Positions 1-64,000 of a stretch of 64,000 nucleotides of DNA are shown here, piece by piece. The stretch comes from an uncultured candidatus Porisulfidus sp. GTDB lineage: Bacteria; Pseudomonadota; Gammaproteobacteria; Poriferisulfidales; Oxydemutatoraceae. Both the position numbers and the translations under genes were made by a program. Under the pieces are notes generated by a model. It worked only from the letters and a program-made list of their open reading frames with translations. It searched no databases and was not told the DNA's origin. Where the stretch lies: positions 1,536,001 through 1,600,000 of the forward strand of contig OZ244052.1 of NCBI GenBank assembly GCA_965215125.1. The letters are read 5' to 3'. Position 1 is the stretch's first letter; every line of letters begins with the position of its first letter.

Positions 1-1
1 A

Positions 2-919
2 TTTAAGATAAAGGCTAAAACAGGAAAAATAATAGTGAGCGAATATACATCGGAAAAAGAACGACAATTCGCCGAGATATTCGACAAGTTACAGAGCAAG
101 TACGAAATAAACATTTATCAAAAACGCAACAATAATTTTCTAGAGAAGTGGTATTTAGAACCGGTAAAAAAAGAAATTTACTTTGCTTTTGAACAGTTGA
201 AGAAAGTCAAAAATCCAATCACAAAGAAAGTAATCACCGTTATATTGAGTCGTACAATACGCTCGTGCAGAGCAACCACCCATGCGGATTTAGCCACACT
301 TAAAGAACCGATCAGTAAAACCTACTACTGTAGAAAACACGGCAAGATATGCAAGCCTTTGTTTTCCATTTTCTCGTGGTGGAGACGCTACAGCACAGAC
401 ACGATCAATCGTCTTTATCAGTTCAGTAAGCTACGTACCGGCACCTATCAAAAATGCCTGCAAGCAGATGCCAGAAATATAGATATCCTCTCAAAGTTGT
501 CGGCTAAAGACCCTGCATTTGCCGCCCTTCTCGGAAAACAAAAGATAAGAGGTATTTTTTCTAGTCCTCCGTATGTCGGCTTGATAGACTACCACGAGCA
601 ACATGCCTATGCTTATGATTTGTTTGGGTTTGAACGTAACGATACGCTGGAGATAGGTCCGCTATTCAAAGGACAAGGGAAACTAGCCCGAGCTTCTTAC
701 ATCAACGGTATTGCACAAGTGCTGAATAACGCTAAGCCTTATTTGCAAGACCATTACGATATCTTTCTCGTTGCCAACGATAAATATAATATGTATCCGA
801 CGATAGCCGAAAAATCGGGAATGAAGGTTGTCAACCGATATAAAAGACCCGTACTAAACAGAACCGAAAAAGATAAATCCGCTTATGCCGAGATTATATT
901 TCATCTCAAAGAGGCATAA
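2..919 (+). CDS. Type II DNA methyltransferase, N4-cytosine type (MjaII-like), 5'-truncated by the window edge
   Basis: Catalytic motif FSSPPY; frame is open from base 2, so the GTG at 35 is probably internal; stop overlaps the start of the downstream endonuclease. Confidence 0.8.
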   Translation, partial: FKIKAKTGKIIVSEYTSEKERQFAEIFDKLQSKYEINIYQKRNNNFLEKWYLEPVKKEIYFAFEQLKKVKNPITKKVITVILSRTIRSCRATTHADLATLKEPISKTYYCRKHGKICKPLFSIFSWWRRYSTDTINRLYQFSKLRTGTYQKCLQADARNIDILSKLSAKDPAFAALLGKQKIRGIFSSPPYVGLIDYHEQHAYAYDLFGFERNDTLEIGPLFKGQGKLARASYINGIAQVLNNAKPYLQDHYDIFLVANDKYNMYPTIAEKSGMKVVNRYKRPVLNRTEKDKSAYAEIIFHLKEA

Positions 920-1707
920 TGACACCGGCAAAAGAGCAAGCTCAATCAATTGAAAAAATTATTGAAGACAGCTTACGAAAAAAACTGGAAACATATAATC
1001 CGGAACCTGCCGTTATGCCGTTTCATACTAGGTTGCTCGGAAAAGATCGGTTGGCTCTTTATTCGTTTATTCATTCTATAAACACAAATTTCGGCACCAG
1101 TATTTTTGAACCGGTGGCGGTTGAATTGGCTTCCTCTTCCCGCCGATTCCAATTTGTGGAACGCCATATAAAAGCGGTTTCCTTAATTAGTCAGCAAGCT
1201 CAGGATTAGATTCAAAATATAATGAACGGATTAACCGCTGCCAATTTAGAGCCGAGTAAGTATAAAGAAATTGAGGCGATACGCAAAGTTTGTCAATCCG
1301 GAGAGATTAGGCGGATAAAACCGACAATGGTAGATTTACATCTTAAAAAGAAAAGCGGGGAAATTTATTTGATAGATCTAAAAACGGCAAAACCTAATAG
1401 AGGTAACTTTAAGGAGTTTAAGCGAACTTTGCTGGAGTGGGTTGCAGTCGTGTTATATGAAAATCCAAAAGCAAAAATTGATACTTTGATAGCGATACCG
1501 TATAACCCTTCCGAACCTAAGCCATACGATCGCTGGACAATGGCGGGTATGCTTGACTTAAAGAATGAACTAAAAGTCGCAAAGGAGTTTTGGGATTTTC
1601 TGGGGGGAAACAATACATACGAACCACTGCTAGATTGTTTTGAACGAGTTGGTATAAGAATGAAAGATGAAATAAATAATTATTTTGAATGTAGAACCGC
1701 CGATTGA
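919..1707 (+). pseudogene. TdeIII/MjaII-family type II restriction endonuclease interrupted by an in-frame TAG at 1207-1209
   Basis: ORFs 919-1209 and 1222-1707 share a frame (CAG GAT TAG ATT CAA AAT ATA ATG); motifs MPFH.RLLG, SFIHS.NT.FG.SIFE, PD-(D/E)xK-like VDL...IDLKTAKPN, IAIPYNP, EFWDFLGG. Confidence 0.8.
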
Positions 1708-1987
1708 GCCAAATAACCGTTCCTTGTTGCAGTACCACAAGGAACATTACGTTATACGAGATTTAATTATTTATGGCTATTAGAAATAACACGAATGTCA
1801 AAGACAAACAGCGTGACATTATGCAGAAATGGGGCTGTTGAAAAAGTATTCACGAACTTTAGGGACGGTACATTCCCCTCCTTTGGAGGGGTGGCCTATG
1901 CATTTTGCAATGCATGCGTTTAGCAGTCATGTTGAGGTTCTGAACAAAGTCACGCCGATTGACCTACCGGTTCAATCGGCGGTTCTA
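1692..1987. mobile_element. MITE-like element with 19-bp terminal inverted repeats starting/ending in TA, containing nested repeats
   Basis: TAGAACCGCCGATTGAGCC (1692-1710) and GGTTCAATCGGCGGTTCTA (1969-1987), 18/19 inverted match; the first ~139 bp recur, diverged and inverted, at ~53888-54026. Confidence 0.6.
1831..1850 (+). repeat. IS1182-type terminal inverted repeat (solo end)
   Basis: GGGGCTGTTGAAAAAGTATT; exact reverse complement at 7021-7040, near copy at 45891-45910, related end on the transposase remnant at 51389-51403. Confidence 0.65.
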
Positions 1988-2053
1988 TTCAGCCTGACGG
2001 GGTGGTCGCAGCGTATTCTGCACAAGTGTAGTATCTCCCCTTCAAAGGAGAGG
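1872..2053 (+). repeat. REP-like palindromic repeat fragments
   Basis: TTCCCCTCCTTTGGAGGGGTGGC and AGCCTGACGGGGTGGT match copies at 6943, 44433 and 51411. Confidence 0.6.
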
Positions 2054-2092
2054 CATGGTTTGCTTCTAGGTTCGTAGTTTACGATGACTGGA

Positions 2093-2836
2093 TTATCGCT
2101 CAAAGTCCGAGCCTAAATAAATATCCCGAACTGTTTTGTTTCTTAGAATATCGTCGGGCACCCCTTGGGTTAGCACTTCGCCGGAGTGGATGATATAGGC
2201 ACGGTCGCAAATCTTTAGCGTTTCGCGCACATTGTGATCGGTAATCAATAGGCCGATTCCCTGCGCCTTAAATCGCAAGGTTAGCTTTTGCACTTCGCTG
2301 ATGGATATCGGGTCTATGCCGGCGAAGGGTTCGTCCAGCAACATAAAGGTGGGTTCTATCGCAAGCAATCGTGCAATCTCAACGCGTCGTCGTTCTCCTC
2401 CCGATAGCGATATTGCCGCTTGCTTGCGTACTCCGTGTAGCTGCAATTCGTCTATCAGTTTTTCGACTCTATGCGCTTTTTCGCGATCACTTAAATACGG
2501 CTGAATTTCTATAGCTGCCATGATATTCTCTTCTACGCTTAATTTTCTAAATACCGAGGCAGCTTGCGGCAGATAGCCTATACCCAGTCGGGCGCGCTGA
2601 TGTACCGGCAGTTCGGAGATCTCATATCCGTTTAATTTAATATGGCCTCGGTCTGCCTTGAGCAACCCCACGATGATATGAAAAGTAGTTGTTTTGCCCG
2701 AGCCGTTAGGTCCTAGTAGCCCTACTATTTCTCGGGTGCAAAGTTCTAAGGAAACCGATTTTACCGCTTGCAGGTGTTTGTATTTCTTAGCTAAATTTAT
2801 TAACTCCAGTCGGTCCTTATCGTTTGCGAGATCCAT
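2093..2836 (-). CDS. lptB: LPS export ABC transporter ATP-binding protein
   Basis: GLLGPNGSGKTT, LSGGERRRVEIAR, LLDEPFAGIDP, ITDHNVRETL, C-terminal YLG. Confidence 0.96.
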   Translation of the reverse strand: MDLANDKDRLELINLAKKYKHLQAVKSVSLELCTREIVGLLGPNGSGKTTTFHIIVGLLKADRGHIKLNGYEISELPVHQRARLGIGYLPQAASVFRKLSVEENIMAAIEIQPYLSDREKAHRVEKLIDELQLHGVRKQAAISLSGGERRRVEIARLLAIEPTFMLLDEPFAGIDPISISEVQKLTLRFKAQGIGLLITDHNVRETLKICDRAYIIHSGEVLTQGVPDDILRNKTVRDIYLGSDFER

Positions 2837-2855
2837 GTCGGGGGACGGTGTTTAT

Positions 2856-3365
2856 CTAAGGTGTTTTTGTTTTGGGTTGGATTATGAGTTTGACTCGATT
2901 TTCCTTTTTTTCCATATCAACGGTTTTTTTTCGTATGTTGTAAATCGCATGATCCCCGGTCAACAATTTGCCGGCTTCTTTGATTCTAACCTTACCCAAA
3001 AAATCGACAATGCCTTGTGCCATTTTGTATTCAATGCGTTGGGCTTCAGCTTCTATCGCATGTTGTTCGTCTCGGCGTATTAATCGGCTCGGGTTGGCAG
3101 TGGCGATCAGTTTGCTAACCTCGTCATCGATAGTATGCACTTCAACCACATCGCCTTTCAACACGATATTCCCTTGAGAGATTCTAACGTTGCCGTGATA
3201 GATGGCAACACCGGTTTTGTTGTCGTAGCTTGCGCTATCGGCTTCCAGTTCCAGTGCATCGTCGGCGCGGCTAATATCTGCGGCGGACAATAACACAGAG
3301 CATAGCATCGCCAAGGCGATATTATTTGTTCCGACCCGCATTGTCGTTTTGAATTTAGCGAACAT
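2856..3365 (-). CDS. lptA: LPS transport periplasmic protein
   Basis: Signal peptide, OstA-like motif Y.GNV.I.QG, C-terminal RVKLIIQP, position between lptC and lptB. Confidence 0.88.
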   Translation of the reverse strand: MFAKFKTTMRVGTNNIALAMLCSVLLSAADISRADDALELEADSASYDNKTGVAIYHGNVRISQGNIVLKGDVVEVHTIDDEVSKLIATANPSRLIRRDEQHAIEAEAQRIEYKMAQGIVDFLGKVRIKEAGKLLTGDHAIYNIRKKTVDMEKKENRVKLIIQPKTKTP

Positions 3366-3930
3366 TTAACACCTTAATATTGGATTTGAGTTTAATCGTT
3401 TGCGCCTCTAAGTCTACTACCATTCCGGTACCTTCGGTTATTCTTTTGTGTCTGCGGAAAGTTGCTTTGCTGTCGGTGTACGCTATCTTTCGATTAAGGT
3501 CAACCGTTGCGTCGTCGGTGTATAGATACTCGGGCATGCTGTTATCCGGATTAATATGGAAAAGATTAACATCTCCGAGCAATTCAATAAGCGCAGAGTT
3601 ATTTCCCATAGATCCTTTTGCCGCCGATAGTTGCAACGGCACCTTTGCGGGAGTTTGATAGCTAAACTTGGGTTGCTCAAACTCAAAGCCTGTGCTTCGG
3701 CGATAATATATTATCGGACTACTCAGGCGGTAGAGCAAGTTCGTTGTACTGTCGTAGGCATTAATAGTTGCGTCTTCAAATTGGCCGTTGTTTTGGTTTT
3801 TGGATATAGATCTTTTGTCTATCTTAAAGTCGGATTGCAAGGAGGCACCGAACATAGCAATCAGACTCAATAAGGCGCAATATGCGATAAATGACAGTTG
3901 TTTATACAATGTTTTTATGCGTTGATTCAT
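3355..3930 (-). CDS. lptC: LPS export periplasmic protein LptC
   Basis: N-terminal TM helix, beta-jellyroll-like L.GDV.L and G.GM..DL....IKL.SNIK; synteny; start placed at ATG 3930. Confidence 0.8.
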   Translation of the reverse strand: MNQRIKTLYKQLSFIAYCALLSLIAMFGASLQSDFKIDKRSISKNQNNGQFEDATINAYDSTTNLLYRLSSPIIYYRRSTGFEFEQPKFSYQTPAKVPLQLSAAKGSMGNNSALIELLGDVNLFHINPDNSMPEYLYTDDATVDLNRKIAYTDSKATFRRHKRITEGTGMVVDLEAQTIKLKSNIKVLNVR

Positions 3931-3953
3931 GGTTCGAAAAAAACAATATGGAA

Positions 3954-4622
3954 TCAATCCGGTGCCGGTGAGATCAGCGTATCGTAAGAGTTGAAGATTC
4001 TGCAGAATATATCTGCCGTAACTTGCGCATCGTAAAGTGCCGAATGTGCCGCATCGGAATCCCATTGATAACCGGCGGCTTCTGCGATCCTCGATAATAC
4101 GGTGTTTTGATAGGCGAGTGCACCCAGAGTAGCCGTATCCAGACTACTGAATTTGTGGAAAGGATTGTTTCTAATTTTGCAGCGACTGATTGCCTCATTC
4201 ATAAATTTGAGGTCGAAGAAAGAGTTGTGACCGACGAGAACTGCTCGTGTACACTGATAATTCCTGAGAGATTCTCGTATTTTCTTAAAAACCGCATTTA
4301 GTACTTCGCACTCGTCGAGAGCTAAGCGTAAGGCACTATAAGGATTAATGCCGTTAACCTTCAAGGCCTCATTGTCTATATTAGCTCCTTCAAACGGTTT
4401 TATATGGTAGTGTATGGTTTTCTCTTTATATAGATTAAAGTTTTGATCAACGCCGATGACAATCGCTGCAAGTTCCAATAAGGCGTCGGTTTTTTCATTG
4501 CATCCGCCGGTTTCTATATCAACCACCACCGGTAAAAAGGAGCGAAATCTTTCCTGTAGCCAACTGATTCGTTCAATGCGCCTGGTGTCTATGTTGACCT
4601 TTACCAAAGTTGGATTATCCAC
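3954..4622 (-). CDS. rnt: Ribonuclease T
   Basis: RFR.FLPVVVDIETGG, LVGHN..FD, NPFH.FSSLDTATL, AHSALYDA; start uncertain (GTG 4622 chosen). Confidence 0.92.
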   Translation of the reverse strand: MDNPTLVKVNIDTRRIERISWLQERFRSFLPVVVDIETGGCNEKTDALLELAAIVIGVDQNFNLYKEKTIHYHIKPFEGANIDNEALKVNGINPYSALRLALDECEVLNAVFKKIRESLRNYQCTRAVLVGHNSFFDLKFMNEAISRCKIRNNPFHKFSSLDTATLGALAYQNTVLSRIAEAAGYQWDSDAAHSALYDAQVTADIFCRIFNSYDTLISPAPD

Positions 4623-5652
4623 TCTCAATACTCCATTCAAGTTTCTGTCCCGCCAACATGGGGACGATTTCTTCGTCGCCGATAGTTTCCGCAACGTGTT
4701 CCGTTTTTTTAACTAGCCTAATTTGTTTTTTATTAATCGGTAGCTTATAAAAACGCGGCCCGTTGATACAAGCAAACTGTTCCAGTTTGTCCAGTTTTTG
4801 ATTTTCCTCGAATATCCTTGCGTAAACCCCCATTGCGACCGGTGCATTGAATATGCCTGCACAACCACAGCTACTTTCTTTTTCCGAGCGCGCGTGCGGT
4901 GCGCTATCGGTGCCTAAGAAAAAGCACTTGTGACCACTGCATGCAGCCTGTACTAAAGTTGTGCGATGTCTCTCGCGTTGTGGAAGTGGCAAGCAATAAC
5001 GATGCGGGCGCAATCCGTCTTCAAATAGATCGCTGCGCGTGTATAACAAGTGATGTGGTGTGATCGTCGCCGCCATGTATGCGTCGTTGTCTTCCACATA
5101 CTGTACGGCATCACTCGTCGTGATGTGTTCAAACACAATTCTCAATTCGGGAAATTGTTTTCTTATAGTCATAAAACTGTGTTCTATAAAATGTTTCTCG
5201 CGATCAAATACATCTAAGGATGTATCCGTACTTTCTCCATGCACCAACAACGGCATATCGAATTTTTGCATCACTTCTAAAACGCGATGTATCGCTTCAA
5301 TCGATGTAACACCTTGATTGGAATGTGTTGTTACCCCTCGAGGGTATAGTTTAACGCCATGAATAAAATCGCAGGTTGCGGCATCCTTTATTGTTTGTGC
5401 CGGCAGGTCTTCGGTCATATAGAGCGTCATCAAAGGTTCAAATTTCGGTACTGCTTCTATAATTCTATCTCTATATGCTCGGCATTGCGCCACTGTGGTG
5501 ACGGGAGGTACTAGATTGGGCATGATAATCGCACGTTTGAATATCGTGGCACTAATCGGCGCGACCGTTTGCATCGTGCGACCGTCTCTTAAATGCAAGT
5601 GCCAATCGTCGGGCTGCAGAATCGTTAATTCGGATAATTTTTGAGTGACCAT
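4615..5652 (-). CDS. pyrC: Dihydroorotase
   Basis: PDDWHLHLRDG, MPNLVPP, KLYP, FEHITT, LGTDSAPH. Confidence 0.96.
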   Translation of the reverse strand: MVTQKLSELTILQPDDWHLHLRDGRTMQTVAPISATIFKRAIIMPNLVPPVTTVAQCRAYRDRIIEAVPKFEPLMTLYMTEDLPAQTIKDAATCDFIHGVKLYPRGVTTHSNQGVTSIEAIHRVLEVMQKFDMPLLVHGESTDTSLDVFDREKHFIEHSFMTIRKQFPELRIVFEHITTSDAVQYVEDNDAYMAATITPHHLLYTRSDLFEDGLRPHRYCLPLPQRERHRTTLVQAACSGHKCFFLGTDSAPHARSEKESSCGCAGIFNAPVAMGVYARIFEENQKLDKLEQFACINGPRFYKLPINKKQIRLVKKTEHVAETIGDEEIVPMLAGQKLEWSIESG

Positions 5653-5735
5653 AACAACATTATATAAGTACAGCTTATAATATGCGGATTGACATTAATT
5701 TGATAGCTATATATGAAGAATTTTGAACAACATCC

Positions 5736-6944
5736 ATGGCAGATATATCTAAAATAGTATTGGCTTATTCCGGTGGTTTGGACACTTCCATCATACTCAA
5801 GTGGTTACAAGAGGAATACCGCGCCGAAGTTTATGCCTTTATCGCCGATGTAGGGCAAGGCGAGGAACTTCAACCTGCGGTGCAAAAAGCAAAGATGTTA
5901 GGGGCTACCGATGTTTTTGTTGAAGACCTACGGGAAATTTTCGTACGGGATTTTGTGTTTCCGATGTTCCGAGCGAACACGGTCTACGAAGGCGAGTACC
6001 TGTTGGGAACTTCCATTGCTCGTCCGCTGATTGCACAGTATTTGATTAAAGCGGCGGATGCGGTTGGTGCGGACGCTATTGCCCATGGGGCGACCGGCAA
6101 GGGCAACGATCAAGTGCGCTTTGAGTTAGCTGCTTATGCACTGAAGCCCGATATTCGGATTATTGCGCCTTGGCGGCAATGGCAACTTAATTCACGCAGT
6201 GCTCTGCTCGATTATGCTACGCAGCACGGTATTGCCGTAGACAAAGATGCCAGTGGTGAACCCCCTTATTCTATGGATGCGAACTTGCTGCATACCTCTT
6301 ACGAGGGAGGTCTATTAGAAGATCCATGGTGCGAACCTCGGCAAACGATGTGGCAAAGAACCGCAAGCCCGGAGACAGCCGTCGATACACCGGAGACTAT
6401 TACCTTGGATTTTGAAAAAGGCGACCCGTGTTCAATAGACGGTGAGACACTGGCTCCGGCAGAGATGTTGAGATGTCTAAACGAATTGGCAGGCAAGCAC
6501 GGCGTAGGCAGAACCGACTTGGTTGAAAATCGTTATGTGGGCATGAAATCCAGAGGCTGTTATGAAACGCCCGGCGGCACGCTATTGTTGAAAGCACATA
6601 GAGCAATGGAATCGCTCACTTTGGATAGAGAACTGGCGCACTTAAAAGATGAACTGATGCCTCGTTATGCCCGGCTCATTTATAACGGTTATTGGTGGAG
6701 CGAAGAGCGTAGCGCATTGCAACGGTTGATTGATTATAGCCAGTCCAATGTAACCGGCAAGGTGCGGATGAGACTCTACAAAGCAAATGTAGAAGTCACC
6801 GGCAGACAGGCACCGAATAGTCTGTTCGACAGTGCGGTTGCCAGCTTTGAAGACGACCAAGGCACATACGACCCACGCGACGCAGAAGGCTTTATTAAAC
6901 TCAACGCACTACGCTTACGTACTTCGGGTCCGATCAAGCCGTAG
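5736..6944 (+). CDS. argG: Argininosuccinate synthase
   Basis: [42 protein letters not shown]. Confidence 0.97.
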
Positions 6945-7040
6945 GGGTGGCAGGCATAGCCTGACGGGGTGGTTGATCGTATCTGCACAACTACATTGAC
7001 GTTTCTATTTATGCGATGCCAATACTTTTTCAACAGCCCC
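6943..7040 (+). repeat. REP-like repeat followed by an IS1182-type solo end
   Basis: AGGGGTGGCAGGCATAGCCTGACGGGGTGGTTGATCGTATCTGCACAA, then AATACTTTTTCAACAGCCCC (7021-7040). Confidence 0.65.
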
Positions 7041-7183
7041 GGTGTGTCTGCACAATGTCATGATACAAGTGTCGGTTCTGGTATCGACAGCACCCCATTA
7101 CGACTTTGTGTTGACACATGTGAAACTATAGCTTGACATTAACAACATAGCATTTAATATATAATCCTTTTAACGATACCGTA

Positions 7184-7933
7184 ATGAGTAAAACAAAACA
7201 CTTTCTGTATTTATGCCTCGCCGTTCTGTTGAGCGGTTGTGCGGCGCAATCGAATAGTTTTAGCGATGCATCGGACACCGCCGACCCATGGGAAGGTTAT
7301 AACCGCTCGGTTTTTGCTTTCAACGAAAGCGTGGACAAGGCTGTGCTTAAGCCTGTCAGTACCGCTTATACTAAAGTATTCCCCTCTTTTGTGCGCGACC
7401 GCATAACCAGTTTTTTTGCAAACATTCAAGACATTCCGATTGCCGCAAATAATTTTCTGCAAGGCAACGCCGGTGCGGGCGGTGGTGATTTGTTACGAGT
7501 ATTGATAAATTCCACGGTCGGACTTGCCGGTTTATTCGATGTGGCATCCAAGGTAGACGGGCTTGAAAAGCACAACGAGGATTTTGGGCAAACGCTGGCT
7601 GTATGGGGCGTGGGATCCGGTCCTTATGTGATGATTCCGATTTTGGGCCCTAGTACCGCTCGTGATTTTCCGTCTCGTTTCGTAGATATTTTTATGAACC
7701 CACTGGTTTATGTAGGAGACGATGATTGGCGTGATGGCTTGCTGATAACCGAAGGCATCAACACCCGCGCCGGCTTTATACCTCTGGAGGGAGTCGTGAG
7801 AGCCATGTCTCCCGATTATTATGTTGCGCTCAGAGATTTCTATTTGAAACGCCGGCAAAATCTGATTGAAAATAACGAGGGAGAGGGAGACTCCGATACA
7901 CTCTATCGGGAACTTCTTTCGGAGTCCGAGTAA
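7184..7933 (+). CDS. mlaA: VacJ/MlaA family lipoprotein
   Basis: Lipobox LSGC, DPWEGYNR..FAFN, INSTVGLAGLFDVA, EDFGQTL..WGV.SGPY..IP.LGPST. Confidence 0.93.
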   Translation: MSKTKHFLYLCLAVLLSGCAAQSNSFSDASDTADPWEGYNRSVFAFNESVDKAVLKPVSTAYTKVFPSFVRDRITSFFANIQDIPIAANNFLQGNAGAGGGDLLRVLINSTVGLAGLFDVASKVDGLEKHNEDFGQTLAVWGVGSGPYVMIPILGPSTARDFPSRFVDIFMNPLVYVGDDDWRDGLLITEGINTRAGFIPLEGVVRAMSPDYYVALRDFYLKRRQNLIENNEGEGDSDTLYRELLSESE

Positions 7934-7994
7934 GCAAGTTTCGCAAAGAGTGCCCGGGTTTTGATTATATAAGTGAATTATTAGGAGAACGACT

Positions 7995-8612
7995 ATGACA
8001 AATAAACCTAAAAAACATCTTCACCCTATAGCCACCGAAAAGTCGGAGGGTAGCGGCGATCGTATCACTGAATTGGTCGGAGAATTATTATTGGAATTGG
8101 GCGAGGATGTCGAGCGCGAAGGTTTGATTAAAACCCCGCAACGTGTTGCCGATTCATTAAGATTTTTAGTCGCCGGCTATGGCCAGGATATCCGATCAAC
8201 GATAGATACCGCTTTATTCCGGGTGGAATGTAACGAGATGGTGATTGTTAAAGACATTGAGTTTTACTCTTTATGCGAACACCATTTGTTGCCTATCACC
8301 GGCAAAGCACATATCGGTTATTTGCCTAACGGTCAGGTAATTGGTCTTAGTAAGATGGCAAGGGTCGTCGATATTTTTGCGCGTCGTCTGCAAGTGCAAG
8401 AGCGTATGACGAACCAAATCGCCGACAGCCTAATGAAATATCTCAATGCGACCGGTGTCGGTGTAGTGGTAGAAGCCGTTCACTATTGCATGGTGATGCG
8501 CGGCGTGCAAAAACAGAACAGTAAGACGGTTACTAGCGCGATGCTTGGTTCTTTTAGAGAAGACCCGCGTACTCGAACCGAGTTCATGGAGCTCATCAAA
8601 AAATCTTTATAA
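7995..8612 (+). CDS. folE: GTP cyclohydrolase I
   Basis: [31 protein letters not shown]. Confidence 0.96.
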
Positions 8613-8725
8613 CTCGAATGTGAGGGTGGTTGCGTAATACACAAATGTGCATTTATACAGCCCTGAATCAAGCTGTTAAGCGTTATTTAGACTAAATATT
8701 TTATGTTTTAGGATTTATAAGTATA

Positions 8726-8754
8726 TTGACTAAATATGAATAATCATATATTAT
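8726..8754 (+). promoter_or_regulatory. Putative sigma70 promoter for the 276-aa/4283-aa operon
   Basis: TTGACT (8726-8731), 17-bp spacer, TATTAT (8749-8754). Confidence 0.5.
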
Positions 8755-8853
8755 GCAGTTGTAGTGGGTTGACTGCATACCCTCTTTACAGTTAATAACA
8801 CATGAATATACAAAAAATACAGGTTATAAGCATGGTGGAATTCCTATTATTTT

Positions 8854-9684
8854 ATGAATTTGGGGCGAAACGAAGCTATGATGATTAGAAAGATAATAGT
8901 AAATGCTTTGTTCTTTTTAGTGCTAATGATGCCGACGATTAGTACTGCACAAACTGAACAACCACTAAGAAGTAATAGCAATGTTGATAATACCGATCCT
9001 TATTGCGGTACTAATGGTTATCTTGAAGAAGCACTTGGTGTCAGTAGGCAATGTAGTATTACGAACACAAGCATACCTAATAACGTCTCTGATTGGGTAT
9101 TGCTTGAGTTGCGTGCAGTGGATAGCAGCAAGGGGGTAGAGGGTGCAACAACAGAAACGGTGGTCGCACGCAAGCCTGCTTTATTGCTACAGAACGGCTA
9201 TGTTGTAGACGCGGACAAATATGGTGGGACCGATACGTGCACCAACTTTAATGTAGCCGACCCGGACAACTGCCCTCTTGTAGAGTTTGATTTTCCCGAC
9301 AATACGCAGATATTGGGTAAGGATTTATATGTGGTCGTACGTCATATAAATCATCTAGACATTATTTCTAACGAAAAAATGTCAACAGCAACTACAAGCC
9401 TAGGGACAAGTTATACCTATGATTTCACAGTCCTTACGGCATCAGAAACAAACGCTGCCAGAGGAGGAAATCTTGGTTTGAAGATAGAAAACGGAACGGC
9501 GGCAATGTATGTGGGTGATGTAAATCACGACGCGAATATAAATGCTGCCGATTATCTACAAATATATAATGATGCGGGAACAACGTCTAAGAGGTCTGAC
9601 ATTGATTTCAACGGTACAGTGAATGCCGACGATGCCTCTTCCCGATTGGGTCAGAATTTAGGTCGAACAACGCAGCTGCCCTAG
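8854..9684 (+). CDS. Secreted protein with a Bacteroidota-type C-terminal beta-sandwich plus dockerin-like duplicated Ca-binding loops, lacking the N-terminal KVFLEGP strand
   Basis: Sec signal (..TISTA|Q; start may be 8878/8881), motifs DWVLLELR, ALLLQNG.VVD, YVVVRHINHL, YTYDFT, GDVNHDANINAAD, SDIDFNGTVNADD, NLGRTTQLP. Confidence 0.7.
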   Translation: MNLGRNEAMMIRKIIVNALFFLVLMMPTISTAQTEQPLRSNSNVDNTDPYCGTNGYLEEALGVSRQCSITNTSIPNNVSDWVLLELRAVDSSKGVEGATTETVVARKPALLLQNGYVVDADKYGGTDTCTNFNVADPDNCPLVEFDFPDNTQILGKDLYVVVRHINHLDIISNEKMSTATTSLGTSYTYDFTVLTASETNAARGGNLGLKIENGTAAMYVGDVNHDANINAADYLQIYNDAGTTSKRSDIDFNGTVNADDASSRLGQNLGRTTQLP

Positions 9685-9688
9685 GATA

Positions 9689-12600
9689 ATGATTGCCAAA
9701 CAGAGAAACCCGATAAGAAAGATTTTTACGATATTGCTGTTGCTATTAGTCGGCAGTGCATTTGCACAAACCTCATTTGTCCAAAGTCGGTTTTCAGGTA
9801 TGCCGTCGGATGAAAATGAGATAGCCGGTGAATGTAATGACTGTCAGCCAAGCGTAGACGGCGTATTGGAATATAGGATTGCTATGGAGGAACTAGAAAG
9901 CGATAGAGTTAACACCACTGCCACCTATAACGTTCAAATGAGGATAATCGGAGGCAACACAATCACTAAAGGCGCGACCAGATTGGCATTTGCGTCGGCT
10001 AGATTAACATATAACACTGATGCGTTCGGCAAAAAGGCAAAAGAAAATAACAAATGCGACTATGATGTTGTCGGTGCTTTTGCGGAGCAAGGAAAAGGAT
10101 ATAGCTATACATTCAATGATACTACCGATGATAGCTTCACCATTACCGCCTACACTCCTGCTCGGACAACCACGGCATCTAATTTAGTGCAGCTTAGTGA
10201 AACATTTCAAGATTTTGTAAAAATCTCATGTAATATCGAAAATAGCGATCAAGATGCAGGCGTTGCAATTAGTGGAACCGACATCACGGCGAACATGATA
10301 TATGTCTACAGCGATGCAAATGAAACGAATACTAACATATCTGCTAGGCGTGGCATATTCCCGCTGGTTCACAATAGCCTTCGTGGTTTTCGTTTGGACG
10401 AGAAGACCTGGGTGAGGGATTACTCAAGATATGGAGATGGGCGTGGCGTGCGTCTTGAATTTTCTAAAGGTATTGACACTCAATTAACCGAAGCTAATTT
10501 TACGCTTGATGCAACCACCGCAACCACCGATTCGGTGATAAGCAAAGTGAATCATAACTCTGGTAGCAATTATGCCGAGATTGAGTTTAGTCAGGCTATA
10601 GGAGATGACATCTTGAGGCTAGTCAGTAGTAGTCCCACGGTTAAAGATGCAGATAATGGTGAATTAGCTGATGGCAATTTTGTTGCGGCTTTGTTTTATG
10701 ACTCGGTAGCACCTAGAGTTACCGCCATTGCTCAAAACACCGATTTCAGTGGCCCGGCAAATCGTACGGAATGGATACTGACTTTCAGTAGTGCGATTAG
10801 TCCTAGCACCGTCAATAAAGATAGTTTGTGTGTAGCCGAGATGAATGGAATATGTGTGGCAGAAGGAATGACGCCGACGATACCCATTATCGGTGTAAGG
10901 ACTGATGGAGATTCGCCGACTACACTCACAGTAGTTGTAGATCAGACTGCCGGATTCGCAACAGGTGGTATGCGGTCTATAGAATTTAGGCGCAATGCCA
11001 TTCAAGGCGCAACTAACTTCAAAGTAGTTGAAGATTATCAGCCGGCATTAAGAGACGCAGTGATTCTACAACAAGATACTACCGCCCCAGAGATTACAGT
11101 GGCTAGAGTAAGGTCGGATGGCACCCCGGCCTCGGCATCGGACAATCTTATCCCGGTGGGCGACAATTATGTGATGTACTTTCAGGTGACCGCCAATGAA
11201 GATGTAGAAAGTTTAGATGACCTAGATTCTTATCAGTTGCAAGACAATACCGGGACAGTAGTTGATGATGCCGTCGGTTCAATACATAGTGGCTCAGGGT
11301 CAAACAGAAGCGTAATACTTCGGTACACCATCCTAGTTAGCAGTGCAACTAGTGTGACGTATTTCACGGTGGTTCGTAGTAATGTTGCAACAAGCCTGCA
11401 AGATGTGGCAAGCAATCAGCCGGTTGATGTTGACCGCAATCCAATAGCGAATGGAGGCATCATAACCAATGCTCCGTCGGCTCGGGCACCAAGAGATACA
11501 ACCGGACCGATAATCACTGTGGGTACGACAACTATTATGCCGACCAGTAGTGGCTTAAAATATATCGTAACATTTGAGATTAATGCCAACGAATCTGTTC
11601 CGACTATAGCGGAAGTTAATTCTTATACGGTGACACGAGAGGGCGATGGAAATGAACCGTCGGTTACTGATACGGTAGATGTGGTGGCTAATGATGCCAT
11701 GACTGCTGCAACAGTGACCTATACTGCCGCCTTCGGTTCTGACCAATACGCCGATGTGCGAGCCACAACAGGCTGGACACTAGGCTTTGTATCGGGGGCA
11801 TTATTGGATGTAGATAGGAATGCGCCAACGTTACCGGATAGTCCGTTAGCAAGTAGAGATACCACTGCGCCGCAAATCACGATAGCAGGTTCTCCGACAC
11901 TGACTTTAGATGCCACCACCGCTACTGCGAGTTTTGTGGTGGTAGCAGATAAGGCTGTAGAGACCTTGGATGAAGGGGATTCATATCAGCTATACCGATT
12001 TGAAGGTGGCCCCGGTTCTCCGGTAAGCGGTGCCACGGCGGCGATTGATCCCCGTAGTGATAACCGCAGAACGACTCTGACTTATGTTGTGGCATTGAGT
12101 GATCAAGAGGTGATAGACACGGAGAGCTTTGGTTTATACCGAGCTGAAGATAATACGAAATTGTTGGATAATTCAGGCAATTTACCTGTGCAAGGTGATG
12201 GTTCGACATTAATAGCTACAGACACGGAGATAGACTCGACCCGGCGTGCCGTCAAGGAGACCGAGGGTGCGATGATTACGGTGGCTATCGTTGATCAAGT
12301 TGATGCAGATAATGATGTTGAGGCAGAACCGAATCCTAACGACGGAAGCCAATATACCATAGGTTTCACAATTACGAACACCGAGCACAGTACTAAGCCT
12401 ATTGGCGACCTTGCTACTACAACTTCTTATACGATACTGCGCAGAGTTGGGAGTAATAACTTGAATACCACTATCACGGTGGTTAGTGGGGCCGGTAGCG
12501 AGGATAGTGCAGGTGTAGCGACACTGGAGTTTGTGGTGAGCATAGCCGATCAAGCGACTACCGAGATGACGGACGGTTTTGTGCTGGCGCGTGCCAATAA

Positions 12601-15600
12601 TGCTGACGCCTTGCTGGATCGTAGCGGCAATCCTCCCAGACTGGGTACTACCCCCATTGGTGTAGGTGCGGTAATAGACGCTTCAGTCATCGCACGCCGA
12701 GATACGACAGCACCCAATCTGACGGTATCACCGAGCACGGCTGAAACAGACGATGGTAAGGTCTATACTTTTTCATTTGAAGTGACGAGAGAAGAAGCCG
12801 TTCGTGGTTTTAGTATTACGAGTTCATATTCCTTATTAGTCGCAGAAAAGGAAGAGAATGTAATGTCCGGGTTCCAAGTGGTAAGTGGCACTAATCCTAG
12901 TGTGGAGTTTTCCGAAGATAGACCTACGACTGCGGTAGTTAAATACAGCGTAGATGTAGATGACCTGCAAAGTAATCTTAGTATTGCTTCTACTTATGGG
13001 TTCATGCTCGGTCGTGCCGGCGGTGGTTTGCGAGACTTGGCGAACAATGACCCGGTGCAGAGCGATGCAGCCGGAGACAGGACGGCTACCGAAGTCGCCG
13101 ACGGACAACCACTGCAATTAGGTCAGGTAGTAGTATTAGATAGAGTGTCGCCAAGCATTACGGTATCGGCAGACAGCATTGCACCGGTGCCTGCTACCGT
13201 TGGTCGATACACGATGTCATTTACAACAACAGCGACCGAAGCCGTAAGGAATATAGCGCAAGCAGGTTCATACCGGTTAATGCGTGTCAGAACCGATAAT
13301 ACTTGGGAGGCAGCATCAGAAACTGCTATGCAAGAACAAGTATCCGTTGGTATGAATAATGAAGTCGACGGATTAGGGACTTCGGCGACATTCACCTATA
13401 CCATCACTTTCACCGGTGAAGCTCCAACTAGGCTTGCAAACATAAGAGGGACACGAGGGTTCACGCTGGCACTGGTTAGCGGGGAAAATCAAGTAAACTT
13501 ACGGGACATTGCAACTAACCTACCGGTGAAAAGCAATGGCGATGCGATATACGATACTGACGGGACGACCTTGCTGAATGACGGGATAATAGCACCGATA
13601 TCAGGTGGTGTGATTGTCGCAAGTGCGGTCGCAGCGAGAGACACGACAGGTCCTGATTTAACGGTAGCATCTATCGGCAATGCTGTCCCGGGTGCGACCG
13701 CTGTGGCATTGAGCGGGCGTTTCACGGTAGGTTCTACGGAAGCGATACGAGATATAAATAGTACGGCTTCATATAGCTTGCTTCGTATCCCGCTAAATAG
13801 TGATGGCAGTCCTAATGATGGGGGTGCGGTGTTAGAGAGCAGTGCGACTTTCACTGTGTCAAGCGGAAGCAATTTAAGTCAATCTGTGACAATTGACTTT
13901 ACTGCCGTGCTTGATGATGTTGTCCAAGTGCGAGGCACTTATGGTTTCACATTGGCGAGTGCGATTGTTGCGGGCGGTGGATTGCGAGACATATGGGGCA
14001 ATGCGGTGGTTGCGATTTCAGCCGAGCAGAACAGGCTGACAGCCGGCAATAATGCAGTGGTGGCAATAGAGAAAGTTCCCCCACAAATCACGATAGCAGG
14101 TTCTCCGACACTGACTTTAGATGCCGACACCGCTACTGCGACCTTTGTGGTGTTGGCAAGTGAGGATGTAGAGACCTTGGATGAAGGGGATTCATATCAG
14201 CTATACCGATTTGAAGGCGGCACCGGTTCTCCGGTAAGCGGTGCCACGGCGACGATTGATCCCCGTAGTGATAACCGCAGAACGACTCTGACTTATGTTG
14301 TGACATTGACTGCTCAAGAGGTGATGGACACGGAGAGCTTTGGTTTATACCGAGCTGAAGATAATACGAAATTGTTGGATAATTCAGGCAATTTACCTGT
14401 GCAAGGTGATGGTTCGACATTAATAGCTACAGGCACGGAGATAGACTCGACCCGGCGTGCCGTCAAGGAGACCGAGGGTGCGATGATTACGGTGGCTATC
14501 GTTGATCAAGTTGATGCAGATAATGATGTTGAGGCAGACCCGAATCCTAACGACGGAAACCAATATACCATAGGTTTCACGGTCACGAATACAGACCACG
14601 GCACTCAATCTATTAGCGATCTTGCTACTACAGCTTCTTATACGATACTGCGCAGAGTTGGGAATAGTAACTTGAATACCACTATCACGGTGGTTAGTGG
14701 GACCGGTAGCGATAATGGTGCAGGTGTGGCGACACTGGAGTTTGTGGTGAGCATAGCCGATCAAGCGACTACCGAGATGACGGACGGTTTTGTGCTGGCG
14801 CGTGCTAACAATGCTGACGCCTTGCTGGATAGTAGCGGCAATCCTCCCAGACTAGGTACTACCCCCATTGGTGTAGGTGCGGTAATAGACGCTTCAGTCA
14901 TCGCACGCCGAGATACGACAGCACCCAATCTGACGGTATCACCGAGCACCGCTGAAACAGACGATGGTAAGGTCTATACTTTTTCATTTGAAGTGACGAG
15001 AGAAGAAGCCGTTCGTGGTTTTAGTATTACGAGTTCATATTCCTTATTAGTCGCAGAAAAGGAAGAGAATGTAATGTCCGGGTTCCAAGTGGTAAGTGGC
15101 ACTAATCCTAGTGTGGAGTTTTCCGAAGATAGACCTACGACTGCGGTATTTGAATACAGCGTAGATGTAGATGACCTGCAAAGTAATCTTAGTATTGCTT
15201 CTACTTATGGGTTCATGCTCGGTCGTGCCGGCGGTGGTTTGCGAGACTTGGCGAACAATGACCCGGTGCAGAGCGATGCAGCCGGAGACAGGACGGCTAC
15301 CGAAGTCGCCGACGGACAACCACTGCAATTAGGTCAGGTAGTAGTATTAGATAGAGTGTCGCCAAGCATTACGGTATCGGCAGACAGCATTGCACCGGTG
15401 CCTGCTACCGTTGGTCGATACACGATGTCATTTACAACAACAGCGACCGAAGCCGTAAGGAATATAGCGCAAGCAGGTTCATACCGGTTAATGCGTGTCA
15501 GAACCGATAATACTTGGGAGGCAGCATCATTAACTGCTTCGCAAGAACCAGTATCCGTTGGTATGAATAATGAAGTTGACGGATTAGGGACTTCGGCGAC

Positions 15601-18600
15601 ATTCACCTATACCATCACTTTCACCGGTGAAGCTCCAACTAGGCTTGCAAACATAAGAGGGACACGAGGGTTCACGCTGGCACTGGTTAGCGGGGAAAAT
15701 CAAGTAAACTTACGAGACATTGCAACTAACCTACCGGTGAAAAGCAATGGCGATGCGATATACGATACTGACGGGACGACCTTGCTGGATGACGGGATAA
15801 TAGCCCCGATATCAGGTGGTGTGATTGTCGCAAGTGCGGTCGCAGCGAGAGACACGACAGGTCCTGATTTAACGGTAGCATCTATCGGCAATGCTGTCCC
15901 GGGTGCGACCGCTGTGGCATTGAGCGGGCGTTTCACGGTAGGTTCTACGGAAGCGATACGAGATATAAATAGTACGGCTTCATATAGCTTGCTTCGTATC
16001 CCGCTAAATAGTGATGGCAGTCCTAATGATGGGGGTGCGGTGTTAGAGAGCAGTGCGACTTTCACTGTGTCAAGCGGAAGCAATTTAAGTCAATCTGTGA
16101 CAATTGACTTTACTGCCGTGCTTGATGATGTTGTCCAAGTGCGAGGCACTTATGGTTTCACATTGGCGAGTGCGATTGTTGCGGGCGGTGGATTGCGAGA
16201 CATATGGGGCAATGCGGTGGTTGCGATTTCAGCCGAGCAGAACAGGCTGACAGCCGGCAATAATGCAGTGGTGGCAATAGAGAAAGTTCCCCCACAAATC
16301 ACGATAGCAGGTTCTCCGACACTGACTTTAGATGCCGACACCGCTACTGCGACCTTTGTGGTGTTGGCAAGTGAGGATGTAGAGACCTTGGATGAAGGGG
16401 ATTCATATCAGCTATACCGATTTGAAGGCGGCACCGGTTCTCCGGTAAGCGGTGCCACGGCGACGATTGATCCCCGTAGTGATAACCGCAGAACGACTCT
16501 GACTTATGTTGTGACATTGACTGCTCAACAAGTGATAGACACGGAGAGCTTTGGTTTATACCGAGCTGAAGATAATACGAAATTGTTGGATAATTCAGGC
16601 AATTTACCTGTGCAAGGTGATGGTTCGACATTAATAGCTACAGGCACGGAGATAGACTCGACCCGGCGTGCCGTCAAGGAGACCGAGGGTGCGATGATTA
16701 CGGTGGCTATCGTTGATCAAGTTGATGCAGATAATGATGTTGAGGCAGACCCGAATCCTAACGACGGAAACCAATATACCATAGGTTTCACGGTCACGAA
16801 TACAGACCACGGCACTCAACCTATTGACGATCTTGCTACTACAGCTTCTTATACGATACTGCGCAGAGTTGGGAATAGTAACTTGAATACTACTATCACG
16901 GTGGTTAGTGGGACCGGTAGCGATAATGGTGCAGGTGTGGCGACACTGGAGTTTGTGGTGAGCATAGCCGATCAAGCGACTACCGAGATGACGGACGGTT
17001 TTGTGCTGGCGCGTGCTAACAATGCTGACGCCTTGCTGGATAGTAGCGGCAATCCCCCTAGACTGGGTACTACCCCCATTGGTGTAGGTGCGGTAATAGA
17101 CGCTTCAGTCATCGCACGCCGAGATACGACAGCACCCAATCTGACGGTATCACCGAGCACCGCTGAAACAGACGATGGTAAGGTCTATACTTTTTCATTT
17201 GAAGTGACGAGAGAAGAAGCCGTTCGTGGTTTTAGTATTACGAGTTCATATTCCTTATTAGTCGCAGAAAAGGAAGAGAATGTAATGTCCGGGTTCCAAG
17301 TGGCAGGTGGCATTAATCCTAGTGTGGAGTTTTCCGAAGATAGACCTACGACTGCGGTATTTGAATACAGCGTAGATGTAGATGACCTGCAAAGTAATCT
17401 TAGTATTGTTTCTACTTATGGGTTCATGCTTGGTCGTGCCGGCGGTGGTTTGCGAGACTTGGCGAACAATGACCCGGTGCAGAGCGATGCAGCCGGAGAC
17501 AGGACGACGACCGAAGTCGCCGACGGACAACCATTGCAATTAGGTCAGGTAGTATTATTAGATAGAGTGTCGCCAAGCATTACGGTATCGGCAGACAGCA
17601 TTGCACCGGTGCCTGCTACCGTTGGTCGATACACGATGTCATTTACAACAACAGCGACCGAAGCCGTAAGGAATATAGCGCAAGCAGGTTCATACCGGTT
17701 AATGCGTGTCAGAACCGATAATACTTGGGAGGCAGCATCATTAACTGCTTCGCAAGAACCAGTATCCGTTGGTATGAATAATGAAGTTGACGGATTAGGG
17801 ACTTCGGCGACATTCACCTATACCATCACTTTCACCGGTGAAGCTCCAACTAGGCTTGCAAACATAAGAGGGACACGAGGGTTCACGCTGGCACTGGTTA
17901 GCGGGGAAAATCAAGTAAACTTACGAGACATTGCAACTAACCTACCGGTGAAAAGCAATGGCGATGCGATATACGATACTGACGGGACGACCTTGCTGGA
18001 TGACGGGATAATAGCACCGATATCAGGTGGTGTGATTGTCGCAAGTGCGGTCGCAGCGAGAGACACGACAGGTCCTGATTTAACGGTAGCATCTATCGGC
18101 AATGCTGTCCCGGGTGCGACCGCTGTGGCATTGAGCGGGCGTTTCACGGTAGGTTCTACGGAAGCGATACGAGATATAAATAGTACGGCTTCATATAGCT
18201 TGCTTCGTATCCCGCTAAATAGTGATGGCAGTCCTAATGATGGGGGTGCGGTGTTAGAGAGCAGTGCGACTTTCACTGTGTCAAGCGGAAGCAATTTAAG
18301 TCAATCTGTGACAATTGACTTTACTGCCGTGCTTGATGATGTTGTCCAAGTGCGAGGCACTTATGGTTTCACATTGGCGAGTGCGATTGTTGCGGGCGGT
18401 GGATTGCGAGACATATGGGGCAATGCGGTGGTTGCGATTTCAGCCGAGCAGAACAGACTGACAGCCGGCAATAATGCAGTGGTGGCAATAGAGAAAGTTC
18501 CACCACAAATCACGATAGCAGGTTCTCCGACACTGACTTTAGATGCCACCACCGCTACTGCGACCTTTGTGGTGTTGGCAAGTGAGGATGTAGAGACCTT

Positions 18601-21600
18601 GGATGAAGGGGATTCATATCAGCTATACCGATTTGAAGGTGGTAGTGGTTCTCCGGTAAGCGGTGCCACGGCGACGATTGATCCCCGTAGTGATAACCGC
18701 AGAACGACTCTGACTTATGTTGTGACATTGACTGCTCAACAAGTGATAGACACGGAGAGCTTTGGTTTATACCGAGCTGAAGATAATACGAAATTGTTGG
18801 ATAATTCAGGCAATTTACCTGTGCAAGGTGATGGTTCGACATTAATAGCTACAGGCACGGAGATAGACTCGACCCGGCGTGCCGTCAAGGAGACCGAGGG
18901 TGCGATGATTACGGTGGCTATCGTTGATCAAGTTGATGCAGATAATGATGTTGAGGCAGAACCGAATCCTAACGATGGAAACCAATATACCATAGGTTTC
19001 ACGGTCACGAATACAGACCACGGCACTCAACCTATTGACGATCTTGCTACTACAGCTTCTTATACGATACTGCGCAGAGTTGGGAATAGTAACTTGAATA
19101 CTACTATCACGGTGGTTAGTGGGACCGGTAGCGAGGATAGTGCAGGTGTGGCAACACTGGAGTTTGTGGTGAGCATAGCCGATCAAGCGACTACCGAGAT
19201 GACGGACGGTTTTGTGCTGGCGCGTGCTAACAATGCTGACGCCTTGCTGGATAGTAGCGGCAATCCCCCTAGACTGGGTACTACCCCCATTGGTGTAGGC
19301 GCGGTAATAGACGCTTCAGTCATCGCACGCCGAGATACGACAGCACCCAATCTGACGGTATCACCGAGCACCGCTGAAACAGACGATGGTAAGGTCTATA
19401 CTTTTTCATTTGAAGTGACGAGAGAAGAAGCCGTTCGTGGTTTTAGTATTACGAGTTCATATTCCTTATTAGTCGCAGAAAAGGAAGAGAATGTAATGTC
19501 CGGGTTCCAAGTGGCAGGTGGCATTAATCCTAGTGTGGAGTTTTCCGAAGATAGACCTACGACTGCGGTATTTGAATACAGCGTAGATGTAGATGACCTG
19601 CAAAGTAATCTTAGTATTGTTTCTACTTATGGGTTCATGCTCGGTCGTGCCGGCGGTGGTTTGCGAGACTTGGCGAACAATGACCCGGTGCAGAGCGATG
19701 CAGCCGGAGACAGGACGACGACCGAAGTCGCCGACGGACAACCATTGCAATTAGGTCAGGTAGTATTATTAGATAGAGTGTCGCCAAGCATTACGGTATC
19801 GGCAGACAGCATTGCACCGGTGCCTGCTACCGTTGGTCGATACACGATGTCATTTACAACAACAGCGACCGAAGCCGTAAGGAATATAGCGCAAGCAGGT
19901 TCATACCGGTTGATGCGTGTAAAAACCGATAATACTTGGGAGGCAGCATCAGAAACTGCTATGCAAGAACAAGTATCCGTTGGTATGAATAATGAAGTTG
20001 ACGGATTAGGGACTTCGGCGACATTCACCTATACCATCACTTTCACCGGTGAAGCTACAACTAGGCTTGCGAACATAAGAGACACACGAGGGTTCACGCT
20101 GGCACTGGTTAGCGGAGAAAATCAAGTAAACTTACGGGACATTGCAACTAACCTGCCGGTGAAAAGCAATGGTGACAATATATACGATGCTGATGGGACG
20201 ACCTTGCTGGATGACGGGATAATAGCCCCGATATCAGGTGGTGTGATTGTCGCAAGTGCGGTCGCAGCGAGAGACACGACAGGTCCTGATTTAACGGTAG
20301 CATCTATCGGCAATGCTGTCCCGGGTGCGACCGCTGTGGCATTGAGCGGGCGTTTCACGGTAGGTTCTACGGAAGCGATACGAGATATAAATAGTACGGC
20401 TTCATATAGCTTGCTTCGTATCCCGCTAAATAGTGATGGCAGTCCTAATGATGGGGGTGCGGTGTTAGAGAGCAGTGCGACTTTCACTGTGTCAAGCGGA
20501 ACCAATTTAAGTCAATCTGTGACAATTGACTTTACTGCCGTGCTTGATGATGTTGTCCAAGTGCGAGGCACTTATGGTTTCACATTGGCGAGTGCGATTG
20601 TTGCGGGCGGTGGATTGCGAGACATATGGGGCAATGCGGTGGTTGCGATTTCAGCCGAGCAGAACAGGCTGACAGCCGGCAATAATGCAGTGGTGGCAAT
20701 AGAGAAAGTTCCACCACAAATTAATGTGGTTGCCGACGGTGTAGCAGTTCCGGTAGCTGAGACTAACGGCACGGAATATACCGTTAGGTTTAATGTTGAT
20801 GTTCAAAACGCCGAAGAAGTTAAAGGACTAGGCGATACGAGTTCTTACAATGTAATCCGTATTGGAGATTCGGGGAATACCACAGCCACTGCAGTAAGTG
20901 GCAACTCCAATGCCGATAATACAACCGCAACCTTGGTTTATGAAGTGGCAGTAGCTTCTCCGGTAGGCATAACAGGTTTCACTTTAGCGGGTGGCAGCGA
21001 CGTAGAGGCATTGAGAGACAATTCGGGCAATTTAGCTGTTCAAGGTAGCAGTACTACTACCAAAATAGCTACCGGTGTGCGCATAGATGACGATGGGACG
21101 GCATTAGCGCAAAGAGATACGATGCCCCCGGCAATTACGGTGGTAGCGGGTGCTGATGATGCCGTTCTGCAAGCACAAGCAGAAGCAGGCAATACATACC
21201 GGATGATGTTCACGGTCACGGTTGCAGATGATGATAATGTGCCGAGCCTGAACACAACATCTTCTTACCAATTAGTGCGTATATTCAAGGATGGCAGGGT
21301 TCCCGAGTTAGTTCGTGGTGCTACGGTTGAGGCAGCCGACAATGTATTCACATACACGGCAATGCTGACGACAGACATTGAGGATACGGAAGGGTTTACA
21401 CTGGCGCGTTCTAGCGACGAGACCAGCTTATTGGATGCATCGGGCAATATGCCGGTTAAGAATGATGGAACCACCATGATAGCTATCGGGGATGTGATCG
21501 CTCCGATAGACGACGACGGACAAGTTGTGCGAAGTGCAATAGCACGAACGCCACGAAGTGACGACGATACCTTGATAGGCTTGGTGTTGAGAAACTTGAT

Positions 21601-22540
21601 AGCCTCTGCATTGACAGATATAGAACTTGATCCCGACTTTACCAAAGACCAAATAACTTATACGGCAAGTGTGATATTTAGTGTAAGCAGTGTGGAAGTG
21701 ACACCAACGGCGAATAGTGCTTATGCCACTATCATGGTTAACGGCGAGGAGTTGACTGATAGTACGAGCAATGTGGTATTAAACAATCCAGCCGAAATGG
21801 TAGAAACGGAAGTCGCAGTTAAAGTGATTGCTGAAGATGACATTACATCCCAAACTTATACTATAGCGATTATGCGGGCAGCAACGGAGAGCAGCGATGC
21901 AAGACTCAGAAGCTTATCATTAGACAATATCCCGTTTACCTTTAATCCCTCAACGAATACTTATAGTATAACGGTTAATCATGGGGTGGAAAAGACAACG
22001 GTGACGGCAATGGTATTTCATCCGGGAGCAAGGGTCACAAGGCTTACCTTAGACGGCACCTCGCAAAATGATCCCGCTATTGATTTGAAAGTGGGTTCCA
22101 ATGTAATTGCGATTAGAGTTATTGCCGAAGATACTTCACCGAGCACCTATACCATAACCATCACGCGTCTGGAAAACAACGATACAGGACTCAGAAGCTT
22201 ATCATTAGACAATATCCCGTTTACCTTTAATCCCTCAACGAGGACTTATGAGATAATGGTCGGAGAGGAGATAACCGAGACGACGGTGACGGCAGTGGTA
22301 TCTTTCAATGGAGCAATGATTACAGATCTTACGGTAAACGATAATGCACAGACTTTCACTGTCGGCACGAATATAGAAGAGAGTATCGCATTAAATACGG
22401 ATAATACTGTAATAGAGATCACCGTGACCGCAGCAAATAGTACTACAGACACTTATACCCTAACTATCACGCGTGCACAACCGCCGGTTTCCGACATTCG
22501 TCTCCGTATCAAGGTATTTCTTGAAGGCCCCTTGCAATAG
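9689..22540 (+). CDS. Giant secreted repetitive surface protein/adhesin (Ig-like repeats, three C-terminal cadherin-like beta-sandwich domains, C-terminal KVFLEGP motif)
   Basis: 4283-aa ORF, signal peptide ..GSAFA|Q, repeated DTT(A/G)P.(I/L)TV domain starts, T/S/D/V-rich; cadherin-like F.P....Y...V...V....VT..A...V.AE.....TY.I.I.R domains at ~21560-22475. Confidence 0.85.
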   Translation: MIAKQRNPIRKIFTILLLLLVGSAFAQTSFVQSRFSGMPSDENEIAGECNDCQPSVDGVLEYRIAMEELESDRVNTTATYNVQMRIIGGNTITKGATRLAFASARLTYNTDAFGKKAKENNKCDYDVVGAFAEQGKGYSYTFNDTTDDSFTITAYTPARTTTASNLVQLSETFQDFVKISCNIENSDQDAGVAISGTDITANMIYVYSDANETNTNISARRGIFPLVHNSLRGFRLDEKTWVRDYSRYGDGRGVRLEFSKGIDTQLTEANFTLDATTATTDSVISKVNHNSGSNYAEIEFSQAIGDDILRLVSSSPTVKDADNGELADGNFVAALFYDSVAPRVTAIAQNTDFSGPANRTEWILTFSSAISPSTVNKDSLCVAEMNGICVAEGMTPTIPIIGVRTDGDSPTTLTVVVDQTAGFATGGMRSIEFRRNAIQGATNFKVVEDYQPALRDAVILQQDTTAPEITVARVRSDGTPASASDNLIPVGDNYVMYFQVTANEDVESLDDLDSYQLQDNTGTVVDDAVGSIHSGSGSNRSVILRYTILVSSATSVTYFTVVRSNVATSLQDVASNQPVDVDRNPIANGGIITNAPSARAPRDTTGPIITVGTTTIMPTSSGLKYIVTFEINANESVPTIAEVNSYTVTREGDGNEPSVTDTVDVVANDAMTAATVTYTAAFGSDQYADVRATTGWTLGFVSGALLDVDRNAPTLPDSPLASRDTTAPQITIAGSPTLTLDATTATASFVVVADKAVETLDEGDSYQLYRFEGGPGSPVSGATAAIDPRSDNRRTTLTYVVALSDQEVIDTESFGLYRAEDNTKLLDNSGNLPVQGDGSTLIATDTEIDSTRRAVKETEGAMITVAIVDQVDADNDVEAEPNPNDGSQYTIGFTITNTEHSTKPIGDLATTTSYTILRRVGSNNLNTTITVVSGAGSEDSAGVATLEFVVSIADQATTEMTDGFVLARANNADALLDRSGNPPRLGTTPIGVGAVIDASVIARRDTTAPNLTVSPSTAETDDGKVYTFSFEVTREEAVRGFSITSSYSLLVAEKEENVMSGFQVVSGTNPSVEFSEDRPTTAVVKYSVDVDDLQSNLSIASTYGFMLGRAGGGLRDLANNDPVQSDAAGDRTATEVADGQPLQLGQVVVLDRVSPSITVSADSIAPVPATVGRYTMSFTTTATEAVRNIAQAGSYRLMRVRTDNTWEAASETAMQEQVSVGMNNEVDGLGTSATFTYTITFTGEAPTRLANIRGTRGFTLALVSGENQVNLRDIATNLPVKSNGDAIYDTDGTTLLNDGIIAPISGGVIVASAVAARDTTGPDLTVASIGNAVPGATAVALSGRFTVGSTEAIRDINSTASYSLLRIPLNSDGSPNDGGAVLESSATFTVSSGSNLSQSVTIDFTAVLDDVVQVRGTYGFTLASAIVAGGGLRDIWGNAVVAISAEQNRLTAGNNAVVAIEKVPPQITIAGSPTLTLDADTATATFVVLASEDVETLDEGDSYQLYRFEGGTGSPVSGATATIDPRSDNRRTTLTYVVTLTAQEVMDTESFGLYRAEDNTKLLDNSGNLPVQGDGSTLIATGTEIDSTRRAVKETEGAMITVAIVDQVDADNDVEADPNPNDGNQYTIGFTVTNTDHGTQSISDLATTASYTILRRVGNSNLNTTITVVSGTGSDNGAGVATLEFVVSIADQATTEMTDGFVLARANNADALLDSSGNPPRLGTTPIGVGAVIDASVIARRDTTAPNLTVSPSTAETDDGKVYTFSFEVTREEAVRGFSITSSYSLLVAEKEENVMSGFQVVSGTNPSVEFSEDRPTTAVFEYSVDVDDLQSNLSIASTYGFMLGRAGGGLRDLANNDPVQSDAAGDRTATEVADGQPLQLGQVVVLDRVSPSITVSADSIAPVPATVGRYTMSFTTTATEAVRNIAQAGSYRLMRVRTDNTWEAASLTASQEPVSVGMNNEVDGLGTSATFTYTITFTGEAPTRLANIRGTRGFTLALVSGENQVNLRDIATNLPVKSNGDAIYDTDGTTLLDDGIIAPISGGVIVASAVAARDTTGPDLTVASIGNAVPGATAVALSGRFTVGSTEAIRDINSTASYSLLRIPLNSDGSPNDGGAVLESSATFTVSSGSNLSQSVTIDFTAVLDDVVQVRGTYGFTLASAIVAGGGLRDIWGNAVVAISAEQNRLTAGNNAVVAIEKVPPQITIAGSPTLTLDADTATATFVVLASEDVETLDEGDSYQLYRFEGGTGSPVSGATATIDPRSDNRRTTLTYVVTLTAQQVIDTESFGLYRAEDNTKLLDNSGNLPVQGDGSTLIATGTEIDSTRRAVKETEGAMITVAIVDQVDADNDVEADPNPNDGNQYTIGFTVTNTDHGTQPIDDLATTASYTILRRVGNSNLNTTITVVSGTGSDNGAGVATLEFVVSIADQATTEMTDGFVLARANNADALLDSSGNPPRLGTTPIGVGAVIDASVIARRDTTAPNLTVSPSTAETDDGKVYTFSFEVTREEAVRGFSITSSYSLLVAEKEENVMSGFQVAGGINPSVEFSEDRPTTAVFEYSVDVDDLQSNLSIVSTYGFMLGRAGGGLRDLANNDPVQSDAAGDRTTTEVADGQPLQLGQVVLLDRVSPSITVSADSIAPVPATVGRYTMSFTTTATEAVRNIAQAGSYRLMRVRTDNTWEAASLTASQEPVSVGMNNEVDGLGTSATFTYTITFTGEAPTRLANIRGTRGFTLALVSGENQVNLRDIATNLPVKSNGDAIYDTDGTTLLDDGIIAPISGGVIVASAVAARDTTGPDLTVASIGNAVPGATAVALSGRFTVGSTEAIRDINSTASYSLLRIPLNSDGSPNDGGAVLESSATFTVSSGSNLSQSVTIDFTAVLDDVVQVRGTYGFTLASAIVAGGGLRDIWGNAVVAISAEQNRLTAGNNAVVAIEKVPPQITIAGSPTLTLDATTATATFVVLASEDVETLDEGDSYQLYRFEGGSGSPVSGATATIDPRSDNRRTTLTYVVTLTAQQVIDTESFGLYRAEDNTKLLDNSGNLPVQGDGSTLIATGTEIDSTRRAVKETEGAMITVAIVDQVDADNDVEAEPNPNDGNQYTIGFTVTNTDHGTQPIDDLATTASYTILRRVGNSNLNTTITVVSGTGSEDSAGVATLEFVVSIADQATTEMTDGFVLARANNADALLDSSGNPPRLGTTPIGVGAVIDASVIARRDTTAPNLTVSPSTAETDDGKVYTFSFEVTREEAVRGFSITSSYSLLVAEKEENVMSGFQVAGGINPSVEFSEDRPTTAVFEYSVDVDDLQSNLSIVSTYGFMLGRAGGGLRDLANNDPVQSDAAGDRTTTEVADGQPLQLGQVVLLDRVSPSITVSADSIAPVPATVGRYTMSFTTTATEAVRNIAQAGSYRLMRVKTDNTWEAASETAMQEQVSVGMNNEVDGLGTSATFTYTITFTGEATTRLANIRDTRGFTLALVSGENQVNLRDIATNLPVKSNGDNIYDADGTTLLDDGIIAPISGGVIVASAVAARDTTGPDLTVASIGNAVPGATAVALSGRFTVGSTEAIRDINSTASYSLLRIPLNSDGSPNDGGAVLESSATFTVSSGTNLSQSVTIDFTAVLDDVVQVRGTYGFTLASAIVAGGGLRDIWGNAVVAISAEQNRLTAGNNAVVAIEKVPPQINVVADGVAVPVAETNGTEYTVRFNVDVQNAEEVKGLGDTSSYNVIRIGDSGNTTATAVSGNSNADNTTATLVYEVAVASPVGITGFTLAGGSDVEALRDNSGNLAVQGSSTTTKIATGVRIDDDGTALAQRDTMPPAITVVAGADDAVLQAQAEAGNTYRMMFTVTVADDDNVPSLNTTSSYQLVRIFKDGRVPELVRGATVEAADNVFTYTAMLTTDIEDTEGFTLARSSDETSLLDASGNMPVKNDGTTMIAIGDVIAPIDDDGQVVRSAIARTPRSDDDTLIGLVLRNLIASALTDIELDPDFTKDQITYTASVIFSVSSVEVTPTANSAYATIMVNGEELTDSTSNVVLNNPAEMVETEVAVKVIAEDDITSQTYTIAIMRAATESSDARLRSLSLDNIPFTFNPSTNTYSITVNHGVEKTTVTAMVFHPGARVTRLTLDGTSQNDPAIDLKVGSNVIAIRVIAEDTSPSTYTITITRLENNDTGLRSLSLDNIPFTFNPSTRTYEIMVGEEITETTVTAVVSFNGAMITDLTVNDNAQTFTVGTNIEESIALNTDNTVIEITVTAANSTTDTYTLTITRAQPPVSDIRLRIKVFLEGPLQ
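11873..20716 (+). repeat. Four near-identical intragenic tandem repeats of 2211 bp (737 aa, about five Ig-like domains each)
   Basis: CAAATCACGATAGCAGGTTCTCC at 11873, 14084, 16295 and 18506; similarity ends near 20717-20721; antisense ORFs recur with a 2211-bp period. Confidence 0.97.
21903..22241 (+). repeat. Exact 54-bp direct repeat between cadherin-like domains 2 and 3
   Basis: GACTCAGAAGCTTATCATTAGACAATATCCCGTTTACCTTTAATCCCTCAACGA at 21903-21956 and 22188-22241. Confidence 0.9.
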
Positions 22541-22750
22541 TTAGGAGCTATACGCGCTTCCTAAAGCATAAGCATTGATGCAAACCCAATCACCGGTTAA
22601 GTCTAAGATTATATACGAGCAATCTATAACGAAGGTTCATGATTTCCTTAACGAACCTTGTCTGCTTGACGATGATTTATATCAAACTATGACATGTTGG
22701 ATTTCTCCCTCAAATGGAACCTAACATTGTGCCTAGCTATTAGAGTTTTA

Positions 22751-22759
22751 TGCTATAAT
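22751..22759 (+). promoter_or_regulatory. Putative extended -10 promoter for rpsO-pnp
   Basis: TG-C-TATAAT about 30 bp upstream of the rpsO start. Confidence 0.45.
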
Positions 22760-22790
22760 GCTTCTTTACTAAATAAGGATACATAAAATA

Positions 22791-23060
22791 ATGCCTTTGA
22801 ATAAAGAAGAGAAAAGCAAAGTAGTCAAGGAATACGCTCGCTCCGAAAAAGACACGGGTTCGGTTGAAGTTCAGGTTGCCCTATTGACAGAGCGCATCAA
22901 TGGTCTTCAAAATCACTTCGCAGAGCATAAGAAAGATACACACTCTAGAAGAGGTTTGCTTAGGATGGTGAACTCGCGTCGCCAGCTCCTTGATTACTTA
23001 AAATCCAAAGATAAAGATCGCTACCAAGTTCTAATATCTTCTCTAGGACTACGCCGCTAA
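22791..23060 (+). CDS. rpsO: 30S ribosomal protein S15
   Basis: [38 protein letters not shown]. Confidence 0.98.
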
Positions 23061-23085
23061 AGCGCGCTTGATAGAAAGAGGAAAT

Positions 23086-25173
23086 ATGTCCATAGTTAGG
23101 AAAACCTTCCAATATGGTGGCTATACGGTTTCATTGGAAACCGGTAGGATCGCCCGTCAAGCCGATAGTGCGGTGTTGGTGAATATGGAAGATACGGTCG
23201 TTCTGGCGAGTGTCACCAGCAAACGCGAACCTTCCGTTTATAGAGATTTCTTACCACTTTCCGTTTATTATCAGGAACGTGCCTATGCTGCGGGTAAAAT
23301 ACCTGGTGGTTTTTTCAAACGCGAAGGACGCCCGTCGGAGAAAGAAACTTTAATATCTAGATTAATAGATAGACCCATACGCCCTCTATTTTCGGAAGGA
23401 TTTTCGGATGAAGTACAAATTGTTGCGACGGTTTTATCGTTAAACCCTCAAGTTGATGCCGATATACCTGCTTTATTGGCGGCGTCTGCCGCAATTTCTA
23501 TTTCGGGTATACCGTTTAACGGACCTATCGGAGCAGCTCGTATAGGTTTTCAAGATGGAAATTATTTGCTTAACCCTACCCTAGATCAATTAGACGCTTC
23601 GGATTTAGATTTAGTTGTGGCAGGCACCGATAAGGCGGTGCTTATGGTAGAGTCGCAAGCCAAAGAATTGAGCGAAGAGCAGATGTTGGGAGCGGTGACC
23701 TTCGGGCACGAACAAATGCAATCGGCAATTGATGTTATTAAAGAAATGGTCGATGAAGTCGCTAACCCGAAATGGGACTGGCAACCTTTGGCAAATCTTG
23801 ATGAGATCAGTGAGGAATTGGAGAGACATTTGGGTTCCGAGTTGCGGGAGATTTATACCATCTCGGATAAAATTGAGCGTCACACAGCGGTTACGGCATT
23901 ACGCGATAAAGCATTAACCTTATTAACGACGGAAAATAGTGGAGACGAAGACACGGAAAGCCGAGAAATGCAGATATTGGGTGCGTTTTCGGCACTAGAG
24001 AAAAAGATTGTCCGAAATAAAATTATCAACGGAGAGCCGCGCATAGATGGTCGCAATACCCGTACGGTTAGACCCATCGCTATTGAAGTCGGGCAATTGC
24101 CGAGAGTACATGGAGATGCTTTATTCACCAGAGGTGAAACCCAAGCCATAGTTACCACAACATTGGGCACCGATAGAGATGCCCAAATTATTGACGGCAT
24201 AGAAAAAGAGTATAAAGAGCGTTTTATGTTGCACTATAATTTCCCCTCGTATTGTGTAGGTGAAGTCGGGTTTATGGGTTCTCCTAAGCGCCGTGAAATA
24301 GGGCACGGCCGTTTGGCAAAACGAGGTTTGTTGGCGGTGATGCCGGACGAAAGCGAATTTCCTTATGTGATACGCGTGGTTTCTGAAATCACCGAGTCAA
24401 ATGGTTCTAGTTCTATGGCATCGGTTTGTGGCACCAGTCTGGCGTTGATGGATGCCGGTGTGCCGCTCAAATCGCATGTGAGCGGTATTGCGATGGGATT
24501 GATCTTACAGGGCGATCGTTATGCAGTGTTGAGCGACATTATGGGAGACGAGGATCATTTCGGTGATATGGATTTCAAAGTGGCAGGTACCGAGAAAGGT
24601 GTTACGGCGCTTCAGATGGATATAAAAATAGAAGGTGTTACTCCCGAGATTATGCACGCTGCTTTAGAGCAGGCAAAAGAAGGGCGGTTGCATATTCTTG
24701 CCAAGATGACCGAAGCACTTGATAGTCCGAACCAATTTTCGGAATATGCCCCCAAACTGCTAACTTTGCAGGTGAATCAGAACAAAATTCGCGACATTAT
24801 AGGCAAAGGTGGGGCAACAATTCGTGCATTAACCGAAGAGACCGGTACCGTTATCAATGTAGAAGACGACGGAACTGTCGTTATCGCCTCGCCGGATGGT
24901 GAATCGGCCAATGAAGCTAAACGGCGCATTGAGGAATTGACCGCAGATGTGGAAATAGGACGAGTCTATAACGGCAAAGTAGTGCGTATTATGGACTTCG
25001 GTGCTTTTGTAACCATTCTACCGGGTAGAGACGGTTTATTACATGTTTCTCAAATTTGCGAGGAGCGTGTAAAGGATGTTAGAGATAAGCTAAACGAGGG
25101 CGACGAAGTTAGTGTGAAAGTATTGGATATAGATAAACAAGGGCGAATCCGATTGAGTATGAAAGCAGTCTAA
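23086..25173 (+). CDS. pnp: Polyribonucleotide nucleotidyltransferase
   Basis: [39 protein letters not shown] and S1 domains; RBS GAGGA before ATG 23086. Confidence 0.98.
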
Positions 25174-25231
25174 GTCATAGCTTTTCATACTGTAGAAAAA
25201 ACTATCAAATCTCCGATTCACACTCAATGCT

Positions 25232-25627
25232 ATGAATAAGCTAATTCAAAGCGATCAAGAATGGCGCAAACAACTTAGCGACGAGCAGTATCGCGTATGT
25301 CGGCAAAAAGGTACGGAACCTCCGTTTAGCGGACAATATTACGCTAACCAAATCAAAGGTATTTATCATTGCGTCTGTTGCGATACACCGATATTTTCAT
25401 CGCAAACCAAGTTTGATTCGGGCAGTGGTTGGCCTAGCTTCTACGCCCCTATAGATGAACAGGTAATAGAGAGTCGGGAGGACTACTCGCTGGGCATGAA
25501 ACGAACCGAGATTTTGTGTGCAATCTGCGATGCTCACTTAGGTCATGTGTTTGAAGATGGCCCACAACCCACAGCGTTGCGTTATTGTATCAATTCCGTA
25601 GCACTTCGTTTCCGGCCCGAAGAATAA
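25232..25627 (+). CDS. msrB: Peptide-methionine (R)-S-oxide reductase
   Basis: [34 protein letters not shown]. Confidence 0.96.
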
Positions 25628-25738
25628 ACGAACTACCGGAATACTCGGTAAATCTCGTATCCGACACTGTAGGTCTTAGTATTAAAACTTTCTAGCTCTA
25701 ATCCGTATGTTTATGATACAATGTAGGGTTATACGAGT

Positions 25739-25758
25739 AATACCCCCCCGAGGGTATT
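25739..25758. promoter_or_regulatory. Putative CsoR/RcnR/CstR-family operator
   Basis: AATACCC-CCCCGA-GGGTATT: ATAC...GTAT inverted repeat around a C/G tract, 30 bp upstream of the small Fe-S gene. Confidence 0.5.
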
Positions 25759-25788
25759 TGATTTCCAAGAATTTATGAGGAGATAATT

Positions 25789-25968
25789 ATGCAAGTTAAA
25801 TGGAATGAGAATACCTGTATACATGCAGGAAATTGCGTTAAGGGTTTACCGTCTGTTTTTAAGATAGTAGATGGTAAATTTGTTATTGATGAATCTGGCG
25901 CAAGTGAGGAGGCGATACGAGAGCAAGTGTCGGAGTGTCCTTCGGGTGCTTTGACCATTGAAGAATAA
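25789..25968 (+). CDS. Small divergent 4Fe-4S mono-cluster protein (YjdI/Fer4_19-like), 59 aa, absent from the ORF track
   Basis: MQVKWNENTCIHAGNCVKGLPSVF...VSECPSGALTIEE with CIHAGNC and CPSGAL motifs; RBS GAGGAG. Confidence 0.85.
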   Translation: MQVKWNENTCIHAGNCVKGLPSVFKIVDGKFVIDESGASEEAIREQVSECPSGALTIEE

Positions 25969-25995
25969 ACTTTAACTCAACAGGAGGTATATAAG

Positions 25996-26658
25996 ATGAT
26001 TGGAGATCAATTAAGAAACCGTATGGTTTTATATGGTCATCCAAAGTGTATAAACACTGCTAAATGTTTACAGATGGCAGCCGAAAAAGGAGTTGATATA
26101 GAAGCTAAAGTGATAGATATGGACGGTGAAGGATTGGACAGTTCGGAGATTCGAGCATTGTCTCCTTTAGGTGTCGCCCCTATACTACAAGATATAGACT
26201 TTGTTATATACGGCGTATCGTGTGCACTTTCTTATTTAGACGATAAGGGTTTCGGTCCTTCACTGGTTCCTAGAAACGGTGTTATCAGAGCACTTATGTA
26301 TCAATGGATTGGCGTTGCGTCGGATATAGTTCAGCCTAAAATTGCAGCGGACGACGCATCGGGCATAGGCGATTCTTTAAGTCAATTGAACGCACAAATC
26401 ACAAATCCACCTAAAAAAGGTGATTATATATGCGGAGATTTCTCTATGGCCGACGTACACTGGTCTGCCTGTATTAACGCACTAATGATCAAAGGACACG
26501 GCGATTTAGTTGGGCAGCACGGGAAAGTGCAGGAGTGGTTTAACAAAGTAAAACAACATCCGAGCACGAGTAAGGAGAATATTATTCCCTATACCGCCGT
26601 GCCGACATCGGAGGATATGCAGAACGGCACGCTTAGGGATATTTCTATTAATGTCTGA
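25996..26658 (+). CDS. Glutathione S-transferase family protein
   Basis: SPLG.AP.L.D, YLDD, YICGDFSMADVHW; RBS AGGAGG. Confidence 0.8.
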   Translation: MIGDQLRNRMVLYGHPKCINTAKCLQMAAEKGVDIEAKVIDMDGEGLDSSEIRALSPLGVAPILQDIDFVIYGVSCALSYLDDKGFGPSLVPRNGVIRALMYQWIGVASDIVQPKIAADDASGIGDSLSQLNAQITNPPKKGDYICGDFSMADVHWSACINALMIKGHGDLVGQHGKVQEWFNKVKQHPSTSKENIIPYTAVPTSEDMQNGTLRDISINV

Positions 26659-26722
26659 AATATCCGAGTAAGATTAAGCCTGCTGCTCACAAAGCACTTT
26701 GTGATGTGCTGTAAATATTATT

Positions 26723-27808
26723 ATGTTTATATTTGATTTATTTAAGCCAAGCAAAGAGCATAAAGCAACGATTAATCGGTCGGCTACGGTTACCGTACAA
26801 CCTAAAGAAAACTTGCTGGCAGCCGGTTTGGCGGCGGGATTAGCTTGGCCGCACGATTGTCGTGTCGGGAGTTGTGGCACCTGCCGTTGTTACCTAAAAA
26901 AGGGAAAAATCAAACCGCTTAACGATTTCTCTTATGTATTGACTCAGGATCAGCTCAATGCCGGGATGATTCTCGCTTGTCAGACATCCCTAAAATCGGA
27001 TGTTGAGATAGAAGTAGAACTTGATTCAGAGAGTAGCACTACAGAAATTGTTAATTGTGAAGGCACCTTGACGCAAGTACGCAATCTAACACACGACATT
27101 ATTGCAATGTTAATTAGCTGTGATAAAGATATGCCCGCCGATATGAAAGCCGGGCAGTACGCAGAAATATCGCATGAAAATTTAGAAAAACCTAGATCGT
27201 ACTCTTTTGCAAGCTCTCCACAGCAAGGCAATCCTCGAGAACTGCTATTTTTTGTTCGTCATGTACCGGGGGGGGAATTTACGGACTGGTTGTTTGAACG
27301 AGACCAAACGGGCACCCGTTTTAATATCGGTGTACCGTACGGCAATTTTTGGTTGCGTAACAGCGAAAAGCCTATGATTTGTATCGCCGGTGGTAGTGGC
27401 ATGAGTGCGCTCAAAGCAATTTTGGAACATGCTGCACATAACAAGATAAAGCGCGACGCATACTTCTTTTTCGGCGCACGAGCACAACGCGATTTATATT
27501 GCAGATCGGAGATGGAGGCGATTCGTGAAAACTGGACAGACGGCAAAACCTTCAAATTCATAGAAGTACTATCGGACGAGCCGGAAGATAGTGACTGGGA
27601 GGGACCGCGTGGTTTTGTCACCCAACACCTAAAAGAAGAATATATAGATAAAGGGGTGATGAACGCAAGTCAGTGTCAAGCGTATCTGTGTGGTCCTCCA
27701 CCGATGATAGATGCCGCTATTGCGGTACTTGCTGAAAATAATATGTCCGAGGATCAAATTTTCTACGACAAATTCTTAGATGCTTCAAGTATTCCCGGTG
27801 GTCGTTGA
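26723..27808 (+). CDS. 2Fe-2S/FAD/NAD(P)H reductase of the monooxygenase electron-transfer type (XylA/DmpP-like)
   Basis: CRVGSCGTC...LACQ ferredoxin domain, RSYS, GGEF, IAGGSGM, FFGAR, YLCGPPPMIDA. Confidence 0.88.
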   Translation: MFIFDLFKPSKEHKATINRSATVTVQPKENLLAAGLAAGLAWPHDCRVGSCGTCRCYLKKGKIKPLNDFSYVLTQDQLNAGMILACQTSLKSDVEIEVELDSESSTTEIVNCEGTLTQVRNLTHDIIAMLISCDKDMPADMKAGQYAEISHENLEKPRSYSFASSPQQGNPRELLFFVRHVPGGEFTDWLFERDQTGTRFNIGVPYGNFWLRNSEKPMICIAGGSGMSALKAILEHAAHNKIKRDAYFFFGARAQRDLYCRSEMEAIRENWTDGKTFKFIEVLSDEPEDSDWEGPRGFVTQHLKEEYIDKGVMNASQCQAYLCGPPPMIDAAIAVLAENNMSEDQIFYDKFLDASSIPGGR

Positions 27809-27966
27809 TTATCCCACCATACAGAATTATCAACGGTGTAATTTTCATATGATTAACACGTCGCCCCAACCGAATTAGCAAATCATACAAGGATTATAAA
27901 CTCCTTGCATGTTATGAAGACATTGATATAATGCTACTCTTAATAGAGATAACTATGGGGTGAAAT

Positions 27967-28182
27967 ATGAAATTATTGATTACTATAGCATTGATGGTCG
28001 TGTGGTCCTTATTTATTGCCTATGCCATAAATATGGCTCCATTTTCCGACCATTTACATGACCCTCTGTGGAGTTTAGGTGCCGCCGTTGTTTTATTGAT
28101 CGGCTTGGTCGGTAACGTATGGATATTTTTCTTGATAATGAAAGATCGTCCGTGGTTATGGCACACCGACTCTAAACAATAG
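27967..28182 (+). CDS. Small two-TM hypothetical membrane protein
   Basis: 71-aa ORF with two hydrophobic stretches and an RBS-like GGGGTG. Confidence 0.55.
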   Translation: MKLLITIALMVVWSLFIAYAINMAPFSDHLHDPLWSLGAAVVLLIGLVGNVWIFFLIMKDRPWLWHTDSKQ

Positions 28183-28290
28183 AGGTAACTTAGATAAAAC
28201 ATTTCGGTTCTAGTGTCGCAAAGCCACTAGATAAAATTTTGTCCGTCTGTATAAAAGTCGGCAGTTTATCAATGTAAAAAAGAAATAACT

Positions 28291-28962
28291 ATGCAACAAG
28301 AATTTGAGATTAAAGCACAATCGCGCGATCAGTCCAATAGTAGTGCGAACCGCCGTATGCGGAAAGCAGGGCAGGTGCCTGCGGTCGTCTACGGTGGCAA
28401 TCGCCCGCCTGTATTACTTTCTATTAATCACAACGAACTAATACGGCATTTAGAAAACGAGGCTTTTTATTCGCACATTTTGACCTTAAAAGCCGTCGGT
28501 AGAAATGAAAAGGTTATTTTGCGTGATATACAACGCCATCCCAGCAAAGCACAAGTGTTACATATAGATTTCTTTAGAATTAGCGAAGATCAACAGATTA
28601 AGGTACATGTGCCGTTGCATTTTATCAACGAAGATATATGCGTGGGCGTCAAGCAGCAAGGAGGGATTATCAGCCATACGCAGACCGATGTGGAAGTATC
28701 GTGCTTGCCTAAAGATCTACCTGAATATCTAGACGTTGATGTTGCCGATTTGGGTTTAGGAAATTCTTTGCACTTGTCCGACCTTAAATTACCGGAAGAT
28801 ATTAGCTTGGTAGCATTGTCGCAAGGTGAAGCGAACGATTACGTACTCGTGTCGGTGATTATGCCGCGAGTGGCAGAGGTAGAAGCAGCAGCCGTAGTAG
28901 AAGAAGGTGAAGAACAACAACAAGCGGAAGATCAGAAAGAAGCGCAGGACGACAAAGAGTAA
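28291..28962 (+). CDS. rplY: 50S ribosomal protein L25/Ctc
   Basis: RR.RKAG.VPAVVYGG, QRHP.K....HIDF, GVK.QGG. Confidence 0.96.
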   Translation: MQQEFEIKAQSRDQSNSSANRRMRKAGQVPAVVYGGNRPPVLLSINHNELIRHLENEAFYSHILTLKAVGRNEKVILRDIQRHPSKAQVLHIDFFRISEDQQIKVHVPLHFINEDICVGVKQQGGIISHTQTDVEVSCLPKDLPEYLDVDVADLGLGNSLHLSDLKLPEDISLVALSQGEANDYVLVSVIMPRVAEVEAAAVVEEGEEQQQAEDQKEAQDDKE

Positions 28963-29000
28963 TCGGATTTAGCTATTAGATCATCATCGTTTAGAAGTTT

Positions 29001-29585
29001 GTGGTTAGTCGGGCAGGCATTGATCTGATTGCAGGTTTAGGCAACCCCGGCACCGAGTACCGAAATAATCGACACAATGCAGGTTTTTGGTTCATAGATT
29101 ATTTAGCGAACATACACCGAGCACAATTCAGAGCGCATAATAAACTCAAAAGCACAATCTGCAGTATTATGCTTTCCGGTTGCCCCGTAAAACTGGTAAA
29201 ACCGAATGTGTTTATGAATGTTAGTGGTCAGGCACTCGCTGCCGTTATCCACTTTTATAAGCTAGACATGCAACGAATTTTAGTAGTTCACGACGAGATA
29301 GATTTTGAAACCGCAAAGATACGCATCAAATATGGCGGCGGACACGGAGGGCATAACGGATTATTGGATATTATTAGGCATCTGGGCAAGGATTTTTGGC
29401 GTTTGCGCATTGGTGTAGGACACCCCGGTTCTAAGGATAAAGTTGCGCCTTATGTTTTAGCAGACCCTAAAGCCGACGAGCGTCTCACAATAGACTCTTA
29501 TTTTCCGAAACTCTCCACCCTAGTTGAAGATATGGCAATGGGAGAATTTCAAAAAGCGATGGAAATTCTACATACGGAAGCATAG
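29001..29585 (+). CDS. pth: Peptidyl-tRNA hydrolase
   Basis: GLGNPG.EY..NRHNAGF, KP..FMN.SG, HDE.D, GGHNGL, RLRIGVGHPG. Confidence 0.96.
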   Translation: MVSRAGIDLIAGLGNPGTEYRNNRHNAGFWFIDYLANIHRAQFRAHNKLKSTICSIMLSGCPVKLVKPNVFMNVSGQALAAVIHFYKLDMQRILVVHDEIDFETAKIRIKYGGGHGGHNGLLDIIRHLGKDFWRLRIGVGHPGSKDKVAPYVLADPKADERLTIDSYFPKLSTLVEDMAMGEFQKAMEILHTEA

Positions 29586-29607
29586 CAATGCGGATAACGA
29601 CAGGCTC

Positions 29608-30696
29608 ATGGGATTTAAGTGCGGTATTATAGGCTTGCCCAACGTAGGCAAATCTACTCTATTTAATGCGTTAACCGGTGCGGATATTCCGGCAGAGAAT
29701 TATCCTTTTTGTACGATAGACCCGAACACCGGTGTTGTGGAAGTTCCGGACGAGCGGCTGGATCAATTAGCAGGGTTGGCATCTTCCGCTAAAAAAGTGC
29801 CGACCACGATTGAATTCGTAGATATTGCCGGCCTCGTCAAAGGAGCTTCAAAAGGTGAAGGGCTCGGTAATCAATTCTTGTCTCATATCAGAGGCACACA
29901 TGCGATTGTTCAGGTGCTGAGATGTTTTCAGGGTGAAGTAAGCCATGTGGAAGGAAAGGTTGACCCGTTGTCGGATGCTGAGACCATCAATACGGAATTA
30001 CTGCTTTCCGATTTAGAAATAGTTGATCGTGCATGTCGGCGTATTGCTAAAAATGCAAAATCGGGGAATAAGGAGGAAATTCTGAAAAAGCAGATACTGA
30101 AACAATTATATGAACACCTAGCCGAAGGAAATAGCATTCGCGGTTTAGATCTCAACGAAGTGCAGAAAACGCAAGTTCGAGAATTGGACTTGCTGAGTTC
30201 CAAGCCGATGATGCTAATTGCCAACATAGACGATCAAAACCTGAGAGAAAATGCGTATCGCGATCAATTGGCCCGATACGCAGCCGAGCAAGATATGGTT
30301 CTCGTTGAGGTATGCGCGAAATTTGAAGCAGAGCTGGTCGGTTTGGATAGAGCGGAGCAGCAGGAATTTATAGAAGATATAGGTTTGGAAAAAACCGGTT
30401 TGGAACGCGTTGCACAAGCGGGCTATCGCCTACTCGATTTACTCACATTTTTTACCGCAGGCCCTAAAGAGGCCAGAGCATGGACGGTTGTTCGAGGTGT
30501 AACTGCACCGCGTGCAGCAGCTTGCATACACGGTGATTTTGAGAAAGGCTTTATCCGCGCCGAGGTTATTGCCTACGAGGATTATATAAATCACGGAGGA
30601 GAACAAGGTGCTAAGGATGCCGGCAAATGGCGTCTTGAAGGCAAAGATTACATAATGCAAGAAGCCGACGTTGTGCACTTCCGATTTAATGTTTAA
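29608..30696 (+). CDS. ychF: Redox-regulated ATPase YchF
   Basis: GLPNVGKSTLFN, NYPFCTIDPN, DIAGLVKGASKGEGLGNQFL, HFRFNV. Confidence 0.97.
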   Translation: MGFKCGIIGLPNVGKSTLFNALTGADIPAENYPFCTIDPNTGVVEVPDERLDQLAGLASSAKKVPTTIEFVDIAGLVKGASKGEGLGNQFLSHIRGTHAIVQVLRCFQGEVSHVEGKVDPLSDAETINTELLLSDLEIVDRACRRIAKNAKSGNKEEILKKQILKQLYEHLAEGNSIRGLDLNEVQKTQVRELDLLSSKPMMLIANIDDQNLRENAYRDQLARYAAEQDMVLVEVCAKFEAELVGLDRAEQQEFIEDIGLEKTGLERVAQAGYRLLDLLTFFTAGPKEARAWTVVRGVTAPRAAACIHGDFEKGFIRAEVIAYEDYINHGGEQGAKDAGKWRLEGKDYIMQEADVVHFRFNV

Positions 30697-30712
30697 GGCC
30701 GATGGTTTAGTG

Positions 30713-31684
30713 CTATCTAGAAGTTGTATACTGTTTCTTCGCTAAAAGTACTCTTTGATTATAGTATTTGTTTGGCATAATATATCTCTTTATCCTTCTG
30801 AGCTCGAAGAGTACTAATATAATTGCAAACCTTAACATGAGTTTTATTCTTTTACACATGGCAAGCTGCATCATGAGGGTTGTCCATTTATTTCGTATAA
30901 AAAAACTCAATAATTCTTCGTGCGGCAGTTTACTGGGGTTCGGGACAGGATCTCTTTGCTCAATTAAACTGTATTTCATATAAGTACTATTGGGTCTTAT
31001 GCAGGGGGGGGTTATAAGTTTGGTATCAACTTCGGATACGTCCTGATCTCCGGTGACATCATCTATATAAATGTAATTTTTGTACGCAAGAGCGATTTCC
31101 TTCAGCTTCTTTGCTGCGGATAATCTTATTAGATAGCCCAATGTCGATTTCGCGTGTTCTCTAATTTTGCCGATATAATGTCCTTCGCATATCTGTTCCG
31201 AGAAATTACCGGGTAGGGCACCTAAGGTATAATTGTCATAAAGGCGAAACCTCTTCTCTTTGATTTTAGCATGTTTATAATATGACTTTAGCAACTCGGC
31301 AACTATATTCGATTGATGTGCTAGTAATAAAATCCCCCATTCTTTCTGTTGCAATTTTTCGGAGTTTAGAACATCGGGGAAAGAGGGCAATAATTTTGCA
31401 TCATCTTCTAACACACAAGCCATCTTGTGGTTATTTTGAATGACTTGATTATAGAATTCTATATGACTTAGCAGGCAACCCAGAGCACTGAGTCGATCGG
31501 TATCACCTGTTTGGTATGGATTTTCCATATCGAGTACTTTCAACTTGGGTTCTTGAAAATTATAAGCATCTACGGCTTCTATCACCCGATATTTTAGGTT
31601 GTAGGCATCGAGTTGTCTTTGTATATGCAGTCTACGTTCGGGTGTTCGCCTTAGACTGATAATATAAATAGGGATAGTCTGCAT
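30713..31684 (-). CDS. Glycosyltransferase family 25 (LPS/LOS)
   Basis: IYIISL...ERR, AVDA, GCLLSH, VLEDDA; AT-rich relative to flanks. Confidence 0.85.
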   Translation of the reverse strand: MQTIPIYIISLRRTPERRLHIQRQLDAYNLKYRVIEAVDAYNFQEPKLKVLDMENPYQTGDTDRLSALGCLLSHIEFYNQVIQNNHKMACVLEDDAKLLPSFPDVLNSEKLQQKEWGILLLAHQSNIVAELLKSYYKHAKIKEKRFRLYDNYTLGALPGNFSEQICEGHYIGKIREHAKSTLGYLIRLSAAKKLKEIALAYKNYIYIDDVTGDQDVSEVDTKLITPPCIRPNSTYMKYSLIEQRDPVPNPSKLPHEELLSFFIRNKWTTLMMQLAMCKRIKLMLRFAIILVLFELRRIKRYIMPNKYYNQRVLLAKKQYTTSR

Positions 31685-31789
31685 GTTTTTGAAATTTATC
31701 AATCCTTAGATAAGAATAACGATTATAACATTTTCCAATTCAAATTTTCGGGGAATTATCTCTGATAAAGTATAATTGTTTTCTACGGT

Positions 31790-31863
31790 GGCTATGTAGC
31801 TCAGTCGGTTAGAGCACGGCATTCATAATGCCGGGGTCGCTGGTTCAAGTCCAGCCATAGCCA
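31790..31863 (+). tRNA. tRNA-Met (elongator, anticodon CAT), 3' CCA not encoded
   Basis: Acceptor stem GGCTATG/CATAGCC, D arm AGCTCAGTCGGTTAGAGC, anticodon arm CGGCA-TTCATAA-TGCCG, T loop GGTTCAAGTCC; TATAAT at 31771. Confidence 0.95.
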
Positions 31864-31911
31864 TTTTACGATTAGCCCTATCGGTATAGATCTTAGACAG
31901 CTATCGCATAT

Positions 31912-32538
31912 TCACGACGAGTCAACACTTATCAACCTTGAAAACCATGAACGCGACTTTATCGGACAGTTGGCAATTTGTTCTCGGTACGCTACTGCGC
32001 GTTGTTTGACCTTAGTTGCTACTTTAAGTAGCCACGATTTTTGGTTATATGTTTTGCGCTTAAATCCTCCTCTACCTTCGTGATACGCTAGATAGAGCGA
32101 GTAGGCATCGTTGGGCGACAGCCCGAGTTCTCGAACGCTTTTGTTGTTATACCAGCCGATGAAATCGGTAGAATGTTTGAAACTATTGCGGCGAGCGTAC
32201 CAACGACCGGTTTCTTTTTTATATTCGCCCCAACTTGCGTCTAAAGCCTGAGAATAACCAGAGGCCGAAGACACTCTGCCGAACCACGGAATAAATCCGA
32301 GTAGTTTTTTTCTAGGCGGTTTTGCATTGCCTTTGAAAGACGACTCTTGGTGCACGAACGCCAAGGTGACTTCCATAGGAATCTTCCAACGTTCCTGAGA
32401 GGAGATGGCAGCTTTACGCCACGACTCCCTTTCTTCAAATATCTCGCAAGCGTTGTTGATATTTCTCGGTTGGGGTGTGGCACAAGCCGATAACAGTGTT
32501 ACGACAATTATCAAATAGCTATATTTATAATAAGTCAT
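31912..32538 (-). CDS. Lysozyme-like/SLT transglycosylase lipoprotein
   Basis: Lipobox LSAC, AFVHQESSF, SSA.GY.QALD..W, DFIGWY, YLAYHEG.GG; the ORF-track extension to 32601 lies inside a MITE. Confidence 0.85.
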   Translation of the reverse strand: MTYYKYSYLIIVVTLLSACATPQPRNINNACEIFEERESWRKAAISSQERWKIPMEVTLAFVHQESSFKGNAKPPRKKLLGFIPWFGRVSSASGYSQALDASWGEYKKETGRWYARRNSFKHSTDFIGWYNNKSVRELGLSPNDAYSLYLAYHEGRGGFKRKTYNQKSWLLKVATKVKQRAVAYREQIANCPIKSRSWFSRLISVDSS

Positions 32539-32540
32539 TT

Positions 32541-32738
32541 GAGGCTGTTGAAAAATAAGCACGATTAAAATATTTATCCATCTAATTGACGATAACAACA
32601 CGTCGGACTATCATGTCCGCCCTCAAGTTTAGTACTTGCACAAATCCAAACGCCGTGCACCACAGAACTCCGTAAACCATCCCCCACATGTCGGTTACAT
32701 TGCGGTTATATAACCATTGTATATTTTTCAGCAGCCTC
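32541..32738. mobile_element. 198-bp MITE with IS1182-type ends and a 4-bp target duplication
   Basis: GAGGCTGTTGAAAAATA (32541-32557) and TATTTTTCAGCAGCCTC (32722-32738), 16/17 inverted match; ATTT directly flanks both sides. Confidence 0.75.
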
Positions 32739-32751
32739 ATTTTAGTAATTT

Positions 32752-33585
32752 TTACTGCTTCGCTTTCAGCAAAATACGGTCAAACATACGATCGCTTAGC
32801 CATTTTTTCATATGCCAAAGTACGATTACCGGAAATGTGATGCGATAACGCGTACGAGGATGCTTGCTTTCAAGTGCATGTATCAGCTTTTTGACTACGG
32901 CTTCGGGTGGAAGCGTGAACGAAACCGCCGGACCTATTACTTCCAACCGTTCAATCATTTTGCTATAACGATCAATATGAGAACTCTCTTGCTTGTTAAT
33001 AATACTCTCTAAGGTTCTCAAGCTATTTTGTCTAAAGCGTGTATCTATAGGACCTGGTTCCAAAATCGATATTTTGATATTGGTGTCGGCCATTTCCAAA
33101 CGTAGCGTATCGGTCCATCCTTCTAATGCATGCTTGCTGGCGGTATAAGCCCCGCGTAATGGTAGTGCGAATACACCTAGACCCGACCCGTTTTGTATTA
33201 TACGTCCGTGTTTTTGTCGACGCATTACGGAGATTGCAAGACATGTTAATTCGTGCCAACCGAAAAGATTGGTTTCAAACTGTAGCCGTAATTGTTCACG
33301 ACTCAAATCTTCAATGGCTCCGACTTGACCGTAACCACCGTTGTTGAACAGTGCATCAAGAGTACCGTCATTTTTTTGCATTACCCAATCAAAGCACTCC
33401 CGAATACTGTCCGATGAGTTCAAGTCAAGTTTTGCCACTTCAAAACCTTGTTCGCGAAGACGCGCTAGATCACTGTCTTTTCGTGCAGTTGCAAAAACCC
33501 TGTAGCCTCGTTTTTTTAATTCAACGGCAGCACTATAACCTATGCCGGTAGAACATCCGGTTATTAAAATAGTAGGTGCAGGCAT
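32752..33585 (-). CDS. Short-chain dehydrogenase/reductase (YbbO-like)
   Basis: TGCSTGIG, LFNNGGYG, YTASK, EPGPI. Confidence 0.9.
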   Translation of the reverse strand: MPAPTILITGCSTGIGYSAAVELKKRGYRVFATARKDSDLARLREQGFEVAKLDLNSSDSIRECFDWVMQKNDGTLDALFNNGGYGQVGAIEDLSREQLRLQFETNLFGWHELTCLAISVMRRQKHGRIIQNGSGLGVFALPLRGAYTASKHALEGWTDTLRLEMADTNIKISILEPGPIDTRFRQNSLRTLESIINKQESSHIDRYSKMIERLEVIGPAVSFTLPPEAVVKKLIHALESKHPRTRYRITFPVIVLWHMKKWLSDRMFDRILLKAKQ

Positions 33586-33603
33586 TTACTCGGAGTTTCG
33601 TCT

Positions 33604-33936
33604 TTAGTTGTCAAAAAGAGGACAATTATAAATCTTGAAAGATTGTTTGCCCTCTTCAAGAGCCCCGGCAGGCAATATCATATTACCGCCGATTCTTGCT
33701 GCGAAGTTACGCGCCTCTATAGTTAATTGCTTTTTGATTCGCTCTTCTTTCATCCATTTAATACGTGTCGGTGAAAGCGATAGACGCGTACTTCCTAATA
33801 TTTGGCACTGTTTGAGATCGGATTCTTCGCCTACATTAACTTTGCTTCCTTGTAGCGTAAGCTCGGTCGAGGCGCAGCCGGTTATAACAACTAGCGATAC
33901 GAGTAAAAAAACAATATTTTTTATAGTATTCATCAC
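33604..33936 (-). CDS. DUF4156-like lipoprotein
   Basis: Lipobox ITGC, LT..G.KV, C..LG, ARN.AA..GGN, Y.C. Confidence 0.7.
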   Translation of the reverse strand: MMNTIKNIVFLLVSLVVITGCASTELTLQGSKVNVGEESDLKQCQILGSTRLSLSPTRIKWMKEERIKKQLTIEARNFAARIGGNMILPAGALEEGKQSFKIYNCPLFDN

Positions 33937-33937
33937 A

Positions 33938-35656
33938 TTAGTTCGGTTGAATTTTTTCTATTATAGATTGCGCGGTTGTTTTTGCATCGGTATATTTTAA
34001 TACGTTTTCTGCTCGGTTTCGGCGTTCAATCAATTCAATTTCATTTTGTGCGAGCCTGCGTTTGCTTATTACCACGCGCCACGGCAAGCCCAATAGTTCG
34101 CTATCGGAGAACATCACCCCGGCGCGCACATCTCGATCGTCTAAAAGGACTTCGATCCCCATATCGCGTAAGGCGTTGTATAGATTTTCACTTTCCTGCT
34201 TCACTTTCGGGTCACGGTGATATTGTATAGGAGTGAGAGATAGCATAAAAGGTGCCATTGCCGATGGCCAAATAATTCCCGCTTCGTCGTGGTTTTGTTC
34301 TATTGCAGCGGCGACGATACGCGATACACCGATTCCATAGCATCCCATAAGCATCGTCATAGGTCGGTCGTTTTCATCCAGTACAGTTGCATTCATCGCT
34401 TCGCTATATTTAGTACCGAGCTTGAAGATATGTCCGACCTCTATGCCGCGTCGTATGCGTATGTGTCCGTGCCCACTCGGACTAGGGTCGCCTTCCTCTA
34501 TATTCCGCAAATCGTATGTTTGCGGTTCCGGTAGATCGCGTCCCCAATTCATACCGCTGTAGTGATAACCCTGTTCGTTGGCACCGGCGACGAAATCAAC
34601 CATTTTAGCTGCCGCATAATCGGCAATGATCGGGATGTCCATTCCTAGAGGACCGAGTGAACCGGGAGGACATTTTATATGTTCCACAATTTCTGCATGT
34701 TCGGCAAACTCTATAGGATCCTTGATAGCGGGATGTTTTACGGCTTTGCTAACATTCAGTGTATGATCGCCGCGCAAGAAAAGTGCCGTCAAAGTGCTTT
34801 CGGTGCCTTTAAGAATCAGTGTTTTTAGGCATTTTTTTTCGTCAACTTTCATAAATTGCGCAAGCTCGGCGATACTCTCAATGTCCGGTGTTGCAATTTT
34901 GTTCAAATGCTCTCTTGCCGTATGCCGTTCTCCTTCATTCGGTGTCGGTGCAAGCTCTACATTAGCCGCATAGTCGTCGTCGTCCGAGAATGCGATAGCG
35001 TCTTCTCCCGAATTTGCAAGCACATGAAATTCGTGCGAGGCATTACCGCCGATGCTACCGGTATCCGCCAATACCGATCGACAATCTAATCCGAGCCGTC
35101 TAAATATAGCATGATACGCACGATACATCGTTTGATAACACTCGTCCAACGATTTCTCGTCGGCGTGAAACGAATAAGCATCCTTCATAATGAATTCCCG
35201 GGCGCGCATTACTCCGAAACGCGGTCGGATTTCATCGCGAAATTTGGTTTGAATCTGATAGTAATTAACGGGTAGTTGACGATAGCTACGTAATTCGCGC
35301 CGAGCGAGATCGGTGATCACCTCCTCGTGCGTAGGCGCGAAGACAAAATCGTTTTGATGGCGGTCGGTGATGCGCAACAGTTCGGCTCCGTAGTGTTCCC
35401 AGCGCGCCGATTCTTGCCATAGTTCCGCAGGCTGTATCGCCGGCATTAACAACTCAACGGCACCTGCGGTGTTCATCTCTTTGCGAACAATGTCGGCAAC
35501 TTTATGCAATACGCGCAACCCCATCGGCAACCATGTATAAAGCCCGGACGAGAGCTTGCGTATCATTCCTGCTCGTAGCATTAGTCGGTGGCTGATTATT
35601 TCTGCATCGGCAGGTGTTTCTTTTAGCGTGTTTAGAGGGAATAGAGAGATGCGCAT
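33938..35656 (-). CDS. proS: Proline--tRNA ligase
   Basis: [56 protein letters not shown]. Confidence 0.98.
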
Positions 35657-35783
35657 AGACTATATTTTGGGTGATTTTTCTATATTTTTACTCGGTATCC
35701 GCATATCATACATCATTCTTGCATATCTTTATATGAGGCTTCTATTATATCGTGTATGATATGTATTTTTATTGAATGGCTCT

Positions 35784-36851
35784 ATGGCTTCCTTAGTAAC
35801 ACAATGGTTTAATAAAGTTCTCTCGAACGCACAGTTGGTGGTACTGATTGTATTGCTGGTGGCAGTTGTAATCGTACTGAATGTAGCGAGCGATATATTA
35901 ACGCCGCTAATCATCGCCTTAGTTTTGGCTTATATCCTCGACGGTGCGGTTGATTTGCTAAAGCAGTGGAATCTTTCGTCGACGTTGGCACTGACTGCCG
36001 TTTATCTTTTGTTTATCGGCATCGTGCTATTTATTTTAGTGGTGCTGTTACCGTTGATGACGGTAGAGATCACCGACTTCTTGCGCGACCTGCCGGCGAT
36101 TGCCAGCCGAGGTCAGCAATTACTATTGCAACTGCCTCAAATCTATCCCGAGTTTATAGAGGAGCGACAAATCACTAATTTTATTGCCAGTCTACGCGAA
36201 GAAATTGCCGATATAGGACAAAGCGTATTGAGCACTTTGCTTGTTTCGATTCAAGGCTTTATCACGGTTTTGGTTTATTTGGTGTTGGTGCCTTTGCTGG
36301 TCTTTTTCTTTTTGAAAGACAAAGATTTATTGCTCGGCTGGGCTGCCAAACTTTTGCCGCGTGAGGAAAACCGTGCATTGACCACGCAAGTGTGGCAAGA
36401 AGCCAATCAGAAGGTTTCAAACTATATACGCGGCAAGCTCCTGGAGATATTGATAGTTTGGGTGGTTTCGTGGATAGTCTTTGCGGCACTGGGCTTGAAC
36501 TATGCCCCGTTGCTGTCCTTTTTGGTCGGCATTTCGGTCATCGTTCCTTTCTTGGGAGCCGCAGTTATGACGCTACCGGTGGCAATGGTTGCTTATGCAC
36601 AATGGGGTCTTTCCGCAGAGTTCGTTTATCTGATGATTGCCTATGCCGTTATTCAATTTCTCGACGGCAACTTGCTTGTTCCTTTTCTGTTTTCGGAGGT
36701 AGTCAACCTGCATCCGGTGGCAATTATTTCGGCAATACTGATCTTCGGTGGCATCTGGGGGGTATGGGGTGTCTTCTTTGCTATTCCTCTGGCGACGGTA
36801 GTCAACGCAGTATTGAAAGCCTGGCCGCGTGAACCCCAGCCGATATCTTAA
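35784..36851 (+). CDS. AI-2E family transporter (PerM-like)
   Basis: Multi-TM protein, YIRGK..EI, IQ.LDGN.LVP.LFSE..NLHP, WG.WGVFFAIPLA. Confidence 0.88.
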   Translation: MASLVTQWFNKVLSNAQLVVLIVLLVAVVIVLNVASDILTPLIIALVLAYILDGAVDLLKQWNLSSTLALTAVYLLFIGIVLFILVVLLPLMTVEITDFLRDLPAIASRGQQLLLQLPQIYPEFIEERQITNFIASLREEIADIGQSVLSTLLVSIQGFITVLVYLVLVPLLVFFFLKDKDLLLGWAAKLLPREENRALTTQVWQEANQKVSNYIRGKLLEILIVWVVSWIVFAALGLNYAPLLSFLVGISVIVPFLGAAVMTLPVAMVAYAQWGLSAEFVYLMIAYAVIQFLDGNLLVPFLFSEVVNLHPVAIISAILIFGGIWGVWGVFFAIPLATVVNAVLKAWPREPQPIS

Positions 36852-36874
36852 ATGTACTCAGTATTTTGTAAAAG

Positions 36875-37741
36875 ATGAATGATTACGAAGAATTTAAGAA
36901 GCGGTTTAAATTATTGGCTAGCAAAAACAAGCATCTAATTATAAATACCTTGTCTAATATTTTTACAATGCGCTTAATCGGGAATAAAACCCATGGTGAC
37001 TTAGCAGAAATTGGTATAGTAGAGTTTATTAACCAATTTATGTACGATTTTACAAGCGAACATGTTGGTAAAGATAGATTTAGAGCGAAAGATTATGAAG
37101 AGGATATAGTAATTATTAATGAGATAACAAAAACGGAATTTTCTGTTAGTCTAAAAGCATATGGTTATGGGCCTTTACAATTGTCAACAGATAAAAATCA
37201 AAAACTTTTTTCTTTCCTTAATCAAAAAAAACGAGAAAAAAGCATTACCAATAAAACACATATTAATGACATTTTTAATTCCGTAGAGTTTAAAGATTAT
37301 GGCATGATTAATATCATGCCCCTGATTTATAAAGAAAAGGAGAAAAAGTGCAATATCATGGTTTTCAATTATCCTAAGGCTATAAAAGAAACTAAATGTA
37401 TCAGCTTTATTCAGAAAAATGAAACATTTTCTAAAGGGAAGATTATAAAACGAAAAGGTAGAAAGCATCCTTTATTTTTATTTACCGACTCTAATGGAAA
37501 TTATATATGCGAAGTAAGGTACGGAGATGCTTCTTCAAATGCATTACAGCGAGGTCTCTGGACAAATACTAAACATGCCGCCTCTTATTTTGACTCGCTG
37601 ACGAATGGTTGGATAGATTATTCTCATAATGAAACCCTAGTGAAGTTGTTCCGCCTTGCATTGAATAGTACTAGACAGGCTCATGAATTAGTCAATAAAT
37701 CTTTGCAAGAAGATATTGAATCCTTAAAGGAGGCAAGATGA
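36875..37741 (+). CDS. Putative type II restriction endonuclease
   Basis: AT-rich, Lys-rich ORF overlapping (ATGA) a methyltransferase; PD-(D/E)xK-like EDIVI...VSLKAY. Confidence 0.6.
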   Translation: MNDYEEFKKRFKLLASKNKHLIINTLSNIFTMRLIGNKTHGDLAEIGIVEFINQFMYDFTSEHVGKDRFRAKDYEEDIVIINEITKTEFSVSLKAYGYGPLQLSTDKNQKLFSFLNQKKREKSITNKTHINDIFNSVEFKDYGMINIMPLIYKEKEKKCNIMVFNYPKAIKETKCISFIQKNETFSKGKIIKRKGRKHPLFLFTDSNGNYICEVRYGDASSNALQRGLWTNTKHAASYFDSLTNGWIDYSHNETLVKLFRLALNSTRQAHELVNKSLQEDIESLKEAR

Positions 37742-38871
37742 TTGCTCGGCAGCTAGATCTCCTCAACGCTTCTCCTGTGTCCATACCGCGTACCGAGGGA
37801 ATAAAGTATGTAGGTTCAAAGTTAAAAATCCTCCCTTATATACTCAACCTAAGTTCTAAGTTGACCGGAGTTAATAAAGTTTTGGATGGTTTTAGCGGGT
37901 CAACTAGAGTTTCCCAAGCGTTTGCACAACTGGGCTATCAAGTAACCGCAAACGATATCGCAGTATGGTCGGAAGTCTTTGCCGTTTGCTATCTTCAATC
38001 GAAGAAAGACGATGCTTTTTATCAAGAGATATTAGACCATTTGAATAACTTAAAAGGCTATGCCGGCTGGTATACCGAGAGATACGGGGGTGAGTCGATC
38101 GGCGGTAAAAAACCTTTTCAGGCAAAAAACACCCGAAAGTTAGATGCCGTCCGTGATGAAATTGAAAAGCTAAACTTGGCATGGGAAGACAAGTGTGTGA
38201 TTTTGACGAGTTTAATTTATGCGCTCGATACCGTCGACAGTACCTTGGGGCATTATGTGTCGTACTTATCGAAATGGTCGCCGCGCTCGTATCGGGATTT
38301 GTTTCTAAGGTTGCCTAAAAGATTTAAGCATCGCGGCGAACACCAAGTAATGCGCGGTGATATTTTCGATGTTGTAAAAAGCCATAAGTTTGATTTTGCG
38401 TATTTTGATCCGCCTTATGGTTCGAATAATGAGAAAATGCCTCCGAGTCGAGTTAGATATGCCGCTTACTATCATATATGGACGACGATTATCAAACACG
38501 ATAAGCCCGATGTCTTCGGCAAAGTCAATCGGAGAACCGATAGTAGAGATTTGCAATGTGCATCGGTATTCGAGGAATTCAGAAAAGATAAAGACGGGGA
38601 GTATATAGCGATGAAAGCATTAAACGAACTCATCCAAAGAACGAAGGCTCGCTATATTCTATTGTCTTACAGCTCCGGCGGCAGAACCACAAAAAAAGAA
38701 CTCGGTAATATAATCGACGGGATAGGTACCCTACTAGAGTTTGTTGAAGTGAACTACAAAAGAAACGTGATGGCGGATATGTGTTGGTCTAAAGAGTGGG
38801 TGAACGATAACGCCGAACATAGAGAGTACTTATTTTTAATCGAGCATAGAACCGCTAGGTCAATCGGCTAA
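37738..38871 (+). CDS. DNA adenine methyltransferase (D12/Dam-like class)
   Basis: KYVGSK, LDGFSGS, ND, YFDPPY, LSYS. Confidence 0.88.
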   Translation: MIARQLDLLNASPVSIPRTEGIKYVGSKLKILPYILNLSSKLTGVNKVLDGFSGSTRVSQAFAQLGYQVTANDIAVWSEVFAVCYLQSKKDDAFYQEILDHLNNLKGYAGWYTERYGGESIGGKKPFQAKNTRKLDAVRDEIEKLNLAWEDKCVILTSLIYALDTVDSTLGHYVSYLSKWSPRSYRDLFLRLPKRFKHRGEHQVMRGDIFDVVKSHKFDFAYFDPPYGSNNEKMPPSRVRYAAYYHIWTTIIKHDKPDVFGKVNRRTDSRDLQCASVFEEFRKDKDGEYIAMKALNELIQRTKARYILLSYSSGGRTTKKELGNIIDGIGTLLEFVEVNYKRNVMADMCWSKEWVNDNAEHREYLFLIEHRTARSIG

Positions 38872-39013
38872 CATCGGCAACTCTATTTGTCGGGTAGCCT
38901 TCCCGTGACTGTGTCGGTACAAATAGCAGTATAATAGGCACTAACGGTTGCCTCAACGGGTGATAAACTTATAAGGCAAATTCCTATTTAGAAACTGATA
39001 TATTAAGGAAGCA

Positions 39014-39892
39014 ATGACGGTAAAATTTCAAGGCAGTATGGTTGCGATTGTAAGCCCGATGGTGGAAGGCGACATAGATTATAAGTCGTTTAGGAATTTA
39101 ATAGAGTTTCATATACAAAACGGAACCGATGCGATCGTGGTGGCCGGCACTACCGGTGAATCGGCTACAATGAATTATAAAGATCACTGCAAAGTCATAC
39201 GTGTTGCGGTTAAGCAAGCACGAAATCGTGTGCCGATAATCGCCGGCACCGGTTCCAATTCCTCTGCCGAAGCTACGGCACTCACCTTATCCGCCGAGCA
39301 AGACGGTGCCGATGCCTGTCTCTTGGTAACACCCTATTACAACAAACCGACTCAAGAGGGACTTTATCAACACTTTGAGATGATCGCCTGCACGGTTCAA
39401 ATCCCTCTGATACTCTATAATATTCCCGGTAGGACCGCATGCGACATGCTCCCCGAAACCGTCAAGCGTTTGGCGGAAATCGACGGTATTGTCGGCATCA
39501 AAGAGACCGTATCGCTGGACCGTATGCAAGAGATTCGCGATTTATGCGGCAACGAGTTTGCGATTTATAGCGGTGAGGACGCGCTTGCGGCGGAGGCGAT
39601 ATTGCAAGGTGCCGAAGGCGTCATTTCGGTGACCGCCAATGTAGCACCGGCGTTGATGCACCGATTATGCGAAGCTGCCTTAGCGGGTGATCGCAAGCGT
39701 GCCGAGGAGATAGACCGAGCTTTACAGCCTCTGCACAAAGCACTATTTCTTGAATCAAACCCTATTCCCGTTAAGTGGGCATTGACACAAATGGGTTTAA
39801 TCTCCGAGAGGATACGTCTACCGCTGACTACTTTATCCGAGGTGCACCATAAGGCATTAAGCGATGCGATGAAACACGCAGGTATTGAATAA
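39014..39892 (+). CDS. dapA: 4-hydroxy-tetrahydrodipicolinate synthase
   Basis: GTTGES, GTGSN, PYYNKP, YNIPGRT, GIKE, NPIPVK. Confidence 0.97.
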   Translation: MTVKFQGSMVAIVSPMVEGDIDYKSFRNLIEFHIQNGTDAIVVAGTTGESATMNYKDHCKVIRVAVKQARNRVPIIAGTGSNSSAEATALTLSAEQDGADACLLVTPYYNKPTQEGLYQHFEMIACTVQIPLILYNIPGRTACDMLPETVKRLAEIDGIVGIKETVSLDRMQEIRDLCGNEFAIYSGEDALAAEAILQGAEGVISVTANVAPALMHRLCEAALAGDRKRAEEIDRALQPLHKALFLESNPIPVKWALTQMGLISERIRLPLTTLSEVHHKALSDAMKHAGIE

Positions 39893-40935
39893 TGGGAATC
39901 AAGAACCGCGTATTGACCGTTTGTTGTTGTCTGCTGTTGAGCGGTTGTTCATCCGATGGTTTTTCTTTTATGGATGATATAGAGTTTGGTTTGCCGGGCC
40001 TAGGTGAGGGGGTTTATATGGGTGAGGATAACGATTCTTTGGAAGTGCCGCCCGATTTGGCTTCGTTGGATGCTTCAAGGAACTTAGGTGTGCCGGGCAG
40101 CGACAATATCAGCATGTCCGATATGGCTTTTGACAGCTATGTGTTGCCCGAACGCTTGGATTTACGCATCCAGCGCGAAGGCGATGTAGTATGGCTCTCG
40201 GTAGATGTAGACCCGGTGACCTTATGGCCCGAATTACGGAATTTTTTGCAACGCGGTGGATTTGAGATAAGTGCGAGTGATCCTAGTGCCGGTAATATGG
40301 AAACCGCCTGGCGAGAACGTCAATTAAATGTAGACCATAAACGCAGTGGTTCAATCAGAGTGCGTAATCAACTACGAGTTAATCTGGAGCGCGAACCCAA
40401 TGCAATCACCAATGTTTTTTTCTCGGTACGCGAAGCAGGCTATGTAGGCAGCGCGTGGCGGATGTTGCCGCCCGATCCGTATTTGGAGAGACTGCTTTTG
40501 TTTAAGTTCAAGGATCATCTTGCACGCAACAGAGAAATAGCCAATCCTCAAATGGCATCTTTGGATGATATCAAAACACTGCTTCGTATTCGTAATGCGC
40601 AGGGGGTGGCAATCCTTGAAATAGGACAATCGTTCAGCAAAGTATGGCGCCGCCTAAATGCGTCGCTAAGACGCTCGGGGATGAATGTGCGCGCAAGCGA
40701 TCGTAGCCGCGGTGTTTATTTGATTGAATATCAGGAAACTTCCGACGACCGTAACGGTGCAATAGATAATATCGACATCAATAGAGCTTTAGTACAGTTG
40801 CATGTTCTAGGTAGCGACGACCGCACTATTGTTACCGTACATCCGAATCGAGATCAACAAAAAATACCTTATGCCCTCGCTCAACGCGTACTGCAACGGG
40901 TTGTGATGGCATATCAACCGACTTTGGGGTCTTGA
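39892..40935 (+). CDS. bamC: Outer membrane protein assembly lipoprotein BamC
   Basis: Lipobox LSGC, LEVPPDL, MET.W, WRRL..L...G..V...DRS.G.Y; directly downstream of dapA. Confidence 0.85.
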   Translation: MGIKNRVLTVCCCLLLSGCSSDGFSFMDDIEFGLPGLGEGVYMGEDNDSLEVPPDLASLDASRNLGVPGSDNISMSDMAFDSYVLPERLDLRIQREGDVVWLSVDVDPVTLWPELRNFLQRGGFEISASDPSAGNMETAWRERQLNVDHKRSGSIRVRNQLRVNLEREPNAITNVFFSVREAGYVGSAWRMLPPDPYLERLLLFKFKDHLARNREIANPQMASLDDIKTLLRIRNAQGVAILEIGQSFSKVWRRLNASLRRSGMNVRASDRSRGVYLIEYQETSDDRNGAIDNIDINRALVQLHVLGSDDRTIVTVHPNRDQQKIPYALAQRVLQRVVMAYQPTLGS

Positions 40936-41336
40936 TGGAAGAGCATAGATGCCCTTTTCAGGCACCTCAAATCAAGAAAGATTTTGCTTGCACATTGGGA
41001 GTTGAAGTGACACGACGCGACGGTGCGGCGATTGCCTGCCAATCGGACTCTGCCAGTCGGCATTGTTGCGAACTCTACGAGCACCTGAAGCAAGCGGGTT
41101 TAGAGGCTTTCGGTGTGAAAGACGATTTGGCAAAGGTGCCACAAAGTCTCTATATTAAGGTACAATACGGAGGTCTTTTAGGTTTACAAAGGCTACTCGG
41201 CGATAGACGGCAGGATATTGTAGACATTTCATCGTTGCTTACGCAGTTGCATGCACAATACGGTAGGATTGAAGACATACCTTGCGAGCAGGTAAAAACC
41301 GACATTGAGTCGCACAAAGTGCGGTGCAAAAAATAA
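40935..41336 (+). CDS. Cys-rich hypothetical protein
   Basis: 134-aa ORF coupled to bamC; CPF...C...C...CC and KVQYGGLLGLQ motifs. Confidence 0.6.
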   Translation: MEEHRCPFQAPQIKKDFACTLGVEVTRRDGAAIACQSDSASRHCCELYEHLKQAGLEAFGVKDDLAKVPQSLYIKVQYGGLLGLQRLLGDRRQDIVDISSLLTQLHAQYGRIEDIPCEQVKTDIESHKVRCKK

Positions 41337-41395
41337 ACTGCGCCGAACGGATGTATAAATTTGAATAGAAGCAATAAAGATAACGGAGTATAAAA

Positions 41396-41578
41396 ATGGA
41401 GGATACCTTACATCATAAAAATGACGAACCCGGTTTCGTGATAGGCTGGAGATATAAATACAAATTTGAATCCGGCTATTACGACGAAGAGATGACCTTC
41501 GGCGAGGCCAAGAAGCGCGCAGAAGAACTACACCAAAAACATCCCGATATGACTTTTTGGCCTAAGAAAAATCAATAA
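41396..41578 (+). CDS. Small hypothetical protein
   Basis: 60-aa ORF with RBS GGAG and a protein-like composition. Confidence 0.55.
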   Translation: MEDTLHHKNDEPGFVIGWRYKYKFESGYYDEEMTFGEAKKRAEELHQKHPDMTFWPKKNQ

Positions 41579-41861
41579 AAGCAGCTTTTTATAATCCTGA
41601 TGCGCATTGAAAACGAGTGTACTATCCCAATGTGCTGAACTTCAGGCTCAATCGGCAGACTTTTCTTTATTTTTAAGATATAATGATTATTAACTTTGAC
41701 TTATTCAGAATACTTGATGCAAATGAATATAAAATTGATGGCTAAAGGAGCAAAGTCTCTGATAATACCGAGAGCATATCCTCGCCCCAAGAGAGCCGAG
41801 GAAATACATTATTTAGTATGGAATTCCGTAGGGCGTGCACTCCACGATGCGATAGGGGACT

Positions 41862-42297
41862 ATGAGCAGCAAGAGCAAAAAGAAAAAGAACATAGCGCAA
41901 GTTCACGACAATAAAAGCGTATCTTCTTCCTCTCAACTAATTAGGCAGATTCATCAGGGGCCGCTACCGTCTCCTGATCAGCTAGCTAAATATGAGGAGT
42001 ATATACCCCGGTTCCGCAGAACGCATTATAAAAATGGCTGAAAACGCGCACAACCACGCATACGAAATAGACAAAGAGACCTTAAAAGTTGTTAGTAAAG
42101 AGAGATGTCACGGTCAGTATATGGCATTTTTCATAGGGGTACTCGGTATATTGGTTGCCGGTTATCTCGCATTAGAAGGACACAGCTATTCGAGCATAGG
42201 CATTGGGCTGGCAGGTATTATACTAATTACGACACAAGCCATTATGGATCGGGCTAAAAATACACCACAAGCTATTATGGATCAGGCTAAAAATTAG
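41862..42297 (+). pseudogene. DUF2335 membrane protein with a +1 frameshift near 41997-42001
   Basis: ATG 41862 frame gives ...GPLPSPDQLAKYE and the next frame continues IYPGSAERIIKMAE, together forming the DUF2335 motif. Confidence 0.7.
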
Positions 42298-42358
42298 CCA
42301 TTAGCTGTATAATTTATTGTGGTGCGCATGCACACCCTCTCCCATAAAGATTGACACG

Positions 42359-43771
42359 ATGGCAGGAATAACGCTTTACGACAAACTATGGCAGGCCCAC
42401 TTGGTTTTTGAAGATGCCGCCGGCGATGCCTTGATCTATATAGACAGACATCTGGTGCATGAGGTGACATCGCCTCAAGCGTTCGAAGGTTTGGCACTGT
42501 CTAATCGCAATTTATGGCGCAAGGATGCAATCATTGCAGTGCCGGATCATAATGTACCGACCCGCAACCAACACGCCGCAATCGCAGACCCGATTTCTCG
42601 TTTACAGTTGGAGACGCTCGCACAAAATTGCACCAAGCACGGTCTCAAGTATTATCCACTCGGCGATATGCGCCAAGGCATCGTCCATGTAATCGGTCCC
42701 GAGCAGGGTGCCACGCTACCGGGAATGACAGTCGTTTGCGGTGATTCGCATACTTCAACGCACGGGGCTTTTGCGACTTTGGCAATGGGTATAGGTACCT
42801 CCGATGTTGAACATGTATTCGCAACCCAGTGCTTAAAGACTGCTAAGCTGAAGAATATGCGTATCCATATAGAGGGTGCTTTAGCTATAGGCATTAATGC
42901 CAAAGACTTGATATTGGCTATTATCGGTCGCATCGGCACCGCCGGCGGTATTGGTTATGCAATCGAATACAGTGGTGATGTGATTGACAACTTATCGATG
43001 GAAGGTCGTATGACGATTTGTAATATGACGATAGAAGCCGGTGCGCGCGCCGGCTTGATTGCATTCGACGGTTGCACCGAGGCTTATCTCAAAGATCGCC
43101 CGTTTGCACCGCAAGGCGCATTATGGGAACAAGCACTCGATAGCTGGGAAGCACTGCACTCCGACAAAGATGCGATGTTTGATACCGAACACACGATAGA
43201 CGCGAGCACCGTGCCGCCGCAGGTGACTTGGGGAACATCGCCGGAAATGGTGGTCTCGGTCAACGATGAAGTCCCGGATCCGAGTGAGCAAAGTGACCCG
43301 AATAAAGCGAAGAATTGGCAACAAGCATTGGCTTATATGGATCTGCACCCCGGCATGGCGATGCAAGACATCAAGCTGGATAAGATATTTATAGGTTCGT
43401 GTACGAATTCCAGAATTGAGGATTTGCGCATCGCTGCGCAAGTTGTCAACGGTAAGAAACTTGCAAGCAATATCAAACAAGCAATTGTCGTTCCGGGATC
43501 GGGTCTGGTCAAACACCAAGCCGAGGAGGAAGGTCTGGACGCTATTTTCGCACGCGCCGGCTTTGAGTGGCGCGAGCCGGGCTGTTCGATGTGTTTAGGC
43601 ATGAACGACGACCGCCTCGATCGTGGAGAGCGGTGCGCCTCTACTTCCAACCGTAACTTTGAAGGCCGTCAAGGTCAAGGAGGTCGCACCCACTTGGTCA
43701 GCCCGGCGATGGCGGCGGCGGCGGCTATCAAAGGGCATTTTACCGACATACGCGATTGGGATATAGACTAA
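42359..43771 (+). CDS. leuC: 3-isopropylmalate dehydratase large subunit
   Basis: [44 protein letters not shown]. Confidence 0.97.
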
Positions 43772-44409
43772 TGCAGAAATTCGAGCGTATTGAAAGCATC
43801 GTGATACCGCTGGACCGAACCAATGTAGATACCGATGTCATCATTCCCAAACAATACTTAAAATCGGTCAAACGCACCGGTTTGGGTCCCTACCTATTTG
43901 ACGATTGGCGGTACCTAGACCCCGGCGATCTAACACTAGACAATTCAACAAGACGCCTCAACCCCGACTGCATATTCAACGATCCTCACTATAAGCAAGC
44001 TCAAGTCCTATTGACCGGTGCCAACTTCGGTTGTGGTTCCTCACGCGAACACGCAGTTTGGGCAATGATGGACTACGGGCTAAAAGTAGCCGTTGCTCCC
44101 GGTTTCGCCGATATTTTCTATAACAACGCAATCAAAAACGGCTTTCTGCCCGTAGTATTAGATACCGACGCAATCACAACCTTGTTCCAAAATACAACAA
44201 GCGATCCCAATTATCGTCTCACGATAAATCTCTACGACCAAACCGTCAACGACGCACAATCGCAATGGCACTTTGACATTGCCGACTTTGACAAACACTG
44301 CTTGTTGGAAGGATTAGACCAAATAGCTTTAACCTTAAAGCACGCCGACAAAATCCGCACCTTTGAAGCAAAACGCCGGGAAAGCGCACCTTGGTTATTT
44401 CTGAAATGA
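43771..44409 (+). CDS. leuD: 3-isopropylmalate dehydratase small subunit
   Basis: NVDTD.IIPKQ, NFGCGSSREHA.WA, FADIF. Confidence 0.97.
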   Translation: MQKFERIESIVIPLDRTNVDTDVIIPKQYLKSVKRTGLGPYLFDDWRYLDPGDLTLDNSTRRLNPDCIFNDPHYKQAQVLLTGANFGCGSSREHAVWAMMDYGLKVAVAPGFADIFYNNAIKNGFLPVVLDTDAITTLFQNTTSDPNYRLTINLYDQTVNDAQSQWHFDIADFDKHCLLEGLDQIALTLKHADKIRTFEAKRRESAPWLFLK

Positions 44410-44425
44410 TAGAACCGCCCGTAGA

Positions 44426-44499
44426 GAGTGGTTAATTCTCCTCCTGTGGAGGGGTGGCAGGCGTAGCCTGACGGAGTGGTTAATTCCCCTCCACAGGAG
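44426..44499 (+). repeat. REP-like palindromic repeat
   Basis: TTCTCCTCCTGTGGAGGGGTGGCAGGCGTAGCCTGACGGAGTGGTTAATTCCCCTCCACAGGAG. Confidence 0.7.
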
Positions 44500-44546
44500 T
44501 GTAACATCTTGTATAATGAATAAATTCTGGCTAATATTTATCTAAT

Positions 44547-45812
44547 ATGAGAGAAGCACATCAATTTTTATCCGAGTCGGCGATATTGCTTAGTACTAAT
44601 TTCGGAAGAGAGCGCAAAGATAATCGGCACTTGGAAGAATTTTGTGAGCTTGTTGCCTCTGCCGGAATTCATGCACAGCTCGTATTGAAGGTTCGTCGGC
44701 ATCGTCCGGACTCTAAATATCTAATTGGTTCGGGCAAGGCTTCCGAACTTCGTGAGCAAGCACAAGCACATAATATAAGGTTGACCATAATAGATCGGGA
44801 TTTAAGTCCCGGTCAGATACGTAATCTAGAGCAACATACCTGCACCCGAGTTATTACTTATACGGGGTTGATACTCGATATATTTGCGCAAAGAGCGCAG
44901 TCGTACGAGGGCAAATTGCAGGTTGAGTTGGCACAGTTGGAATACCTTGCTACACATTTGGTGCGTGGTTGGACGCACTTGGAGCGTCAAAAGGGAGGTA
45001 TCGGGTTGCGTGGTCCCGGTGAGAAACAGCTGGAGACCGACCGCCGCTTATTAAGACGGCGCGTTGCAACTATTAAAAAAGAACTCAAAAGTATCAGCCA
45101 TCAACACGAGCAACGCCGCCGCAATCGCCGGAAAAATGCTTTGCCGCTTATAGCCTTAGTCGGTTATACCAATACCGGCAAATCTACTTTGTTCAATGCC
45201 CTGACCTCGGCCGATGTAGACTCCGCCGACATGCTCTTTGCGACCTTAGACCTTGTCACTCGGCGTTTGGAATTGGAGGATTGCACGGTGTTGGTCTCGG
45301 ACACCGTAGGCTTTATACGAAACCTGCCCCATGAATTGATAGACGCATTTAATGCAACTTTGGTTGAAGTTCGCGATGCCGATTTAATTTTATGTGTGGA
45401 AGATGCCTCCGACCCGCAACGGCTGGAGAAACGTCGCTGCGTAGAGCAAGTTCTGGATAAAATCGGAGCGGGCGATATTAAACGCATCAGAATAATGAAC
45501 AAAATAGATCGCTTAAACGACGCAAAGGCGGCGATAGATTTCAACGGGGGTGCCTTTGCTAGGACCGTCTACATCAGCGCGCTAAAAGGTACGGGAATAG
45601 ATCTTTTATGTCATGCGTTGCAATCCGAAATCGCCGCAAAGAAAAGGATATATAGGCTGTGTTTGCCACCCGCTGCCGGTGCCATACGCGCGTCTTTGTA
45701 CGACAATAAAAGGGTGGTTAATGATCGTTATATACCCGGGCAAGGGTGGTTGTTGGAACTGAGTCTAGAGCAAACCGATGTGTGCCGATTACGATCTATG
45801 GAGGCAGAGTAG
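44547..45812 (+). CDS. hflX: GTPase HflX
   Basis: EGKLQVELAQL, GPGE..LE.DRR, GYTN.GKST, DTVGFI, NKID. Confidence 0.96.
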   Translation: MREAHQFLSESAILLSTNFGRERKDNRHLEEFCELVASAGIHAQLVLKVRRHRPDSKYLIGSGKASELREQAQAHNIRLTIIDRDLSPGQIRNLEQHTCTRVITYTGLILDIFAQRAQSYEGKLQVELAQLEYLATHLVRGWTHLERQKGGIGLRGPGEKQLETDRRLLRRRVATIKKELKSISHQHEQRRRNRRKNALPLIALVGYTNTGKSTLFNALTSADVDSADMLFATLDLVTRRLELEDCTVLVSDTVGFIRNLPHELIDAFNATLVEVRDADLILCVEDASDPQRLEKRRCVEQVLDKIGAGDIKRIRIMNKIDRLNDAKAAIDFNGGAFARTVYISALKGTGIDLLCHALQSEIAAKKRIYRLCLPPAAGAIRASLYDNKRVVNDRYIPGQGWLLELSLEQTDVCRLRSMEAE

Positions 45813-45836
45813 AACTTCAATGTAACCGACATGCGT

Positions 45837-45910
45837 GGGGCGGACCATTCCCCTCCGAAGGAGGGGAATGGTCCGCCCCTATAGTTCGTAGATACTTTTT
45901 CAACAGTCCC
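45837..45910. repeat. Perfect 20-bp-stem REP-like hairpin plus IS1182-type solo end
   Basis: GGGGCGGACCATTCCCCTCC-GAA-GGAGGGGAATGGTCCGCCCC (45837-45879); GATACTTTTTCAACAGTCCC (45891-45910). Confidence 0.75.
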
Positions 45911-46045
45911 ACATTACTATTTTGTGCTTACAAGGAAAATATGGGTTCTTTCATTATGATTATAGGGATGATATAATCATCTTTTATTAATTTGACGGCT
46001 TTGCGAAGCAACCCTAAATACACAATTTTAATTTAACCATAAAAC

Positions 46046-47256
46046 ATGCCTTGGAGCGAAGATAAAGACAGGACGAATAGATCCGACAAAAGAAGTGGGT
46101 CGTCGGGAGAACCACCCGACTTAATGGATTTATTGGGTGTTCTATTTGGTTTTAAGAAGAACAAGTCCCAAAGATCCGGTTCGTCGTCGGATGAACCCCC
46201 GCAAAGAAAAAGACCGAGTTTCGGTTCCGGGTTCGGCAAGTCCAACTCGTTTAATTTCTCGTTAATACTAGGTGTAATTGTCACCGTTTGGATACTTTCC
46301 GGTATTTATATCGTTAGCGAAGGTCAGCGAGGCGTTATTCTGCGCTTCGGTGAATATCACGATATGACCTTGCCGGGTCCGCATTGGCATATTCCGTATC
46401 CGATTGAAACGGTTGAGAAGGTGGATGTAGGCAAAGTGCGGTCGGCACAAAATAAGGTTTCCATGCTAACCCAAGACGAAAACATCGTTGAAGTAGAGTT
46501 GGCCGTGCAGTACCGTGTTAAAGATGCTGCCGATTATCTCTTTAATGTACGCTTGCCCGATATAGACAACGACAGAGCGGATCAATCTCGAGGGACACTT
46601 TTTCAGGTAATGGAAAGTGCGTTGCGCGAAGTAATCGGCAAGAACAGTATGGATTTTATTCTCGGTGAAGGACGCGCCGATATCGCCGCCAAGACGAAGG
46701 TTTTGATGCAGTCCATATTGGACGACTATGCCTCGGGTTTAATCGTTCTTAATGTTAATTTACAGCAATCGCAACCGCCCGCTGCGGTGCAAGGTTCTTT
46801 TGCCGATGCGATCAAGGCACGCGAAGACGAGATTCGGTTTATCAACGAGGCGGAGGCGTATTCCAACGGCATAATCCCGCAAGCGCGCGGTGAAGCGGCG
46901 CGCATGATGGCGGAAGCCAATGCCTATAGGGAAAGAGTCGTTGAGAATTCCATCGGTGAAGCCGACCGCTTTAACAAGCTATACGAGGAATATCGTAAGG
47001 CACCCGAAGTGACACGCGAACGTCTTTATCTGCAAGCAATACAGTCGGTGTTATCGAGATCCAATAAAGTCATGATCAATGTTGACGAGGCAACAATGTA
47101 TTTTATTTGCCGTTGGATAGAATGATGCGAGATGTGACAGCGAAGGATTCCGGGGGGCAGGGTTCAACATCCCAGTCTGCCGGTTCAGGCAACGACAACA
47201 TTAGAAATATGAGCGATCGAATTCGCTCGGGTGTGGAACGGATAAGAGGGAGATGA
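46046..47256 (+). CDS. hflK: FtsH modulator HflK with an apparent 1-bp deletion near 47088
   Basis: MPW...PPDL, MLT.DENIV, A..DAI.ARED; the conserved GNN.FYLPLD lies in the shifted frame, which ends at a TGA overlapping the hflC ATG. Confidence 0.92.
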
Positions 47257-48110
47257 AGAGATTTTTACCATTCATTATAGTACTCGTGCTGCTTATCGGT
47301 TATACCGCAACTTATGTAGTAGATCAACGCGAGAAAGCCTTGTTATTTAGATTGGGCGAAATCATTAAAGAAGATATTCCACCGGGGTTGCACTTCAAAT
47401 TCCCACTGATCAACAATGCGAGATTTTTTGATGCGCGTATCCTCACGCTCGACGCACAACCCGAGAGTTTTTTGACGGTGGAAAAGAAAAATGTGACCGT
47501 AGATTTCTTCGTGAAGTGGCGCATTTTGAATGTCGGACAGTATTATCGTTCCACGCGAGGCGACGAGCGCAACGCGCTAAGTCGTTTATCGCAAATCATG
47601 AAAGATCAACTGCGCAACGAGTTCGGCAAGCGGACGATACAGGAGGCGGTCTCCGGAGAGCGTAGCCAGATTATGGATATATTAAGGGTCAAATCAAACG
47701 AGACGGCTAAGGAACTTGGTATAGAGATTGTCGATGTGCGTATCAGCCGTATAGATTTACCCGACGATGTTAGCAATGCCGTTTATGAAAGAATGCGTGC
47801 CGAGCGTAGTCGTGTTGCAAGAGACTTCAGGGCTCGAGGCATGGAACAGGCAGAGCGCATCCGAGCCGAAGCCGATCGCGAGCGTATTGCGATCCTTGCC
47901 GAAGCGTATCGCGAATCGGAAAAAATTCGTGGTGAAGGGGATGCAGAGTCGGCTAGGATATATGCCGATGCCTACAATAAGGATCCCGAGTTTTACTCGT
48001 TTACGCGCAGTATAAGAGCATACGAAGATGCATTCGGAGGATCCGACACTCTAATCTTGGAACCGGAATCCGATTTCTTCCATTACTTTAATCAAAAAAG
48101 TAGAGAATAG
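47253..48110 (+). CDS. hflC: FtsH modulator HflC
   Basis: PGLHFK.P, LR.EFG.R, VYERMRAER, DPEFY.F.RS..AY. Confidence 0.96.
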   Translation: MKRFLPFIIVLVLLIGYTATYVVDQREKALLFRLGEIIKEDIPPGLHFKFPLINNARFFDARILTLDAQPESFLTVEKKNVTVDFFVKWRILNVGQYYRSTRGDERNALSRLSQIMKDQLRNEFGKRTIQEAVSGERSQIMDILRVKSNETAKELGIEIVDVRISRIDLPDDVSNAVYERMRAERSRVARDFRARGMEQAERIRAEADRERIAILAEAYRESEKIRGEGDAESARIYADAYNKDPEFYSFTRSIRAYEDAFGGSDTLILEPESDFFHYFNQKSRE

Positions 48111-48194
48111 GAAAGCGATGCACGGTGATGCATGATGTATATTCCTGTACAAGGATATACATTTGTATGAATACGGCATGTATAAAAATTTAAG

Positions 48195-48392
48195 ATGGAT
48201 TGGACCGATTTTGTTACCGCACTCGGACTGATGCTTGTCTTTGAAGGCATCGTCCCGTTTCTCAAACCTGCAAAATGGAAGCAAGTACTTATTGGAATAA
48301 GCGAATTTAGCGATTATCGTCTTAGGATGGGGAGCCTGATCCTTATGATAATCGGGTTGCTAATCGTATATGTCGCTAGAAGTTGGGCATAG
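48195..48392 (+). CDS. DUF2065 family membrane protein
   Basis: ALGL.LV.EG..PF..P..W, LR..; canonical position between hflC and hisZ. Confidence 0.85.
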   Translation: MDWTDFVTALGLMLVFEGIVPFLKPAKWKQVLIGISEFSDYRLRMGSLILMIIGLLIVYVARSWA

Positions 48393-48394
48393 CC

Positions 48395-49573
48395 GTGAAC
48401 CAAAAGTGGATTTTGCCCGAGAATATAGACGACATATTGCCTGCCGAGGCGAGACGACTGGAGGCGATGCGTCGGCGGATCATAGACCTATTCGACGGTT
48501 GGGGTTATGAATTAGTCAATCCTCCGCTCGTTGAGTTTTTAGAATCTTTGGTTGCACCCGAGGAAGACGAGCTTTTATTGCAGACTTTTAAGTTGACCGA
48601 TCAGTTGAGCGGTAAAACCTTAGGTGTGCGTGCCGATATGACCCCCCAAATCGCTCGCATAGATGTACATGCTTTGAGTGGTAATAAAATCAACCGTCTA
48701 TGTTATTGCGACACGGTACTAAAAACTAAACCTGAAAGCGTCGGGGCTTCGCGATCTCCGATACAGTTTGGTGCCGAGGTCTACGGACACGACGGCATTG
48801 AAAGTACGCTTGAGATCATACGGCTCATGTTGGGGACACTGAAGTTGGCAGGTGCAACACAGAATCTCCTGTCTTTAGGGCATGTAGGTATTTATTTGGA
48901 ACTAGTCAAAGCGGCAAAATTAAAGCCGGCACAAAATGCCGACTTGATCCCTCTGTTACACTCCAAGGCCAAGCACGAAATTTACACCTATCTAAAGGCA
49001 ACCGGAATTCCTAAGCAACAGATAATGTGGTTCACCGATCTTAGTGATTTTCATGGCGACACAAGCGTGCTAAAAGACGCGCGTCGTTGTTATAGTGCTA
49101 TATCGGATAACATGACGGCACTGCTCGATGAACTGCAAGTCGTTGCCGACAGGTCGTCGGAGTACGCCGACAAAATATTGTTTGATCTATCCGAACTACC
49201 CTCGTATCACTATGAGGCAGGCATTGTTTTCTCGGCTTTTGTTCTGGATATTAGGCAGGAAGTTGCAAGAGGAGGTTGCTATGACGGTGTAGGCGAACCT
49301 TTCGGGCACGCACGCCCCGCCGTCGGTTTTAGCGGCGATATGAAATTGTTTTTGGATATCAATCAGGATCGTGCGTCGGGCACATTGCGGGATAAAAAAC
49401 TTATATTTGCGCCGCGAGATCAAGATGAGGCATTGCAAGAGATGATAGAGTCTGCACGCGCAGATGGTGATAGAGTCGTCGTCCAACTAGGAGACGAACA
49501 GCCCGAAGACTATGGGTGTGATGCTTGTTTTGTCAAGATAGATAGACAATGGACGATAGAGATTATTAAATGA
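48395..49573 (+). CDS. hisZ: ATP phosphoribosyltransferase regulatory subunit
   Basis: W.LPE.I.D.LP, DQLSG..LG.RAD.TPQ.ARID, Q.GAE.YG, ARGG.YD, RPA.GFS. Confidence 0.93.
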   Translation: MNQKWILPENIDDILPAEARRLEAMRRRIIDLFDGWGYELVNPPLVEFLESLVAPEEDELLLQTFKLTDQLSGKTLGVRADMTPQIARIDVHALSGNKINRLCYCDTVLKTKPESVGASRSPIQFGAEVYGHDGIESTLEIIRLMLGTLKLAGATQNLLSLGHVGIYLELVKAAKLKPAQNADLIPLLHSKAKHEIYTYLKATGIPKQQIMWFTDLSDFHGDTSVLKDARRCYSAISDNMTALLDELQVVADRSSEYADKILFDLSELPSYHYEAGIVFSAFVLDIRQEVARGGCYDGVGEPFGHARPAVGFSGDMKLFLDINQDRASGTLRDKKLIFAPRDQDEALQEMIESARADGDRVVVQLGDEQPEDYGCDACFVKIDRQWTIEIIK

Positions 49574-50826
49574 CTTGTGTCGTAGTCGTCGGCTTGCAAT
49601 GGGGAGATGAGGGCAAAGGTAAAATAGTGGACCACCTCACCGGACATTCCGATGCCGTTGTTCGTTTTCAAGGTGGACATAATGCCGGACATACGATTTA
49701 TGTCGACGGTAAACCACATATACTACATTTGTTACCGTCGGGTGCATTGCACGAAAATATAGAATGTCTTATTTGCAATGGTGTGGTCGTATCTCTACGA
49801 GCCTTGCTCGAGGAGATACGGGAGTTAAGTGCTATCGGTATAGAGGTTGGTTCGCGTCTTCGTGTTTCCGATGCTTGCCCGCTGGTGTTGGAATGTCATC
49901 GTTTACTCGATGCAGCGCGTGAGCGACGACGCGGGAAATCTGCCATAGGCACCACCGCCAAGGGCATAGGTCCGGCTTACGAGGATCGGGCGGCAAGACG
50001 AGCGGTGCGATTGGGAGACCTCCGAGATTGGGACGCTTTTGTGAAGCAAACCGAGGAATTATTCGAATACCACAATTTCGTATTGAAGCACTATTATCAA
50101 TCGCCGACCGCGGATTGTGCAGAGGAACTTGATTTTATACACCAGCACAAGGACAAATTTCTATCGTGGACGGTTTCGATTTCCGATTATCTGCACCGTT
50201 TGATTGGACGAGAAGCGAATGTATTATTTGAGGGTGCACAGGGAACATTGCTTGATATAGATCATGGCACTTATCCCTATGTGACTTCTTCTAATACGAT
50301 TGCCGCCAACGCAAGTTGTAGTGCAGGCATGGCGGCGCAAGACATAGACTATGTATTAGGTATTAGTAAGGCTTATACGACTCGTGTCGGCAACGGCCCC
50401 TTTCCTACCGAATTGGACAACGAGATAGGCGAACATCTATCTACGCACGGTAAAGAAAAAGGAGCGACTACCGGCAGGGATCGGCGTTGTGGATGGCTGG
50501 ATGCCGTCGCCTTAAAACGAGCGATTAAAATAAATGGCGTAAATTATTTATGCTTGACTAAAATAGATGTGCTAACAGGGCTACAAAAGTTGCGGATTTG
50601 TGATAACTATGACCCGATGAGCAACGATTTGTCGAAGTGTAAACCCCATTACATAGAATTGGAAGGTTGGACGGAAACGATACGCGGTATTACTCGTTAT
50701 CGGGATCTCCCCAATCAAGCCCGGCACTATGTAGAATGTATAGAACAGCTGATCGGCATTCCCGTTGATATGGTTTCAACCGGTCCGGGACGGGAAGAGA
50801 ACATCTTGCGCAAAAACATTTTTTAA
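49570..50826 (+). CDS. purA: Adenylosuccinate synthase
   Basis: QWGDEGKGK, GGHNAGHT, GIGPAY, EGAQG, TTGR.RRCGW. Confidence 0.97.
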   Translation: MTCVVVVGLQWGDEGKGKIVDHLTGHSDAVVRFQGGHNAGHTIYVDGKPHILHLLPSGALHENIECLICNGVVVSLRALLEEIRELSAIGIEVGSRLRVSDACPLVLECHRLLDAARERRRGKSAIGTTAKGIGPAYEDRAARRAVRLGDLRDWDAFVKQTEELFEYHNFVLKHYYQSPTADCAEELDFIHQHKDKFLSWTVSISDYLHRLIGREANVLFEGAQGTLLDIDHGTYPYVTSSNTIAANASCSAGMAAQDIDYVLGISKAYTTRVGNGPFPTELDNEIGEHLSTHGKEKGATTGRDRRCGWLDAVALKRAIKINGVNYLCLTKIDVLTGLQKLRICDNYDPMSNDLSKCKPHYIELEGWTETIRGITRYRDLPNQARHYVECIEQLIGIPVDMVSTGPGREENILRKNIF

Positions 50827-50929
50827 CTCATTCCCTTCCCAATTTGTCGTATCTGCACATTACGTTCTCCCTGAATTTAGCACCAATGTTAAAGTTAGTT
50901 TTTCCGATAAACTAGAGAAATTAAAAATA

Positions 50930-51403
50930 TTGCAGGTGGCTCTAAAAATGGGGTAACGTCAGTTATATTCTAAACATGCCGTGCGGTCAACGAAGTATTA
51001 CGATATCAAGAAAGCGCATTGTAAGAGTTGTCAATGGCGAGGGAGTTGTTATTTGGGTGGTGGGAATCATATGTATACCGCCCGAAACAAGTATAAAGAG
51101 GCGATTGAGCGAGTGAGATGTCGACAAAGTAGTGAGGTATTTCAGCAACGGATGACGGAGCGAAGTTGGAAGGTAGAGGGATTATTTGGTGAGGCAAAGG
51201 AACAGCATGGATTGAGGCGGGCAAAACTATAGAGGTTTGGAGAAGGTGCAGATACAAGCCTACTTGATTGGGATAGCTCAGAACCTAAAGAGACTAGCGG
51301 TTTCTTTAGATTTTTATTTCCGCTGGATCAGATTTCAGTTTATCCAAAGATTTTTGTTATTACGGTATAGCTTTCAAGGATGAGGCGGCTTTTTCAACAG
51401 CCT
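50930..51403 (+). mobile_element. IS1182-family transposase 3' remnant (frameshifted) with right terminal repeat
   Basis: C..C..R..C, R..KVEGLFGEAK..HGLRRA, then after a +1 shift YRGLEKVQIQAYL...AQNLKRL; end CTTTTTCAACAGCCT. Confidence 0.8.
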
Positions 51404-51470
51404 TACGACACAACCATCCCGTCGGGCATAGCCTGCCACCCCTCCGAAGGAGGGGAATGGGTACCTCTAC
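51404..51470 (-). repeat. REP-like palindromic repeat abutting the IS end
   Basis: Reverse complement reads CCATTCCCCTCCTTCGGAGGGGTGGCAGGCTATGCCCGACGGGATGGTTGTGTCGTA. Confidence 0.7.
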
Positions 51471-51590
51471 GGTGTGGGTTTTCGAGTTTGTTATATCAAA
51501 AAAATAATATCGTTTACCAAATGCGATTTGCTATAATATCTCATTTTGAACTAATAGTTTTACAGAACCTATTTAATTATTTCTCAAGCA

Positions 51591-52505
51591 ATGCGTCCTC
51601 AATCGGTCATCATTCCTAAATCTGCCACGCACAGTCTTTTCCTGACATTCACTGTTAAGGATAAAAGCAGAAAGTTTGCGTCAACTATTGTTGATATAGA
51701 TAAATATGTAGCCAAGCTAAAAAAAATTGCCCGAGTGAATAACGCGCTGAGTTTCGGTGAGGCATATTGGAAGGCCATTGCTCCTACGCCTGAAGCAATA
51801 CCCAAAGGAATTCGGACTTTCGGTGCTATAGATGGAGATTATCCCGCCCCGGCAACCGGTGGTGATTTATTTTTGCATTTGAATAGCAGATTTACCGATT
51901 TGAACTACGAAGTAGCGCATAATTGGTTGGAACCTCTTAAAAATGAACTACAAATTATCCACGAGCAAGCATGTACACGCTATTTGGATGAAAGGGACTT
52001 GATCGGTTTCATAGACGGTACCGAAAACCCGGAGGATGCAAAAACACGCCGGGAAGTTGCCCTATTAAGTATTTCCGATAGCAATCGGGTACTAGCTGGA
52101 AGTAGCTTCGTTTTTGTTCAAGGTTACAAGCATAAACTTAATAAATGGAAGACACTGACGGTACTACAGCAAGAATATATAATAGGGCGTACCAAAGAAG
52201 CGAGCTTGGAGCTGAGCGAAGACAGAAAGCCGCGTAGTGCGCATATTAGTCGCGTGGTCATAAAAGAAGATGGCGAGGAACTTGAGATTGTGCGTCATAG
52301 CATGCCGTATTTTAGTGTCAAAGGTGCAAAAGGATTGATATTTATCGCATACACGAAGGATTTAGACATCATAGAAAAAATGTTGGCGCGCATGTACGGC
52401 AAAGCGGATAAGCTACATGACCATCTAATGGATTATACCGCGCCTACGACCGGTGCGATGTTTTTCACACCTTCCAAAGAGTTGCTTGACTCACTTAAAA
52501 TTTGA
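51591..52505 (+). CDS. Dyp-type peroxidase
   Basis: PAT.GD...H, RDL.GF.DGTENP, IGRTK, AHI.R, I.RHSMPY, GL.F.AY. Confidence 0.93.
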   Translation: MRPQSVIIPKSATHSLFLTFTVKDKSRKFASTIVDIDKYVAKLKKIARVNNALSFGEAYWKAIAPTPEAIPKGIRTFGAIDGDYPAPATGGDLFLHLNSRFTDLNYEVAHNWLEPLKNELQIIHEQACTRYLDERDLIGFIDGTENPEDAKTRREVALLSISDSNRVLAGSSFVFVQGYKHKLNKWKTLTVLQQEYIIGRTKEASLELSEDRKPRSAHISRVVIKEDGEELEIVRHSMPYFSVKGAKGLIFIAYTKDLDIIEKMLARMYGKADKLHDHLMDYTAPTTGAMFFTPSKELLDSLKI

Positions 52506-52517
52506 AAAGGATAAACA

Positions 52518-53795
52518 TTGCCCGATAAAAAGCAAGGATTTGCGACACGAGCGATACACGCCGGAGCTAAACCCGACTCTGCAACCGGTGCGCGTATCAC
52601 GCCGATACATCAATCGACTGCGTTTGTATTTGAAAACGTAGATCACGCAGCAAAACTATTCAACTTGGAGGCCGAAGGATTTATTTATTCTCGGTTAACG
52701 AACCCTACGGTTGATGTCTTGCAGAAGAGACTTGCCGATTTAGAGGGTGGAGTGGCTTCGGTATGCACCGCCTCGGGACATTCGGCTCAGTTATTGGCAT
52801 TGTTTGCATTGATGGAGGCCGGTGATAATTTCGTTGCGTCTAAAAAACTCTACGGTGGTTCAATCAACCAATTCGGCTATTCGTTCCGGCGTTTCGGGTG
52901 GCAAGTCAAATTTGTAGATCCCGACGATCCCGAAAATTTTCGTAAAGAGATAGACCAACACACCAAGGCTATTTTCACCGAAACAATCGCCAATCCCGGA
53001 GGTGTCGTATGCGATATAGAGGCAATTAGCAAGGTTGCCCACGAAGCCGGTATCCCGTGCATTACCGACAATACGCTTGCAACACCTGCGTTGATGCGAC
53101 CTATAGAATACGGTGCCGATATTGTCGTACATTCAACGACGAAGTTTTTATCCGGTCATGGCAATGCGATGGGGGGTGGGGTAATCGACGGCGGTAATTT
53201 TGATTGGAAGCAAAACGATAAATTCCACGCCCTTAGTAAACCCTGTGCCGCTTATCACGGTGTATGTTTTACGGAAAACTTCGGTAATGCTGCCTATGCG
53301 ATATATACCTTAGCGGTGAGCTTGAGGGACTTAGGTCCGACGATGGCACCGTTGAATGCGTATCTGACGATTACCGGTATTGAAACCTTACCGTTGCGCA
53401 TGGCAAAACACAGTGCTAACGCTTTAGAAGTTGCACAGTGGCTAGAAAATAATCCTGCTGTCGTAGCAGTTTCTTATGCCGGTTTACCGTCCAGTCCTTA
53501 TTATGAATTAGCGCAAAAATATTGTCCTGCGGGCAGTGGTTCGGTTTTTACTTTTAGCCTCAAAGGAGGTTATCAGGCTGGAGTTAAACTGGTGGAGCAG
53601 AGTACGCTATTCTCTCATTTGGCGAATATAGGCGACACACGCTCTTTGATAACACATCCTGCGTCTACCACCCACCGTCAACTGTCCGAAGAACATAAAA
53701 TATCGGCAGGTGCCGGACCCGAAGTCGTAAGACTGTCTATAGGACTGGAAGACCCCTCGGATATCATTGCGGATTTAGAGCAGGCTTTTAGATAG
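52518..53795 (+). CDS. metY: O-acetylhomoserine aminocarboxypropyltransferase/cysteine synthase
   Basis: FAT.AIHAG, IYSRL.NPT, HS.TKF.SGHG, HLANIGD.RSL..HPASTTH.QL. Confidence 0.92.
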   Translation: MPDKKQGFATRAIHAGAKPDSATGARITPIHQSTAFVFENVDHAAKLFNLEAEGFIYSRLTNPTVDVLQKRLADLEGGVASVCTASGHSAQLLALFALMEAGDNFVASKKLYGGSINQFGYSFRRFGWQVKFVDPDDPENFRKEIDQHTKAIFTETIANPGGVVCDIEAISKVAHEAGIPCITDNTLATPALMRPIEYGADIVVHSTTKFLSGHGNAMGGGVIDGGNFDWKQNDKFHALSKPCAAYHGVCFTENFGNAAYAIYTLAVSLRDLGPTMAPLNAYLTITGIETLPLRMAKHSANALEVAQWLENNPAVVAVSYAGLPSSPYYELAQKYCPAGSGSVFTFSLKGGYQAGVKLVEQSTLFSHLANIGDTRSLITHPASTTHRQLSEEHKISAGAGPEVVRLSIGLEDPSDIIADLEQAFR

Positions 53796-53887
53796 GCTAC
53801 TGTATTTATTCCTCTCCTGTGAAATCCGCACAAGGTCACGTCATTTGTTTTTGACATACACATTGTTTTTAACGAACGCAGTATTTA

Positions 53888-54026
53888 GATTTTGTACGAG
53901 GCGCACCACTCTGCCTCTGATATTCGTATTATTTCTAACAGCTATAAATAGTTGAATCTTGCATAACTTGACATTCCTTGTGCTACTGCAACGAGGAACG
54001 GTTATTTGGAGCAAGTGGCGATTCTA
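53888..54026 (-). repeat. Diverged copy of the left part of the 1692-1987 element
   Basis: Reverse complement TAGAATCGCCACTTGCTCCAAATAACCGTTCCTCGTTGCAGTAGCACAAGGAA... aligns with 1692-1830. Confidence 0.7.
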
Positions 54027-54097
54027 TTTTCGTGTAATATAATAAAAGACAATAATTCGTAAAGAAATGATTGAACCAACCCTCTTTTCACAAGGCA

Positions 54098-55462
54098 ATG
54101 CGTAAATACAGAAGAGAAAAAGATAGCTTGGGCGAGGTCGAAGTACCCGAGGATAAGTTATACGGAGCTCAAACCCAACGAGCGGTAGATAATTTTCCGA
54201 TTAGTGGTTTGTCTATGCCGTCTGCTTTTATACGCGCGTTGGGATTAATTAAATATAGCTGTGCCGAAAGTAATGCGCATTTAGGATTGTTGGATAGCAA
54301 GATTGCGGAGGCAATCGCACAAGCTGCCACAGAGGTCGCTGCGAATAAACACGATACACATTTTCCCGTAGATGTATTTCAGACCGGGTCCGGTACCAGT
54401 TCGAATATGAACGCCAACGAGGTCATCGCCAAGCTCGCTTCCGAGCTCTCCGGTTCGGCCATACACCCCAACGACCATGTCAATATGAGTCAAAGTTCTA
54501 ACGATGTGATACCGACGGCGATACACCTGAGTGCCGGTTTGTTGATTGAGGAGGAATTAAAACCGGCGTTGCAACATTTAGCAGATTGTATCGCTAACAA
54601 AGCGAATGAAGTCTCGGATAAGCTAACGACCGGGCGTACCCATTTGATGGATGCGATGCCGATCGGCTTAAAGCAGGAATTGAGCGGCTGGGAAGCGCAA
54701 GTACGCTATGCGATTGAACGCGTCGACTCAGCAATGCAAAGGCTTTGTGAATTGGCTCAAGGTGGTACTGCGGTCGGCACCGGTGTAAATTGTCCCGACG
54801 GGTTTGCCGATTCATTCTGTAGTATTTTATCCGAGCAAACCGGAATAGCTTTTGTTTCCAAGCCGAATAAGTTTGAAGCACTCGGCACTCAAGATGCGGC
54901 AGTGGAATGTAGCGGACAACTGAAGACTGCCGCCGTCGGTCTTACGAAGATTGCCAATGACCTGCGTTGGATGAACTCCGGCCCGCTGGCAGGCTTAGGC
55001 GAGATTACTCTGCCCGTATTGCAACCCGGTAGTAGCATTATGCCGGGTAAAGTGAATCCGGTTATTCCCGAGGCGGTTGCGATGGTTTGCGCTCAAGTCA
55101 TAGGCAACGATGCTACGATTACGATTGCCGGGCAAGCAGGCAATTTTCAACTCAACGTGATGTTGCCGGTTATTGCATATAACCTGTTGCAAAGTATCGA
55201 TTTGTTGAGCAATGCCGCGCACGTATTAGCCGACAAGGCGATTGCCGATTTTGTGGTCAACGAAGATACCTTGAAGTCCGCCTTAGAGAGAAATCCGATA
55301 TTGGTTACCGCCCTCAATAGAGTAATAGGCTATGAGAAAGGTGCAGCGATTGCCAAGCAGGCGTATCGCGAACGTCGTCCGATCCTTGATGTCGTTTTAG
55401 AGCAAACCGATCTGAGCAGAGAAGAAGCACAGACGCTGTTGGATCCTGCCAAACTTATCTAA
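54098..55462 (+). CDS. fumC: Class II fumarate hydratase
   Basis: QTGSGTSSNMNANE, GRTHLMDA, GSSIMPGKVNP. Confidence 0.96.
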   Translation: MRKYRREKDSLGEVEVPEDKLYGAQTQRAVDNFPISGLSMPSAFIRALGLIKYSCAESNAHLGLLDSKIAEAIAQAATEVAANKHDTHFPVDVFQTGSGTSSNMNANEVIAKLASELSGSAIHPNDHVNMSQSSNDVIPTAIHLSAGLLIEEELKPALQHLADCIANKANEVSDKLTTGRTHLMDAMPIGLKQELSGWEAQVRYAIERVDSAMQRLCELAQGGTAVGTGVNCPDGFADSFCSILSEQTGIAFVSKPNKFEALGTQDAAVECSGQLKTAAVGLTKIANDLRWMNSGPLAGLGEITLPVLQPGSSIMPGKVNPVIPEAVAMVCAQVIGNDATITIAGQAGNFQLNVMLPVIAYNLLQSIDLLSNAAHVLADKAIADFVVNEDTLKSALERNPILVTALNRVIGYEKGAAIAKQAYRERRPILDVVLEQTDLSREEAQTLLDPAKLI

Positions 55463-55476
55463 AAAGCCTTTCCATT

Positions 55477-55551
55477 GGGTGGTTGTGTCGTATCTGAAAA
55501 AGTTAATTCCCTTCCTTCGGAGAGGCGGACTTATCTGTCCGCCCGCCCCTA
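55477..55551. repeat. REP-like repeat between convergent fumC and acnA
   Basis: GGGTGGTTGTGTCGTATCTG...TTCCCTTCCTTCGGAGAGGCGGAC...GTCCGCCCGCCCCTAC. Confidence 0.55.
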
Positions 55552-55582
55552 CAGTGAGTGTCGTAATTCGGTGCGTGAACTG

Positions 55583-58204
55583 CTAAGCGGCGAGCCGGCG
55601 TAGCACATAGTGCAGAATCCCGCCGTTGTCGTAATAATCTTGCTCTTGCGGGGTATCTATGCGGATGCGTACCTTAAAGGTTCTGCTTTGCCGATTTTCG
55701 TCCTCCACACCGACATCGGCGGTGCCGTCTTTATTGGTGCGAATTGTATAAATTTCATTTCCCTCCAGACCTAGAGATTGGGCACTGTCGCCTTCTAAAA
55801 ATTGTAGAGGCAATATGCCCATCCCGATCAAGTTGGTTCTGTGTATGCGTTCGAAACTTTCGGCGATGACCGCCCGAACACCTTGCAGTCTAGGTCCCTT
55901 TGCCGCCCAGTCGCGCGACGAACCGCTACCGTATTCTTTGCCGGCGATGACGATAGTCGGTACCGACTCTTGCAGATAGCGCATCGCCGCATCGTAAATA
56001 GTCATCTGTTCTTTAGACGGGAAATGAAGCGTATAACCTCCCTCTACATTCGGCACTAATCGGTTGCGTAGGCGGATATTGGCAAATGTGCCTCTAACCA
56101 TCACTTCGTGGTTGCCTCGCCTTGAACCGTAGGAATTAAAGTCTTGCACTTGAACGCCTTGAGATTGCAAGTATGATCCCGCCGGGCTATCGGGTGCAAT
56201 TGCACCGGCCGGCGAGATATGGTCGGTGGTTACCGAGTCGCCCAAGATAGCAAGCACCCTTGCGTTCTCAATCGGTGCCGGTTGTTGCACCTCTAAAGAG
56301 AGATTTTCAAAATACGGCGGGTGCGCAACATAAGTAGAGTCCGCCCAATCGTAAAGCGTATCGGCAGTGCTTTCTAATTCACGCCAATCTTCGGTGCCGT
56401 CGAATATCCCGGAATAAATAGCCCTGAATTGGTCCGCCGACAATGCTTGTTTGAGTAGTGTATCGAGTTCTAGGCGGTTCGGCCAAATATCTTTTAGAAA
56501 GACCGGTTGTCCTTGTTCGTTGATAGCTAAAGGTTCTTTATATAAATCTATATCCATCGTGCCGGCGAGTGCATAGGCAATTACCAACGGCGGAGAAGCG
56601 AGGTAATTCAGTTGCACTTGTGCGTGTATACGTCCCTCAAAGTTTCTATTTCCGGACAACACTGCACTTGCCGTTAGCTTGTGTTCTTTGACCGCATTGG
56701 CAATCACTTCGGGCAAGGGACCCGAGTTTCCTATGCATGTGGTGCAACCATAGCCTACGTTATAAAAGCCGAGTGCTTGCAATGCATCCATCAGTTTTGC
56801 GCTTTGCAGATAATCGGTGACGACACGCGAACCGGGAGCAAGCGATGTCTTAACCCACGGCTTGACCTTAAGTCCGAGTGCGGCAGCTTTTTTAGCGAGC
56901 AGTCCCGCCGACAGCATCACCGAAGGGTTTGAAGTGTTGGTGCATGAGGTAATCGCAGCGATGGCAACGAAACCGTCGCGCAAAGTTACTTGCTCGCCGG
57001 CTATCTCAATATCGGCATGCTTGGACGCAGGGTTGATTTTTTTAAGGGCTTCGCGACATTTTTCCTGTGCAAGGTTTAACGGTATGCGATCTTGCGGACG
57101 CTTCGGTCCGGCAAGGCTCGGCACGACTTCGTTTAGGTCAAGGCTGATCGTCTTATCGTATTGCAACTTATTTTCATCGTTGCGCCATAAACCGCATTGC
57201 TTGGCATAGGCTTCTATCAAGGCGATCTCGTCGGTGGTGCGACCGCTCAAAGATAGGTAGTCTAAGGTCTCTTGGTCTATAGGAAAGATGCCGCAGGTTG
57301 CACCGTATTCCGGTGCCATGTTGGCGATGGTTGCGCGGTCTCCCAGCGACAATTCATTCAAGCCGTCGCCGTAGAACTCTACAAACTTGCCTACTACGCC
57401 TAGTTTGCGCAACATTTCTACGACCGTCAACACTAGGTCGGTTGCGGTTGAACCTTCGGGTAATTTCCCGTGTAGCTCAAAGCCTACGACCTCGGGGATT
57501 AGCATAGAGATGGGCTGCCCCAACATAGAGGCTTCGGCTTCTATGCCGCCCACACCCCACCCCAACACGCCGATGCCGTTTATCATCGTAGTATGCGAAT
57601 CGGTTCCTACTAACGTATCGGGGTACGCTAATTTTTCACTTCGATCTTCGTTCACGAAGATAACCCGCGCCAGATATTCCAGATTGACCTGATGTACGAT
57701 GCCGGAACCGGGCGGTACGACCTTGAAGTTGGAGAATGCTTTTTGTCCCCACTTCAGAAAATTATAACGTTCGCGGTTACGCTGAAATTCTATTTTTGTA
57801 TTGAGGTCTAGAGCTTTGTCGTTGCCGAATTTATCTACCTGAACCGAGTGATCTATGACGAGTTCGGTAGGCTGCAAAGGGTTGATTTTATCGGGGTCTA
57901 GTCCCAAACGATGCATTGCCGCTCGCATCGCTGCAAGGTCTACCACCGCCGGCACACCGGTAAAATCTTGCATCAATACCCGTGCCGGGCGATAGGCGAT
58001 TTCTTTGTTCTCGCCTTTTCTATCGAGCAAAGCCTGTATATCCGTTTTATTCACGGTGTTTCCGTCTTCGTAGCGCAATAAATTTTCTAATAAAATTTTC
58101 AAGCAGAACGGCAAACTGTGCGCCTGCTCGAGCCGCGATATATCAAAGATAGTATAAGAATCGTTGCCCACCTCAAGAGTCGTTTTAGTATCAAAGCTGT
58201 TCAT
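55583..58204 (-). CDS. acnA: Aconitate hydratase A
   Basis: [53 protein letters not shown]; start placed at ATG 58204. Confidence 0.97.
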
Positions 58205-58373
58205 AGTCCGATTGATTGTTGTAATGTATGGATTTTTAATATTCCTGTATGATTGTTTTTGCAAACAATGGAAATAATAACGGTTATTATGCCCTATTTG
58301 CCGAGTTGTGACAATGCCGTCCGGCATTCTCCCCTCAAAGAGGGGCAGGTGACCGTGTCGTGTCCAATTTTAG

Positions 58374-61300
58374 TTATCGTACAGGACCTTCTAAAAACAG
58401 TCTGGTACGGACGAGTAGCGATTTGACTTTGGATCTGTTTAGCGTGATAGTGTATTCTCTTGTTCCGCGCATACTTGAACGGGAATGTGGTTCTACTTTA
58501 ATCACGATAGTTGCACTATCCTCGTCGCTCATGAGTGTGTGAATGAAAGAGGTACTGCTTGTCAATTCTTGGAAGTTTTGGGTGCCTATTTTGTAGCTGA
58601 TAGTATGGCTTGTGTTATTTGCGACGGGGGTTAATCTAATCCGAATGGTTCCTACATTAAATTCCGCCTCGTATTCTAAAACTTCGGGATCAAATCTCCG
58701 GTTCAATTCTATCTGTCTATATATTATGACATCGCCGCTGTTGCTACTTTCCTCAAGTTCCAATGCCACCAGAGTAGGTTGCTGACCGCCCAATATCGGT
58801 CCACAATCGGGTAATTCGGTATTAGGATTTGTATCGCATTGAGGGTCACCTGTGGGGGCGAAGCCTTTTCCGTATCCGAGTATAGGATATTCATTGTTCG
58901 TGCCGAAGTCCCAATCTTCGGTAGACCACTCACTATATATCCCGGTTGTCGTTGTGGGTGCTTTAAGTTGTGTGGCCGACCGTCCCACCGAGCCGTTTAA
59001 TTTGTATCTATCTTCAATGGTTATATTTCCTCGTCCTACATCAGGAAGTTCGCTGCCGTCGTTTTGCCAATAACTTGCATTTGCAGTAGCTGAACCGCTA
59101 TCGTAGTTGCCGATTAGACCCCCTAAGACGGAGGTTGTAGAAGTTCCTATAACCAGACTCGTTGTATAGCTGTTACGCAGTATGTCATCATTTCCCATAG
59201 TGCCGATTAAACCGCCCAAGTTTGTATGTCCCGATACGACACCGCTGGAATAAGTGTTTGCGATAGCACTTCTTAGTCCTGTATGACGACCTATCAACCC
59301 GCCTAGGTTTTGACTATTGTCCCCGCCACCTTGAACATTGCCGGTTGCAAAACTGTTGGAAATTCTAGGAGTTGGATCTCCGGAATCAGGGTTATCATTT
59401 GATCCGACCAGTCCCCCTACATTGAGGATACCGGAGACATTGCCGGCTGCGAAACTATTGTAAATATGGTTTCTGTTAGTGCCGACCAATCCGCCTACAT
59501 CGGTGATATTTTCTCCTACAATGTCGCCGGTTGCATAACTACCGTTAATTGTTCCTTGGTTGACACCGACCAGCCCGCCTAATCCACCTAAATAAGGTTC
59601 GACCGTTAACCTTAACCTTCTTACTAAATCTCCGCTACCGACTATCGCAACATATGCATGGCTATTGATAATACGTCCTCTGCTAAGATTAATACCGACG
59701 AGGCCGCCTATCTGATTATCTTCCGAAATCCGATCTGGTATGCGGAGCCCGGTTATTGAACCGCGCGCATAACTATTAAGAATCAAACCGGCATTGCTTG
59801 CCACCAATCCACCTATCGCAGCGAGTCCTTGTATATTTGCATCTAATAGCCCCAGGTTCTGAATTTTGCCGTCCTCCGTCAGGTGATTAAATAGAGCTAC
59901 GAATAATGAAGTTGGAGAATTTATAAACAGGTTGGATATTGTCAAGTCGTTTCCTTCAAAGGTCGTGCTAAGACCACCGTCCAGCCCACCAATCGGTTGC
60001 CAACCTGTATTAGTACGCCATGTATTCATGTTCGTGCTGTCGCTGTAATGTTCGGGTTCGCCGAAGTTTAAGTCTCTGTCTAATTCGTAGCCGCTGCAAC
60101 GATTTTCTATACAACCGAAGGTGACTTTAGTAGTCAAACTGTTGCTGGTGTTATAAGCACTGCCGTCTAATTGATAGCGAATCGCATCTAAATCCTCCAA
60201 GTAGTAAATCTCTATCAGATTGTCGCCGTCATCGTCGGCTTTTATCCTAAACGGGCCTATTCGTGTTGTCACCGTATGGTTTTGGGCATCGGTGTGTGTT
60301 ATTAGCACGCGATAGCGAGTACTGCCTGGAGTATTATTCGGTATGACGAAGGTGTTGGTGCTAACATCACTAAGATCTATCCAGTCAATGCCCAATTTTC
60401 TTTCTTGCCATTGATATGTGAAATCTCGGTCTCCGTCGCCGTCCGGATCGGTTTTTACTCGGACGGTGATGGTGGTGGTACTTATTTCTGTTTCTATATC
60501 GGGAGGCCCGTTATCTGTGCGATTGACTCTCAATACCGTACTACGGCTGGTTGAGGAACCGTCACCGTCGTCAACTCTCAGTATGAATGTGATGTCACGA
60601 TTGTCACCGGTTCCTACGAAATTTTCGGGTATCTTAAAACTTAAGGTAGGGGCGTTTAGTTCTGACACGCTTGTCGGGTCATCTAGAGAGTGTGTCCACG
60701 CATGGTCATAGGGTTCGGTGCCGCCGGTGACTACGGGTGTCAAAGTAATCGTGCTTCCCTCGTTGACCGTGCCATCTTCGTTCGCAGGTTCAATGCTGAA
60801 TGTTTCGGATATTGAAAGGTTGGGACCGGGGACTATGAGTGTATAAAGTGTACTAATATCTTCATCTATAACTTCAATGGTTAAAATTCTTACTGTATCT
60901 CTTAATACAATTTCTTCGCTTGCGTCCCCGCTACTTCTATTGCTGAAATAATTGATGTCTTCTCCTCGTTCGGTAATGGTAATCGTTGCGTTGTCACCGT
61001 TGACTGCGAACGGCAGGATTTGAAATTTATCCGAGTCTAGGTCGGGGATAATATAATCGTAGATCAAAGACGAGAAAGACCGGTTGCGAAATCTCAAATC
61101 TTTATTGCTTATCTCGCCGTTTTCCAGTAAAAATAAAGCACTCAGCCCGCTGTTACGTTGATTGGGTAACAGGGTGCCGCATTGCGGCAACGAGGTTTGA
61201 GGGTCGGTATCGCATGTGTCTGCCGTCGCAGAACCAAAGATTGTGACGGCACTAAAAGGAAAGTTTTCATAATTGATAGGACCTGCGTGGCGGAGGGCAG

Positions 61301-64000
61301 GATAAATTGTACTGTTTCCGAAATCCCAATCGGTAGTACTCCATTGCCCGTATATACCGCTTGCATCGGTCGGTGATTTAAGGCTTTCGGCAGTTAGTCC
61401 CGCCGTATAAAAGCTGTATCTGGAGAGTCCTATATCATTGAACAAGGAGTCCGGTTTTCTTGCCCAATAGCTTCGGTTCAGGCCGGTAACTATTCTGGCA
61501 TCACCGGGTATATTCCTGCCCACTAATCCGCCCACAAAGTAGTTGATTCTGCTTTCGGAGCCTATCACACAGCCTGTTGTATAGCTATTGGTAATCGAAC
61601 CACCCGCACTCGTTGTGCCGGCTATGCCACCGATGAAATTATCACCCATGACACAACCGCTCGCATAACTGTTGCTAATTCCGAATGAGCTACCTCTTCT
61701 GCCGATGAATGTCCCTACCAATCCGCCTACGCGCATTGCTCCACGAACATTACCGCTCGCATAGCTATTGGTGATGTTGATAAAATTACCACGACCGACT
61801 AACCCGCCTATTCTTTCTTCTTTTCCGGTGGCATTGACTATCGCGTGGCTGTTGGCAATAGTCGTTAGTCGGGCATCACCGACTAACCCGCCTACGTTTC
61901 CATCTCCGACAATAGTGCCGGTGGCATAGCTGTTAGCGATCAAACCTACATCACTACTAGCAGCTAATCCGCCCACATTGAGCTTTCCTCTGATGTTGAT
62001 ATCAAGCAAGCCGAGATTGACTATCTTGGCGTGTCGGAAAGTGCCGCCGCTAGTTTGTTGTCCTGCCTGACCGAATAGCCCCACATTATCCGAAGTATCG
62101 GGGTTAGTTCTGTTAATTTGCAGATTGGAAATCGTATAGCCGTTGCCTTCGAAGGTATTGTGAAAAGACTGATTTATGCCCCCGATCGGCAACCAGCCTT
62201 CATCGCTGTTATCCTCGTAATCGTCAACCGTCCATCGTTTTTTATTGGATATTGAGAAATAGCTCGCGTCACTATCAAAATCCAAATCTCTAGCCAACTC
62301 GTAACCGACACAGCCGGTGTTCGGGCAGCCGTTGGTGATTGTTTTAGCAGTTGTGCTTGCTCTATAGCCTTTTCCGTCCGGTTGATAACGGATTGCATCT
62401 AAATCTTCCAAGTAGTAAATCTCTATGAGTCCGTCGTTGTCTGCGTCTATATCTACTCGGAGCGGTCCTATAGTTTCGTTGGGTACATTCCTAACGATTA
62501 AGGTTTTACTTAAAGTGATGCTATCGGAAGCGTCGGATACGGTTAGCGTGAATGTGAGGCTACGAGTTGACGCAATCTCACCGTCCACAAAGTCTAGAGG
62601 TATAAAAACGCTTATTGAGGGGGTACTTCCATGTAACTGTGAGTAATCCAATGTGGGAGACTGTTCCCACCTAAAGTCATAATTTCCACCGGCGACAACC
62701 AATAGCATGATTTCACTATTCTCATCTACCGTGCCGTCTGCGTTTATGCCGATATTATTTCCGGCTCGGAGTTCAATTTCTTCCCTTATCGCGATAGACC
62801 GCTTCTCAAAGCGCAGATTATAAATAGAATTGCTATCGCTCACCGTAACAGTTATTGCAGTATTTTCCGATAACGAGATTGTGGTTTCGGTACTGCCGAT
62901 TGCCGTGCCTATATCGCCGATTGTGATATTTGCCGTAGAATTGTACGCATTCAGCAGCAGGCTAATGTTCTGCACGCTATCGTCAACCAATACGGTGTAG
63001 TCGGTTTCGTCGGAACTAAAGTACGGTATCCATGCTACACCCTTAATATCTATATCTCTCAAACCGGTGCCCTGATTGGGCAATAACGAACCACATTCGG
63101 GTGGGTCTATATCCTTACGGCGCGGCCGGTTACTACATGTTGACGGGTCTTCATCCACCGTATACTTGAGAACCGGGTATTGATTAGGCGTGCCGAAATT
63201 CCAATCGGCAACATGCCAACCGCTATATATTCCGGTCGCGTCATCGGGGAATTTAAGGTCGGAAGCCGATTGCCCTGCGGTATACGAAAGTGTTGATCTT
63301 CCACTGCCCACTCTGCCTATATCGGAGAGTGAGGAATCATCATTTTGCCAATAACTTGCAGTGATTGTCGGTGCAGGCAAATTACGGGTCGATAGGATTC
63401 CTTCTTGACTATGTCCATTGATAGCGGCTAAACCCCCGAAATCATCATCTTCAGGCTTATCGTTTAGAGTATGGGTAATACGTGTAATAACGGGGTTTGC
63501 ATAACTATTGGTAATCCTATGTCTGTTGGCACCGACCAGCCCACCGCCATCCGCTAAGCTAGAGACTGTACCGCGCGCATAGCTGTTAATAATTTCCCCG
63601 GCACTATTCGCCGGACATCCTATATGGAAACTAAGGCAGTTTTCGCCGACCAACCCACCTACGGTGAATTTTCCGGTGACATTGGCGGCTGCATAACTAT
63701 TAACAATCTTATTGAGATTAGTACCGACCAACCCACCTACTTTATCTCTTCCTTGCCGGTTGTTTGCTTCCAAAGTGCTATCGAAGGTTCCTCCGTTTAC
63801 GCTCCCGGAAACATAGCTGTTTATCACTTTTCCGCCGTTTATGCCCACTAGACCACCTACACCTTTGAGGTAATAGATATCGTTGCGCCGCGCATCGGGC
63901 CTCGCCTGTGGCGAATCGTTTTTCTCAATCCTTAGATTTAATAAACCGATATTTCTAATTACGGCAGTCTGTGTGGTAAAACCGAATAAACCTACCCCTC
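58374..64000 (-). CDS. Giant GLUG-repeat/cadherin-like extracellular protein, 5' end beyond the window, with C-terminal RLFLEGP motif
   Basis: Frame open to the window edge (GVGLFG...GVGGLVGING); many (V/I)GGLVG.N....I.NSYA.G.V.G repeats; modules D.D.D.LIEIYYLEDLDAIRYQ..GC...C.GYEL.RDL.F and DWDFG...YP.L; terminal cadherin-like domain. Confidence 0.88.
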   Translation of the reverse strand, partial: GVGLFGFTTQTAVIRNIGLLNLRIEKNDSPQARPDARRNDIYYLKGVGGLVGINGGKVINSYVSGSVNGGTFDSTLEANNRQGRDKVGGLVGTNLNKIVNSYAAANVTGKFTVGGLVGENCLSFHIGCPANSAGEIINSYARGTVSSLADGGGLVGANRHRITNSYANPVITRITHTLNDKPEDDDFGGLAAINGHSQEGILSTRNLPAPTITASYWQNDDSSLSDIGRVGSGRSTLSYTAGQSASDLKFPDDATGIYSGWHVADWNFGTPNQYPVLKYTVDEDPSTCSNRPRRKDIDPPECGSLLPNQGTGLRDIDIKGVAWIPYFSSDETDYTVLVDDSVQNISLLLNAYNSTANITIGDIGTAIGSTETTISLSENTAITVTVSDSNSIYNLRFEKRSIAIREEIELRAGNNIGINADGTVDENSEIMLLVVAGGNYDFRWEQSPTLDYSQLHGSTPSISVFIPLDFVDGEIASTRSLTFTLTVSDASDSITLSKTLIVRNVPNETIGPLRVDIDADNDGLIEIYYLEDLDAIRYQPDGKGYRASTTAKTITNGCPNTGCVGYELARDLDFDSDASYFSISNKKRWTVDDYEDNSDEGWLPIGGINQSFHNTFEGNGYTISNLQINRTNPDTSDNVGLFGQAGQQTSGGTFRHAKIVNLGLLDINIRGKLNVGGLAASSDVGLIANSYATGTIVGDGNVGGLVGDARLTTIANSHAIVNATGKEERIGGLVGRGNFINITNSYASGNVRGAMRVGGLVGTFIGRRGSSFGISNSYASGCVMGDNFIGGIAGTTSAGGSITNSYTTGCVIGSESRINYFVGGLVGRNIPGDARIVTGLNRSYWARKPDSLFNDIGLSRYSFYTAGLTAESLKSPTDASGIYGQWSTTDWDFGNSTIYPALRHAGPINYENFPFSAVTIFGSATADTCDTDPQTSLPQCGTLLPNQRNSGLSALFLLENGEISNKDLRFRNRSFSSLIYDYIIPDLDSDKFQILPFAVNGDNATITITERGEDINYFSNRSSGDASEEIVLRDTVRILTIEVIDEDISTLYTLIVPGPNLSISETFSIEPANEDGTVNEGSTITLTPVVTGGTEPYDHAWTHSLDDPTSVSELNAPTLSFKIPENFVGTGDNRDITFILRVDDGDGSSTSRSTVLRVNRTDNGPPDIETEISTTTITVRVKTDPDGDGDRDFTYQWQERKLGIDWIDLSDVSTNTFVIPNNTPGSTRYRVLITHTDAQNHTVTTRIGPFRIKADDDGDNLIEIYYLEDLDAIRYQLDGSAYNTSNSLTTKVTFGCIENRCSGYELDRDLNFGEPEHYSDSTNMNTWRTNTGWQPIGGLDGGLSTTFEGNDLTISNLFINSPTSLFVALFNHLTEDGKIQNLGLLDANIQGLAAIGGLVASNAGLILNSYARGSITGLRIPDRISEDNQIGGLVGINLSRGRIINSHAYVAIVGSGDLVRRLRLTVEPYLGGLGGLVGVNQGTINGSYATGDIVGENITDVGGLVGTNRNHIYNSFAAGNVSGILNVGGLVGSNDNPDSGDPTPRISNSFATGNVQGGGDNSQNLGGLIGRHTGLRSAIANTYSSGVVSGHTNLGGLIGTMGNDDILRNSYTTSLVIGTSTTSVLGGLIGNYDSGSATANASYWQNDGSELPDVGRGNITIEDRYKLNGSVGRSATQLKAPTTTTGIYSEWSTEDWDFGTNNEYPILGYGKGFAPTGDPQCDTNPNTELPDCGPILGGQQPTLVALELEESSNSGDVIIYRQIELNRRFDPEVLEYEAEFNVGTIRIRLTPVANNTSHTISYKIGTQNFQELTSSTSFIHTLMSDEDSATIVIKVEPHSRSSMRGTREYTITLNRSKVKSLLVRTRLFLEGPVR

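Follow-up and report, generated by a model that had tools for sequence, protein, structure and literature searches.

Two giant surface proteins with a common C-terminal tail

The window, meaning the whole stretch of 64,000 nucleotides analyzed here, derives from the genome of an uncultured candidatus Porisulfidus species and contains two genes for giant proteins and a small gene that we term an acceptor (Table 1). The acceptor gene ends 4 nt before the start of giant 1, an Ig-repeat protein whose C-terminal end, ...DIRLRIKVFLEGPLQ, is followed by TAG. Giant 2, a GLUG-repeat protein, ends in ...SLLVRTRLFLEGPVR before a TAA stop; its full frame, from stop to stop, comprises 2,057 aa, and the N-terminus, which resembles a signal peptide, lies about 0.5 kb past the right edge of the window. 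Its tail represents a minor class, LFLEGP[VF]R, in the form LFLEGPVR.

Table 1. Coordinates of the acceptor, the giant proteins and their tags in the window
Feature	Position	Strand	Description
Acceptor P0004	8854..9684	+	276 aa; signal peptide, X-module-like beta-sandwich without first strand, dockerin-like C-terminus
Giant 1	9689..22540	+	4,283-aa Ig-like repeat protein; signal peptide, three C-terminal cadherin-like domains
Tag and TAG stop of giant 1	22499..22540	+	13-residue tag RLRIKVFLEGPLQ; major tail class
Giant 2	58374..64000, continues past the right edge	-	GLUG-repeat / cadherin-like surface protein
Tag and stop of giant 2	58374..58415	-	13-residue VRTRLFLEGPVR-type tail; TAA stop 58374-58376; PSSM 29.8; past the end of the Cadherin-like match

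The earlier note, made from the sequence alone, had claimed that the two giants carry the same C-terminal tag and that their differing codons point to conservation at the protein level. Both claims held, and the tag extends to 21 frames. It was also right that nothing acceptor-like follows either stop: PNPase lies after giant 1 and aconitase after giant 2, and a search past the right edge of the window, which the note had proposed, found no further acceptor. Read-through into a downstream acceptor was likewise rejected, the stops being followed by housekeeping genes or REP-like repeats. The note had further named a cadherin-like domain as a common feature of the two proteins and had allowed that the motif might be merely the last strand of that domain. 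The latter possibility was not borne out. The Pfam Cadherin-like (PF12733) match ends 19 residues before the stop in giant 2 and 21 residues before it in giant 1; because it ends at profile position 88 of 89, before the tail, the tail is an appendage to the domain and not its last strand. The cadherin-like domain is incidental. Other contexts also precede the tag: of 10 tagged giants scanned over their final 499 aa, four have Cadherin-like, two PKD/Big_9 and two GLUG matches, and two have no Pfam match.

Genomic census of the tag and selection on it

Throughout the 2.22 Mb genome the consensus R-x-R-x-[KR]-[VL]-FLEGP-x-[QR]-stop terminates 21 reading frames, comprising 16 giants of 1,509-15,128 aa and five orphan fragments. 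The tail is 13 residues long, and in all 21 canonical frames FLEGP is followed by exactly two residues and then the stop. The pattern F[LIVM]EG[PA] is matched 16 times in 39,247 stop-to-stop frames, 14 of these matches lying exactly two residues before the stop. A 13-residue PSSM reaches a score of at least 29.8 in 21 of 50,332 frames; five frames with variant tails score 5.5-11.1 and all remaining frames -1.4 or less, with none of 10,428 internal control windows attaining 18 (maximum 1.3). FLEGP tails therefore occur at C-termini far more often than expected by chance. The tagged giants, numbering 16-29 proteins, take up roughly 11-17% of the genome's DNA.

The F, L and E of the tag are invariant in the 16 giants, yet each is encoded by 2-4 synonymous codons, and the stop is TAA in nine genes and TAG in seven. 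Median identity among these giants is 77% in the tag versus 24% in the 143 aa upstream. By these sequence comparisons, selection on the tag acts at the protein level. A recent DNA duplication or recombination site was rejected, as codons differ at nearly every position. No NCBIfam model matched the tails at E 10 or below, and a catalogued signal was rejected on this account; in the literature, searched through abstract openings at most, we found no description of this tag/acceptor system.

An alternative is that the tagged genes are decayed truncations of fusion genes, in which the tail no longer has a function; the earlier note too had allowed that only two such degraded instances might exist. 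In favor of decay, the five orphan fragments (27-72 aa) indicate that some copies do degenerate. These have no long frame upstream, and we accordingly discarded the idea that they are the ends of frameshifted long genes and regard them as orphan relics. Against decay, the 16 intact giants share the same end position along with three invariant residues encoded by varying synonymous codons, a relative has 213 such ends that use all three stop codons, and no remnant of the module described below follows the stops in the window. With many intact instances under protein-level selection, this alternative is virtually ruled out.

The tail as the detached first strand of an uncatalogued module

The 13-residue tail matches the first beta-strand of a module of about 220 aa, the body of which is not covered by any Pfam or NCBIfam model. 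Secreted proteins of many Bacteroidota, Chlorobiota, Ignavibacteriota and Calditrichota carry the module in fused form at their C-terminal end, as do those of one genome from the same family as the present organism. Among the 150 best matches of the acceptor, 40 proteins contain [VIL][FML][LIV][EQ]G[PA] at 43-64 residues (mode 49) before a DWVLVELR core, where the fused modules show the form [KR]-VFLEGP; in contrast, the motif is absent from all 33 stand-alone homologues of alignment A1. Profiles of the split and fused forms align in hhalign with a probability of 100% (E 1.1e-51). Residue 37 of the acceptor aligns with residue 76 of the fused protein P0134, which has VFLQGP at 66-71, and the mature N-terminus of the acceptor (Q33) therefore falls just after VFLQGP. 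Thus, at the level of sequence, the tail is strand 1 detached from the module, the remainder of which is encoded separately; in other words, the module itself is split. NCBIfam models of T9SS C-terminal domains matched neither P0004, P0005 and six fused-form proteins (E 0.1 or below) nor the tails (E 10 or below).

A structural model of the fused module (pLDDT 86.7) resembles XDoc, the cellulosomal dyad of X-module and type II dockerin, as found in the scaffoldin CipA of Clostridium thermocellum, with Z 10.4 against 3kcp_A (rmsd 3.6, 148 residues aligned) and Z 9.8 against 5g5d_B (146 of 156 aligned), the next best match being at Z 5.4; the top Foldseek match is 4u3s_B (E 4e-3). The AlphaFold2 model of acceptor P0004 alone is confident (pLDDT 84.7) and retrieves 3kcp_A and 5g5d_B with Z 8.1 and 7.9, followed by a match at Z 3.1. 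Its fit to 5g5d_B begins at chain residue 23, versus 8 for the fused homologue, and the acceptor therefore lacks the first strand. As far as can be predicted, the models give no sign that the acceptor needs the tail in order to fold.

The genome encodes three paralogous acceptors of this kind, small proteins each with its own signal peptide, which provide the rest of the module. Pfam Dockerin_1 matches P0004 with 23.2 bits (cut-off 22.9) and P0005 with E 2.7e-6, and a second paralogue with 12.1 bits, below the cut-off; it did not match P0009 or the two wholly fused homologues scanned, P0092 and P0134. Support for the dockerin sequence signature, a duplicated calcium-binding loop-helix, is thus mixed. 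No match to Pfam Cohesin (PF00963) was recovered at E 1 or below in this 99%-complete genome, which does not exclude a divergent cohesin-like fold.

A predicted complex of tail and acceptor

We modeled acceptor P0004 with giant 1 as its partner. The ipSAE was 0.84 in three of three runs, as against 0.00 for the best of three controls; at least 83% of the contacts were common to the runs and the partner pLDDT was 84 or higher. On giant 1 the interface consists of residues 4268-4282 only, which lie beside acceptor residues 187-192 and 111-117. In calibration, the mark applied was reached by 58 of 80 solved complexes and by 2 of 110 mismatched pairs. The model covers a tail of the major class and one acceptor, and does not include the LFLEGPVR tail of giant 2. 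Physical complementation of the acceptor by the tail is a prediction of the model unsupported by binding data, and it is possible that the model merely echoes the intact fold known from fused homologues, in which case it would report likeness and not binding.

One rival reading holds that the tail is read by other machinery, such as a PDZ-type domain of a secretion system or a C-terminal protease, that its likeness to strand 1 is a leftover, and that the acceptors are unrelated to it. The tag does lie at a fixed distance from the free C-terminus, as signals recognized through the carboxylate typically do, and binding of the tag to the acceptor has not been measured. Against this, strand 1 is precisely, and solely, what is missing from the acceptors; in the complex model, which passes its controls, the tail alone makes up the partner's side of the interface; and fused and split states swap within one family. 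We consider this rival improbable.

Another rival is that tag and acceptor become covalently joined, through a CnaB-type isopeptide bond or by a transpeptidase. In its support, the fold is Ig-like, with the fused model weakly resembling CnaB2 and pilin domains (Z about 4), and the acceptor has invariant D, E, H and N residues. However, the fused forms, which need no joining, conserve the same residues, and no sortase-like gene was noticed next to the acceptors. Moreover, isopeptide chemistry is rejected because the tag has no invariant lysine, the only basic position adjoining its core being K in nine and R in seven of the 16 giants. A covalent linkage thus appears highly improbable.

Distribution in related genomes

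Homologues of the acceptor were detected in 16 of 18 other genomes of the family and in none of 42 genomes outside it. Within the family, tags co-occur with stand-alone acceptors; the sampled genomes outside it yielded no multi-copy sets of them. Counts of FLEGPxx-stop (TAR plus TGA) are 15 in G000, 15 in G001, 16 in G002, 34 in G003, 12 in G004, 213 in G006 and 5 in G014, and relatives have 12-213 tags versus 1-5 acceptors. Other genera show variant tails, namely FLEGAVIP-stop and FLEGALN-stop. RVFPEGLLR is a further variant. In G008, G009, G012 and G015 there are acceptor matches but no clear tags: the exact patterns gave no matches, and G012, the sole one of these searched by profile, yielded only weak tail-profile matches.

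This single family contains genomes in which the fused state stands in for the split one. G005 has no tags; its 27 matches to the module fall within frames of 687-17,496 aa, and the three inspected are all fused. In G000, G001 and G004 an LFLEGPFR stop precedes an acceptor gene by tens of bases, an arrangement that we read as fission in place. The coexistence of both states in one bacterial family offers a natural experiment on gene fission.

The earlier note had inferred a C-terminal sorting signal operating genome-wide, with one acceptor serving several passengers, and had proposed that tags be counted and compared with acceptors. The count gave 21 canonical tags here and 213 FLEGPxx-stop ends in G006; set against the three acceptors of the present genome are at least 21 canonical tags and 8 variants. 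The census, the strand alignment, the complex model and the co-occurrence in the family all support a C-terminal tag that is spread over the genome and relies on a small common set of acceptors, with the correction that the acceptors are three paralogues and not one. This support extends to an assembly tag; to speak of a "sorting signal" is still an inference, there being no data on the destination of the assembled protein.

Gene neighborhood and export

A crude signal-peptide test on the tagged giants, a check that had also been proposed, was passed by 20 of 24, with three borderline and one failing. The genome also holds a GlyGly-CTERM-like system adjoining one acceptor: at the third acceptor locus gspC-D-A-B-E is followed by acceptor 3, then by a 4,559-aa giant whose tail is GlyGly-CTERM-like, and then by a rhombosortase (135.6 bits, cut-off 84). 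Two giants of the genome, other than those with FLEGP tags, have a GlyGly-like tail with a helix and a basic end. Such tails, and not the FLEGP tags, are the expected substrates of the rhombosortase. Genes of the type II secretion system (T2SS) also precede acceptors in G006 and G010, and directly adjoin acceptor genes in three genera. To our knowledge, no protein reaching 15,000 aa has been described as a substrate of type II secretion. No chaperone or usher was seen among the annotated neighbors, for which no dedicated family search was made.

These neighborhoods bear on a further rival, which remains possible, wherein the acceptor is a periplasmic targeting adaptor or pilot that hands tagged cargo to the T2SS; strand complementation would be kept, without surface anchoring. 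Besides the adjacency to T2SS genes in three genera, the single acceptor match of G006 against 213 tags is easier to reconcile with an adaptor that is recycled than with an anchor needed in stoichiometric amounts; this ratio demands that expression be very unequal or that the role be catalytic or transient. Secretin pilot proteins also appear among the low-ranking fold matches of the acceptor (Z 3.1 and 3.0), though within noise. Conversely, the fused module of other phyla stays on the C-terminus of the mature protein, which better fits a permanent handle, and the sole strong fold match, the XDoc, is an anchoring device.

Proposed mechanism and its implications

On balance we lean towards a split XDoc-like module, in which a strand-1 tail completes the acceptor and thereby provides a dockerin handle for surface attachment. 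In this genome, 16 or more giant Sec-exported proteins retain no more of the module than strand 1, which forms their final 13 residues, and three small genes with signal peptides of their own supply the rest. Under this proposal, after export the tail would insert into the incomplete beta-sandwich of the acceptor, pairing parallel to the YxYDF strand with its V-F-L buried in the core. The module would thus be reconstituted non-covalently and each cargo would gain a calcium-type dockerin handle, which may attach it to an unidentified cell-surface partner, probably via a route linked to type II secretion. Both the binding and the function of the tag are inferred without experimental evidence, and anchoring and the use of type II secretion are inferred from fold likeness and gene neighborhood only.

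If tag and acceptor bind as modeled, this would amount to sorting or anchoring without a membrane-spanning signal or a processing enzyme, whereby a few adaptors could equip many unrelated proteins with one docking handle. It would help explain the surface organization of giant proteins, which all together represent about a fifth of the DNA of a 2.2 Mb symbiont genome, and would offer a function for a C-terminal module that is abundant in Bacteroidota and related phyla but not catalogued. As a natural and probably reversible peptide-protein pair, tag and acceptor could also interest protein engineers.

A bolder reading, possible but in our view less likely than not, is that of a natural tag-and-catcher system and a new class of sorting signal. 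Here, one to five shared adaptors would bind the tags non-covalently by completing a split Ig-like domain, and their dockerins would mount 16-29 giants (up to 213 proteins in a relative) on a surface scaffold, with export by the T2SS and rhombosortase. A candidate for the scaffold is the GlyGly-anchored giant encoded beside an acceptor. If true, this would be a cellulosome-like display system in a Gram-negative animal symbiont.

Comparison with known systems

In chaperone-usher and type V pili another polypeptide donates the beta-strand that an Ig-like fold is missing. The split module, as favored above, is comparable to such donor-strand complementation in that an incomplete Ig-like fold is completed in trans, a point supported in silico only. 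In contrast to pili, which miss the C-terminal strand and polymerize with the N-terminal extension of the next subunit as donor, here the N-terminal strand is missing, the donor is the C-terminal tail of the cargo, many unrelated cargoes correspond to few acceptors and no chaperone or usher was noticed among the annotated neighbors.

The C-terminal sorting systems listed in bioRxiv 10.1101/2023.06.07.544157, namely LPXTG/sortase, PEP-CTERM/exosortase, GlyGly-CTERM/rhombosortase and MYXO-CTERM, likewise combine a short C-terminal signature on many unrelated secreted proteins with a dedicated partner gene. However, unlike such enzyme-processed signals, the FLEGP tag has no transmembrane helix or basic tail after the motif, and it co-occurs with the rest of a structural domain, which is not an enzyme, rather than with a protease or transpeptidase. 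SpyTag/SpyCatcher is an engineered split of CnaB2, in which a single-strand tag completes a separately expressed Ig-like catcher. That pair is man-made and covalent, whereas the FLEGP system is natural and its tag has no invariant residue suited to an isopeptide bond.

The XDoc of C. thermocellum CipA (PDB 3kcp, 5g5d, 4u3s) differs in that the known dyad lies within the cargo chain, whereas here strand 1 and the remainder are separate polypeptides; further, the present host is a Gram-negative gammaproteobacterium in which no cohesin was found, and identity to the matched chains is only 10-17%. It is the best and only outstanding structural match, and it shares with the modeled module an Ig-like beta-sandwich directly followed by a two-helix dockerin fold, which in the module is only putatively of the calcium type. 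The dyad likewise forms the very end of a large secreted protein, where it serves for attachment to the cell surface, a role that is inferred for the module.

A tail shared by two giant proteins of the window

The GLUG-repeat protein (giant 2), which continues past the right edge of the window, ends in ...SLLVRTRLFLEGPVR; its full stop-to-stop frame of 2,057 aa begins with a signal-peptide-like segment. An earlier note had claimed that its tail and that of the Ig-repeat protein (giant 1) are written in different codons, and that nothing resembling the acceptor, a small secreted protein encoded beside giant 1, follows either stop. Both claims held: the codons differ on sequence comparison, and no acceptor-like sequence lies behind the two stops, the downstream genes being those for PNPase (giant 1) and aconitase (giant 2).

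In both giants the Pfam Cadherin-like match stops at profile position 88/89, leaving 19 and 21 residues before the stop codon. With the match ending before the tail begins, the alternative that the tail is the last strand of the Cadherin-like domain was rejected, and the tail is therefore an appendage to the domain. In the translation of giant 1 a block of about 700 aa can also be seen to recur in several near-identical copies.

Census and conservation of the tail

The genome is a single contig of 2,220,706 bp with 46% G+C, and stop-to-stop frames of at least 1,200 aa make up 20.6% of its 2.22 Mb, the longest being 15,128, 14,984 and 11,639 aa. Among 39,247 frames of at least 30 aa, the expression F[LIVM]EG[PA] has 16 matches, 14 of them exactly two residues before the stop and 2 internal. 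A PSSM built on the last 13 residues and iterated across 50,332 frames of at least 25 aa recovered 21 canonical tags scoring 29.8-47.4, comprising 16 giants (1,509-15,128 aa) and 5 short frames (27-72 aa). Five tandem giants of about 5,900 aa each form a second tail group, INIRVFPEGLLR-stop, at 5.5-11.1, and all remaining frames score -1.4 or below. None of 10,428 internal control windows reached 18, the highest scoring 1.3. In three further giants the motif is slightly extended (RLFPEGLLNP, RVLLEGLLPVGTE and RVFLEGSLREISP). By frame lengths summed by hand, the 16 canonical giants occupy about 11% and all 24 giants about 17% of the genome. A crude hydrophobicity test found a signal-peptide-like N-terminus in 20 of the 24, with 3 borderline; the one giant without is likely to be a truncated copy.

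The five short tagged frames have no long frame upstream and are therefore orphan relics, to all appearance of lost tagged genes; adjoining one of them is a gene whose end we judge, by eye and without a family search, to resemble an IS3-family integrase. Separately, a 30-nt palindromic REP-like element, seen after several giant-gene stops, has 154 genome copies at up to 5 substitutions, one of them inside the window at about 1953.

The tails fall into two classes, VFLEGP[LI]Q being commoner than LFLEGP[VF]R, which is found in giant 2 and one other giant. Across the 16 canonical giants F, L and E are invariant, each being encoded by 2-4 synonymous codons; 9 of the genes stop at TAA and 7 at TAG. 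Over the 13-residue tag the giants have a median pairwise identity of 77%, as against 24% over the 143 residues upstream. In ten tagged giants searched with Pfam over their final 499 residues, the matches are to Cadherin-like (4), PKD/Big_9 (2), GLUG (2) or nothing (2). The tail alone is common to the giants, its conservation acts at the protein level, and it is under selection at that level.

Features of the split module and its surroundings (C1, genome-wide coordinates; other positions are those of the window)
Feature	Position	Strand	Remark
Acceptor P0004, 276 aa	8854-9684	+	signal peptide; stop 4 nt before giant 1 start
Giant 1, Ig-repeat protein, 4,283 aa	9689-22540	+	ends ...DIRLRIKVFLEGPLQ, then TAG
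Stop codon TAA of giant 2	58374-58376	minus	read from sequence
Other giant of minor tail class	C1:119937-130061		LFLEGP[VF]R
Five tandem giants with variant tail	C1:350114-439636		INIRVFPEGL[LF]R-stop; lengths 5,762-5,981 aa
Three giants with extended motif	C1:32325-48527, 310035-328778, 2021074-2030148
Orphan tag fragments	C1:1293308-1293499, 1403976-1404095, 1829832-1829915, 2081681-2081899, 735004-735108
Third acceptor	C1:1505027-1505974		outside window
gspC-D-A-B-E / third acceptor / 4,559-aa giant / rhombosortase cluster	C1:1496371-1520552		about 16-40 kb left of window
Second giant with GlyGly-like tail, 2,074 aa	C1:1831417-1837641

The acceptor and the missing strand

The acceptor displays the motifs DPYC...DWVLLELR...ARKPALLL...RHINHLD...YDF and a marginal Dockerin_1 match (23.2 bits, cut-off 22.9); in this genome Dockerin_1 is confined to acceptors, and Pfam Cohesin has no match. 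The module body is not covered by any Pfam or NCBIfam model, and its closest Atlas clusters are annotated 'hypothetical protein' from Ignavibacteriota and Bacteroidota. The acceptor has two paralogues in the genome (E 1.9e-30 and 2.0e-18), and HMMER, run in full over 1.84 billion representative proteins, returned 1,205 hits at E <=1e-3. The nearest stand alone, at 260-330 aa, and have signal peptides; many of the weaker ones are longer proteins bearing the module at the C-terminus.

With a strict expression, [VIL][FML][LIV][EQ]G[PA] occurs in 40 of 150 listed homologues, 43-64 residues before the DWVLVELR core (mode 49, n=12) and typically preceded by L-K, and it is absent from all 33 stand-alone proteins of the split-acceptor alignment. 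Profile-profile comparison of this alignment with that of the fused forms gives a probability of 100% (E 1.1e-51). Residue 76 of the fused homologue P0134 pairs with acceptor residue 37, and VFLQGP of P0134 occupies 66-71; hence the mature N-terminus of the acceptor (Q33) falls directly after the FLEGP turn. Thus, what is one continuous module elsewhere is divided here immediately behind its first strand, and 16 or more intact giant secreted proteins have the strand part as their C-terminus. That the module is encoded as two pieces with one precise cut, strand 1 on the giants and the rest on the small secreted protein, is in our judgement highly probable, and we hold the split-module reading as a whole with the same confidence. 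Four cysteines are conserved in the split acceptors (C51, C67 and C140 without exception, C129 in >=90%), and the conserved columns of the fused alignment do not include them.

Predicted fold and complex

An AlphaFold2 model of P0134 from a 29-row alignment has a mean pLDDT of 86.7 (>=97 from about residue 61), with a strand at 59-65 running into VFLQGP. Against 48,161 representative PDB chains it has two standout matches, both to the X-module and type II dockerin of Clostridium thermocellum CipA: 3kcp_A (Z 10.4, rmsd 3.6, 148 aligned) and 5g5d_B (Z 9.8, rmsd 3.7, 146/156 aligned), the third-best chain reaching Z 5.4. The top Foldseek chain is another such dyad (XDoc), 4u3s_B, with probability 1.00 and E 4e-3, short of the tool's 1e-3 line. 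The acceptor alone (pLDDT 84.7) matches 3kcp_A and 5g5d_B at Z 8.1 and 7.9 (next 3.1), and its alignments begin later than those of P0134, at residue 23 versus 8 in 5g5d_B and 169 versus 156 in 3kcp_A. The acceptor is thus predicted to be an XDoc fold minus its first strand.

The tail would, by inference from models, complete the sandwich of the acceptor by strand complementation. Acceptor residues 33-276, supplied as the split alignment, were modelled with the C-terminal 119 residues of giant 1; the minor-class tail of giant 2 was not included. All three runs gave ipSAE 0.84, the best of three controls giving 0.00, with at least 83% of contacts in common and partner pLDDT >=84; in calibration the mark was reached by 58 of 80 solved complexes and 2 of 110 mismatched pairs. 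The interface on giant 1 is limited to residues 4268-4282 (SDIRLRIKVFLEGPL), and the lowest-error acceptor contacts are 187-192 (the YTYDF strand), 111-117, 143, 160-162 and 217-218. Acceptor pLDDT is 78-80 with the giant 1 fragment versus 57 with unrelated partners. A rival explanation is that the pass stems from the network's knowledge of the intact fused fold, which remains possible, and AlphaFold2 folds the acceptor confidently without the tail. On balance we lean, by no wide margin, towards the model-predicted physical complementation occurring in the cell, and we place the same degree of belief in our best explanation as a whole.

Phyletic distribution

The split-acceptor profile matches 17 of 61 related genomes, the window's own included, all in the same family; homologues occur in 16 of the 18 other family members versus none of 42 genomes of other families. 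The split arrangement characterizes a single bacterial family. The named relatives with acceptor homologues are uncultured candidatus Porisulfidus sp. MAGs; MAGs of Bacteroidales, Chlorobiota, Calditrichia, Ignavibacteria-type bacteria and Saprospiraceae carry the fused form in abundance.

FLEGPxx-stop ends in related genomes, by stop codon
Genome	TAA/TAG	TGA
G000	14	1
G001	13	2
G002	14	2
G003	30	4
G004	12	0
G006	185	28
G014	3	2

Beyond the family FLEGPxx-stop has a single match in one genome, and a reversed-pattern control has 3 matches in the 61 genomes. Among 301 genomes sampled evenly from the class, the window's genome alone exceeds one match; seven others have one each, and the reversed control yields about 25 isolated matches scattered across the sample. 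The 2.5-Mb genome G006 has 213 tag ends versus one acceptor match; in three stretches read (e.g. L096-L098) its tagged proteins are of about 200-930 aa, often in tandem arrays, end in RLRLR[IL]FLEGPLR-stop, and several have signal-peptide-like starts. The exact pattern misses variant tails, namely ...RIRVFLEGAVIP-stop in G010 and G013 and ...RIKVFLEGALN-stop in G007; of four such loci read, three stop 2-3 residues past FLEGA and one has a 14-residue extension. The picture is blurred by G008, G009, G012 and G015, in which acceptors match but no clear tags were found.

G005, of the same genus as G010 and G013, has no tags, and its 27 module matches all lie within frames of 687-17,496 aa; strand 1 is fused in all three copies read (...IRARVFLQGAY..., ...ARVVLQGAL... 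and ...RVGAYLQGAY...). Hence, between close relatives the fused state takes the place of the split one and vice versa. Acceptor genes preceded, at a distance of tens of bases, by an LFLEGPFR stop occur in G000 and, twice each, in G001 and G004; these pairs look like the outcome of fission in place, by a stop and a new signal peptide.

Secretion-gene neighbourhood and possible function

The third acceptor is preceded by gspC, gspD, gspA, gspB and gspE. Downstream of it come a giant of 4,559 aa, whose tail resembles GlyGly-CTERM in having a glycine run, a hydrophobic helix and a basic end, and then a rhombosortase (TIGR03902, 135.6 bits, cut-off 84). The gsp-acceptor neighbourhood recurs in two other genera. 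In G006 the order is gspK, gspL, acceptor and a 1,382-aa protein with a similar tail, whose choice-of-anchor U match is just short (30.3 bits versus 32); in G010 it is gspJ-K-L-M-N, an IS605-type gene, three tandem acceptors and a giant. The G010 gene between gspN and the acceptors (L102 5965-7284) is of the IS605 OrfB/TnpB type with a Cas12f1-like TNB domain. In the fused homologue P0073 a choice-of-anchor Q domain lies upstream of the module, which therefore occupies the usual site of sorting or anchoring domains.

From fold likeness and gene neighbourhood only, we infer that the giants may be exported via the type II system and that the reconstituted XDoc-like module may anchor its cargo to a surface partner. 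Anchoring as the purpose is a tentative proposal, which we would sooner doubt than accept; the main alternative is that the acceptor acts as a targeting adaptor.

Comparison with known systems

Full-text literature searches, judged from titles and abstract openings, uncovered no description of a tag-acceptor system. In its proposed working it is similar to donor-strand complementation in pili, but the strand and polarity are opposite and the donors are many and unrelated. It looks similar to the cellulosomal XDoc, but the cargo link would be non-covalent and no cohesin was found. In genomes it behaves like the C-terminal sorting signals, but with neither a membrane helix nor an enzyme, and there is a real prospect that it may merit the name of a new class of sorting or assembly signal.
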